NCBI GenBank assembly: GCA_010909165.1
Contig: VJWM01000016.1
Coordinates: forward strand, 186,001-250,000
DNA length: 64,000 nucleotides
Source: Anthoceros angustus
Lineage: Eukaryota > Plantae > Anthocerotophyta
Direction of reading: 5' to 3'
A model generated the notes under the pieces. It saw only the letters and a list, made by a program, of their open reading frames with translations, was not told the DNA's origin and searched no databases. The translations under genes and the position numbers were made by a program. Shown here piece by piece: positions 1 through 64,000 of the stretch; the first letter of the stretch is position 1, and every line of letters begins with the position of its first letter.

Positions 1-999
1 ATGCTCGACCATGGTTTCAGCAAAGTCATACGTGTGTGCACTAGCTCGAGACTCGTTTACAAGCACGCCTTGCTCCATGATCAACTTCCCAAACATATCA
101 TCCCTAGCTACTTTGCGGGCATGTCGCATCCTCACTACACACCGTCTCGCCTCCAAACGTGGCCCTCCCATGCAATTTCACACAAGTCCCGAGCACATCT
201 TCAAGGTGTGCACTCGTGAGAGACACGCCAGGTGTGTGCACTCTCCCCTCTGCCGACTTCACTGCCATTAGGGAGGAACGTTGCTTCCACATGTGTTCAA
301 TGTCCGGGCTCAAACTCGGTGCCCATAGCTCCCTCCTGACCAAACCATCCAACCTTGGTGTCGCCCAGCACCGACTCATCGTCTCCCGGCGTGTGCCTTG
401 ACCCGCATGGACCGCAATCATCGAGGTGCACCGACCCTCCTCGGCTGATTCTCCACCCATGATAGGAGCCCTCCTCCGATCTCCACCCACTCATGGGCCA
501 TGTCGATTACGAGAAATCCCTACAAGATACCACACAAACCGGAGAAAAATGGCATTGTGTTGCTCAAGAAGAGGTAGTAGTCACAAATGAGAGAGATGCC
601 TCACAATTGAGCCCTCCGTGGGAGGCGATGAATGACAATTTGTGGTGCCGCTGCCATCTATGATGTACTGCATTGTCCGTCTCCCCATTTGTATGAGTGG
701 CCTGCTCCGGGCAGGGCAAATCCCTCTGCTGGAACCCGATCAGGGCCATGTTTTGACCCCAATCCCGACGTCACGATCCACCTTAACCCCTTCTCCACTG
801 CTCTCGCTAGTTTCTTCCACAGGCGCTCATCGTCCGGCGCTCTGCGGTCCCTGCGCAGCCCACAGACTAAGTCGAACATTCATGGTTAGAACCGCCCCTG
901 GTTGCACGTACTCCCCGCCATCTGTTGTCATGGGCACGATTCGCCACGACCGCAATTTCCACGCCCCGGCTTGATTGCCGACATCCTGCGGCGATGCTC

Positions 1000-3095
1000 A
1001 TCGCGTTCCTCCCTATCCGTTTGTTTGGGTGCATGCGCACTATCGACATCAAGCATTGCACCATCCTTTTCCCTCCTCACGGGCCCCGCAAATGTGTTCG
1101 TACATGTAGCGGTCGGACAATAGCCGCCATCGGCCGGGCGGTGCATCGGCAAATAACGCCTTGATGGGTACTTTCACGTTTTGGCGGGGGGCGTTGCGTC
1201 ACCATCAACCCTATGCCGACTACAAATACTCTGCATGCGGTGGTGATGGCAATCGTGCTGACGTTTTGGGTGCCTCCCGACCAAGGCACGAAGCGATTAT
1301 ATAATCCGGTGAACTACTTAGTTTAGGTATATCCACTCCTTGTGATTTTCCTTGACCACACATCACACCGCTTGACAACTCGAGTCGTCCTCTTGCATGC
1401 GCGATGCCTTATTCCAGCTTGCACATGACTTTGAGCACGCCATGGCGAACTTCGTTGTCACTCGGAGTTCTCGGACACGTGGCGCTATCCCAATGGTAAC
1501 CGTTTCCCATAAGAAGGATGCATCGACCCCTCTTTTCCAAGCATTCACTCTCTTGCTCGATTTCGGGTTCACGGAGGTGTGGAATTTGCACGTCTTCTCG
1601 AACCTTTATCCCAATTGGCTGCCAGTCGAGTTTGGGAGTTTGCTTGTTGCCACTTTGTTGTCACTTGTTGCGCCACCACAACTTAAATTCGTTTTGGCTT
1701 GTAATGTGTGTAGGGTCGGGTTGCGATTAACAGAGGACCATGGCTCACGTGGTGGGGCCAACATCCTGGATACCCTCCACATTACGAACGACCGGCATGA
1801 GTTTACAGCCCTCATCGGCCGGGCTCCCTCTCGCACCCTTTCTCTGGCGCTGATGGCTCTGTTCCACAAGCACGCGATAAGCAGCGTGTGAAGGCGGAGT
1901 GGAGATGTTTGAAAGGCGGACAAGTGTGTCCGAGGGTGAGGCGGCCCATGGGGGTAGTGGATTTCAAGGCCTACCGACTTCTCTGGCGAAGGAAAAAGCC
2001 TTGGGCATCGAAGAGGCAGGATAGGCGTGTGAAGGCGATGGCATTCACACGCCCGCCTCAGTTGATCATTTACATCCGCGGCAGCGTTTCATCGCGTTCC
2101 TCCCTATCCGTTTTTGCCGTCGCACTGGCTATCACATCAAGCATTGCACCATCCTTTTCCTCCTCATCGACGCCGCAAATGTGCGCATGCCATGATCTCG
2201 GACATACATAATGCGGTGCATCGGCAAATAACGCCCGGCGTGGTACTTGTTTGGCATGGGCGTTGCGTCACCATCAACCCTATGCCGACTACAAATCGCC
2301 ATCGCATGACGTGGTGATGGCAATCGTGACCGCTTTGGGTGCCTCCTTGACCAAGGCACGAAACGCGATTATATAATCGTGAACTACTTAGTTTAGGTAT
2401 ATCCACCCTTGTGATTTTCCTTGACCACCATCACACCGCTTGACAACTCGAGTCGTCCTCTTGCATGCTGATGCCTTCGCTCCACATGCCTTTGAGCACG
2501 CCATGGCGAACCGTTGTCACGCGTTCTCGGACACGTGGCGCTATCCCAATGGTAACCCGTTTCCCATAAGAAGGATGCATCCCCTCTTTTCCAAGCATTC
2601 ACCGCCTCTCTCTTTCGCGTTCTCGGCTTCAGGAGGTGTGGAATTTGCACGTCTTCTCGAACCTTTGTGCTCCCAATTGGCTGCCTGTCCGAGTTTGGGA
2701 GTTTGCTTGTTGCCACTTTGTTGTCACTTGTTGCCACCACAACTTAAATTGGCTTGTAATGTGTAGGTCGGGTTGCGTGAGAGGACCATGGCTCACGTAA
2801 TTGGGGCCAACATCCTGGATACCCTCCACATTACGAGAACGACCAGCATGAGTTTACAGCCCTCATCGATGGCCGGGCTCTCGCACCCCTTTCTCTCGGC
2901 GCTGATGGCTCTGCTCAACAAGCACCGCGATAAGCAGCGTGTGAAGGCGGAGTTGGAGTTGTTTGAAAGGCGGACAAGTGTGTCCAGGGGTGAGGCTGGC
3001 CCATGGATTTCAAGGCATACCGCCTTCTCCGGCCGAATCGGAAAAAGCCTTGGGCATCGAAGAGACGGATAGGCGTGTGAAGGGCGATGGCATTC
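1000..3095. repeat. ~1.05-1.09 kb tandem duplication (about 1000-2050 and 2090-3095), probably in the distal (TnpA-side) part of a CACTA element
   Basis: TCGCGTTCCTCCCTATCCGTTT occurs at 1001 and 2092, and GATAGGCGTGTGAAGG at 2020 and 3068. The block GAACTACTTAGTTTAGGTATATCCAC...TTGACAACTCGAGTCGTCCTCTTGCATGC is in both copies. The copies differ mostly by small indels. Confidence 0.9.
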
Positions 3096-3499
3096 CACAC
3101 ACACGCGAGGACCGCACCGCCTTGATCGTGTAGAGCATTAGTGCCGTATGTGCCCATGGACATAGACAACGGGTTTAGGTAGGGGTTTGCATGTGGTATG
3201 ATGCCATGTTTTGTTTTTAATGGTCGAACATGAGCCGTATGTTGGCGTGTATGGGCGGAGGTTAAAATGCACCTACATATATTTTGTCATTAAACCGCCT
3301 GCTGTGGAAACCCTTGCCCCGAAACCCTCCAATATGAAATGGCAACATGAAGTGTGTGCCACATCCTCGAGCGCGAAATAGCGAACATCGCGGCTGACAT
3401 CGGGTGCCAGCGCCTTGTGCATCTCGGCATTCCCCGTGGCTACTAGGCCATAGGAAGCGAGTAATGGTGGTGCAAACGGATCGTGCGCAATTTAGGTTG

Positions 3500-5750
3500 T
3501 GACATGAGTCCAATTGGAGTCGGTCCCGTAATTAATGATCCCATTCCACAAAGAAACATATTTTGACCCATTTATAATTATGTGTATTTACCCGTTACTT
3601 TGGGACCCCACTAATCGACATCGTTTTCCCTTAATCGACTTGAGAACTATCCCACCTAGCATGTATTGGTGTGCATATCATCCATTGCCGTCGTTCAACC
3701 ATGGCGTCCGATGGGCGAATGCCCGAGTGGCGTGCTCGAAATGTATACGGTCTGCTCGTGATCCGGCCGTATCGCAAGGCGTCTTGTATCCACCGGAGCC
3801 GGTCAGTAATCACGGACCATTGAGGCGGGTCATGTGTTGGGTCACACTCGTACCAATGGATGTTTAGTATGAATGACGGACGTCGGCACCATCGCATTCC
3901 ACCGAGAACACATGTGTCGGCCAAGTATTCTTGTTGCGATGTCCCCAACCATCTCAAATGACCCATGGACCCGGTTGTCTGTGTTGCTTTGATTGGCATC
4001 TGCAGCCATTGTGCGAAAATGATACCCCTAAATTCTAGACCTCGATATTCCGTAACGACAGTCGTGGCCCATTGCTCGAGCCTTAATTTTACAAGTTTGG
4101 GTTGTCATTCCATGCCCCTTCAAGGCCTGCCCCAGCCACGTCTTGAAATCCACCTCATCATGTTGGGCATGTCTCGTCGCTCACGGATAGGCATATAATT
4201 GCAGTGCAACAACAAGTACCGGTGCGGGCAGTTGCGGTCGTCGACATTAAGAGCCACTTGTTTGCCCATGCCAATCGGGCGTTCCTCATGATCACATCGT
4301 GTTGTGACGTATAAATGCGATGTATGTGCTTCCGCCATGAACTTAGTTGCATAATGCATTGCCTCCATTGCAATGTAACGAGCCATACTTCCTCTCGCAG
4401 TCGCGGCACGCCTAACGTGATTTTTCGGGATAAGCATGTACCTTTCCATCGGGTACATCCACCGTGTATGAGATTGCCAAATAATTCTACCTCCTCCATG
4501 ACATGGAATATCATATGTTGCATCGGGTTCCAAAAGGTAGAGGCATAAGCCGCTCAAGGGTGACCATGAGGTCAACAACCTCCAACTTCTTTCGGTATCT
4601 CCGGAGTCGATTGCCTTCCCACATATCCATCTATAAAGTTCACTTAGGCATGCAATTACCTTGTACTCTGGAGCATCCAAACGTCCTCTTATCGCGATTG
4701 GCAGATAGTACTGCATGATACAATGCCAATCATGGCTCTTGAGTCCGGTTACTTTTGGCCCTGCAAAGCACGAATTCAAGTTAGCCCCAAAGCCCATAGG
4801 TGGCCTCATTGCACATATCTCATCCTTCACTGCTTGAAGATCATCTGGCTTCAAGACATAAGAGGCCTCTGGCAAATGCAACATGTCGTCCTCCTCCACT
4901 TGTACAACCATGGCTTGGAATCGCTTTGTCTCCATATCTAAACGGGTTGCAATGGTGTCACTCGACCGGTCAAAATTCCCCATATGGCCTTGGCATTGTT
5001 CACTTCTACATGCATTACATCCTTTGCCCATAGCTTGTGTATGTGGGTAAGATAAGGCGGCGTAGGATCGTGACTGAGTTACTCCCCACACTCGGTGTTC
5101 CTCCTTTGCGTGCATCGGCCGTCCAATGCATTTCAAGAGAACTTAGGAACAACTGCGAAGTGGGCGTGGCGCATTTGCATCTATTATCGAAAGCATCGAT
5201 CTGAAATGACCGTGGTGTCGGCCAGTTGCTACACCATCGCGGGCACCAATGCGATTTTGTCTAAGTCTGTGACCAGGCGTGGCTCCAGAGCCTACACGCC
5301 GATACACGCGAGTGACCCCGGACTTGGTGCCAAGCAAATTTCCCATCCGGATAATCACATGTTGCAACCACGGTCTTTCAAGCTTGAAAAATCTTTGTAT
5401 CATCAATTGGCTTGGAGAAGTCCTCACAATCCACACCTACCCATAGCACGCAATTCCGCAACCAATGGTTGCAAGTACACGCCATGTTTTGGCACTTGGG
5501 TCCCCGGAATCACCTGAACATCAAAATCGTTCCTTTTGGTGGATAGCCGAACCTATAATATTCATACGGCGGAATAATGTAAGCGGTTATGAAAAATCAC
5601 CGCCGCTTGGTACTTTTCATACGATTACTAATTCGACAAACACGCTCTTGAGCACTGCGCTGTGCCAAGCAATCATTGATTGGGATTTCAATTTTGTCTC
5701 AAGTTGTTTGAAATGAGGGTGCTAAGGTGCGGGGATCTTTGCTTGAAAGC
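3500..5750 (-). pseudogene. CACTA/EnSpm Tnp2 (TnpD-like) transposase remnant, copy 1 (Transposase_21, DUF4218 and DUF4216 regions), frameshifted
   Basis: ORF 4120-5136 contains GLKSHDWHCIMQYYLPIAIRG and RWMYPMERYM..KNHVR...RGSMA..YIAMEA. An adjacent frame has MQHMIFHVMEEVEL. Upstream there is VYLQPLVAEL (~5440-5470) and MIAWH (~5660). Boundaries are approximate. Confidence 0.9.
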
Positions 5751-5939
5751 GACAATGCTCGATTATAAGTGAAATCGTCCGATTCGAGATATATATTCAA
5801 AATAGGCCTCATGGCGGACACATAACAACTTAATCTTGGAAGATCCGGGATGGCAACTCAAAAGGCGCGCCCCCTCGACATACGATTGCGGTAACACGAA
5901 AATGTTTTGGCCACCTAAGGAAGTTCGGTCAAGATTCAA

Positions 5940-7320
5940 GCTGCACACGGCTACACTATCGGGAACTAAGGTCACGTTTCTAAGGCGTTCTTTATGCGCC
6001 TCTCGAAAGTGTCAACATCCATCGCCGCAGGCGTCATCATCTTCCTTCCGTCAACCGGAGGTTGAGTACCATATAGCGTCGATGTCTGTTGCCTCATCGA
6101 GGGTCTCCGATCCTTTCTTTCATTCTCTTGACCCTTGGGGCACAATTTGAGCCTTCCCAATATCCTTCTCGCTCACGCAAACCTCCTTGGCCCAGTGAGA
6201 TGGACCTCGGCAGCGGCTCGTGTGTCGGCTCCTCCTCCGCATCCGGATGCTTCATATCCATGTACATGTTGTGGAATGAATTACGCACATGCATCCAATA
6301 TCCATTCCCTTCCTTGGAGAATGTCTTGATAAGCTTCATCATCAAACCTAAAGGCCATAGGGTAGGCGGACAACAAGTTTGTCAAGTGGTATAACGACTT
6401 TTTCACGGTATGGTGGGCAATCATCGACCGACCATCATTGAAAGTGCCGCAAAGCATTAGGTAACATGACACGTCAACTCGAGCTTTTCGCACCCCAACC
6501 GACAATGACATACTCCGTATCGAACCCACCCTTGTCGTTGTTGACATTTGTCTTGTCCCACAAATGAAACAAGTCCACGCCCTCGCACCACTTCCGCATA
6601 GGCTGCACAATATGTGAATCTTCCACACCATGCATTATGATCATCCCGAAATCCTCGCATTCGCTTAAGTATTGGAAGGAATGCAAAACATTACCCACTT
6701 GCCAAGCATCAAACCTTCCATCCTTAGGGCCCTTGTCGAATCCACGTGGGACATCCATCACAAGCAAAGAGTACCTCCTCTTCCTCACAAAACCTCGCAT
6801 ATCCTGGACATCTCGAGCATGAATCTGATACTGCACTTTTTTCTCCGACTGTGGGACAGTGAATTGCAACCGTCCCTCTTCTATGTCCCTATCTGCGAGC
6901 TCCCGTTGCTCATCCTTCAAGCCCTTCCATGTGTTGACCTCATAAATAAACTGTTGAAAGTTTTCAGGGTACTTGGTGAGGACTGCAATGTTTTTTGTTG
7001 CTGCACAAAAAACAGGTTGTTTGTCAGTATTAATGGGAGAGGGACTTCGCCGGCATGCCCTCCCTGCAATAGGGCCTCGGGTTCATCCAGGCGCGCGGCA
7101 TGCCGCCCTCCCTCGGGCTACCCCTCGGATAGGCCCTTCCCACAGGCGGGCCGGCGCTGCGCCCCAAGCGAATATGGAAAATCGGGCGTGGGAAGGAGGA
7201 AGGAAGAACAACATAATATTTTAAGCGGTGAATATACATCAAGCGGCTTTTGGCGTGAATATCGCGAAGCGGGGTTTCGATGGGCATTGAAATGCGTATT
7301 CATCAAGACCCTAAACACGC
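5940..7320 (-). pseudogene. Beta-class DNA amino-methyltransferase (N6_N4_Mtase-like), copy A, 5'-truncated and frameshifted as assembled
   Basis: ORF 6474-6920 has YSLLVMDVPRGFD (DVPRG at 6755-6741), LWDKTN (6560-6546) and FDTEYVIVGWG. Downstream are PLGLMMKLIKTFSKEG (6354-6307) and EWILDACA* (6307-6281). The order motif IV, WxK/E, KPxxL..LI..S.EG..(V/I)LD is the beta-class arrangement. Confidence 0.8.
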
Positions 7321-7553
7321 GTAAGTGACACACCTAGGCGCGGCATGCGCCCAAGTCATGCTTAAGCGTTACGTGCCTTGGGCGCGGCATGCAGCATCCA
7401 AGATTCATGGCCTTTGGCAATGAATGCTGGACGTCGGACAAACACCCTCCTTCTGGAAACTACCGAATGGCTTCTGGGTGCTCAACATCGTTAGACACCT
7501 AGGCTAGTGGCTAAGAAACCACACGTGATGGCTTCTCCGGATGGCTATTAAAA

Positions 7554-7645
7554 CAAGGAGCATGGGGAGCATAAGGGCATGGGGAGCATGGGGAGCATAA
7601 GGGCATGAAGAAGAAGAAGAAGAAGAAGAAGAAGAAGAAGAAGAA
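7554..7645. repeat. 9-bp GGGGAGCAT/AAGGGCAT minisatellite followed by a (GAA)13 microsatellite
   Basis: Read directly from the sequence; (GAA)13 spans 7607-7645. Confidence 0.95.
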
Positions 7646-7762
7646 TGAGGGCATGAGGGCGCATGCCGGCGCCCTTACTTCAACATATAGTTTGTGCTTC
7701 CAATTGTTTGCGTGCAAGAAAGTTAATGAAGTGGCAACACTCGAAAGTTATGAACAAGAGGT

Positions 7763-7950
7763 CTTGGGTTCAAGTCTTCTTTTAAGGCGCCGGCATGCCG
7801 GCGCCTTTTAAAGGTAAACTTTCCTTGGGTTCAAGTCTTCTTTTAAGGCGCCGGCATGCCCGCGCCCTTTAAAGGTAAACTTTCCTTGGGTTCAAGTCTT
7901 CTTTGCATAGATGCGTAAAAATAAACTTTCCTTGGTTCAAGTCTTCTTTT
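7763..7950. repeat. ~61-bp tandem repeat (about 3 copies, decaying) containing a perfect 24-bp palindrome
   Basis: The unit CTTGGGTTCAAGTCTTCTTTTAAGGCGCCGGCATGCCGGCGCCTTTTAAAGGTAAACTTTC starts at 7763, ~7824 and ~7885. The palindrome AAGGCGCCGGCATGCCGGCGCCTT spans 7784-7807. Confidence 0.9.
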
Positions 7951-8149
7951 CTTCAACTTTCCTATTGTGTAGGCTTTAAAGGTAAGCTTTTCCTATTGTG
8001 CTGAATAGATAATGTGGATTGAAATGAGAGCACTGATAAAAGTGATAGATGATTGGTTTGGTTTAAAATTCCCTTATCTGCTTTTCCTTTGATAGCACTA
8101 ATCCATGAAGAAGGTGGGACTCGACAAGTACAAAACACACACCACACGC

Positions 8150-9750
8150 ATGCAACGGCAATTGCATTCCATGATTTCGAGAAGATGGAACAGGGACTCT
8201 CAACATGTTGAATTTCCATTGTCATCTCCAATACTTATTACACCTCAAAACCGTTTTCCAAAACCATATACCCTTTATGTCGAATGAATAGCAAAAGGCC
8301 TATCCGTGGCCTCTTCACGCCACCAATGAGTGTCATGTATGGGCATCATTTCAAGGTAAATGTGTGCCTAAATTGTATATCCCTTTTCAGCCCAACTCAT
8401 GGCATGTTCCGGCTTCCTACACACCACATTACTTTTAAAACATTTTTGTAGGCTGGCGGGGCAGGCGTTTTTCCCATGTTCACTTGATTCTGATATTCAT
8501 TGGAAAAATTTGCTTCTGCTTATTCCAGCGGTATGAATATTATGGTGTTCGAGGTGGAAGGTTTTGGATGACCGGAAGCTTCATATTGAGTTGGAGCATG
8601 ATCGATGTGGCCCACGGGTTGAGGCCGTCTGCATAAATAAGTCGAGCGTTCCTATCGTCGGCACCAAAATTTTCCACCATCAAGAGCAACCCGGTAGGGG
8701 TGTCGGCCATAATCGCATCTTACCATCCAGAGCTTGATTGCGTGCCTACCAAGTCATATCGGTAGCCATGGCGGGGCACACGAAGATCCTCCTAAGGCGT
8801 TCCACCAAAGGGAAGTGGAAGTATGACAGCGGAACCTTGTCGACTAGCAGGATCGCGGTATCGAGGCTCGCCACAAAAGCAGTTCAATTCCAACCAATAC
8901 CCCAAAACACACAACAATCCTTCACACATGCATCTGTCTGATTTACAACTCGCCCCACCTTCATAAGAATGTGACTTGCGACATCGTGATTGGGGTAGAG
9001 AATTTAGGCGAGGAGCATCCCACCACCTTGAACACATCGTTGATCGCACTATCGATAAGTTGTGTGTCTCTCACCTTGCGCTCACAAGGCGTGCACGACA
9101 ATCGATCCGAGTCGATGCATGCCCCATCTATGACAAACAAAGGTTTTGAGGCCTCTTGAGACGATTGATGCCATTGATCGGGACAGAGGATACAAAACCG
9201 TGCAAAGGTGGACCATTGCCCCCGCCATCTCGGGCATGGTCAATAGGTGGCTCACAGTATTGAGTCGTGGCACGGACTGCAGTGCGACAGCGTGGACCAT
9301 CTGCGGACGGTTTACTCACCCGCGTGTCGGCCCTACATTGCGCTGAGCCCTCCCAGCCCGATTGTGGATGAATATGTGGAATAACTCCAAGGTCGTGTCG
9401 CGCCGATCCTACATTTCATCGATCCAACAAGCCGGCCCTTGAAGATAGTCACTTAGTCGGCGTCCCTACAAGAGATTCAATGGTGTGTTAGAGCGGATGC
9501 ATACGCTAAGCGTGCCAAGATGCAATGGTGTGGTAAAGATGTGATGCATGGAATTCATGGCAAACCTCAGCGCTATGATGTCCCGTTCGGAATGGGCGGC
9601 GCGATGTACGCCCTCACGGATGCTCATTACCAATGCAATCGGGACATGGGCGTGACCTCTCGGCAATTTGCGGTTCTTGGACGGGACCATCCGGAATCCA
9701 TGTTCGCCGACTTAGTGAGTTGTTCTGCATCTAACATTTAGACTAGAACG
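8150..9750 (-). pseudogene. CACTA/EnSpm Tnp2 transposase remnant, copy 2 (N-terminal half)
   Basis: Minus-strand frames give DACVKDCCVF...CFCGEPRYRD (~8930-8845), YFHFPLVERLRRIFVCPAMATDMTW (~8830-8750), ADGLNPWA (~8630-8605) and NLPP (~8560). These match the Tnp2 DAC..C..CPxC, FP..RL, DGFNPF and NLPP motifs. Confidence 0.8.
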
Positions 9751-11646
9751 CGTCAAAGGGTTCGAGGCTAGATGGGCCATAAAGGGCCATTGCCGTGTTG
9801 CGAGAACGGTCATCACGCTCGCGAATTTGGCGGAGACATGGCTAGAACGGGCCTCACGCCCGGTGGGTTCCTTCGACTGTCATTTGCGATTGCAAATTAT
9901 AGTACACGGTGTGGCGCCCCACATCTGGGCTGGTCGTCGGTGCAAATGCCGGTGATATGTGTACCTAGCCTTGAGGGTGCAAAAACCTTGGCAGTGGGTT
10001 ACGCTCGACCTCGACGGCATCAAAGTGTGCAGCATCTTGAAGCTCACCAGCTGCAGTGCACTTGGTTACGGGTGCTTTAACAATTCAAGTCGGCCTTGGC
10101 CTTTGAAGTTGCAAACTCGGGGAATGGTGGCCGACGCAGCAATGCACGAGGATGGGCCAATCCCAATGCCGCCGTTCATTCCTATGATTGGACACGGCCG
10201 TGACATGGACCTTGTGAGGTAGATGCCGAGTCTAGTTCATCGCGGCCATCGGCCGAGACTGGCCGTACCATCGCCCGGTGAACCCCTTGTGGCGGTGGGA
10301 GCATGCTCCTCACCTCCGGCGGAGATTACGCCTGCAGCCTTCGTGGCGGATGAGGTTTCCCGAGTATGGACTCCGGGCGTGGTGGCTGGGTGCAAATTGC
10401 GGAGGGGCGCCATCGATGGAGAAGCACTATCACATCACACGTCTCAGCAATGATGATGCAGGACCACTGCCATTGCGCTCCATCGCCGGTGCAAGCAATG
10501 TCCGGAAGTGATGGGTTGGATGTGCATCGAGGTTGGGGCAAGGCATGGTGGGCCGAGCCAAGGAATTGGGCATATTTGTGGCCGATGTGGTAGAACGCGA
10601 GTCACACATCTCTTGAACATCCCAATTGTTGCGAGGTCGGGACCCCGATGAGCAAGATGTTTTTGTCCCACTTACATTGACAAGTTTGGCGTATTGGTTA
10701 TCGACACAGCCACCTTTGAGGCGGGACCCGAGGCCAGGCATCGGGCGTAGTCGACCGGTTGGAGACCATGCGGGTGAAGGAAGCCTACTTCAGCATCTGG
10801 AACGGGAGATCCAGGACCTCAGGCTCACCAGGTGGGGGCCAAAAATTCAGGTTCGCTCTGTTGGCCCACCGTGGATCCCAAGCGTCGGTTGTGTGGGAGA
10901 CCCTCTCGTCCACTCCATGAATTCATCGAGGCGCCACCAAGATCGTGTCAGCTGAAGATTGTGTCCATGGAGGTTGATATGCATCGGGGCATCACCACCT
11001 TTTCTTGCCCTTCATTTACAACGATCGAGGCCTTTGTGTGCTATTGATTTTATGTCTAATGAGCGGTGCATTCGAGGTGCTCGAGCTTGCAATGCCATCG
11101 TGAGGACATGCGCTGCATTGGTAGCCGGAAAGGTTCAGCATGGTTCTTGGCAAGACATATGCATTCATCTTTGAGCCTCGGACATTCGGCGATTGTGGTA
11201 GTGGGCGTGCAGCTCGGCATGGAGATCGTAGGTTTTCAAGACGAATATACATGTAGCGGCATGAGGCATTAGGCAATTTTGGAATTGTGTTTTGTGAGGA
11301 CGGGACTTGGAAGTTTGACATGCCTAGTGATGGCTTTTTTGGGCTTGCCTGGACATGACGGTGTATGCACCAAGCTTGGGGACTACATTTTGTGTTCAGA
11401 TCAAAAAGTAACCCCCTAATACTCCGTACACTCATGTGATGCGGTGGTAGATAAACGGCACTCGAAAAGGGGTGACCTACGTTCGAACTTGCTACCAGTT
11501 GTCCTTTTAGAAGTTATAGAACATCAAGCGCTCGTGCCTGAGCTAGGGGCAAACCGAGTTCAAACCACAACTCGATTACATAGTTCGTTCCCTTAAGCAT
11601 GCCCGGTTGGTGGCCCTCAACCCGGTTCCTATGGTGCTAGCCAAGT

Positions 11647-11800
11647 CATGGCGCCTCCCGGATACAGTAACACGGCTACTTGGCCCATATGGCACATCGC
11701 CATGCCCTCCCGGATACGGTAACACCGGCTACTTGGCCCATGTGGCACACCGCCATGCCCTCCCGGATACCGTAACATTGGCTACTTTGCATGCCACACG
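11647..11800. repeat. ~54-bp subterminal tandem repeats of a CACTA element (3 copies)
   Basis: CATG(G/C)C(G/C)CTCCCGGATAC.GTAACA..GGCTACTT starts at 11647, 11701 and 11754. Related TTTATCCGGT(T/C)ACAA motifs lie at ~11868-11905. Confidence 0.85.
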
Positions 11801-12065
11801 CATGCTACACACCAAGAAGGGGACACGGTATAACAATGGGCGCTACCAACTGCTTGGGTGAGCGAAATTTATCCGGTTACAAAGGCGTGAACAAGATTTA
11901 TCCGGTCACAAGGGCAAATGTATCACGAGGACATGGCACGTTATTATGCTTACGGTGGAGTGTGGCGTCCATGACCATTCACGTTATAATCAAGTATGCC
12001 GTTATTATTTTATAACACCAATATCACGAGATCTTGCTACGTGATATATGGTGCATTAAAAAGCC

Positions 12066-12083
12066 ATATGTTTTGTAGTAGTG
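12066..12083 (-). mobile_element. CACTA terminal inverted repeat (5' end of a minus-oriented element extending leftward)
   Basis: Plus-strand TTTTGTAGTAGTG ends at 12083, which reads CACTACTACAAAA on the minus strand. It is preceded by subterminal repeats and is co-oriented with the Tnp2 remnants. No partner end or TSD was found in the window. Confidence 0.8.
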
Positions 12084-13249
12084 GAACGCATGGTCTTCAC
12101 ATTGTTGTAGCAACGGTTGTTTGCTGAAATTCGGAAAGAAGAATATAGAGTGAACACCATAAATTTTGAAGGGGGGGAATATCCTCGATGGGGGTTTTTT
12201 GTGAATAACCGCTGAAGAGGGTTGGTGATGGGTCTAAAAGTGGGTTCAGCTATTAGGAAACCATACCGGAAAAAGGGTCCGGCTCTTGGATCATACGAAG
12301 CCTTGGTTCATATGACGAAAGGGGTGACCCTCTTCCCTTAACCATTTGTTTCGCCAAAACAAGACCCACTAACACACCTCGTATGCCGGTCAAGCAATAC
12401 CGCTAGCGTAATCGCGAATCGAACGCCACTATGGAAGGGTTATGCCTCATGGACACGTTCAAACCATCAACATATTTATGGGAAGAAAATTTCGTTTCTG
12501 CCTGTGTGTGATCCTCTATTTTGAACACAGGAGGCAGGATGCTGGCCGGCGCCTCCTGCCTCACCATGTGGAAGGTCACATGGAACATGTTTGCTATCCA
12601 CTTGGGCACCGCCTTCGTAATGAATTTGAAGTGTGGATGTGGTGCGGCGGCATGTTCCAAGTGGGGCCGCCACGCCCGCCATTGTCCACAAGGACACATT
12701 CCACATGTTTGATATCGCATGGTCACCACTTCCTTTGGAATGGCATAGAATGTAACCTGCGTAGGGGGTCATGTTGCATGCCGTGGTGTTACACAACTAC
12801 CCCAAATCAAACCGATCACACGCAACATATTCGTGACACATACCATCATCAAGGACACAGGGACCCAATACATGGTATGTGCAATCGTCATTGCGCCTAC
12901 TTCAATTTCGATAAAGTTATGCACAAGAACAAGGAATAGGGGGCCAGCCGCGCCCCACCCTTCCATCGCGATTAAGTTGGAAAGGATGGGCGTAATGGAC
13001 ACGTGAAGTGGGAGCCACATCCATACAACCCCTAATGAGAATGGTTCAGCCGGTCGTCCTACCAATAGCTATTCGTCCCCCGAGTTCACGTCATCGCTGT
13101 CATTCCCATTATTGTCATCGCTATCCTCCGCCACACTTTGACCGGGTTGTATGAATCCGCACTCGCTCAATTTGTCCTCGATCGCTTTTGTCCACCGATA
13201 CAAATGTTTCCGTGCATTCAAAATAAAACCGTAATAAAGGATGAGTATC

Positions 13250-15900
13250 ATTGACATAGACCTCCTGATGTTTTGGGATAAAATACCTTATTCCCTTTTT
13301 CCCAAAGGTCTGCCCATCTTGTTTGGGCTTCTCGTAGTATATATTCCTCTACATACCGCCAGACGCCGTATGATCCGTCCGATACTGGATAAGAAAGTGA
13401 GGTTGTGGTGCATCCAACCTCACGTCTGCTACTTTCCCAATCCGTAGGTCTGTATGCTGCGTATGGCATCGCGAGGAACATTCCTTCTTGATCTCGCAAT
13501 ATCGCCATTCACGCGCCATTTCACGCTGCCTTCCAATGTTTTGATATGCTCCGTGTACATATCTCGCTGGGAAGCTCCTCAATGCTTCCTCTAGCAAAGC
13601 TTCATCGTACATGAAGGGTCTACTGCTCTTCCTCTTCAAAGACGGGAGAACCATTTCCAAGGACGGTCCGAACAAGGCCGATGTGGTTTTCGACAATAAC
13701 AAAGAATCTCGTCGTCAACCTGCAATTCTTCCCACCACTTGTACTCTTTCTACATAAGGTCGCAAACCCACTAACCCATCCTTCAAATGAGCCACACCTT
13801 GGGTGGAGTGCCCCGGTTCCTTTTTATCCTGCACGTAAGGACATCCGCAGCCGTTATGGCCTCGAGGAACGAAATTTAAAACTCCAAACCGCCTCCGCTT
13901 CCCAAAGCGGTGAAGTTGAATAACGCTTGCTCGATGAGGGACCGCATCGGCCAGTTTGTCCGTAATTTTGAACCGTGTGCGACATTATTCAACTTCTTCA
14001 CCGCCGCATACTTCACCTCCGCCCTCGCTCAGACATGCATATATGTCCGGAACTGAACCTCCAATGAACCTTCACCTCGGAGAGGGAGTATATGCCTCCC
14101 CGGTATGTCCGCTAACACGGTAGCGTAGCGCTTCTTTGTGTTTAAGGCTTTTGGAAAAGCAGAAAACATCCGGTCTATTTGATCATGGTGTGACCAACCA
14201 AGAGGAATCCCACCTTCACTTTTTCGAACGCGTGCCCATATCAACGAGCATGTTCAAATATGCAAACAATAGCTGATTCTTGTTCTCCGACATGTATTGT
14301 CAAGTTGCAAATACAACACTTTGGGCAGCACACCATCATAGTTGTGGATGACATCTTGAATGACGATAGTCAAATTGGCATCATTCCGAGGTTGGCGAGT
14401 GCAAAACGCCGTGGCTTTGTGGGTGTAGTTGTGGATCATGCACCACCACGTGAACAAAATGCGGCATTCCTCGCCTAGGTTTTTCGGCCACCTCAACATG
14501 TGCGGTAGCTCTTCTTCTCGTCCATGCCATCGATACATAGCAGCATATACTTATGTGGTTCAACATAACTCTTGCTCCTTGTTTTGTCATCTTCGACGCC
14601 GCTCACACGCTGTGGGCGCCCAATGCTTTGATATTTCTCTGCACATAACATATGCACACCGTAGTTTGTGAGCCCCTTTAAAGTTGTCAACTTACAAGAC
14701 AAAAAACATAGTATGATGTCCAGCAATCATCGTGGCCAGCATCACTCTCCGACATGTGGCAATGTATGTCACGGACACCGCCAACTTGACCTTCCTCCAC
14801 CCCCTCTCCACCCTACGACGGACCTTAAATGATATACTGGGCGTAACACATTTGTCAGGCATTTCCAAGCCCGGGAAGGTCAGTTACAAGGCAGAATACT
14901 TGTAATGTGGTTGGGGGCGCCGGCCCACCGGCGCCCCCTGGCCCTGACCTCATTCCTGCAAGGTCGAGATGGTAATAGCGGTGCCTTCGGCATGCCGGGG
15001 CCCAAGCAATGTGATAGGCACATGCATGGGTTACCCGAACAGGGCGCCGGCCGACCGGCGCCCGCATGACCAGGGGAACCCTCCTTAGATAAGGTTCAGA
15101 GACAGGTGGGCGCCGGTACCGGCGCCCACTGGGACATGTCCTGCGGGGCACATTCACATACTACATATAATCGCCATTGAGGGTTTGGCCACATGGTCAA
15201 CAACCCTCAGATCGGAAAGCAAGGGATAAGGATAACAATGTAACTTACCTTGATCAACCTTTGAGATTGTATTTCGATAGTTGTTTTCAATCCAGCGACA
15301 ATGAGCAAGTAGAGAATCAGACTTTGGAATCTTTACCTGTTGAAGTGCCCTTTCCATAGCTTCAAGAACCAGGTCACGATCACCGCGACCTCTTTGTTCA
15401 CAATGCCGCCTATATTCACTCCAAATTTCTAGTTTTGTGTATGTGTCGGGTAAGTTGAAGACCTCGATATTTGGAAGTCTCTCACCATGTTGAGGAAAGC
15501 ATTGTCCATCCAGGCTATTGCACTTAATGCATGGTGAGACTGCTTTTGGATTCGCCTCATAGCATCCCACTGCATTCAAGATGACTCTACTCTTCAACTC
15601 TTCATACCGGGCCGAGGCAATACACTCTCAAGGCGCAAAGCAAAGATCTAAAGGATCCCCCAAGATGAGTCACAACTTTGACGTTACCATCCTGCAGACA
15701 ACCGTATCGTGGATTCCAAAATGTTTCGCTCTCGCCTCCCCATCCAGAATAAATATATCGTTGTTCACGAAACCTTTCTTTTGTCAACTGTGGAGACACA
15801 TCCGATTGCAACATGCCTTCCGAAATCAATGTTGATACTTTCGACTTCACATTTCCTCATTGAGACCCCCTCGCCTCTCGCACCGGACACTCGTAGTCTC
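13250..15900 (-). pseudogene. Sola-like (DUF7869-type) DDD transposase remnant, copy 1
   Basis: Motifs: YMLLCIDGMDEKK (ORF 14493-14726), GVLPKVLYLQLDNTCR (ORF 14254-14538), HDQIDRMFSAF (ORF 14029-14244), and the N-terminal LPDTYTK..IWSEY...VKIPKSDS (ORF 15154-15597). A GC-rich intron-like segment lies at ~14830-15150. Confidence 0.8.
14913..15129. repeat. Three GC-rich palindromes with core GGCGCCGG-N(2-4)-CCGGCGCC
   Basis: 14913-14938 GGGGGCGCCGG-CCCA-CCGGCGCCCCC; 15042-15063 GGGCGCCGG-CCGA-CCGGCGCCC; 15106-15129 perfect GTGGGCGCCGGTACCGGCGCCCAC. Confidence 0.95.
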
Positions 15901-18599
15901 GCACCAAAGTCTCACTCACGGTTTGGGGTGATAAGATGGCGGATGTCGATGTCCGGACTGCTCGAAATCGCCCCGCCTCAGGGATTGCCGCTTCGCCGTC
16001 GATGGTGCGTGACGGACTCCACCGCAGAACAACCGCCCACGCCGGAGCCCACCTTGGGAGGGCCTTTTCTAGCCGCTTGCTCACATTGTTTGCATGGAGA
16101 TCCTTCCAGTGCATACTGGTTAAGATTTCTTGGTCCGCCAGGCACCTCGGAATGGTAGGGAGGAGAGCCCGCGATGTCGGCCACCTCCGAAGCTACCGGT
16201 GTGCAAAGACTTCAGTTAGAGGATAAAATTCACAAAGTCAACCTCCATTAGATCCGGTGATGAAACAAACCTTCGTGGACCTGAGTGGCGCGAGGAGAAC
16301 TGGAGATGTCTTGCCGACCTGGACGCCTGGGGGCATTCACCTCCGCTCTTCTCCTCGTCGCTGTTTTTTCGGAAGATGTCTTCATATTGGGATTGACCTC
16401 ACCATCCGCAAAGTCAAGGCACAATCAAGGGGAATGAGGACATGTTTGCACGCAACGCATCCACGACGACGACATTCTGACCGAAAGCGTGGCTTACATC
16501 GCCGCCCCTCTGCGGAGTGAGTGGCGCGAAGCATTTTGTTGGGCGCCCGAGGTAGGACGAAAGTGGAGGAATGAAAGAAGGCAAGGTTCATTCTAACAAG
16601 ATACGTTGAAATGTCTAAGCCTTCCGGGAGGCCGCTTTGGATAATCACCAACCATATAAAACCATTGTTGAAGAAAACGCGTCGTTAAGTTACTAATGCT
16701 TGCGTGGAGGAAGTAACGGAAAGTCATTATGGTTTGTAATTAAAACAAACCCACACGCAATGGGAAAAGCGAGACGTTAACTGTAGGTACAACATGGCGG
16801 CGTTAATAATGTGACCCAGGTTCGAACCATCGGCTAGTTGGAGCAACCAGAAACCCTAACTTAAAGTAATTATTCAGGAGAGGTGAACGAGTTCTACCGG
16901 CTTTAAAAGCAAGTTTAACAGCATACAAAACCGGCGTGGAGCGCAACCTCTCACGAAACGCGAGCAATTCCCAGCGCGACGAGCGTTGAGCGGGTCTGAC
17001 TTCTCGGCGGAGAGAGTGAGCGCCATCTCTAACCCCTTGATTGCAGCAGAACGCGAGAAATTGGGAGGAGCGCCCGTTGCTCGTGGTTTTCTCACTTTCG
17101 TTTCGATTGTGAATCCATTGACGCTTTGTTCGGAATTGGGGTCGCTGATTACAGAGAAGGAAGGCCCATCCGAATTGGCCTATGCCGAAATGAAGGTGAT
17201 GGCGGGGGCGACGAAGCAAGAAGGATCGGCGAATCCGGATCCCGAGCCTGCAGGGACGAAGAAAACGAGAGTGAGCGGAAAGCAAAGACAGGCGAGAAGG
17301 CGCCGATGACGGTGTGGAAGACCTCTCTCTTTGGGAGGACATGCTAGCTGGGCCGCGGCTTCCGCAGGGGCCACTCAAGTCCGGAAGCCTGGCTCGGCAA
17401 AGGCTTCCACAACAAAATGGAGGCCATGGAGAGAAGGTGGAGAAGGGTGGGAAGAGGGTGGCTCCTATTCCTTCGCCATACCGAGGAGACAGACGACACC
17501 TTGGAGCTCGATGGATGCAGAAGGTCTTGGACAAGGATTGGATGGTTGTTCAGATCCGCAACCGTAAGACGAGAGCATGTTTTGACGCCGTTATACAAGC
17601 CGTGGATTATGGGTTACAAGGATGCACCGAATCAACGCAAGGGCGGGTGGTGTGGGCAACATTGGACATGTCAATGGGGATCTCAGACATTTTGTGCATT
17701 ACAAGGCCCCAAGAATTTGATGCGGTGCCGGTGGTCCCGAGCTATACAGAGCGTTCGAGATCGTTCAACAATCTTGTGATCAAGAAGTGCGAACCCGCTT
17801 TTGGAGCTTTTGGAATGGGGGAGCAATCAGATTCGCAACTCGATCCAATTTCCGCTTTCCAATGTTTTTGCTTCACGCTTGCTGTCTCTAACAGAGCATT
17901 GTTCATTGCGCAGGCTCTGTGATGGGGAATGCGTTCATCGTGACTTTGTGTGCGGAAATCACACAAATGCTCAACAGTGAGGTCATGGCGGTGGCGCAAG
18001 AGCCGAGGTGCGTGACGAGAGGAAGAGAAGGGCGACAACGAGGAGGGCACCGATTTGGCCCGAGGATGAAGACTATGGGCCAATGCCCGATATCTGGGGC
18101 ACATCGAAGAAAATTCGGACGCACAACAGACGAGGATGCGGGGTGTTCATGCCTTATGAAACACCCTCGTGCATCACCGGAGGTGGTTGAGGGCGCCGGC
18201 GCCGTAGCCGCCACATGGCGGAGGTCGGTGGGACGGGCGCAGGCTCTTGGAAGCCGGAAACCGGCGGCTGCCGGCCGCGCCTCACACCAGAGGAGGCCCC
18301 TGTAGGCACCATCGCATGAGGCGGGAGGAGAGGGGCGGCCGCGGCGCCCGCTTGACTAACAGGGCTGCGAGAGGAGGAAGGGCCTAAGGGAAAAGGAAGG
18401 CGATCAAGAATCGAGCAGAGGAAGGAGAGGACCATCCTCCAAAAGCAAAGAGGAAAGGCAACAAAGCTGCGGAGGGTGGAAAATGTGGGTGACATTCCCA
18501 CGCTCATGTGACAACAGAGACCGGGGAGGATTGAAGCTATCCGGATGAAGACCCTTGACACGGGTCGAGAAGCAAAGATGCGAAGAAGGTAGTATTGAA

Positions 18600-21000
18600 A
18601 CAGCTTGGTGAAATTGGAGAACCTTCGCCGCATCGCACCCGACGCCCGGCGCAGATACTGAGGGTGGATGAAGCATGGGCCAATTATTTGGCTGTTATAT
18701 CGAAAGGGAGGATTGAAGAGGGCGTTTTGCCTTTATTATGTATGATTGATCCTGGAGTGTGATGACATGGAAAAACTAGACAAGGTAGATTCGCCAAAAA
18801 TATGTCATGGGAGTCCTGGAGGAAACCACACTTATGCGGCAATGAAGCATCTTGCGATATCTCTCCGCAAAAGTGCGGTTTCGATATGTGGAGGCTCATG
18901 TGTACGTGGTCTCAAGTATACGGAGATCGAGTCCACGCGAGACCATGTCGATGTCGACAAGCGCCGGAAGATGAATTTTATAGAGGTGAGGTATTTGCGT
19001 GATGAATTGATTATTGCGAAACGGATGTGTGCGATGACCATGACATGGAAATTCAACTTGTATAAGGTGTTGGGGCTTATTGAGGATGATGAAGCACGAA
19101 GATGATGTTTATAAATGTAACAAGGTTGACAAGACCTACATTTTTATGCATCATAAACAAGAGGGTAGGGTATGGGAAAATGTAGACAAGATATTTACCA
19201 AGTGGAAGTGTGGGGAGTTGCAGGCGGAAGAAGCATGTGATAGTGGACAAGCAAGAAGAGCAAGGTGAAGCCGAAAGGACCGACGAGGTTAACAAAATAG
19301 ACACCTATGTGAAGCCAAAAGGTGCTTGCAAAACCTTGGAAATCATTTCAAGGGATTCCAAATGGGAGGTGGGCAGCGCATTTATTATCATAATGAGAAG
19401 TGCATGTGTCTCATTGACCCGAAGGAATGGATGATCTTATATATCGCTTCCTAAGAAAATTTATTATTCAAGTGGCGGCTAAAATACTTGTTGTTTTTCT
19501 TTTCAAGGGTTCGGCAGGTCGCCTACGCTCAATTCCATGAAATGTCTTGAGCCATTCCAAACAGTTGTTTGGCCGGAAAGGTCTTGACAAAGCCATTTTC
19601 CGCATTTCTTCATTTTTTACTTTTAGGGAGCCGGGATATGGACTTGCATGGACTCCGGATATCTAGCGGCCGCCGTGGCGCCATCTTCCGATTAGGAAGG
19701 AAATACCCCCTCTCATGGATGTTCCCCGTGGATTTGACATCGGGCCAATGGACAAACGAATGGATTTATCCATGATGGGGTGCCGTGGTTCCAAAGTTTC
19801 GGAGAAAGCGGAAAATGGCGACTTAGAATTATCGTCATGCATGGTGTTGAAGAAGCCCATACGGTAAGGGAGGCTTTGAAGTGGTGTGCCAAAGGCGGCT
19901 TGGTGTCATTCATTTGGGATAAGACTAACATGAACAACGAGAGGAGGATTTGACTGTGGAATACGCTATGCTTGATGGGGTGTGAAAGATGGATGTTCAA
20001 GGGCTGCCATGATGCCAAATGTGATGCACGGACCTTCTTTCCATTTTAATTCTTTCGGAGGCCGGCCAGCGCCGCTTCGGGATCCTTTGTTGGGGCCGGC
20101 GGCTATCTCGATCAACTGTTGTGGCGCGGCCGGCGCTAACGTCGACACGTAAGCCAGCGGGGCCAATGGACAAAGCGAATGGATTTATCCATGATGGGTC
20201 GGTTCCAAAGTTTCGAGAGAAAGCGGAAAATGGCGACTTAGAATTATCGTCATGCATGGTGTTGAGCCCGCCGTGAGGAGGCTTTCGAAAGTGGTGTGCC
20301 AAAGGCGGCGATTCATTTGGGATAAGACTAACATGAACAGCGCGGAGGAGGATTTGAGGCATGGAATACGTTCAGTTGGATGGGGTGTGAGGATGTTGAA
20401 GGGCTGCCATGATGCCAAATGTGATGCAGGACCTTCAACAATGGAAGATACATTGTGGACACCCTACCGCTGCCAAGAAACAGTTTAATTGCCTCATGAC
20501 AAGTTGGTAGTGTGCCCATACGAGACCATTGGGTCTTATGATGAAACTTCGTGAGGACATTCTCCAAGGAGGGAGTTATTGATGCATGCTCGTGCAAAGG
20601 ACTACGACACTAGCTGCGCTGTGTGGCTTAATCATTGCAATAGGCGGACTTGAGATGCAGTTACATTGCCCAGCAGACACGTTGATGTCTTGCCCGATGC
20701 TGCATTTAGGAGCACTTTTGAGCCGCAAGGGGACCATCGCCTGGGCAAAGAGGTATGTATTAGCGAGAAAGACGCTTGAAAGCCGTCGCATTGAGTGCGA
20801 AGAGGTTGAAGACGACAACCGCGAACTTATGGAGGATGGATGAGACTTTGGATCTTTGTATGGCGGCGACCCGACCATCGACACCCAAAATGACATCAAT
20901 GAAGACCAGGAGGCGTTTTTAATGAGCTTTGACGCATTGTGAGATGGAGCGATGAATTTGCACTTGTAGAAGATTCGGTGGATGCAATGGTGGACTCTCA
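18600..21000 (+). pseudogene. ParB-like domain fused to a beta-class DNA amino-methyltransferase, copy B (frameshifted as assembled)
   Basis: ParB-like part: GGNHTYAAMKHL (18818-18853) and VRGLKYTEIE...KMNFIEVRYLR. MTase part: MDVPRGFD (19715-19738), WDKTN (19915-19929), PLGLMMKL (20526-20549), TFSKEG-VIDACS (20557-20592) and TTTLAA (20601-20618). A single-protein fusion is inferred from colinearity on one strand. Confidence 0.75.
19743..20437 (+). repeat. Internal ~290-bp tandem duplication within MTase copy B, separated by a ~120-bp GC-rich insert
   Basis: GGCCAATGGACAAA starts at 19743 and ~20161. GATGCCAAATGTGATGCA..GGACCTTC ends at ~20037 and ~20437. WDKTN is encoded twice (19915 and 20318). 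Confidence 0.9.
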
Positions 21001-21049
21001 AACAATCCCTCGCGATAGAACAACATGAGCGATTAGCAAAATCACTGCG

Positions 21050-23500
21050 CTTAGCGGGTGTTGGTGTTTAGTTTTGCAGTTGCTTCTCTACGAGAAGATT
21101 CCCGGATGTTTCGACCCCTCTTAAAATTAACAATGGGTCTTTTCTCAAATTTTGTTGTTACACTGGCTCTTTGTAGTAAAGTGATGGCCAGCCGGCCATG
21201 TGGGGTTCGTAAGGGGATGCCATTTTCGGTTTGGTTTTCCGCTAGGGATATATACATAATGGTGTCTCGAAATAAGCGTTTTCCGCAATTTGTGGATGGT
21301 GTCTTTCCGTCAAAGGGTTATTTTTCCTTGAAGGGGTTTGTATATTCCCCCTTCAAAATTTATAGTGTTAGTGCACGAGGTATAAGCCTCGAATGCCTCG
21401 AGAACAGAAATATATTTGTAAGGATTGCTCGAGGTTGAGCAACCACTGGCCTTTCGCATGTGCTCAATTTTCTCTGGGAGACAATGGGTTGCAATGTTGT
21501 GTTGAAGTTTCGGAAAAGTGTTACGCATTGGATGGCGCAGATGAAGGGTCAAAATGTAGAGTACTAATCTAACACACCATGGTCATCGAATTGAAGTTCA
21601 AGGGCATGGCCCGAAGATCATGTTGGAATGCATTGCTTGGATGGAAAAGTTTTTCAAGCTAACACCGAATGCCAATGTTTCAATTTTCAACTTGCGATTC
21701 ATATACCAAAGGAGAGATATTCCGGGACTACAAGCGGGAGGTTTCAAGAGCTGGTTTGACCAACGCCTCTCATTCTCATACATGCCTTATGGAAGAAACA
21801 TTTTCCAAAAGTGAAGATACCAAAGTGTAGTTTTTCAAAATCGTCCAATGCGAACGTTGAAGACAAATGCATCGAGATGACCAAAGAACCGACAAGAACA
21901 AGGTATTTCATATCCGAGTTTTCGCTTTGACTTCCATGGAATCATGAGCACTAATCGACGCTCCCGACGGAACTGTGCGCGTGACCAGCGCGACAGTGGG
22001 TGCGCGCGCGCGCACTGTGCAAGACTTGTGCGCGCGCACCGGTGGGTGCGCGCGCGCGCGCGCACCGGTGGGTGCGCGCGCAGTGCGCATACGCCACAAG
22101 ACTTCAGGCACTGGAGTCGCCGACGCCACACCGTGGTACGCACTGGCCACGCACTGTTAAGGCGAGCAGCGCAAGAAAGCTGCGCCGGGTCGGAGCCATG
22201 CGCGGCGCACCAAGGTCAAAATTTTTCACCATCCATCATGACAGAGGTCCATGAGCAAAGACTCGTGAACATCATCGGCGATCACAGAGAGCGACTAAAA
22301 CTTGCAAAACACCGTTTGAAGTGTAAAGGCCAACCGAGCAAATACATTGGAATGGCGATAGACGGATGGACCAAAGCAAGGCGGAGCTCCACATTTTCCC
22401 TCCAAAGGATTTTGCGGATGGGCTTATTCGGGTCCATGTTGTGGGTTGTTTGGTATACAACAACATTATGAAGACCGGTGGTGTTTGTGAACTTCCCGAA
22501 TATTCGGAACGACGCCAACTTAACTATTCATATCATCCAGGATGTTATTCTCACATATGAGACGGTTTGTCAAGACGCTTTTACTTAAAATCGGACAACA
22601 CGGCGGAGAAAACAAGAATATGTTGTTGTTTGCATACTTAAGTATGCTTGTCGAGAAGCTTCGATAAGGTGAAGGTGGGCTTTCTTCTTGTCGGGCACAC
22701 GCATGATGCAGTTGATCAAATGTTCTCATGCTTTTCTAAAAGTCTCAGGCACAAAAAAGCAATGTCACTCGAAACCCTTATGAGTTTGATTCATCAGGCT
22801 TATACACCCAATCCGGAAGTCAAAATGGTTTCCGAGGTAGCCGATTTCAGGAGCTTTGTCTGGCCCAATGGGATGGGTAAAAGAGGAACACGAGATGCAG
22901 CGGTGAGAAATTTGCACAATCATAGTTATCAACATCAATTCAAAATTTCAAGGGAAGAAAGAGTCATGAGCCACGTAACACTCTTCGTGGCAAGGCACTT
23001 TCTACTTGCTCACATTGGGAACCGCTGAGGGTTTGGAGTTCCTTCTCGAGAATACCAAATGTAGATAAGGGGAGCGCCTTTATGTCCACTTCGGGCATGG
23101 AAACTCATGACGCACCGCATAAATCATTGAGAGCCATCAGAAAAGCCCTCAAAGAACCGATGCAAAAATATCTTTCTGTGGAGGACAAAGTATGGTGGAA
23201 CTCGTTTTGGGCATCACAGTCTGATATTTGCGACAAAATCAGAGGAGGAGTCGATCGAGAACTTCAAAAAGCATGGGAGTGGTACAACAGGGACGAGGCT
23301 GAGCGGAACTTAAATCCCATCGACATTCCAGATGTCTTTGTGATTCCGCTCCAGCCACACAACATGTATCTCGGAATTTTAGGCCACCGGTGCCGCAGCC
23401 CATCGAGTTGGCGAGATTCGATGGGGATGTGTCCGAGATCGACGAGGCCATATGATTTCCCATGAGATGCATGACGAAGTGTGCCTTGATTGCGTGGAAG
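21050..23500 (+). pseudogene. Sola-like (DUF7869-type) DDD transposase remnant, copy 2, with a probable intron at ~21902-22243
   Basis: Motifs: CIAWMEKFFK and KVKIPKCS (~21630-21830), HRERLKLAKHR..KYIGMAIDG (ORF 21944-22471), MDQSK (22366), LKSDNT..ENKN (~22585-22620) and KVKVGFLLVGHTHDAVDQMFSCFSKSL (ORF 22648-23028). Confidence 0.85.
21990..22090. repeat. (CG)n-rich palindromic array inside the putative transposase intron
   Basis: A perfect 22-bp palindrome GGTG(CG)7CACC spans 22045-22066, and CCGGTGGGTGCGCGCG units are repeated. Confidence 0.9.
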
Positions 23501-24099
23501 ACTTGGATTTCTTATGTGACGAACCTTACCTAGTTGTCCGGTGGTGGGTGACGAGAATAGCAATGCGCTTTGAGGAAGGTACCTACGGAGGAGATATTGG
23601 CTCCACACACAATGTTGATAGAGAGGGTTTGCGATAACGGAGGAAGCGACCAAAGCATCCGGATCGATCGTTGATATCGGAGACATTTATTTTGGCATAC
23701 GGGTTCTCCTTTGCAAGGGATAGCACTCTACAAGTACATTGTGAGCTCATCAAGACAAAGTCGCTTCGAACTTCAACATCTACCACCGAAGAAGTTAATA
23801 GGGTTGAAGATATGAGGCACCACCCCCAGAGAGTGCATGGAGGAAGATGTTGGTTGGATGAAAATCCGAAAATAAGGGTGGTGTAGCGACCGGTGATGAT
23901 GATAGACATCCGACTTCAGCTCAAAGCACCAATCGCAACAAGAACCCGCGAGTAGGCAACCTGCCATTGGTGCTTTTGAAGGCATGTTTGATGATGATCC
24001 TAAGACAAGGTCACTCAAGGAGACTAAACACCGTAGAGGATAGAAAGGTGATAGGGTGTTCTTCGTAGCTTTAGGGCATAGGATAGATAGATGAGGTGT

Positions 24100-25580
24100 C
24101 TATGTGACGTCACGATTTGTGCAACTTCTTATGTCGTCGGGGCTTCCGCCACATTCGCAGACCTCCAAAAAGACATATTTCCTCAATCGAATGATATGTT
24201 TCGCACTGCTTTTGATATGTGCGCATGCTATGATACCCTTGTTTAAGCATGCACTACGCCTAGCCCCCCGGTATACAAAACATATAGAACCACACAAATT
24301 GCGTAAAAACCTGACATGCCGAAATTATGGAAGAACAGCCCTTCATCACACCGATTTAATTAGCCACGAACCCGAGTGCAAGGCCACCATGGTATATGAC
24401 CGGACAGTGGTGCCGAGCCAAGAATGCCCAAACCGATGGATCAACACCTACAAAACTCAACAAAACCAACCCGCCTTTATTCGCTAAATAGGCTGGGATT
24501 TTTCCAAAACCCCTATTGAGGAGAAACCCTTTCAAATGTACTGCTTAAGAGAACGGTCGGGAGGCCGCCTTCTCAAGTGGAGACTTGAGGAACATCGCAG
24601 AGGGGCGAGGAGGGCGGACGGACATTGAAAGGGCTCGCAGCGAGCCGGGATGCACCGCTGACGTTGAGGAGGTGGGCGGCATGGTGCCCGGATGGAGGTA
24701 GCCGCCACGCTGGTCCTACCGAGAACAATAGAAGACGCCTGCAACCTCATCCTACAAAATGTCTCCATCACGCCAAGGTGTGAACTGGGAGTGAGGATTG
24801 TGCAGACCGCGGGCCAGCGGCCGCCGTGCCTAGGAGGTGTGTCTATGTGGGCGTGCGATTTGTGCAACTTCTTATGTCGTCGGGCTTCCGCCATACATTG
24901 AGACCTCAAGAAGACATATTTCCTCAATCGAATGATATGTTTCGCACTTTCGTTTTGATTTGCGCGCGCACAAGTTTCGCCCTTGTTTAGCACTTACGCG
25001 CGCCTAGCCCCAGGTATACAAAACATATAGAACCACACAAATTGCGAAACAACGACATGCGAAATTATGGAAGAATTGGTCCACCCCTTCATCACACCGA
25101 CAATCCACACGAGTGCAAGGCGCCACCGGTGTAAATGACGGACGGAAGTGGTGCGGGAGAATGCCGAATCCGATGGATCAACACCTACAAAACTCAACAA
25201 AACCAACCCGACGGTTTTGCGGAATAGGGTTGGGATTTTCAAAACCCCTATTGACAGGAGAAACCCTTTCAAAAGCGATGCTTAAGAGAACGGTCGGGAG
25301 GCCGCCTTCAAGTGGAGACTTTGAGGAACATCGCGGAGGGGCGGAGGAGGCGGGGCCGGACATTGAAAGGGCTCATGAGGCGGGGGATGTGCACGCGGGC
25401 GTTGAGGAGGTGGGCGGCATGGTGCCCGGATGGAGAGCACTCTGGGTCGCGAGAGCAATGAAAGGCGTGCACCTCATCCTACAAAATGTCTCCATCACGC
25501 GGCAGGGTGTGAACTGGGGAGTGAGGATTGTGCGAGGCGCTGCGGCAGTGAGGCTTTCGTGCCTAGGAGGCGGTGTGGCG
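24100..25580. repeat. ~740-bp tandem duplication
   Basis: GATTTGTGCAACTTCTTATGTCGTCGG occurs at 24114 and 24857, and GTGCCTAGGAGG at ~24828 and ~25559. Confidence 0.9.
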
Positions 25581-26400
25581 GCATTGCGAGCCATGCGGTA
25601 GGAGGCCATGGAAATGAGGTCTCACCAGATTCAAGTGCAATACACAATGTAACACCGATGTACATGTGGCACATGGATTGTGAGTGTATGGAACTTGGAC
25701 GGGTTGGAGTCAAGTCAGCCAGCACAACGCCTGTGAAGCTAACGGTGGGAGTCCTTTCTGCGGTCGACAAGATGTACATGTTCCACTTGAGTGCCGCGGC
25801 CATAGATGGGGCCACGCTTTTCATGTGGTCGTGGCCGGAGGACAACAAGCGGGCGGACCAATATACAAGGCGTGCGGAGGCGGTGCGGAAGTTTGGGCAC
25901 CAATTCGGTCCGATTTGTTGCGAGCACAACCTAGTTGAGGAGGACTGAACCGCGGCCACAGCCAGACAGTAGGAACTTCATTCGGGGGCCATCGGTGCAC
26001 AATCAGGTAAGGTGGATACTGGTTGTCATGGGAAGGGGATTTGCCGCATTCTGGTAGCCGAATCCGGGCTGCGCAATTTCAAGACGCCGAGGCCCTTTGC
26101 CAGACATAACGGCGTGATGGGTGGGTGGGGATGTGGGTGTGGGGCAGCGGATCGAGCACTTCTGGAGGGCGCTGAAGGAGAAGTGGGGCTTCCTGTACAA
26201 GAGGTACATGTTGGAGCTGCAGGACAGCCGTGAGTTGGATACCACGAACCCTTGGCACATACATTCCTTGCACGCATTCATGCCCACCATGAGGCCAGGA
26301 AAATGGACTTTCGTTCGGGTGTGGAACTTGCAGGTGAGGAAAATGAGGTCGGGAGGCGATGACATAGTAGGCCCACGTCGCGGAGGCCTTCCAGAGGAGG
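25300..26400 (+). pseudogene. IS3EU-like integrase-core (DDE) transposase remnant
   Basis: ORF 26121-26588 has GQRIEHFWRALKEKWGFLYKRYMLELQDSRELDTTNPWHIHSLH..F.P......F...WN, matching the NQRIERLW...LD..N..H...LH..F...WN signature. Upstream are PMYMWHMD (~25655-25680) and GVRIVRG...LRAM (~25520-25595). Confidence 0.65.
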
Positions 26401-26609
26401 AGGCGGTTGGCCTGGTAGGGCCGCTGCCTAGGGTAGACAAGGAGGACGACAACGACTACTATGTCCCAGGACCACAGTTCGCCCGCAACGTTGCACCGGA
26501 GGTGGCACCGCTTCCTCCGATTGCATTGCTAACTGGGGTAAGTGAGCAGCGGGGCCATGGCCGTGTGTGTGCTGTGATTCTTTGGTGACGCAGGTTGTGT
26601 GCAGGACAT

Positions 26610-29600
26610 GGAAGTGGCGAGGGACATGGCGTACGAGGCAGGCTTGAAGTGTACAAATTACCTCCCGGACATGCACGCATCAGTGGCAGCAGTGTGCTTG
26701 TATTGCAGGGGACGGGGGATCCCACTGCAGCAGATGGTGTGGGAGTGGAATGAAGACCTGTGCACACTGTGGACATGGAGAGCCCTTAACCTCTTCAGAA
26801 CACTTTTCATCGTGTACGCGGAGGCACTAATGGCAACAAGCGGGGCGTGATGCAAGCGTGGGTGAGACAGTAGACATGGATAGGAAAGGTGAGGGAGTGA
26901 GGGCATCCCCGCTGGTATGAAATAAACCTAAGGGCCGGAGGGGCCACCGCGTAGCCTTACGACACAGGGGCTCCAAGGATAGCGTCCTTCATGGTGCACC
27001 CGGTCTCTCGCGCGGGCCACCACAGAGGCATGGGCATGCACATTCCGCAGTTATCTGGGCTGACGCGTGAATGTTGGAGGGAAATTGTGGAGACGCATGC
27101 CGGAAGCACCTTCATGTACAACCGCATTCCCCTTAAAGTGGTGGCAGCAGCCTCCAAAATCGACGAACCTTTGAAGTAGCTTCGCGATGCCTAAAGACAT
27201 CGAAGAAGGCGACTGTTAGGTGACAAGGCCAAGGGAGAGTGGAAAAGTGGTCCAAAATTCATGGACGGGGGAACACGGTGCACGGCGGGAAGCGGGAAGC
27301 ATGAACAGAGGGCGAAGTTCAAAATGTGGGCACAGTTACCTGGCGGAAGGGTGGGAAGCCACCACGGAGGGAAGCATCAAATATTGGACAAGTCAAAACC
27401 GTGGGAAGCGGGATCTGATTGAACCTTCAAACCTAAACCGTGAAGGCCTCCTAAAGCAAGTCCTAACAAAACCCCTGCTCCACGGTGCCTAAAGCACATG
27501 ACCACAAGGCCTAACCCCCATGATCACTGTCCTCGATGATGTAGAGGTCGTTCATCTCCTCCCACAAGACATGGTTGGCGTGCGTCTAATTCGTAGAAGA
27601 CGTTGAGATGAAATCCAGGAGGCGATAAGCGTCGAGGCCGGCCCGGCCACAGTAGTCAAGCCGTCGGAGTGAAACTTGGCCATCCATAGCTTGAAGTCCT
27701 CCAGTGACTCCGGGTGCTTGGACCGCGAGGCCTCGCAGTGATCGTTAGGACCCAATGGCCATCCATCAAAATGAGAATGCATGAAATAGTGCGCTTCCAG
27801 CTTCTGGAAGCCACTCTCGCAGTATGAAGTCCAAGTCCAGTCCAAATACCTGCGACCACATTCCCTCAGCTCGAAAAGAACTTCGAAGTCCAAGGGGTAG
27901 TTCTCTATGTGGCAGATAAGGTCGTTATGGTCCTCCGCATGCTGCAACAGCGCATCAAGCTCCTTATAGGACAAAGGATGCATTGGCTTCTTGGGGTCAT
28001 AAGACACCAAACAACTCACTCCACATATTAGGATCGGGTGAGCTCGGAGGAGACCGTGGAACCCTCCTCCCTTCGCCCGCACATGCATGGCTGCAGCTGC
28101 AGGGCCTACGGCATGTGAGGAGGAGAGGGTGGGCGGTGCACGCCATCTCGCCCAGCCTGATAAGCACGGAACAATACTGCAGTGGCATGACATGCTCATG
28201 CAAGTGGCGAGGGACATGGTAGGCGTGCTTGAAGTGTACAAATTACCTCCGGACATGTATCGCAGATCGATAGTGGTGACTGTGTTTTGTATTGTGCGAC
28301 GGGGATCCCACGCAGAGATGGTGTGGGAGTGGAATGAAGACACTGCACAGGACATGGAGAGCCCTTAACCTCTTGAACACTTTTCATGAGGTGCGCGGAG
28401 GCACTAATGGCAACAATCGGGCCGGTAGTGGACAAATGAGACATGGATAGGAAAGGTGAGGAGTGAGGGCATCCCACCGGTATGAAATAAACCCTAAGGG
28501 CCGGAGGGGCCACGCGTAGCCACACACGTGGGGTGGATAGCGGCTCATGGTGCACCCGCCCTTGTGGCCACCGGCAGGCATGGCATGGGGCATTGCTCGC
28601 AAGTTCGGCCCGACCGACGTGAATGTTGGAGGGAAATTGTGGAGACGCGGTCGGAAGCACCTTCATGTACAACCGCATTCCCCTTGAAGTGGTGGCAGCA
28701 GCCTCCAAAATCGACGAACCTTTGAAGAGTTCGCGATGCCTAAAGACATCGAAGAAGGCGTTAAAGTGACAAGGCCAAGGAGAGTGGAAAAGTCCAAAAT
28801 TCATGGACGGGAACACGGTGCAGCGGGAAGCGGGAAGCATGAGCAGGCGAAGTTCAAAATGTAGGCACATATCCGCCGAAGTGGTGAGAATACCAATGAG
28901 GGAAGCATCAAATATTGGACAAGTCAAAACCGTGGGAAGCGGGATCTGATTGAACCTTCAAACCTAAACCGTGAAGGCCTCCTAAAGCAAGTCCTAACAA
29001 AACCCCTCCCAAGTGCCTAAAGCACATGACCACAAGGCCTAACCCCATGATCACCGCCTTGATGTAGAGGTCGTTCATCTCCTCCCACAAGACATGGTTG
29101 GCGTCAATCTGTGAGAAGAAGCGCTGAGATGAAATCCGGGAGGCGATAAGCGTCGAGGCCAGGCACTGTGGAGTCAAGCTTGAGTGAAACTTGGCCATCC
29201 ATAGCTTGAAGTCCTCCGGTGACTCGGGTGCTTGGACCGCGAGGCCTCGCAGTTGATCGTTAGGACCCAATGGCCATCCATCAAAATGAGAATGCATGAA
29301 ATAGTGCGCCCACCCGGAAGGCCTCTCGCAGAAGTCCAAGTCCACCCAAATACCGCGACCACATTCCCTCAGCTCGAAAAGAACTTCGAAGTCCAAGGGG
29401 TAGTTCTCTATGTGGCAGATAAGGTCGTTATGGTCCTCCGCATGCTGCAACAGCGCATCAAGCTCCTTATAGGACAAAGGATGCATTGGCTTCTTGGGGT
29501 CATAAGACCTGTAAAACAACTCACTCCACATATTAGGATCGGGTGAGCTCGGAGGAGACCGTGGAACCCTCCTCCACTGCTGCCCCGCACATGCGTGGTG

Positions 29601-29655
29601 CATGGGCTCACGCATGAGGAGGAGAGGGTGGGCGGTGCACGCCATCTCGCCCACA
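26610..29655. repeat. ~1.5-1.6 kb tandem duplication carrying unidentified ORF remnants on both strands
   Basis: AAGTGGCGAGGGACATGG occurs at 26612 and 28202, and GCACGCCATCTCGCCCA at ~28138 and ~29638. ORFs 27552-28355 and 28908-29789 share SYDPKKPMHPLSYKELDALLQHAEDHNDLICHIENYPLDFEVLFELRECGR. Confidence 0.9.
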
Positions 29656-29814
29656 ACCGCAGAAGCTCCGGAACAATACTCAGAAGGGCACCAGTACCAT
29701 CCGCGTGCACCGCTTGCAAGAAAACGAGCATCAAACAAGGCATCACCATGGGCGCGAAGAAATGGGGAATGGTTGTGTGCTTGGTGCATGGATGGGGCTA
29801 TTCTGTGGGTGCCT

Positions 29815-30560
29815 CCTCCCTACCGCGCCCGCCTGCCCGCCTCGCCCGCCTCGCCCGCCGCCTCCGTTGCCGCACCACCTCGCCGCCGCCGCCTCGCCCC
29901 GCGCCCGCCTGCCAGCGTCGCGTCCGTTGCCCACCGCCTTCCTCCGCCTCGCCCGCCTCGCCCGCCCGCCTCGCCCGCCTCTCCTTCCCTTGACTGCCCG
30001 CCTCGGTCCCTCACCCGAGTGAGGCCTCCGTCCCTCGGCCGCTGCAGGGCCCGCCGCCCGCCTCGATCCTCGTCTACTTTGCCGCCTGCGCCTTCCGTCC
30101 CTCGCCGCGGCCCGCCCGCCCCGCACCACCTCGCCCCGTGCCTTGCCCGGCGGCCACTTTGCCCGCCCGCCCTCGGCCCGATTGCAGGCCGCCACACCAC
30201 CTCGATCCCTTGTCTCTTTGCGCCCGCCTGCCTCGCCTCGCCCGCCTTGCTCCGCCCGCCCCACTCCGCCCGTGCCTTGCCCGGCCACTGGCGGCCGCCC
30301 GCCTTCCTCCGCCTCGCCCGGCCCGCCCCGCACCACCTCGCCCCTCCCCCTCAGCCCCGGCTGCCCGCCCTCGGCCCGCCAGGTCAAGTGGCGGTGGGCT
30401 CGCCACCGCCACTGCCTGCTGGCGCGCCCAACAGTGAAGGCGCTGGTGGCGGGCGCTGCCTGCTGCTGGACACGCCCGCCTCGCAACTCGTGCATACCGC
30501 CCGCCTCCGGACCTCGCCCCTCCGCCCGCCCCGCACCACCTCGCCCCAATCGCCCCAACC
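29815..30560. repeat. Extremely GC-rich degenerate array of CCTCGCCCG / CCGCACCACCTCGCC motifs
   Basis: CCGCACCACCTCGCC recurs at ~29871, ~30121, ~30328 and ~30531, with many (CCCG)n and CCTCGCCCG units. The plus strand is strongly C-skewed. Confidence 0.9.
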
Positions 30561-31097
30561 AAAATGCGTGGCGCCAAATCGGTGTTTGTCGCCCCTACCC
30601 TAAACCATGCTGCTCCAACCTCTTAGGACATGAACCCTAAAAACGGGCAGGTGGCTTGCCTATGCCACCTACCACACCCTAAAGTGGAACACTTCGCGCG
30701 CGGAAAAAAAATTTCTTCATGCGTGCACGAGAAAAAACCACAATGAGTGTGAGGAAAAAAAGTAAGTTCCCTTTCTATCTTCCGGTGACCGCGAAGTGGC
30801 CGCTTTGGTGCGTCCCATTTGGGCTACCTCATTTCGGTCGGGTTACCAAACTGGACACCAAATGTTTTGCGGAAGAAAAAAAATGTCCATCCCCTCTGTC
30901 CTCTTTGGTATGCCATACAAGCGCCCACGGCCGATGTCGTCAAGTGCGTGACATCGAGAGGGAAAAACGGCGGGAAAACTTCTTTTTGTCACCATCGAAA
31001 AAAACCCTAAAGGCTTCCTGACCAGATCGGTAATTCGGTACAGCCTTACGGAGATGACAGGACGACTATATCTGCGTTCCAAGAACTGGTAGCCTCG

Positions 31098-32625
31098 TCA
31101 CTCTTTGAGGGTGTTGGCAATGTCCACCACGAATCGGTACCGCACATCTTTATTGGCCATCCTTTGCAGCGCAGTGTTCATATCTTGAATAGGTACTGTC
31201 TCGATGAGCGGGAGCACCCCATTTTCTGCCGAGAACTCCAGCATTTCCTGGATCTCCTTAATCCCACCGCCGCCGCTGCTGGTGATGGTCTTCCTCCCTG
31301 CATCACCAACTGGCTCGGTGAGGAGCTTGCCCTGCATCAACGCTCAAATAAACGCTGCTCAAAGGTTCTGCACTGCTGGATACCGAGCAGGAGGAGGATC
31401 GGAGAGAACTTGAGCTCGTGGGGAACGCCTACTATGACTATCACGCCTCCCAGTTTGAGCAGCTTGATGTAATCGTCCAGAGGGTGGACGGTGGGGCAAG
31501 TATCGATGATGAAATCGAGGGTGTTCTGAGCGACCTAAACCGGGCGCAGAGGGGTAAAGTAAGGAAGCAAGCTTACGGTGTCTCGTCTCGTCTTAGAGTC
31601 CGGGGAGGTGTGGATCAAACCTGCATTTGCTGCGCATCGGAGGAGTTGACGAAGTGGTCTGCCCCGAGGAGGTTGATGGCCTCGTCCTTCTTACCCTCCG
31701 AGGTGCTGAAGACCGTCACCTTGAGGCCGAAGGCTTTCCCGAATTTGACAGCCAGATGGCCCAGCCCTCCGAGAGACACCACTCCCAGGTGCTTCCCGGG
31801 CTGGTTCATGCCGTACCGCATCATGGGGCTGTACACAGTGATGCCCGCGCACAGCAGCGGGGCTGCCGCATCCAGCGGCAGCTTGTCCGGGATCCGAAGC
31901 ACGTACCTGGAGCAGGCCCAAAATGTGACACGGGAAGGGTAGGAGAAGACAGGACAGGACAGGACATGGCCCGGCCCCGCGCGGCTCGGCCCGGCTCCGT
32001 GATGAGCTCACCTCTGGTGGGTGACCATCCAGGTGGAGCAGCCGCCCATGGTGATGCTGCCGTCCTGGTCATTCCGTTGTATGTCAAGACCATGCCCTTG
32101 GCGCAGTAGTTCTCCTGGTGGTTGGCGCAGCTCTCGCAGTTCCGGCAGGAGTTGGCGTAGCATCCGACGCCCACCCTGTCGCCGGGCTTGAGGTGGCTCA
32201 CGTTGGCCCCGACCTCCGTCACCAAGCCTGTGACTTCATGTCTGCAGTGCCAGGCAAGGGAATGTGGTGCGGGTGAGCGCACACACAGAGGGGAGGAGAG
32301 CGAGAGGCGGGATTGATTGATTCAGTCTTCACCCTGGCACCATGGGATATCTTGCGTGGTGGTCCTTGTTGAAGATCCAATACAGTTCGCCGTGGCACAG
32401 GCCACAATGCGTGATTTTGAAGGCCACATCGTCCGGTCCGGTGGGCCTGCATAGCACGCTGCCTGTTACTCCTTAACACGGGGTATCATGTTCTAAACAA
32501 TGAGGGAAATGCGGAAGGCTGGACAACCTGCGATTGAACTTGTAAGGGGACAGATGGCCTGCCTCATCGCGGGCTGCCCACCCCAGGCAATTCCCGCTCC
32601 CCTCTCCCGCCGGGGTCTCGCCCAT
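31098..32625 (-). CDS. CAD: Cinnamyl alcohol dehydrogenase, AtCAD1-like clade (Zn-dependent MDR), 6 exons, with an apparent 1-nt frameshift in exon 3
   Basis: Exons: 32625-32528 (MGET...[20 protein letters not shown]), 32446-32333 (ITHCGLCH...YPMVPG), 32241-32012 (HEVTG...CRNCESC...NYC), 31906-31621 ([14 protein letters not shown]...), 31534-31384 and 31297-31098 ([14 protein letters not shown]). All introns are GT-AG. Exon 3 is 230 nt where 231 keeps frame. Confidence 0.93.
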
Positions 32626-33960
32626 GCTCAAATTTTCACTTCACACTGGCTGATTTCCAACAAGACGAAATGGGAAAGCGGAAACGAGCGAATTCTCCTG
32701 CTCTTGCCATCCAAAGGAGTCATGATTTATACATGCCTGCGGCACTGGGCAGTAGCTGCCTACGCACCGTCCCTCCTGCTCCCCTGGAATTGCAGGGGAA
32801 ACATCTCGGAACATTCTTCTCCGTCAGTTAATACATAACCTACTGGACACCGATGCTATTTGTTTGGTCTGTTGACACGTTGCCAACCGTTCGTGTCACG
32901 ATGGCGAGGATTAAGCAATCCCGTGATAGGCGACGCCCCCATACCACACGGCTTGGACCAAGGGCAAATGGCCGTAACGACAAGCAAGCGACTCCCTGTG
33001 TTAGGGAAGACTAGCAGTATACGAGTGGTATACAACAAGCTATCTCTGACAATTATCCCAACTCATCCCGGCACTGCGATAAGGCCCCGTTCCTACCCCC
33101 CTACCCCACACCGTCCCGTCCCCCAACCTCTTTCTTTTCAAATACCTATGCGATCCGAAGTTTGCCTTTGACTGCCGCAAAGCCTCCAAGACTGCCAACC
33201 TGCCAAATAGCACAGCTAGCTTGCCTCTGCTTGCGTAAAAACGCCCACGCTGTGGACAGCCAGACGGGGCTCGAGGGTGACGGGCGTGGTCAGCAAACGG
33301 TCGAGGGTTATGGACATCCACTTACAGCACTGCAAGCAAAGACCATCAGAAAGGGCACAGAGGGCTCAGCGGCTCATCTTTCCCGTCTATAAGCCGGATT
33401 TAAGTCAAGCACCACACTGACTAAATGGCTCCAGAGGCTTCAAGACGTTTACTTTGTCTTGAACCTCGACAATGAGAGGCCAGGATTTACCAAGTAGTGC
33501 AACAGGATGACGAGCTCTATGCAGACTGGCGTGATTCAACTGCTGGTGACGAAACAAGTGACACTTAGCACCTCCAGCTCAATTTCATATGGCTAATGGG
33601 TGCCTGCCTCACAAACGAATCATCGAGTCAATCACCGGAACCTAGATCACCTTAACCTTTGTCCAAAGAGTTGATCACAACACACTGCACACCGGAATAA
33701 CAAAGGGCTTCAGGCATACACACCGCAGAAAGGATACCAATCCTGCCATTGGCAATGACCTTACCATAACTTCATACTACTGCTGCTGATGAACACGCCA
33801 CTGAAATGTCTTCACCAATGAACCTGCGCGTGCTGGTACCAGCACTTCAGCTACTTGACTAGGCATGTACACAGGGCAACTACATGGTACCATAAGACAC
33901 TTGAGCTGCAAGTTATCGCATTAATTTCAGGCACCAAGTTTTTCTGTACTCCTCCTTGAC

Positions 33961-36900
33961 TTAGTCGGAGTCTGTTTCAATCCGATAGTATCGGCGATGT
34001 CGCACACTGTTGGATGCACTGCGACGCTGAGTAGGATGCACTAAACTCCTGTGAAGAGAAGTCATAGGTTCCACGCGTTGGTGAATCACGACTGGTCATT
34101 CCTAGTAAAACATTTGCTGCAACACAGAAAATGCACAAAGCACATTATAACCCAGCAAGGAATCGTCATTCAAAGGCTCCGTCTCCAACATGCTCAACCA
34201 ACCACAAGCTCTTACTGGCTACCTTTCTGTTCACACACAGATCTCAGATTAGCCACTCTTGCATTTCAGCGTAAGCATGTCTCTTCCTCACTGCTAACCC
34301 ATTTCTGGGACAGCTTTGTAATTTCCATGTTCAATCAAAAAGTTTGCCCGAACTGATGACCTACAAGCACCCCGCTACTGTACAGGAACTTGGATTTCGT
34401 AATTGTAAGTCAATGCTCACTCAGTGCTTGGTCCATCTTCACCGCCCAATACTACTGCTTTCAGACATGACCAGAAGACATATTTAAACATCCAAGATCT
34501 CACCACTGGGAATGCTCATGAACAAGGCAAAGGCCAAGAATGTCAATGGATGACAGTGACTGCCAAGAGTAACCCCTAGATATTATATACCTGTCGTTGT
34601 GAGCGTGTCCAGATGGTCTCTTGCTTGGGAGGTTGCCTCCGGAACCGGAGCAGGTGCCATTGTTCCTGGCAAAGTTGCCTCCATTGACATATCAGGACCT
34701 AGACTTAAAGAGAACCAAGAATTGTTGATCTCATCATCTTGGAAGTACCGGCTCACGCAGCGTGGTTTCAACAGCCCTTGCAGGTTGTGGAGGCAAGAAT
34801 ATGTGTAATGGTGATTCTGTTGGAGAGCCCCGTCCAGAGTTTTCACCACCAAAATTACGATCATAGCTTGAGTGTCTAACAGGCGAAACCGTTCCCACTC
34901 CTCCCACATTGAAGGATCTGCTGTTAGGTTGAGAAGAAAGACCATAGTTTGCCCCTTCCACAGCTTGAAGTGGTGTTGGTCTTAGAGGTTGTGTAAGCTG
35001 GTTCACATTTGAGGGTCCAGTATCCGATGCACCGGTAAACACAAAGGTGTGAACCGATCCATTCCAAAACCCGTTGTTCTTATCCAGGGGCAAAAACCCA
35101 GATGCGCTGTTGCCACCTGCTGGGGAGGACACCAACTGTGAGCCAACAGGTGAAAGAGGATTTACTTGCCTATACGGTTGCAAACTTGGAATAGCTCCTA
35201 GAGACAGGCCTGTGCTGTCTGGTGCTAGATCTGGCTCCCCTTGAATCTCATCAGACAAAACTTCAGGAGACCTTCTTGTCATGCCAAGATCGCCACCACC
35301 AGCTTGTGCACCTGAGTAGTTTACAAGAATGTCATCGTCATCATCACTGTCGCTCAACACTATGACATCACCATGATCATTTGATCCTGCAATGGCCATG
35401 GACCGGCTTGTGTCAAATGGGCCAGAGGTATGGACTGCTGAGGGTCGCACCCCACCATTAGCGTAACCTGATCCATCACTGGGTTCTTGATTCACACTTC
35501 TTTCATCATCCCCATTTCCAACATTGACATTGCTGGCTGTTGCAGATGTACTTCTTGTGAGAACTGTTGGCTTTTGAGGACTTGGACCTATAACATTGTG
35601 TGAAGTTACGCCGTTGACGCGCTTAGATCCATTCCAAACACACTGTCCAACCCTGCTGCGTTTCAGTTTTATATTGGGAGGTCTTAGTCCACCATGAGAA
35701 GAAAGACCTTCTTCTACTTTTACTGTTACAAAATCAGGCTGAGCAGTGGCATTTTTGGCTGCGCCGTTGGACTGAACAATAGAGCCTTCTGGCGTGCGCC
35801 AAAGTTCTCCGGCACCGGCATCCCCCTCTAATTTGGGTCGCCAGAAACCATCAGCTTTCATCTCAACCTCAGTTACTTCCTCACTGTAACCTCTCATCTG
35901 CAAAAAAGTGCAACCAATAGGAAAAGAGTTCTAAATGGCAACCTGTAAAGACGTTTGAACGAAAAGAGTCCCTTGCCTGCAAAATTGCTCAATTTGATTT
36001 GATCCTTTCCTACTACACACACTTACCGCTGACGCCACTCGATTGAAGAAAGGATCAACAATCAAGTGCTCCAGAGAAAAGTTCTTCAGACAAATAGGGC
36101 ACTGCCACTGCAAATGATTCAACAGTTTCATTAGGGGTTAAAGTAACATCATGAAGAAAGATCTTTCCAGCTACACTCAATCTATGCACAACCTATACAA
36201 TCAAGCTAATCATGTCAGGGTCACATAACTTAACTTGGACATCCTGCAGGGTGCCACACAATTTTCAGAGACACAAACCAACTCCATTTGAACTGCAAAG
36301 TAGCCAGGCTAGAGAGGAACAACACCTTTCGTGCCCTTTGATTAACCCCCACCAAGGTCTCCAAATCAAAACATCCCATATGAGCACAGGGTCTAAACCT
36401 TCCTGCTGTCTTAATGCGCGAGCCACTCATCTGCATCGGACACACACTTCTTTTCCATTTACAAGAAAGAATCTGAGCAAACATGCTTTGCAGAACTTGC
36501 ATATAGCACCTCACTCCTGCCTAAAACAACTTTAAACTCAACCCATAGGACAATAGTGGCTTACAGGGCAGCGCAGGTTCACTGTAATTGAATCCAAAAC
36601 AACTAAATCATCATCTTCGCCATCTGCAGCTTCGGCAGCTCCACCAGTCACTGTGGCAGCGCCCAACGCCTCATCAATGTTCTCCCCCACGGATGCATCT
36701 GGGATTTTCTCTAGAACCTAAATGACAAGGTGAAACTCCCTTATTGAAAAAATGCAAAGCAACAGTGAAGGATAGGCAACATCCAAAAAATGAAAATGAA
36801 ATCAAGTATACCTGAGCCGTAGTCAAGCGGCGTATAATTCTGATCCCAACACAGAACTGACGAGCATCATTACTCCAGAGAGAAAATCGATTATCCCCAT

Positions 36901-39833
36901 CCTTTAGAAAGGTTGCAATCTGCAAGCAGTCAGTATTTTAACAGGTTATAGGTACAGAGAGTACAAAGTAGCACAATAAAATAAGTCCACATATTACATC
37001 TAATGACATGTTCACACACCCCAGGGCCTTCATCCCGACCATTTAGCCCCAGAGCTTGTTGCCCTGGTCGAGTTGTCACGCGAACTTGCATCCCTGAGAA
37101 CCAAGTGATAGGTGCTTGACATTAGGCCATGAATAGATCAAACAGGCTCTGAGAGCTACTTTTCAGACAATAATTTACATACCATTAATGCGTAAATCGG
37201 CAAATGTAGGCCAATGCATTCGGAAGGGCACCTTGTCATTGAGCAAGACACACCAGACCTGAAAATTTTACCAATTTAAAAAAAATTTGCCACAGTTCAG
37301 AAAGCGTACAATGCCACAGTGAGGAAGTGAACAACAAAATAATTAATCCCACTGAGCCTAGTGTCTGGGCACTTCCCCTCTAACCCATTGGACATGCTAG
37401 ATTCAACTCAAACAATTGCTGCTATGCATCTGAATCATTTTCTTTCAAACATACAGGCACCCCACCTGTAAATCATGATTGGGCTTGGTAATCAGCTCCC
37501 TCTCTGACCTTGAGATTCTGAAAACTTTTTCCACATTTTGCATTACCTGTGACCTGTCAATAAGGAGCCAGAACACAACATTTACCAACTCAGTACTCAC
37601 GTCTACAGGCGATGAGAGAGTGAGGGAAAAGACTCAGGACAAACCCTTCTATCTTCGGAGCCGAGCCTGACAGCTTTGTAGGTAAAAGGGGATTCCCAAG
37701 AGACACACAAAACCTAATCAACACCACACCAATCATATAAGCACACACACATGAAGGCTGTGTTGATTTTTAAATGCAAGTTGAAGGGCAGCTTTCGGTG
37801 TCAGCCTTTGAACAGGAGGGCTACAGGCTTACGGATCTCCTCGTGCTATTCGGCAAAGTTCGCAGTAGAACTGTGTAGGCACGGGAACAGTAGCATCTTC
37901 GACCTTCTCAGGAACGACCACACAGCCTATGTGTTGCCAGATGCTGCAGTTTTGGTCATCACACTGCAAAATTTGCAGACAAACTTAAAAGAGTCTAAAG
38001 TGTGAACCTCAACTGCAGAACTAAGAAAAATGAAAAATTTGCAATATGTGGGGGAGATCTGAGACTTCCAAAAACGGCCATGCACAGATTGCTTTAATCA
38101 GTACCTGAATCATGGTTCCTTGCTCAGAAGGATTTCCACACGGACATCTGGTCTCATTTTTCTCGACTATAACTTCATTATCAGGTTCCTCTGACCGAGC
38201 ACTACTTGATGCTGCTGCCCTCCCAGTTGCTAAATCAGGAGCTGCAGGGCCTTGAAGTTTCCTGAATCAAGCGAACAGTAAGACAACCAAATCGAGCTGA
38301 GCACGTTGATCTGGGGTTTCTACAGTGAGTCAATCAGAAACAAGTTGAGGGCCATTCGTACCTGTAAATGTCAGCAATGATTCTAGCGGCTTCCTCCCTC
38401 CCCGGTGTCCTCCCTCCTGTCCTTACAACTGTGGTGAACAGTCAAACAGGCAGGATAATGAAACTAGCAGATTTGACCAAACTGTTTGCCATATTTATAG
38501 AGTGCAATCAAACAAATGTAGATACCACAACTCTCACCCGCCTGTCTTTCACCAGGTGCAAAGACTGCCATGATCTTGTCCCTGAGCACCTATATACCAA
38601 TAGCATGAAAGTATAAATCATAACTAGAGTCAATCAAGTACACTGACAGATGCAGATACAGAAGCATACACCAAAAACTTTCGGAAGAAAACTACAGGAT
38701 GAAACATGTGATCCTAAAAGGCAGTCAAAACATTAGCTTGGCTAAACCTAGTACAAAATTTTCAGAGATTCAGACGAACTTCTGAGATGGTAAGTTCTGA
38801 GGATAAACAAAGCAACAGGGCATGGCTTTGGAGAACAGGCTAAAGATTGAAGAAAATCCAGCAAAGCTATCTACATCGGAGTGAGCACAGTGTGAACCAT
38901 AACCTGGCAGACAGTGTGAACAGCTAAGCCATTCTAGAGTCAACAACCGAGGCTAAGCAGTTTCATGTGTTTATAATCTGTTGGGCACTAACACTCGGCT
39001 ACAGGGCAACACAGAATGGCAAGACTCTGGAACAAAGCCGGACATATAGCAGAGGGCCGAGTTGCCACAAAATGCATCTAACCAAAGCACAAAGCAGGAT
39101 ATCCAAGGGTGCGTTGTCAAAAACTTTATCTGATCACGCAATAAAGTTGCTGGTGGAATACAAGACATGGACAACTTCTTTCATCGTGAGAGTTGACTCT
39201 CCAGTAAAGTCTGGAGGGCTAGGCAGTGTGCCGGCCAGTTTCACCAAACAGCTGAACGAGAGTAAGCTGTCAGCCAAGAACTAGCATGCCCGTTTATTCA
39301 TTTCTGTGACAGCCCAGAAATTCCCGCATAATAAGATTATAAGAAAATGTTCTGTGGCATGACTGACCACTGGGAGACCCGAAATGCTCAGAAATCATTC
39401 TCAGACTCCTGTAATTGCAGTCTCAGAAACAACCTATGCTGCGAAGAAATGCAGGAACAGAAAACACAACCGGCTTTCCAAGAATAGGATTTACTAGCAT
39501 GTTATGAGGCAGATAAGTCACAAGTACCAGAGGAGAGCAGAAGGGGAAGCAAAATGTTAGCTAACCTGCTTCTTGCCCTGCTTGGGCAGACCAAGGCGAT
39601 GCAGCACATCCTTCAGCTCTTTGATGCGAAATGTATCAAGCCTCTCCTGAAAGCAAAGAAGACACCAAGAGCGTAAGGGAGCGGCGTTCAGAAGCCTTCC
39701 ACACTCCTGCTTCCGAAACCGGTGAACCTCTGAGGTTGAGACGACAAAATTTCCAAAACCTTCTCAAAAAACACTGATCAGACTTAGAAGAGAATACCCG
39801 AGACACGGCCTCGAGGTCGTCTCTACCATCCAT
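33961..39833 (-). CDS. SIZ1: E3 SUMO-protein ligase SIZ1 (SAP, PHD, PINIT, SP-RING), multi-exon
   Basis: Exon 1 is 39833-39798 ([12 protein letters not shown]). The SAP exon is 39646-39566 ([22 protein letters not shown]). The PHD reads [14 protein letters not shown]...FYCELC (~37960-37830). Other motifs: [16 protein letters not shown] (~37070-37025), [19 protein letters not shown] and WQCPICLK (SP-RING). The last exon is 34048-33961 ([15 protein letters not shown]). Not all internal exons were delimited. Confidence 0.95.
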
Positions 39834-41253
39834 CTCCTCTATTAAGGATCAGTACCAGCTTCTCCACCACCAACAGCGGCACCTCATCGCGGAATGCGTC
39901 CTGGGATCGGTAGACGCTCGACAGAGGACGCTCCTACGTCTACCTATGATGCTGAGGCTATCTCCATGCCTTGCCAACCGACGTTCCCGTCCATAAACTC
40001 CGCAGAAAGGGTCCCGGCGACGGTCGCATAAGAAGCATTAGACGGTATCCCTGGTGCCCTAGCTCGTTGCGCATCCTTGGAGCTCCACAACATTTGTACG
40101 ACAGCCCGTCATGAACCAAACTAACCCAATTGCACCACAGGCAGACGGACAACGGCAGATCAAGAAGCAGCCCGCCTACGCAGCCCCAGACCGGCCGCTG
40201 GAATTGAGAGGACCCAGGTTGGAGCAGTCGACGGGTTGACACACACACCCGGCAGCCCAATTCGACGACTGGCAGTCCCAGCTGCACCCTGCGCCCCGCG
40301 CCCCGACAATACTACCTTGGCGAGCCCTGCTGTGGGGCAATGCAATCCCAGAGTCCAAAATAATTCTGCTTCCACCCCTGATGCATATATAGCTTGGAAG
40401 GGAAGATTGTCACGGTACCCAGCGAGCCAGTAGTGCTACAAGCACAATTACCAGGTTAAGGTGGTGAGAAGGTCGCGTATCCGGCAGCCGTGAACAGATC
40501 TCTCCAGCATGCACAGCATCGTGCAAGGTACAGCAAGCCTCGGTAATCGGCATCACCAGGCCATTGATCGCGTCTCCTTGCTGCAGCAAGTGTGAAAACC
40601 TACCGGCTTCGTTCTGATATTGTCAGTCCCCGGCTCACAATTACCTCACATTCACCCAAACAAGCATAATATAAGATCATAGTGTACCATTCACCACATG
40701 GTCGATCAAAACCAGCTATAAGTAGAGGTAGGGAATGAACAAAGACCCTGGATCCAACTCCTTCTCAGCTTTCTTAGTGTGACTCGAAAGTCACAATAAG
40801 AAAGTGGTGATCAGATACTAAGAGTCACACTAAAAAGAACTCATATTCCATACCTGAAGTCGTTTACATTGTCATCTATATTATCATTTCCTGGGAGATG
40901 AAAGAGTTGACATATCGCTGGGTTATTGAAGATGTATCTCCTCCTGTAATAGTCATCACCATAAGGATTGCTCCAGCCAGTACTTGAAGTCGCCTACAAC
41001 AGTAGTCCATACTTGTGAGGATTGCTTTCAACCAGCACCTGAAAGTCGCCTATGACGCTGCCCACACAGTCCGTCAGGCCGGAGGTGATGGAAGATATAC
41101 CCCTGAAATCGTCCAAGATTTGCGCATCTCCTGTTGTCGTCGCATGGTCGATGTCCTCGTTGTCGGGATGGTTCTCCCGCTAATGCTCTCTATAGGGCAG
41201 GAAGGTTGTCCGCTAATGGTTCTCTAGAGGGCAGGGCAGCAAGCAAGTCAGTC

Positions 41254-41404
41254 TCTCCTTATCGCACGAAAGTAGTGAAGTAAGATACAGGCAACCCTAG
41301 AGACTTCCTCCTCTCGCAAGAAAGTAGTGAAGTAATATACAAGCAACCCTAGAGAATTTCTCCTCTCGCAAGAAAGTAGTGAAGCAGGGTAAAGGTAACC
41401 CTAC
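41254..41404. repeat. 52-bp tandem repeat, about 3 copies
   Basis: GAAAGTAGTGAAG occurs at 41268, 41320 and 41372 within CAACCCTAGAGA...TCCTCTCGCAA units. Confidence 0.9.
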
Positions 41405-42233
41405 TCCATACCGAATATTGGTCCATTGAATATTGAAAGCAGGTATCGCGTGCCATAAGGTGGAAAGTCGTTCTTATTCAAGAGTTTCTTTTTGATTAAT
41501 GATCATGTGTCTTCCTTGGAGGGGAGACCACAATGCAATGTTTGAGTTGTATGAGTATATTTGCTTAATCCAAATTGTGATTCATGGCTTTTTACAATTC
41601 ATGGCTTTTTCAAACAAATTCTCAAAATCCAGACGGATTCAACTCTACACCTCTTTAACACATTGAGGGACTATTTTTATGAAACCCTTTTTTTTTTTTT
41701 TATGAAAAGAATAGAGAAGACGTTATTAATAGACGAGATGGGAAATCTCATCTACCCTTGAAGTCCAAGGAGGAACAACTCAAAAAGGACTAATGGTAAA
41801 AGGGGAAGTCCTCGTCCCCTCGAATGCCTTTCCCGTAACTACCTACTGCACCAATGATATGACTATTTTTATTGGCATATGACATATCATATTCTTCTCA
41901 ATACAACATTGCAAACTAGTGTACAATCATAATGTCACGCTAAGCCACATTATTTTATCAATTCACCATATGGGTTCATCATTGTCTTTAGTTGTATGGG
42001 TTCATCATTGTCTTTAGTTGTACGGCTCTCTTGTACAAACTAATTAACATGGGTAGTATAAGAGCTCCACCTTCTCAATCTTTGTGGGTATAAATAATTA
42101 CCTACGGTAATTTTTTTTTTTTGTGAATGGATGGGGTATTTACATTCCACTTACTGTAGAGGACCCTGGAGCGCCTCATAAAAGAATAGTAGACTACAAT
42201 GCCCAAGAGAGCCTCACAACAGTAGCTTCGGAT

Positions 42234-42452
42234 AGAGATCATATATCAAGCAGCCACATAGGCCCTTACATTAGCTCTTTTTGGGAGCATAGATCAGAAT
42301 TTCATGATTCTAGCAGTCCTCTAGGCCCTTTTTTCCAGCAGAGATCATATATTTAGCAGCCCCATAGGCCCTTACATGAGCCCTTTTTGCGAGCATAGAT
42401 CATAATTTCATGATTCTACCAGTCCTATAGGCCTTTTTAGCGAGTAGAGATC
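42234..42452. repeat. 106-bp tandem repeat, 2 copies plus the start of a third
   Basis: AGAGATC starts at 42234, 42340 and 42446. The units share CATAGGCCCTTACAT and GAGCATAGATCA.AATTTCATGATTCTA. Confidence 0.9.
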
Positions 42453-45050
42453 GTTCATGATCTAAGCGAAAAGCTTCACAACAACAACTTTTTTGCGGGC
42501 GAGACATCAAAGATGCCCCAAAAACCTTACAAAAGCAGCACTTTTTACAGGCGAGACAAAAAAATCATATATTTGGCAACAATGAAGGGCTTGTTGGACG
42601 AGGTAAGCACTTGCATTCATATGAGCACTTCTCAACTGACAACCAAGTCAAATAAATCTAATATGGAAATATAGGGTCAATAGGAGAGAATAACACGCAA
42701 ATTCCTCACTCATCGCTCTCGGAGTCGTAGCTTTGGCCTCTTTACAACACTATTGTATCATATATCTAGAGGACAAGCTATGATGTGAGCTTGACCTCTG
42801 TGAAAGGGTCTATATACACTAGCCCTTGGCATCAGCATATTATTAAGATATCCTATTGGCATCAACATATGCCGAAAATATCCTAAGAATACACTATCGT
42901 AAAGCATATTACTTGTGATTACTCACTTAGCTATTTCTAACCATGTTTAATTAACACTAATCACTAAGTAGCATAATCAATTTAGATTAATTAATATTGA
43001 TTACTTACTAAAAATAATTAATGAGATTAATTAAAACTACTCAAACACTAAACCCTAACGCTCAAATTAGTGTCATATGGCATGACTGGCTCCACAATAG
43101 CAGCCCTTTTTGCGGGCGAATCAATGGGCGGTCCGCATGGGATTTACAATGTTGCAAGCCTCCAAGGGCCATCTACATACATGTAGTTGGTACCCTATCC
43201 CTAATTTAATCTGGAGGCTCGCTTATTACATAATAGTATTTTTAATCGTATACTTAATAACTACGAGTCTTCAAAGAAGAAGTTTGCGTAGTATTAAAGA
43301 GTTTAATCTTCTACAACTTTTATAAGGACACATACAAACTCCTCGTTGGTGTGTAGTTCACATAGTTTGTGAACAAGGTAGTTTTTAAACATTCTTCAAT
43401 TTCTCTTTGATTATGAATCAATTGACTGTCCAACCAAAAGTGGTACGGACTAATGTGTGTTGATTAATTGATAATGAGAAATTCAAATTATTCTTAAGAA
43501 GTCCTGAGAAGTATTGTAGGAGATATTTTAGGTAATTTATTTGACCAGTAATTCAGTATATAATATTATTTCATTTAAAAACTAAAACAAACCGTAAAAC
43601 TTCATAATTGCTAAAGTTAGTATTGGTTCCCTTTAGAGTTTATAAGAATAAGAAGTAATCAAGTTCTAGTTCACGACCATGAAAGTGAGAAATGATTGAA
43701 ACTATCTCGAAGTGGTACCTATATGGTTTTACTTTGAGAAATGTTTCTTTCATAAAACAATTTATTTAGAGCTGAGAATCTACAATATGAGATTTAATAT
43801 CGTACCTCCAGGGGTAGGTTGATAGGTTAATGCCAAAATGATTATTTTTTGGAAAAAAAGGTTCAACATAAATATTTATATTTTTCAAAATTTCACTATT
43901 TATGAAAATTAATTTTTATCAAATTTAAAATTTTATTAGAATACATAGATATCTATATGGAACTAATAGATATGTCTAGACCTCCCCTAAACAGGCTCTA
44001 ATTTTTCACACCTAGTTTCCTTGTTTTCGGCATCTTAAACTCAAAACTTTTTACACATTGTTGTGCACAAAGTACTTTTGTGTACTTTTTTTGATATGGG
44101 TTAGGCTTAAGAGCTCGAGTTAGTATTTTATCTTCTTGTCCACAAGTCATGATAGTGAATAGGTTTTTGACAAACCTTTTGAGATGATGATGCCCCCTCA
44201 ATAACAATTGTATAAAGAAAAACTATACCAAGTTATGCTACTATTGTATATCAAGATTTGAAGATGTTTGGAATTGAATTGAAATTTTATTAAAAAAAAA
44301 GATGAAAAATCCATCTACCCCGAACCGATGGAAAACAACCCACTAAAGGGCCAAGAGCCAGGGGCTAGCCCCCACAAATGCTAACTCCATTATCGAGGCA
44401 ATAGTGAATTCCGGGATTGCGCCTAATAAGAGGGTTATCTCCATTTCCAACTCATCGATTCCGTACCGAATTTATTTCAATTGATTGAAATTACGATGAA
44501 CAAAGTGAGTTGTCGCGTCCCCCCAAGTTGGTATTTATTCACTCTAGTGAGCTCCTCCCACCTTGGATGTATGCTCATGAGGGTTCAGGGATTAGGGTTC
44601 ACAGGGAAGGGGAAGGGGTATCGCTCCATCTAAAACGAACAAGAATCCTCCCTTGAGGCACTCCCTTGACATGGTAGCCCGGAGTTCACCAACCTTTTGG
44701 TCGGATCACTACAGGGATGGAGTATCGCTCCATCTAAAACGATGTCGGTATTCAGCAGTTCTAAGCAAATCAACCCCACATCTACCATCGCAAACACCGA
44801 CGGCCAATGATCACAAGTCCGTGATCACATGATACCGCTGCAACGTACCCTGTACAAGGCATACACTCACCCTCGTACAGAGGCGTGCCTCTGTTCAGTG
44901 AGTCGTAAAAAGGCGGAGGCCAATCCAAGAGTGGGACAGAAAGAGTCTGCTTCTGCTTCTGCTTCTTTGGCATGAGAGCCTGATTTTCATGTCAGTCAAA
45001 GGACTAAAAATTGGACCCGCAAAACTCTTCCGTACTCTGCTTCAGCTGTT

Positions 45051-47503
45051 TCACTCCAGAAAGACTTGGAAGCGTTCACCGCGGCGATCCGTAACGTCGA
45101 TAAGCAACTGCCCGCTTTCCAGCTTCCCCTTCGATTTCACGGCTGCTTCATCCAGCATGGCGCGCAAATTCAGCCCTGCAACGCCTGCGCACGGACGACA
45201 TAGCACGAGGAGGCGTTAGGTTCGGTGACGCCGTACCCGGGAATATGAGTCACAGCAAATCGTCATGCGCCGGGCTCACCTGGCACAGTGGCCGCTAATC
45301 CATCCAGAAACCCGGCCTGCAAAGCAAGTGGAAGGGTTAGGGCACAGTTGGCATGCACTGGCACCACAGGGAAATACTGCAGCACGAGTTAGTACCGGGA
45401 TTTTGATGTCGAGCTTGGTGGAACCGCTGCTTCCCGTGACAATGACTCGAAGCTTCCGTGACCAGAGCTTCTCAAGGGTGTCCCTCAAGCCTCCCTTTTG
45501 TTGAGCTGGCAACACCTCTGGTTCCATCACGTCCGGCTTCACGGGCTGGGAGGTAGCAGTGCTCGCCCACTCTGACCCACTTCTGAAGCCAGCATCATAT
45601 TTCGCATTGTCGCGGTCGAAGCTCGGGTAGCTAGTGCTTGGTGTACCATATCCGGCGTATGTGCTGGGCTCCTGGGTTGGGAAGAAGTCTGGAACCTTCT
45701 CCTGGAAAGGGGGGGCTGATGGGGAGGTATCTGCATCATTTGGGGCATGTGAGGGAGTAATGTAAGGTACTTACAGCAGCACCACATGGAAGGGGCTCAC
45801 TTTGATCATGACACAAGACTGACCTGCGGCAGCATTCCGTGCAATAGATGCGTAGTAGTCATCCTCGGCATAGTATCTGCTGAAGCCCACGACTTCCTTG
45901 ATTTCCTCAAACTTTGGCAAGTCTCCGGGAGGGGGTAGGCGTCCGCTCTTAATGGCTTTCAGAGCATCCTGGAAGCAGGTGTGATTGTATCAGCACCTGT
46001 ATGGTAGGGTGGAAGTGCGGAATCACACATGGAAGGAACTGTACCTGCATGGCTCGAATGGAGACTCCAACCAGTGATAGGGGGTAGGCAACGAGTTTGA
46101 AACCAAGCTGGTCAAGCTCGAAGGGTGGCAGGATAGGTGTCTTCCCTCCCCCTTCTAACATGCTCGCCTGTCCAGTATACCAACAGGAGTGAGTTAGGAA
46201 ACATGAGCAACAGGAGTTGGAGAAGAGATGGTAACTTCCCTCCAACGGCACGGGTGGGGTGTCTGGGGCACTTGCGTACCATCTTCGGCACGCCGGGAAG
46301 AAGCCTGGCAAAGGCAGCCATCTCTTCCTTTGATGTGAGTGCATCGATGAAGAGCACATCAGCTCCTGCATCTGCAAATGCCTTTACCCTCCACAAGGCT
46401 TCGTCCAGAGAAACTGCTTGGCGAGCATCAGTCCGAGCAACGATCACGATGTCTGAACTTGCTTCAATTCTGGCATCAACCGCAGCTCTGATTTTGGCAA
46501 CCGCCTCTTCACGAGGAATCACCCTCCTTCCATTAGTATGGCCACATGCTTTTGGAGAAACCTACAAAGAGGACAAACAGAATGTAAAACCAGGATAGTC
46601 CGTAACACCACACGACATGCATCACCACGTCTGGGGTTAGTCAAGCAGCAAGTTGCCAGGCTGAAGCTGGGACTACCTGATCTTCTAGAATGATACCAGC
46701 CAAGCCGGCTTGGTGGTAGCCCTTCACCGTCCTCTTCACATTCAGAGCATTTCCGTAACCATTATCCCCATCACCAATCACAGGTATGGACACTGCTGCT
46801 GTGATTTGACGGGCCTGGTCTACCATCTCGCCGTACGAGATGAGTCCAGCATCTGCAGCGGCTAACTTCACTGCAGACACTGCGAAGCCTGCCAAAGCAT
46901 CGACCACCTTTCAAAAGGAATTCCATCAGTTCGGCGATGATTCAACAACAGCAACCTGCTGCAGGCAGATGCCCGAAGTGCACTCCCGAAGCACGTGTGT
47001 TCCATACCCATAGCCATTCAAAAACAAGGACAAAGTCACTGACCACTCATGAAAGCATAGTTGAATCCAGCCAGCTCCACAAGCTTCGCACTCAACGCAT
47101 CGTGACAGGCAGGCCCTTGATGCACTCCCGGGGTGTTCAAAAGGCGTCGCAAAACAATAGCGGAGGATTCCCTTGGCAGGTCGCCTCCACTCTGCGTGCT
47201 TCCTCGAATAATCGATCTACCACTGGCACTTCTACAGTATGGCTTTCTACTTGTCTTAGCCAACGCCAAGCGTGTGAAATTCCTCGAGCTACACACGCCT
47301 TGTGAACTATCATTCTCAGGATCCCTCACACAGCAAGCCCTGGCCACTTTGCTGCGGCACCCTTCATTGTCAAGAATCGCAAAGCTTCCACACCCATACC
47401 GCTGCGCGATCGTTGAAGAGGGCGAATTCATGCTGCCCTGATTCATCACACTCTGCCTACACGTAGGCCAGGAGGAAGCTCCAAGGAGAGCATCCACAGC
47501 CAT
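45051..47503 (-). CDS. Isocitrate lyase/PEP-mutase superfamily protein (2,3-dimethylmalate lyase-like, At2g43180-type) with a probable transit peptide
   Basis: Motifs: LRRLLNTPGVHQGPACHDALSAKLVE, ISYGEMVDQ...IPVIGDGDNGYGNALNVKRTV...ILEDQ, IVARTDARQ...AGADVLFIDAL and MLEGGGKTP. The C-terminus reads WSRKLRV...LDIKIP/AGFLDG.../GERFQVFLE* (stop at 45053-45051). The start codon is chosen by inference. Confidence 0.9.
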
Positions 47504-47909
47504 GTTCTGTATGGGGCAGATGCGCAATCGCCCACAATCCAATACGCGCTAATTTCGGCCGCGCGGCCAACGCGACCAGCTCCGAAGGTGGAGGTTCAGG
47601 GTTCTATACATCACCACTGCCAAGCTGCCATGTGGACAGCGTTAGCGCCTGGACACCTGGAGCGGCTTGTCAGGGCTGATTTACCGCCTACAGGTATTTA
47701 TGTATTTATGAAATATGTATTATACAATTTTTTGTTCTAGTTGTAGAGCTGGAGGACATACCATGCTGGAATTGCAGACCCAGTAGCGCTATTCCAGCAT
47801 ATCATGTCCACAAGCGGTTACATGCAGTTTTCATGTAAGGCTCTTGGCAGCTCTGGTACAGGCCAAAAGTGGAGCTATCCTAAACGACCATGGCGTTACC
47901 ACGGCACTC

Positions 47910-50900
47910 TCAGCGCAGTCGCTTCCTGCAACCAGTCGCTCCGCAATGACAGTCAATTCTGCCAGCGTCGTCGTCGTCGTCGTCGTCGTCCCAGCTCTCC
48001 ACTAATGGGTAGCCGTAATCGTATGACAGTTCCTGCAACGTCGTTGAGATAAATCAGGCCGGGCTTCCATGAAATTCAGGGAATCACAAGCTGCCATTTT
48101 CGGGAGAGGAGGAACACTGACCGTGCCCGGGAGAATGCTTTCCGCGGCGAAGAGCATCACGCGGGCCAGTCTGAGATCATGGTGTTCGCTCAACACACAT
48201 TGTACGTAAAGGTTGGGGTCACAGCTGTGGTTGATAAACCGAGCCAAACTGCCGCTACTTCCAGCATCAATTGTGAATTCAGGATCATTTCGAGCATCAC
48301 ATTCAAGGCCACCCGAGGGGTGCTCATAATTGCTGATAACTCGTTTCTGCACAAGAGCGGTCAAATCTCAACAATTGCAATCCCCCTGCCGTGCAAAGCA
48401 GCCAGAACCAGAAACCAGGCTGAAGCATACCTGCCGACCCCCCAGTCCCAAGATGGTTTGGAGGCAATCGATCTCAAACAAGTAGCCGTTGTCATCTTCT
48501 AGGTCTTTGCTTCGTCTAAGATCACCGGTGTATTCGGAAACAGGTGCGCCAATTGGAATGTAATCTAGTGTTATCACACCCCATCCCTTACGTGGCGTTT
48601 TGACAAGCTGCAGATGTTCAGAGCACTACGATGTTAAAACGATATTCCACGAACTCGGAAGCAGAGCAGCACAAGCACATACCTGAAGCCGATACTGTAA
48701 ACCTCTCTGACTGGCACGGTTAAAGCATCCTGGACCGCAGGAACAGTGCGGCCCGCACTCATACACTACATCCTGTGCCTTTACCAGCCTAGAAAAGCGA
48801 CCGTGGTGCGCAGTTAGAAACCCACTGGTGCCCCACAACCGCATGTCACTTGCTACTTCTTTCCAAAGCCTAGAGTGGTCAGTGGCACCTGTGTTGATGG
48901 TTGTAAGGAATGGTGCCCCCGTTAAGCTTAGCGCAAGCACATTTTTTGCTGTCGAAACAAGAACCCTTACAACCACAACCGGGTGCAGGTTTTGGCCACT
49001 CTAAGCCCGGTGGAACTCTGTTCTTTAACAGATACGTGAAGGCTGCACACAACACCGATGCAATGCAAGGTGAGAGCGGAACCTTGCCAATTTCTCGAGT
49101 GCTGACTCTTTAAGCATGCGCAGATGACTTCTCAATTCTAAACGCCAGGAAGGACGGTACTTCACCTGGAGGAGGAGTTGGGATCTTATCTACCGTATTA
49201 CAGGCCGGAACAGGGAGACGTTCCAAATTGTTGGAGACGTCAGTACAGACAAGCCTACACACCACATCAACTTCAATCAAGTTAAGCTACACCGCAAATG
49301 CTACAAAAGAACGCAGATCACTCTCAAGAGCTAATTTTCCAATCGGCACTCACCCTTCCAGCATGACTTGAGCTGGATTTTTCTTTCCCAAGAATTGAAC
49401 TACCTGCGCACAAATTTTCAGCACAAGGTTAGGAAAGGAGGTGGTCCGGCAGATTATGTCATTCACTTCAGGAAGGTTTGGGTACCTGATCCTTGCGCAG
49501 CGGGGCCTGTCCTTCCAAGCGATTAAGCGTGAACTTGAAAACCCGGAAACCAGCCTTCCCATCTGATGGGACACAGCTGACAACCTGTAGAGGCAATAGT
49601 CAGACGGGGCAGCTGACAAACAAAAGGGAGACGAAATGGCATCAAGTTAATGCACATAAGCACCTACCAGGTAAAGCCCACTGTAGGTGAAGACCTTGCC
49701 AGACATGGCCTTGCTGTTTGGTTGGTGACCTCGGAAGACTCTAACAGGCAACCCTTGCTCCATGCTATTCTGTCACAAACAACATCAAACAAGCTACCAA
49801 TTCAAGTGATGACCCACGTTCACTACAACTTCAGGGGCTGTGAAAGGAAGGTGAAGAGAAAAAATCACCTTCAGGCCGAGGTTAGCCCCTTTCAGCTTTT
49901 GCTCACCCTTCTGGCGCATGTCCCCAGAGAGGTTGTTACCACCTTGTCCCGTGTAAGTGATACTTTCACTCTCATCAACATCATCTTCATAGACACCTGA
50001 CATTACTATGCTAGTGGCCAATGGCAATGTGTACCCGGATCTTGCCGCCTGCAACAATTCACAAGAGGTGAAACGGTTGACAACGTTATACTTCCTAGTT
50101 GGTAGCTAGGAACTACTAAATGCTGCCTACCTCTTCATTGTGGGGTTCATAGTCATCCCCACTCTTGGCACCGACGGGTATGCAATCAATACCCTTCATG
50201 TGTTCCACGTGCAATCCAATCGCGCTCATTTCAGCCCGAGAGTTACAGATGTAGCCAACTTCGAGACCTAAATGTCACGGTAAATCAGTGCCTGTTGACC
50301 TAACCCCAGCGGCCTCCTGACCAGAAACAAAGGTGGCAAATTTCACAGAGGAAATGAGCAGTGGCACCAACACGCACCAGGCAGCTCTCCGACCCTTCTG
50401 CTGGGAAAGAAGACCCGCCCTGTCCGCCTCAGCTGCAGGAACCACATTTTCAAGTTAGACTCTTGAACCTACGTAAACCAAGCAGCAGACAAGTTTTAGT
50501 TCACTCAGAAATGTCAACCTCTGTAAGAGCTTTAAGATCTGGCCGCCTGGTGGTACCACTGGATTCCTGCAATAGAGCAAGACATGCTCAGCTCCGTGTT
50601 TCAGTACATAAAGCACCAGGAGTTGCAACAACAAAATGCTACTAGCAAAAATTTGGCATTGCTTTCCAGATCACATACCTTTCGCTTGCGAGCGCTTCCT
50701 CCGCTCGCTCCCACTCTTTGATCTTCCACCTGGACAGACAGACAGCGTGAGTTTTCACTTGGCGATCTTGCCACCAATTTAAAAAGAACTTCAGGAGTGC
50801 GACGAAAGAAGAAGGCAGACCTTTGCCCAGTTCATTAAGAGAGGGAGATACACAGACTTCACAAAATCGCGAAGATTACGATACGCAATCCCGTCAGCCG

Positions 50901-51390
50901 TCAGACCGCGTGTCCCGTGCGAAGGACCGCGAGGGCCGACCCTGGCCAGCGCCACACTCCTGCATTGCACGTCGCCAGCTGCTCCAGGACCACCCGAGCT
51001 GGGACCAGCATCAGTCACCGTCGTGTCCGACGAAAGCGGCGGCTCCTTGGCAGCAGCCCCGCCAACGAACGGCACAATACTCCAACATTCCGCTGCTGCT
51101 GGACTGGGCGAGCGAAGGCCAGCAGCAGCAATTGCCGCTCCCGCCTGAGGACCAACCGCCTTGTCCTCCTCCGCCTGGTATCTGCACTTCTTGGCAGAAG
51201 CAGGCAGGGGCGCGGGCTGGCCGGGAAGCTGCATCCTATCTTGCTTCCTCTTGAGGCCGGTGTGCTGGCCATGGCGGCCAGCAAGGGTTTGCAAAGCGGC
51301 TCCCGGGGGCACAGCCGGCATGTCGCCGTCGTCGTCCGAGTCATCCAATACGATCGGCACTTCCGCAGTCCCCCAGCCACCGCGCACCAT
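47910..51390 (-). CDS. SUVH4: SUVH4/KRYPTONITE-like H3K9 methyltransferase (SRA, pre-SET, SET, post-SET)
   Basis: Motifs: RRPDLKA (~50520); SRA SRAEMSAIGLH...GID and SIVMSGVYEDD...YTGQGG; pre-SET CGCKGSC...CAC and VYECGPHCSCGPGCFNRASQRGL; SET GWGV, ARFINHSCDPNL and ELSYDYGY; post-SET CHCGATGCRKRL* (stop 47912-47910). The start is uncertain (ATG at 51390 or further upstream). Confidence 0.9.
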
Positions 51391-52319
51391 CGTAGTACCC
51401 CTGCACGGGGACCGATTGCGCTCAACCTGCACAAGAAACAGTGCAGAAGAATTGCAGCAAGGTCCGCGCTGCAGCACGATCGGACATTTACTTCCCCCGC
51501 CAAGCAATTTCCCGCAGCGCACAAGCAGTGAGCCCAAAATCTGCCTTGCAACGCGCTCGCGCAGAGCACGGCGCAGCGAGTCACTTCGAAGGCTCTCTAC
51601 GGACAGCCATGACAATGCACGAATCCTTGAAAACAAGAGGCGGGAAGGAACGGTGAGCGTAAGCCAGACGGTCGTGGAACTGGTACATGGACTGTCCATG
51701 TGCCAGTGACCCCAGTGACCGGCAATCCCCAGTCGAGAATTGCGCTGCTTGCCGCCTTCAATGTCCAGTCGAGAATTGCGCTGCTCCCGGCCTTCGAAAC
51801 GACAGAAGTGGACCGGTACTTCCCGGCGACGCCGGCTGATTCGCCCGCCGCCTCCTGCCTGCTGCGGACGTTTATTCATAATCACGCTTAAGGAGCAGAG
51901 TGTCCGTTAAACGTTTCTCGCAGCAGCGCAGGAGCGATCATCAAATGATGATGACGGTGACATCACAAGCAACCCGTTAAGAGAAGCAGTAACCAACGCA
52001 CAAGAAAGACAGCAAAGCGCTCGGGGTAAGAATCACAAGAATATTATTTTTACAAGGGTCGTTCCACATGAGGGAAAGCTTATAATTAATACGGTACGAT
52101 GTCTAAAATATTTTTATACTATTTTTAGAGCTTACACATGTTGCTTACTTTTATTTGAGGAGTGAACTCCTCAAATAAAAGTAATATTTTTATACTATTT
52201 TCAGAGCTTGCACATGTTCACACATGCTTAGCAAGCCTGTTTTTATGGCAAGTTCTTCAATCTCTGTTATCCATCCGTCGAGGCGCTCTACTTCTGGATG
52301 TGGTGCCTGTATTTTGGAA

Positions 52320-52570
52320 TTAGTTATAGAGATTAGGCGACCCTCTAGGAGGTGCTCTCTTTACCCTTGCTTACTACATGGCTCTACTTTAGATTGTCTC
52401 TCCGATGCACGATTGTGCCTTTCCTTCACTTGAGGACGACTCTCACATCCTTTGGGCCCAAGGACAAGGTCAAGGTCAAGGAGGCCTTTCCGTTCTTCTT
52501 ACACAAACTCTCATTGTTGGGATTAAGGGTCAAGCTCTCCAAGTGCCGCGTCTGGTCTCCATCGAGGTTA
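52320..52570 (+). pseudogene. Non-LTR retrotransposon reverse-transcriptase fragment (CRE/R2-like motif style)
   Basis: GDPLGGALFTLA (52336-52370), FPSLEDD (52420-52440; this is the YxDD-equivalent box) and then LGLRVKLSKCRVWSPS across a frameshift. Confidence 0.7.
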
Positions 52571-52904
52571 TCCCTACTTTGCAGTTCTCCATTAGTGAGA
52601 TTGCTTATTATAAACTGGATGGGTATGTACAGGGGTGCGAATGAGTAGGCAGGTACAGAAATACATGTTACTAGCAAAATGGGGGTGTTCGGGGAGTACA
52701 ACATGTGTGGCGCGTGTAGTACTCGTCACCTTAAACTACTGAAAACCGGGCGGTTTAGGGTTTACCAAGCCCGTTTATCGGGTTTACCAAGCCCTGGCGA
52801 TGCTTATCTATCAGCGATGCATATTGGTATTGCAGATAGCCACTCCCTCAGCTATCACCAAGATATCCAATTAGCAGTACATCCTCAAAAAGCAAACCCC
52901 AAAA

Positions 52905-53664
52905 AACCATAGCAAGTCTCTTGTTATCACCCCAAGGATTGAAAAGAAAGATTATCTTATGTATCCTCTATCAATCAAGGAAGGCTGCTACAACACCCCA
53001 AACCCTGCACTCTTTCAACTTGGAATTTTGTCCCAACAAACAGCATGTCAATATCCCTACTAAAATAATATTATCCCAAGATCTAGCCAATTAGAAACGA
53101 ACACAGAAGCCATATAACCAAAAACGGCATAAATACATAGCATACGCCCATCCAAGCAGGAACCGGTAATAAAGCAGAGCACCATGATCAAGCAATAGGT
53201 GGTTGGAAGCAAGATGCCCTCCCTGTGTAGGCCATTAAAAAGTCCCCAACAACACATTGGACTATAACAATAAAACTATAGCATGTGTCTTGTTGTCACC
53301 ACAAGGGCCAATTAAAGTTCAAAGGAAAGACTATGTTATGTAATCTCTATCAATCAAGAAAGGCTTTTCCAACACTCTCGACCTTGCACTCAATTAGCTC
53401 TGAATCTGCAACCAAGATACAACATGTCAGTATCCCTGTTAAGACAATGTTATCCAAAGGTCTAGCCAATCAGAAACGAGATTTATAGAAGCCATCTTTG
53501 ATAACCAGAAATGGCACAAATACACAAAGGACCAATAATAAAGTAGAGCACTATAATCAAGGACATGAAGGTTGGCAGCAAGATGTCCTCCCTATTCAGA
53601 CTATTCAGGGGTCCCCAACAACACATTGGATCCACTATAGCAACAAAACCCAAGAGTTCTCTCA
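52905..53664. repeat. ~370-bp degenerate tandem repeat, 2 copies, the second ending at an element insertion
   Basis: CTCTATCAATCAAG, TCTAGCCAAT.AGAAACGA and GTCCCCAACAACACATTGGA each occur twice, about 370 bp apart. Confidence 0.8.
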
Positions 53665-56600
53665 CCCTACTAGAAAAGGGCAATCATATTACACTTTATG
53701 TTAAGATTTGGACCCCCCTTTATTACAATTATGTTGAAATCTTGGGGTCTTATTACACTTTTGGGGCCCCTTGTTACATTTAGGATTTGGAAACCAACCC
53801 TCCATCTTGTTATAGTCATGTTACAGTTTTGTTGCAATTATGTTGCTATGTAGTGAGAGGTGGTATGTGTCCCCTATCAAAATTTCAACATAATTGCAAC
53901 AACCAGGGTGTTGCATTATCTCTTGTTACTGTTTTGCAGGCTTGGTACCGAACCTTCTCCCCATCTACCTTAACCCTTGTTGCTTTTACTCTCATATTTT
54001 GCCCGTGCCATTATTGTAACACGTGTACTAGGTTGTAGTTGTATTTTACGTGTATGCTTTCATTACCGTATTTCCCGAGGTGGTTATTCCAATATCGCGA
54101 CGCGAGCTTCTACGTATTTCGCTTGTGTACTTTTTGTGCCACATTTCCGTACTCGTATTCGCAATTCGCTCAACTGGGCATCTTCATATTTCACATGTAG
54201 TTTTATGTACCATATTTTGTGCAGTATCTTATACGTCACCCGTGTATCGTGCATTTGTATGCATCACCCATATAACGTTCATATACTTTCAAACCCATAC
54301 AGTAAAAAAATATGACATATCCATATTTTAATGTACGATACACATGCCGATTCATCCGACCATTCACAATTGCATTGTAGCGTACTCCTTTTTGCCGCTG
54401 CGGGAGTGAAGTGGTAGTTGTGGTGCGAATTTTCAGCTCCTTGGCCTGTGCATGGTACATGCCATGCCTACTCCACATCGTACGCAGCTATTAGAAACTC
54501 TCGACCTTCCGCACGGCTTGTGAGTTTAGCCTTCCCCTTCCTCTTCCGTTTTGCGGCCATTTTCCTTCTGTCATGTGCATGCATTTCTCCCCATGTGGTA
54601 TTAGAATTTTGCAATCATAGCCATGCATATGCCGTACAGATGGCCCTTGGCCTGTAAGCAGAGAAAAATTGCTAGCTGGAAAATTGCAATTTGCACACTC
54701 ACCTTGGCCGCCTTGTCTCTGATTTGTTTCCGCCCATTCGGTAACAACGGTTCCGTGCTTGACAACGTCCTCTCCGTCAGCGCAGCCCTCCCCCATGTTA
54801 TCCATGCTCCCCCATCCAGCTCTCTAGGCCTTGCTCTTGCTTTCCTGTTCTGGCCTCCTCCCTTCTCCACAACTTGCGTCTGCCGAAGCACCATTGTGCA
54901 GGTCCATGCTCTCGGCCTGAGACTCCACCAGGTGTGTGTCTGATACAAAATTCGGCACGGGCTGGTGTTCCTCTTCCTCGACCTCCCTGTTCTCCTCCTC
55001 ATCATCATCATGTCGTGACGCCATCAGCCCACCAAGTACCTACTTGTCGAATCCCCTAGACAGATGCCTCATCTCTATACCTTGCCTTTCTTGTCCTCCA
55101 GCCCCCGATGACAGCCTCATTTTTACAACTGCATTAGGCTCAAATGTCCTCATCCCACACTCCCCCCGGGCGCTCTTCCTGCATTTGTGACACATCCTGG
55201 CTTGATGTTCCCTGCACCCATACATTTCATCTCACACTTCGATGGATACTGCCATTCTCTGCCTATGTACCTAGCCCCCTCCTATTAAGAGACAACACAT
55301 ACCTATCACTTGCTGGTGACGCCGCACTCCCCAAGCTGTTTTCGTTGTCCTCATTTTTGCCCCTCTCGACACATCCACCTTGTCCCTCCCTCAAGCAACA
55401 TGACCACCGCCCATTCCTGCCCCAACCACGCTGGTTCCTGGTGTTGCTGGGACAACTACATCATCGCCCTCGCTATCCTCCACGATGTCATCCACATTGC
55501 CTCTCCTTGTCCTGTGACTGCCATGCAATGGCCCCACCTTGTTAGCGTGGCGATAGCCTCTTCGCACTCCCCTAGCCTCACGGCTCCACCACATGCTAGG
55601 TGGACGAGGAGGATGAGGAGGATAGCCCAGTCGAGCTACCTTCCTCATCCTCCCCACCTTTCTACGACCTCCTATCGCCGGCGCCGTCGCATACACCTCC
55701 CGATTGTGGTGTGTTTGCCGGCTGCATACGATCCTTGCCCACCTCCGTCAGCTCACACCATTTCCCTATTCTTGTTGTACCATGTTTTCTTTTGTTTTTT
55801 TTTCCTCCCTTGCACGGCAACCAGCTCCCTTCCTCCCTCATGAGGTTAGCATTCAAACATGTCCGTAGACATTGAAGGCCTGAAATTTGAAATTCAGCAG
55901 CGACCCATAACTTGCATGCATGAAAGTGTGAATAATGGCAGGAATCAGCGCAGTGATTCCTGCCATCATTGTTGCTTGCCTCCCTTCCCTAATCACCGCC
56001 TTCCCTTGACCATAGATACGTGCGACATTGACTTCAAGTCGCGTGACATTGGTTACAACATAACCAAGGTGCATTGCCTGCATTTAGGGTACATTATACT
56101 ATTTAGTGACTGAATATCGTTAAATATAATGTGCAAACAGGACAATGGCCCCTATGCCCGCTCTACTCCGTAGTTCTCCGAACATGTCACTAGTCCACAC
56201 ACGTCATTACCTCAACTATGACCACTACTATGTGCCACCGTCCATGAGTTCCTACTCCCTCCATCCCTACTAGAAAAGGGCAGTCATGTTACACTGTATG
56301 TTAAGATTTGGACCCCCCTTTGTTGCAATTATGTTAAAATCTTAGGGTCTTGTTACACTTTTGGGTCCCCTTGTTACAGTTAGGTTTGGAAACCAACCCT
56401 CCACCTTGTTACAGTCATGTTACAGTCTTGTTGCAATTATGTTGCAATGTAGTGAGAGGTGGTATGTGTCCCCTCTCAAAATTTCAACATAATTGCAACA
56501 ACCAAAGTGTTACATCGTCTCTTGTTACAGTTTTGCACACTTATAACCGAACCTCCTCCCCATCTACCTTCCTCTTTTTACTACTATTACCCTATGGAAT

Positions 56601-57988
56601 ACCTAGTTTTACTTAGTAGTTCCCACCGATACTCGTATGAATACATATATATATAAATACATGTACGAATACATTCTTTGTAAAATACACGTATTGTTCA
56701 TGGTAACATATATTATATGGTAATTTCCTGTGATACACGGTCATATTCTATTTTATATAAAATAAGCATATACGTCACACGGATAACGTACATACTTTGT
56801 ACACAGTATGTACACGTCCACGATACGTTTAGTAGTTTGTCCTTGAGCACTCAATACCTTTTGTGCCTACGAGTTTGTGCTACGCGTACCCATGTTTGCT
56901 ATGCGCCGGCGTGGGGTTGTTTGGCTCCAAGTCCTCCCTCCTTCTCTCTCCCCCTAGACAACTGCCTCATGTCCGTTACGCGCCTTTTTGCCCCTGCCTC
57001 GACCATGGCTGCTGTTGGTTGCTCCACTCCTATCCTCCCTCTGCCACCCGCCTCTTCCACTCCCTTGCGTTGTTTTCACTATCCACACTTCCAATAATAT
57101 TATGTTTAGGTCACCTTTAAAGGTGACAGTTAATGGGCATGTTACTGTGATATTCAAGTCTGGGCACCATTAACAAATAGTTGTGAAGAGAGAGTGCAAA
57201 GAAGAGCGCTAGGAAAAACATTAATAAACAATGCGTATGAGAGAGGGGATGTAGTTAAGAGGGTGAAGTGGTAGGAGAGAGAGGCAGGTTTGTGTTAAGA
57301 TTGTAGGCCCACTTGGGGAAAGAAATGACAAACTTAATACCAAGCCTCCAAATGATGTTGCAAGTTAGAAGTGTAACATAAAATTGCAACAACGACTGTA
57401 ACATAGGCTGCCCTTTCTAGTAGGGCATCTCCGAGCCAGTGTGGGAACGACAATTGCCTAACCTATGTTATCCTCCATCATCTTCGGATGTAGCATACAC
57501 TGGATTATCCGCGATAACGAAACTGGGCGCTATGACAACCTAACTGAAGGAGAAGCGGGGATGGAGGGTTGCACCTATCATGCCCAATCCCTCTGCAGTG
57601 TTAATTTCCTAGAATACCGAAACATAATGTGTAGGGTGCGTTGGTCTTGTAGGGGAGGCTGGAGTCGACAACCACAAGGTCGCGTATTCAAATTTCTTGG
57701 TCAGCACACGATTTTGCAACTGGACATGATTCGGGAGGCAATCAGACAGGATGTATTCACGTATGTGCCGTGCATATACATGAAAAACATGCATGCACCA
57801 TGCCTGTAAAACAACAACATACACGGCCCGTATGCGCCATGTACATATACATATTTTACGTGCCGCATGTACGTCTATGTGGAATGGAAATAAATAAAAT
57901 ATAGCGATTGCAGTTCACACATACATATCTATACATCCTATATTTACGGATATATATATATATACATATACATACGTATATATATACA

Positions 57989-58024
<36 letters not shown>

Positions 58025-58316
58025 TACATACATACGTACATAGGTAACCTACAATTATCTTCTACATGTATGTATGGCATAAGGCTAAAAAAATTAGGGT
58101 TCAACTCATGAATAGCTATGATCAAGAAAAAATATTGATAAAGAAATGGTGAAGTTATGAGGTAGGAGACAAAAGTGAGAGTTGTTGTTACATCTTCAAA
58201 GGAGGTGTCATAAAGAGGGGGAGGATGATACCAAGCCTCCAAAGCATGTTGCAATTTGGAAGTGTAGCATAAAATTGCAACAACCACTCTAACATAGGCT
58301 GTCTTTTCAAGTAGGT
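53665..58316. mobile_element. Non-autonomous CACTA-superfamily element with CCCTA termini (outer), 3-bp TSD TCA
   Basis: The left end CCCTACTAGAAAAGGGCA starts at 53665, preceded by TCA. The right end ...GCTGTCTTTTCAAGTAGGT ends at 58316, followed by TCA. Subterminal TTGCAAC/TGTAAC repeats occur at both ends. Confidence 0.75.
56265..57425. mobile_element. Nested non-autonomous CCCTA-ended element of the same family (1161 bp), 3-bp TSD CAT
   Basis: CAT|CCCTACTAGAAAAGGGCAG starts at 56265, and CTGCCCTTTCTAGTAGGG|CAT ends at 57425. The first ~300 bp are homologous to the outer element's left end. Confidence 0.9.
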
Positions 58317-59652
58317 TCATTATATATCAACGTACCATAATAGATTCGATTAGCTAGGTTCTTGATGATAGGTCTGAGATTGACTTCTCTTGGTCCTCCT
58401 CTGTAAATGGCCGTAGTGCACTAGAGCGTATTGGCTTCCCCCACGTGCAGCATGTAGTACGAGATTCATCTTTTTATAAGGATAAAGATGAGTAGTTTAA
58501 CTAATAGCTTCCTTACTTCTTAGCTATTAAGTGTGGATCTGCCTTTCACGCATCTGGGACGCTTCTTGGTTGTTGTCTCAATTAGGGTGAACGTTCTCCA
58601 CCCATGATGTCACTCGTGATGTCATGTTTGCAATGGCTCGTGAAAATGTGTACCTCGTCTAGCGTGACCAGGTCTCTGTGGCAGACGTGCTTGTTACTGA
58701 CTCTACACGAGATTTCACCTGTGAATAAGGTATCCTAAATCCTCCAACTAGGATGGCTGGTAGAGTGCGGCTTCCAAGGTCACTAAGTATAGGGAATGTA
58801 TGTAAGCGACCTTTTCATCCCGCTTGCCTTCAACATGGACTTTAATAAATAAATCAAGTCCAACACTAAAGGATACCATGCAAGGAGATACAAAGCGAGG
58901 CTACCGTTTTCTTATTTCACCATGTCGTATTTCCCAGCGTTCTTTTGGCAGCAGGTGTCCTCCAAAGGCCACTTGCAAGGGTGATCCCACAGACAGCGGC
59001 GACCGTTGAAGATGCATCCACAATAATCTCCGTAGCATGTAAGCCATTTAAATTTACCTCATCTCTTCTTATTCTTTAACCCAAGAGAGCACAAGGAATT
59101 TTTGGCCTTTTTTGGCTAGTAGCCTCTTTCTAATTTTCATGAATTCTGTCAATGCAAAAATGCATTCGCTCTTGGTGATAATTATCACCTTACTGTTCTA
59201 AATCCTGTGGTGTGTACAAAACAATTATTCAATCACTCTTCCTCCCTCACAAAATTTCAAAAGACATGGAGCACCAAGCACAACATTTTTGCTTAGTTTC
59301 AGCAGTGGAGATGAAATTAGCTCGAGCAAACTTCATAACAGAACGAAAAAATTTAAACCGGATTTGAACTACATGAACTAGGACATAAACATAATCAAAA
59401 TGTGGCATGTAGTTGGCTGATGTGGCGGGTTGTAGATTAGTTTAGATAGAATTGATTAGTGAACTAGATTATTTGTTAATCCTCCATTATTCAACTGAAC
59501 TGAGGTAAAATGATGAACATATTTTTTACTTCTTACTACTTCATTTTTTCTTTTGATCGAATACCCTTTACTTTCTATCTCATCCCGAGACGAAAGCTCG
59601 TTGCAGCGCTCAGGCCCAGCAGCACGGCGTCGCAAGCAATCGCCACTCTTAA

Positions 59653-59844
59653 GACACAGAAGAATTGTTAGCATTGTTTGATTCTAAATTGGCGGAAGCA
59701 GAGGCTTCAACATTGATGACAAACAGAGGAAGGATTGTGAGTTCAAAGAAGAGGTGGCTTTCCCTTGTTGACACATTTGAAAGTCGAGGCTTCCATGGGG
59801 AGAATTTTAAGATGCTTAAGACGAAGTGGGACAATACTCCTTAA
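59653..59844 (+). pseudogene. Isolated Myb/SANT (trihelix-like) domain fragment
   Basis: An open frame reads DTEELLALFDSK...SSKKRWLSLVDTFESRGFHGENFKMLKTKWDN, which fits the trihelix pattern E...L...W..V...RG...KW.N. There is no start codon or gene context. Confidence 0.5.
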
Positions 59845-60297
59845 ACTCCTGTAAGAACTCCTTGATAACAATAATGAGAACAAGGAAACACATCTCTAGC
59901 AATACCCAAATTAGTGTCTTCTTATGTCTTTCTACATTGTTGTTACACCATATCGCCAGGAACACTCATATCCAATACAATATCTTGCAATGACTAATCC
60001 TGTAAAAGAATACCTTCATGATTATGTACCTTCTCTTCTTCCAAAACTTGTGTTTAGGGCTTTGGTTGCATCTACTAAAGTTGCTATCACACCTACTGTC
60101 TTATAATGGAGGATACAGTCTTGCTTTCCATACAACCTATAACCCACAGAAGTTGCTTGCCGAGCAAAGTTCTCTAGGTTAGCAGAAGAAAGAACACTCT
60201 CCTTTTCAATCTCACTATCACGGATCTCACCAAGGTCCATCAATATGCTGTTCAACTTCGAAGCTAGCACTGGAATAGAAGGTGGAACATTTGTGGG

Positions 60298-60690
60298 GAT
60301 CTCAAACTTTTGGCGTTTGACAACCATCAAAGGTCATCCTTAAGAAAACGCCTACAAATTCACACAACGCCCACAATAACGAATGCGACATTAACGAATG
60401 CCCACAATAACGTCTTTAAGAACAGATCTCAAACTTCTGGAGTTTCACAACCATCAAAGCCATCCTTAAGCAAACGCCACAATAAGAATGCCCACAATAA
60501 CGAATGCCCACAAAAACTGCTTTAAGAACGGATCTCAAACTTATGGCATTTCACAACCATCGAAGCCATTCTTAACCGAACGCCCATAAGTTCATAGGAC
60601 ACCTACAATAACGAGCTCTTACAATAATTATGGGCATTCATATGACACCTACAATAACGAACGCCCACAACAACAACGGCATTAAGGATG
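60298..60690. repeat. Degenerate 106-127 bp tandem repeat with internal ATAACGAATGCCCACA motifs
   Basis: GATCTCAAACTT..GG..TTT.ACAACCATC occurs at 60298, 60425 and 60531. Confidence 0.85.
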
Positions 60691-61461
60691 GAGTCCGGAA
60701 TGAAACCTATGAGGTTAAACCTTAAAATGGTATGAAACGGTATAGGTTAAACTATAAGGGTAAAATAAAATAGAAATAAACATTCAGCTTGTCCGAAGAT
60801 ATTTGGTTCAATGTTCAATTTTGGTTGTGTGTAGTTGGTAGACGGTTGAGTTCAAGGAAATTGAATGAATTTTCTCATGTGGCTCTAATTCATGTTCGTA
60901 GTTTAATTCGTGTATGTTCGACCAAACCGCCCATGCGGATAGTTCCATTCGTGTTTGTTCCATGCGGATAGTTCCATTCGATAACGATGAAATTTGTACG
61001 CAGCAAACCAACTCCCGACTCCCGAGTCGAAATCCATTCCGCACTCGAGCAGTGCAATGTACGGTCACACAAGCTCCGACGATCACCAGCTCACAGCGCC
61101 GGATCGGAGCCCCCACGTCGGTAGTTCTTCCCTGTACCACTCTACTCTACATTGCACCGGTAGTCTGTAGACTCAAGAATGTTTATGAAGGAAATGGTAA
61201 CATTAGAGGCCGAGCTTGGCTACAATTGGCAGGACGAGTCCTCCAGTATCCGGCAAATGCCTTTAGCCGATATAATGTAGACTAGTGCAATCCTATGTGC
61301 CCTAGGGCAGGGAGGAGGGATGCGCTACTACCTAGTGTATGTGACGGAAGTTCTCCGACGCGCAGAGGAGAAATCCATCTTCATCCGCTGAATGTGCAAG
61401 CCATTCCTCTGGATGGATGGGTGGACAAATCGATTCGGTAGGTGGAAGTGAAATCTCACAG

Positions 61462-62411
61462 CTAGGAGCGGAGTGTGGAGACGACTTTTCGAGAAGAGGT
61501 GAACGCTAACACCGCCAGAATGAGAAACGTGACGAAGGCCATAGCGGAAACCGCTTCCGCTTTGGAGCACAGTGAATTGATGGAGAAGTCATCGCACACT
61601 CTGTTGTCATTGACTCCGTCGCCATTTCTGTATACCACTATCAGGGTGGCCGTGGAGGCGCCAGCGGCGAAGACGAGGTAGGCCAGTATCTGCGTACCAG
61701 GAGCGAGAGCGAGGTCAGACAATCGCACTTGATCCAATCCCGGCCCGCAAGGTGTGGAACGCAGCCTCTGAGGCGTCCCACCTGGTCGAAGACGAAGGTG
61801 GGCAAGGCGCCGGCGTAACGGGCTACGGCGTTGTACGCCACAAAGATGAGAACGATCTGCACCAGCTCGTACACCAGGACGATGACGACGGCGCCGAAGA
61901 CGAATCTGGCAGTGCGTGGGGCAAAGCAAGCAAACCAAACAGCTCAGGCGGTGGCATTTGCAGACAGTCGGGAACCCAGACAAAGACGAGACCAAACGGA
62001 AGGAAACGAAACGAGAAGAGAAAGCTTGGTTGCGAAGGGCAGTCCAGACAGGTGCACTGCTCTTGCTCACTTGAAGGGCGCAAGGTGGAGCGCAACGAAA
62101 GAGACCGAGAAGGCCTCCCCGTTGGAGTCGAGGTATGTCACCGTTTGCTTGGCTGCACCGCTTACGCCCACGCAGACGAGGGCCAGCACCGCGGCGATGG
62201 CCCTCAACGCCACGACCAGCAGGCGTGACCCACCCTGGGCGCCCCCGGCATTGGAGACGTGGTGATGGTAGGGGGAGGCCACGCCATCGAAGCCCGTCGG
62301 CGGGCCGGTACCGGTACCCGTGCCCTGTCCGCCTCCGACTCCATACCCCGCGCCGCCGGCATACGCTGGTGCCGCGCCGCCACCCACCGGAGCCCCCGTC
62401 CCGGTTCCCAT
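61462..62411 (-). CDS. CASP-like (MARVEL/DUF588) four-TM protein with a Gly-rich N-terminus, 3 exons
   Basis: Exons: 62411-62071 (MGTGTG...LVVALRAIAAVLALVCV...), 61905-61782 (FVFGAVVIVLVYELVQ...VFDQ) and 61689-61462 (ILAYLVFAAGAS...C..F...LC.....SAMAFVTF...). Introns are GT-AG, and the DQ|xLAYL junction is typical of CASPL genes. Confidence 0.85.
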
Positions 62412-63349
62412 CCTCCGCACCTGCTGCCGCTCAACTCGCGGCTCCCCCTCGGGCCCTTCCCGCTTCCCTCGCCTTCCTTCCCTACCGCGGCTTGCTGCAA
62501 ACCAGGGCCCTGCGAGCGAGGAGGAAGAGAACGGGCGGAGCGGAGGTCGATGCGGGCGAGGACTCGGTGCCAATGCCTCGTCCCCCTGGCTCAGAGTATT
62601 AGGCTCTGCACCGGAAGCTCCTCCGCACCTTCCTCATCCCGCTGTTGCATTGCCCAAAGAACTTTTCAGCACTAGCAGCCGGAATGCGGGCTGACAACAC
62701 GCGCAACGTTTGTTTAACGTTTCCGCGGCCGCCGTCGCCTCCTCCAATCACAGGATGGGATGACGGTATCGAGGAGGACTTCTGGATTAGAATGTGCCGG
62801 CAGCCCTGCCCGTACGCGCGCCCGCTGTTCATTCATCCCACAAGGTGCTGATGCTACTATGCGATTTGCGGCACCGCTTTTTCTTCTTGATCAGGTCACA
62901 TGCCTGCAAATACCGACAGCCGGGACTCGAGTTACTTGCACTGCGATTAGCTGTTAACGAGTAGGGCAGCGTTACAACAATGTTAGAGACTTAGTCCATT
63001 GCCTTTACGTGAGCTTTAAGACACTAGTGATTATAGTTGATACAGGGATTCGAACCGCGGTGACCACGTTCCTGACGTTCCAGGCTGAGGCCCTACTCAC
63101 ATTGCGTGAGGCCTCCGTCCGTCCGCAGCCCGCGTATAGCGGGCACCGGACGGAGCTGTAGCGCACCGTGCGCCGGGCCCGCTAAAAATGGGAGATTCGT
63201 TATATGTAGGAATGGTATTTAGGGTTTCAGTTAGGAAGGACCCGTTATTCAATCCCGGGCAAGCTCGAAGTAGCCCGGGTTTGCTCTTCTCTTCCTCCAC
63301 TCTTGAACCCCGTCTCGCTTTTCATGCAGACCTCGCTAGGAGTGTCCTG

Positions 63350-63417
63350 CGCTGGGACTTCCCTTCTTCTCACGCTGCGACTTCCCTTCTTCTCACGCTG
63401 GGACTTCCCTTCTTCTC
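63350..63417. repeat. 23-bp tandem repeat, 3 copies
   Basis: CGCTG(G/C)GACTTCCCTTCTTCTCA starts at 63350, 63373 and 63396. Confidence 0.95.
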
Positions 63418-63690
63418 GTCTGCACTTGAGAGTCTTGTGTCTGAGTTCTTCTTTTTTTATATATGATTATATTGATTATCTTATTTTCAGTTATCGATCC
63501 TGTGTTCTAATTTTTAGTTATGGATCCTATGTTGTACTTCATGCTTCAAGTTATGTTCCAAAGGTCATATTCACATTCTTTATACTTGGGGGATGTACAC
63601 TATATGGGAACCGATGACAGTGTGATGCATGTATTGTTCATACTCCTTTTGGCAGCTTCAGGTGGTGCTCTTGTGGAGACTTTGCACACG

Positions 63691-63944
63691 CAAAAAAGTC
63701 GTATTTGGTGGAAAGCTCCATCTTCTACAGGGTTATGGGAAGAGCTACACATGCAAGCTTGGCACTTGGAAGGTGCAAAAAAGTCGTATTTGGTGGAAAG
63801 CTCCATCTTCTACAGGGTTATGGGAAGAGCTACACATGCAAGCTTGGCACTTGGAAGGTGCAAAAAAGTCGTATTTGGTGGAAAGCTCCATCTTCTACAG
63901 GGTTATGGGAAGAGCTACACATGCAAGCTTGGCACTTGGAAGGT
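63691..63944. repeat. 85-bp perfect tandem repeat, 3 copies
   Basis: AAAAAAGTCGTATTTGGTGGAAAGCTCC...GCACTTGGAAGGT starts at 63692, 63777 and 63862. The copies are identical and have no spacers. Confidence 0.97.
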
Positions 63945-64000
63945 CCTGAGAGACGAGATGAGCATTGGCGTAGAGAATACCGAATGTCATATCCAACTTT

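Follow-up and report, generated by a model that had tools for sequence, protein, structure and literature searches.

A dead cut-and-paste DNA transposon very probably spans positions 12153-21369 of the window considered here, namely, the 64,000-nt stretch of the Anthoceros angustus genome corresponding to positions 186,001 to 250,000 of the forward strand of contig VJWM01000016.1 (assembly GCA_010909165.1). The element carries a DUF7869-type (Sola1-like) transposase gene, together with an accessory gene encoding a ParB-like module and a DNA methyltransferase. At 9,217 bp (~9.2 kb), the element is bounded by 23-nt terminal inverted repeats (TIRs) and a 4-bp AGTG target-site duplication (TSD), and comprises two head-to-head genes, with the transposase gene on the minus strand and the ParB-like/methyltransferase gene on the plus strand. 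The proposal made in the initial annotation of this DNA that a methyltransferase-type gene lies inside a DNA transposon was thus borne out, given how the TIRs and TSD enclose both this gene and a transposase.

The left TIR (AACACCATAAATTTTGAAGGGGG; 12153-12175, plus strand) and its right partner (AACACTATAAATTTTGAAGGGGG; 21347-21369, minus strand) form an inverted pair (I5) that is 96% complementary, with similarity at the left end running on to approximately position 12186. Direct reading revealed the bases AGTG immediately outside the TIRs, at 12149-12152 and again at 21370-21373, with the chance of such a 4-bp agreement being about 1 in 256. The TIR pattern was matched only twice in the window, a number reached in none of 100 shuffles. 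The TIR motif was not found in the fetched relatives described below, nor was a paralogous empty site found within the window. Likewise, element-specific palindrome arrays were not found in this copy, and an Rfam search of the window returned no matches. The terminal repeats of the element are AACACYATAAATTTTGAAGGGGG repeats.

Within the element, tblastn and Pfam PF25273 assigned the minus strand region 14125-15627 to a decayed DUF7869 (Sola1-like, DDD-type) transposase gene, with an N-terminal piece at 15627-15157, a core at 14550-14125 and more broken pieces extending down to approximately position 12400. When the DUF7869 protein of one relative (L005) served as tblastn query, a match with an E value of 1e-15 was obtained at 14520-14125, while PF25273 matched 14550-14257 with an E value of 4.8e-7. 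Stops and frameshifts were read in this gene as well. The D...DN...GHTHxxxD blocks of the family transposase are present, as are TIRs flanked by a short TSD, both being features of Sola1-type elements. The Sola1-like label is proposed on the basis of DUF7869, the TIRs, the 4-bp TSD, the shared two-gene design and a published Ectocarpus analogue. A CACTA element was also considered as the carrier and rejected; the relevant DUF4218 ORF adjoins the second copy of the accessory gene in the window (copy B), outside the TIR-bounded element.

On the plus strand of the element, all of the motifs quoted in the initial annotation were confirmed and in the order stated there, namely, a ParB-like signature followed by motifs of a beta-class methyltransferase. 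That these motifs did not arise by chance was shown by matches to family HMMs, which were built solely from relatives outside the window (taken from Logan runs SRR33208241 and SRR33208242) and used to search the window as 2,466 six-frame pieces. The first part of the ParB-like module, including VDEAWANYLAVISKGRIEEGVLPLLCMIDPG, lies at 18559-18759 and aligns with the LDxxWV...G(A/V)LP block of relatives L005, P0020, P0021 and L001 (alignments A2 and A5); this piece alone is not significant. The ParB-like core, in which GGNHTYAAMKHL (with GGNHTYAA) starts at 18818 and is accompanied by the helices DH(N)...RK.F.F..VRY.R.E, lies in a stop-free piece at 18746-19102 that is frameshifted relative to the previous piece, and matched positions 97-208 of the family HMM with an E value of 1.5e-7. 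A conserved helical linker (KHEDD...VWENVDKIFTKW) follows in a third frame at 19044-19265, matching HMM positions 208-268 (E value of 7.7e-5). As these two collinear matches are contiguous in the HMM, the break between them corresponds to a frameshift rather than to an intron.

The methyltransferase portion begins with an N-terminal region and motif IV at 19418-19864, where DVPRG (19718-19732) lies within L-MDVPRGFD. This region was recognized by tblastn to copy B, which reads VMDVPRGFD, and by alignment A3, and contains in-frame stops at 19538 and 19664. The central block (IIVMHGVEEAH...FIWDKTNMN), at 19738-19950 and with a stop at its end, matched the methyltransferase family HMM with an E value of 1.2e-7 and was detected by tblastn with relative P0009 (E value of 7.6e-7). 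WDKTN, at 19915-19929, recurs at 20318-20332, reflecting an internal tandem duplication of the segment from motif IV to WDKTN (19742-20436; copies at 19742-20037 and 20160-20436). The duplication is of 415 bp, with blastn revealing 83.8% identity over 302 nt (E value of 4e-82); an exact 49-nt repeat (D12) also recurs at a spacing of 415 nt. Finally, reading and alignment placed the motif I region over three frames at 20511-20840, with PLGLMMKL in 20511-20579, RTFSKEGVIDACS in 20545-20610 and TTTLAA in 20583-20840. These pieces are in the correct order and align with the family pattern YQKP..L...I..FS..G.WV.D.CSGSG...AA and with the phage pattern HPTQKP...GSGTT, with family HMM E values being a weak 0.07-0.13 (0.074 at the expected HMM positions).

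The extent of breakage, not stressed in the initial annotation, is considerable. The gene presents at least six frameshifts and at least three in-frame stops, with its motifs distributed over three frames. Motif I of this copy is split by two frameshifts and has lost its G-x-G (VIDACS / TTTLAA), such that no intact SAM-binding motif I (FxGxG-type, D.C.GSGT) is seen here, while relatives keep VLDMCSGSGT. This copy is hence a pseudogene, yielding no working protein and being unable to move by itself. Before such decay, the plus strand gene would have encoded a protein of some 900-1,000 residues. Its N-terminus, rich in lysine and glutamate, would have been followed by the ParB-like module containing the GGNH box, then by the helical linker and, last, by a DNA amino-methyltransferase of the SAM-dependent beta class.

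Better preserved relatives confirmed that the ParB-like and methyltransferase parts are linked in other copies (L005, L001/L004 and L003), as the initial annotation had anticipated. In L005, a DUF7869 gene (E value of 1.7e-49) lies opposite an intact 488-residue ParB-like ORF, with the methyltransferase following that ORF; the same order is found in L001, L003 and L004, the last being a spliced form of L001 in which GTAAGT...CAG introns are recognized. Four relatives (P0001, P0004, P0008 and P0009) reach PF01555 with scores of 30-50 bits, as compared to the curated cut-off of 26.7, and the window pieces match these PF01555-bearing relatives. Copy B, in turn, lies at 7082-6477 of the window and was recognized as a family member with an E value of 2.3e-29. 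When a piece of copy B was used in a phmmer search of 1.84 billion representatives, only nine weak matches were obtained, sufficient to recover the family but indicating that it is poorly represented, while the extra matches from two profile searches of a 5.8-billion set were all close family members.

Assignment of the N-terminal module to ParB is partly supported, resting on conserved linkage, on the motif pattern and on language-model similarity to DUF3723 and ParB_N. The box pattern L..h...G.LP, strand, G-G-N-H-x..A is common to the module, to the ParB/Srx N-terminal domain (PF02195) and to DUF3723 (PF12520), the latter being an accessory gene of fungal Starship elements that, like the present module, rides large eukaryotic transposons. 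In Atlas, the 18746-19102 piece gave feature scores of 0.94 with an unnamed eukaryotic cluster, 0.92 with DUF3723 and 0.88 with ParB_N, with language-model similarity over the queries reaching 0.92-0.97 for DUF3723 and 0.88-0.90 for ParB_N. It is nonetheless conceivable, if on balance doubtful, that the module is instead unrelated to ParB, being specific to eukaryotes, largely helical and able to bind DNA or protein, with a GGNH box that only mimics a ParB box. Indeed, no ParB profile match was obtained in Pfam, PDB sequences, PHROGs, NCBIfam or PADLOC, even with the intact L005 ORF, nor was any meaningful match found among phages when the ParB-like region served as tblastn query. Moreover, the top Atlas neighbors are unnamed eukaryotic clusters and DUF3723, rather than ParB_N. 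AlphaFold2 models of the region generated from 8- and 11-row alignments had pLDDT values of 48.2 and 49.6, too low for fold comparison, and a Foldseek search of PDB with the second of these low-confidence models returned nothing with an E value below 1. Bacterial ParB-methyltransferase fusions were also sought among plasmid matches, where all four entries examined proved to be plain methylases no longer than about 245 residues.

The arginine-rich box II of ParB (GERR or G-x-H-R; GxxR) is replaced by GGNHT in the window and by GGNHS in L005, P0020, P0021 and P0026. The module is thus devoid of the arginines of the GERR box, which binds CTP; it also differs from ParB/Srx proteins by some 12 extra residues between the two boxes. 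As such, the role of a DNA-loading clamp evoked in the initial annotation is not supported by a GGNH(S/T) box of this composition. Against a non-ParB origin, two independent queries placed ParB_N and DUF6551 clusters at 0.87-0.90, and models of a DUF3723-like neighbor have ParB_N/HTH_ParB structural neighbors (TM 0.41-0.50). In addition, the structural elements succeed one another as in boxes I and II of ParB: a helix, a G.LP strand, a second strand, a G-G-N-H helix and an acidic 'DHN' helix. This order is kept in the predicted secondary structure, and the homologous published architecture is itself termed ParB-like (PMC12477816).

The partner of the ParB-like/methyltransferase gene is the divergent upstream transposase gene, with a second, co-oriented DUF7869 transposase gene found downstream (22369-23760) being part of another element. 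It is improbable that the accessory gene and this downstream gene instead form one larger element, even if the downstream gene is, of the two transposase remnants, the less degraded one (tblastn E value of 4e-40) and lies on the same strand, only about 1.5 kb past the methyltransferase gene. With its unique 23-nt TIR and matching 4-bp TSD, the element ends at 21369, past the accessory gene and short of the downstream transposase gene, and the N-terminal motif of the downstream transposase itself starts at approximately 21666, beyond the right TIR. Moreover, both L005 and the Ectocarpus element described in the literature have their transposase and ParB-like/methyltransferase genes on opposite strands. 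A single large element taking in the downstream transposase was therefore rejected.

Turning to the methyltransferase, the data support the gene being a relative of beta-class amino-methyltransferases, lying behind a conserved N-terminal module with a ParB-like motif. A Pfam search of each stop-free piece of copies A (i.e., the present gene) and B returned no methyltransferase or ParB match, these pieces being too short or too diverged. Because no window piece alone matches Pfam, the window copy is assigned to the methyltransferases indirectly, via relatives. Among these, P0009 could be aligned over 81-84% of its length with phage DNA methylases (390 records; E values down to 4e-9), while the A1 profile matched the solved enzymes M.RsrI (1.2e-8) and CcrM (4e-7), as well as MboIIA and DpnA. 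CcrM was also the best NCBIfam match of the family. The circularly permuted order in which motif IV precedes SAM motif I is seen in the window (DVPRG, WDKTN, motif I), with alignment A3 with phage methyltransferases agreeing on the order IV...W.K(T)N...motif I. The same order (IV, W.K.N, (H/Y)(P)xQKP...D.C.GSGT) is common to phage and bacterial beta-class N6-adenine methyltransferases of PF01555, such as M.RsrI, CcrM and the 'DLPYG' enzyme of Pseudomonas phage HU1, with which the family has D-L-P-x-G at motif IV in common and is approximately 24-27% identical across more than 80% of the domain.

Motif IV of the family departs from the (D/N/S)-P-P-(Y/F/W) consensus, reading D-V-P-R-G in both window copies, D-L-P-R-G or D-I-P-Y-G in relatives and D-L-P-Y-G in phages. 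Alignment A3 sets the window DVPRG on phage CDLPYG and on DLPRG/DIPYG of the family, such that D, P and G are invariant, while the aromatic residue is changed to arginine. Unlike phage and bacterial N6-adenine methyltransferases, most family members, as well as both window copies, carry this substitution, and the family gene is eukaryotic and transposon-borne, contains introns and has a long N-terminal region fused to it. The methylase hence appears to descend from the phage 'DLPYG' adenine-methylase group, with a conserved Tyr-to-Arg change.

Marchantia DN4MT1 and bdelloid N4CMT, cited in the initial annotation as characterized eukaryotic co-options, are likewise eukaryotic genes encoding a PF01555-type beta-class fold. 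Those, however, are host genes with a (T)SPPY motif and shown 4mC activity, whereas the present family has D-x-P-R/Y-G and is transposon cargo, with this copy being dead. Because the nearest solved or annotated relatives are N6-adenine enzymes, the link to DN4MT1/N4CMT is remote. That eukaryotic co-options of PF01555 enzymes are known (10.1101/2021.02.12.428880; PMC8885841) raises the prospect that the gene is the remnant of a domesticated amino-methyltransferase gene of the host, for instance one for a 4mC enzyme resembling DN4MT1, that happens to sit among transposons. This is very unlikely, given that the gene lies within TIRs and a TSD alongside a transposase, is heavily decayed and reads D-V-P-R-G in place of the TSPPY of eukaryotic N4-cytosine methyltransferases, and that the family profile favors N6A enzymes (E values of 1.2e-8 to 8e-6) over the rotifer N4CMT structure (2.7e-5); a DN4MT1-like host gene was accordingly rejected. 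An origin of the motifs by chance similarity in junk DNA, or from contaminating bacteria, in favor of which stands nothing beyond the absence of a direct Pfam match for single pieces, is negligibly probable and is refuted by the collinear family HMM matches, copy B in the same window and alignment A3 with phage methyltransferases. The spliceosomal introns of relatives also speak against it, as does the transposable element context, the window containing DUF4218 and CASP-like ORFs of plant type.

The linkage of such a gene to a transposon, offered in the initial annotation as the novel aspect of this locus, has precedent. In the brown alga Ectocarpus, Sola1-1_Ec32 contains, opposite in strand to its transposase, a gene encoding a 1104-residue ParB and methyltransferase protein (Genome Biol 2025; PMC12477816), with ParB-methyltransferase proteins of green and red algal transposons being cited in the same report (Iyer et al., 2011; Petroll et al., 2025). 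As compared by published description, both elements are TIR DNA transposons with a transposase and an opposite-strand accessory gene joining ParB-like and N4C/N6A-type methyltransferase domains. The present element differs in size (9.2 kb as opposed to 21.5 kb), in its plant rather than brown algal host, in being a dead copy and in its D-V-P-R-G motif IV. The two-gene design is thus already known from algae, and this locus adds a dead member. Because the copy is dead and the design already published for algae, the window adds little on the writing of 6mA or 4mC.

In intact members of the family, the ParB-like part would bring the protein to DNA, perhaps that of the element itself, while the methylase part would bind SAM, since motif I is conserved in the family. 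The methylase would then methylate adenine at N6 or, less likely, cytosine at N4. Alternatively, it may act non-canonically or only bind, in view of the Tyr-to-Arg replacement that the family keeps in its catalytic loop (D-L/V-P-R-G). A further, tentative and rather unlikely proposal has two parts. The N-terminal module may be the same ParB-derived module as DUF3723, the conserved Starship accessory gene, and the methylase, as its D-x-P-R-G is kept across copies sharing only 25-55% identity, may be a functional non-canonical enzyme or a SAM-dependent DNA binder rather than a decayed one.

The notion of an element equipped with its own DNA-modifying enzyme holds insofar as the methyltransferase gene is transposon-borne, and not for any action of the present copy, given its pseudogene state. 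What the locus offers is an element with clean limits, in the form of TIRs and AGTG, in which a methylase gene is paired head-to-head with a transposase gene. By carrying a protein that binds and modifies DNA, a transposon could mark itself or disturb its silencing by the host. The resemblance to DUF3723 of Starship elements is a useful lead; if a shared ParB-derived module is indeed involved, unrelated large eukaryotic transposons, namely, Sola1-like elements and Starships, would have repeatedly kept a ParB-type DNA-handling protein.

Three-frame translation of positions 18400-21200 of the window recovered every motif that the initial annotation had assigned to a ParB-like/methyltransferase (MTase) gene, on the + strand and in the order claimed, namely GGNHTYAAMKHL (starting at 18818), MDVPRGFD with its DVPRG (19718-19732), FIWDKTNMN with its WDKTN (19915-19929), PLGLMMKL (20511-20579), RTFSKEGVIDACS (20545-20610) and TTTLAA (20583-20840). 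In this gene, termed copy A, the motifs are separated by stops and differing frames. The reading frame shifts at least twice in the ParB-like part (near 18750 and 19090), and the MTase part carries in-frame stops at 19538, 19664 and 19951, a frameshift near 19770, two more no further than 100 nt apart in motif I, and further shifts associated with an internal tandem duplication (19742-20037 vs. 20160-20436; 84% identity, 415-nt spacing) of most of the stretch from motif IV to WDKTN. No Pfam model was reached by any single stop-free piece of copy A, nor were palindrome arrays found there. Copy A is dead, and the transposase of the element that carries it is equally broken.

When pieces of copy A were used as tblastn queries against the window, a second copy was identified on the minus strand (copy B; 6097-7082), diverged and better preserved. 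It comprises a 202-aa open piece containing VMDVPRGFD and LWDKTNVNN (7082-6477) and a piece containing PLGLMMKLIKTFSKEG (6381-6097), with neither the N-terminal ParB-like module nor a DUF7869 partner. Family HMMs built exclusively from relatives were also run over the six-frame translation of the window (2,466 pieces in all). The MTase HMM matched copy B at 7082-6477 (E 2.3e-29) and copy A at 19738-19950 (E 1.2e-7). The motif I pieces of copy A aligned where the HMM would place them, at weak E-values. The N-terminal-module HMM matched 18746-19102 (E 1.5e-7; HMM 97-208) and 19044-19265 (E 7.7e-5; HMM 208-268). As these two matches adjoin in HMM coordinates, the change of frame between them is a frameshift rather than an intron.

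A tblastn search of the window with the transposase of L005, a contig bearing a relative, revealed two DUF7869 remnants. The first, on the minus strand, covers 14520-14125; its N-terminal part is at 15627-15157, and further broken stretches run toward 12400. The second, on the + strand, spans 22369-23760 (tblastn E 4e-40) and also gives a Pfam match within 22642-23025 (E 2.9e-24). An inverted-repeat scan detected a 23-nt pair at 12153-12175 and 21347-21369 (96% complementary), the similarity running some 10 nt inward and ending exactly at the outer edges. The window contains no further instance of the pattern, and two matches were never reached in shuffled sequence. Together with the AGTG that flanks both ends (12149-12152 and 21370-21373), this pair defines a 9,217-bp element in which the minus-strand transposase is arranged head-to-head with the + strand ParB-like/MTase gene. 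The same layout is found in L005 and in the published Ectocarpus element Sola1-1_Ec32, whose ParB-like/MTase gene is transcribed opposite the transposase (PMC12477816). Since the downstream, co-oriented transposase begins with its own N-terminal motif at 21666-21755, some 300 nt outside the right terminal repeat, that remnant (21666-23760) is part of a separate neighboring element of the same superfamily, adjacent or interrupted. This corrects a reading that placed the ParB-like/MTase gene immediately 5' of its transposase on the same strand.

Other features of the window were also noted. Within the neighboring element, a GC-rich palindromic tandem of two GCGCGCGCACCGGTGGGTGCGCGCGC copies (22027-22082) lies just upstream of the DUF7869 core, and a poly-T/A tract is found just upstream of copy B (~7550-7680). 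Directly downstream of copy B, a 340-aa open piece on the minus strand (4123-5142) matches DUF4218 (E 5.9e-7), a domain typical of CACTA/EnSpm transposases, and probably belongs to an unrelated neighboring element. A minus-strand ORF at 61462-62067 matches the CASP-like domain of Casparian strip membrane proteins (E 1.4e-5; 25.3 bits, just below the Pfam cut-off of 26.2). Given this ORF and the CACTA-type ORF, the window looks like plant DNA. At 24096-25435, a ~740-nt unit occurs as a twofold direct repeat (81-95% identity), and a tandem duplication of ~1.5 kb spans 26800-29600 (many repeat pairs, 1503-1577-nt spacing, 80-100% identity), overlapped by long minus-strand ORFs with no Pfam match (27552-28355, 28196-28927 and 28908-29789). 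Repeats of the CGCC/CTCGCCCGCC type make up a low-complexity, very GC-rich stretch at 29800-30550, and GC content reaches 0.61 in 30001-32000.

Linkage of the two parts was considered in relatives taken from Logan assemblies of runs SRR33208241 and SRR33208242. One strand of L005 (9,089 bp) encodes a 618-aa ORF matching DUF7869 (E 1.7e-49), and the other an intact 488-aa ORF presenting RKLDMHWVETLMKKMKHCTWVAGALP, YTCYVLGGNHSWQARTRLA and ATDHNSIAEARKNFLFIDRVRYIRHE in order, followed by the methylase. The same N-terminal module precedes the methylase in L001, L004 and L003, such that the linkage proposed from the window holds in other copies. L004, a contig from run SRR33208242, is collinear with the genomic contig L001 (99.7-100% identity over three main blocks) and lacks three L001 segments of 95, 90 and 112 nt (2642-2736, 3330-3419 and 5199-5310), the second and third of which start with GTAAGT and the third of which ends with CAG. 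L004 is, therefore, a spliced transcript. The L001 copy, in which a stop interrupts the ParB core, is thus transcribed and spliced in its source organism. The ParB-like/MTase gene is eukaryotic. Also on L001 are a Ulp1-like Peptidase_C48 gene and a fragment of a RecQ-type helicase (11918-12892, 15394-15961), both frequent transposon passengers in plants.

A phmmer search with the 202-aa piece of copy B against 1.84 billion representatives returned nine weak matches, four of which (P0001, P0004, P0008 and P0009) contain PF01555 above the curated cut-off. In the family alignment, D-x-P-x-G is invariant (DLPRG or DIPYG in relatives, DVPRG in the window), followed by W-x-K-T-N and YQKP..L...I..FS..G.WV.D.CSGSG...AA. 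P0009 matched DNA methylases in 390 phage records (81-84% of P0009 covered, E down to 4e-9), and alignment with two phage methylases placed CDLPYG of the phages opposite DLPRG of the family. Among solved beta-class enzymes, the family profile matched M.RsrI (1.2e-8) and CcrM (4e-7), as well as MboIIA and DpnA, with rotifer N4CMT matching more weakly (2.7e-5); in NCBIfam, CcrM was the best match. The phage matches, the alignment and the solved-enzyme matches argue that the methylase part is a genuine beta-class amino-methyltransferase relative, and with PF01555 in the relatives they bear out the class first proposed. Its ancestry looks like that of adenine-N6 enzymes. Judged from sequence, the element's methylase would be phage-derived, with a non-canonical D-x-P-R-G catalytic loop, the Tyr-to-Arg change being kept across copies sharing only 25-55% identity. 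DN4MT1, by contrast, is a host gene with a TSPPY motif, whereas the present family is transposon-borne.

The assignment of the N-terminal module to ParB drew support from some approaches and not from others. Its pattern, i.e., a helix with L..h...G.LP, a strand, ~30 residues, a strand, G-G-N-H-x..A and an acidic DHN...RK helix, mirrors ParB boxes I and II, and a low-confidence model gave secondary structure in the same order. Two independent Atlas language-model queries, the intact L005 part (L005:3375-4838) and the 119-aa window piece (18746-19102), returned DUF3723 (0.97 and 0.92, respectively) and ParB_N clusters (0.90 and 0.88), as well as DUF6551 (0.87) and unnamed eukaryotic clusters commonest in Porifera (0.94-0.96), which ranked top for the window piece. 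ParB_N/HTH_ParB proteins were structural neighbors of DUF3723-like neighbor models (TM 0.41-0.50), and the Ectocarpus protein of the same architecture was described as ParB-like (PMC12477816). By contrast, no ParB match was found in Pfam, PDB sequences, PHROGs, NCBIfam or PADLOC, and Foldseek returned no match for the AlphaFold2 model (pLDDT 48-50 in two runs). The module is probably a member of the ParB/Srx superfamily; as its GGNH box contains no arginine, a CTP-dependent clamp is not implied.

The initial observation was hence confirmed and its interpretation supported in part. The TIRs bound a dead Sola1-like transposon, the accessory gene of which formerly encoded a beta-class DNA methylase with a fused ParB-like module; literature searches yielded no published report of such an element in land plants. 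DUF3723, the closest named Atlas neighbor (0.92-0.97), is a conserved accessory gene of the fungal Starship giant transposons. HMM searches did not confirm this likeness, and a reading that equates the module with Starship DUF3723 and takes the Arg-variant methylase to be a functional protein seems unlikely. Still, the language-model similarity hints that a ParB-like module may be common to unrelated large eukaryotic transposons.
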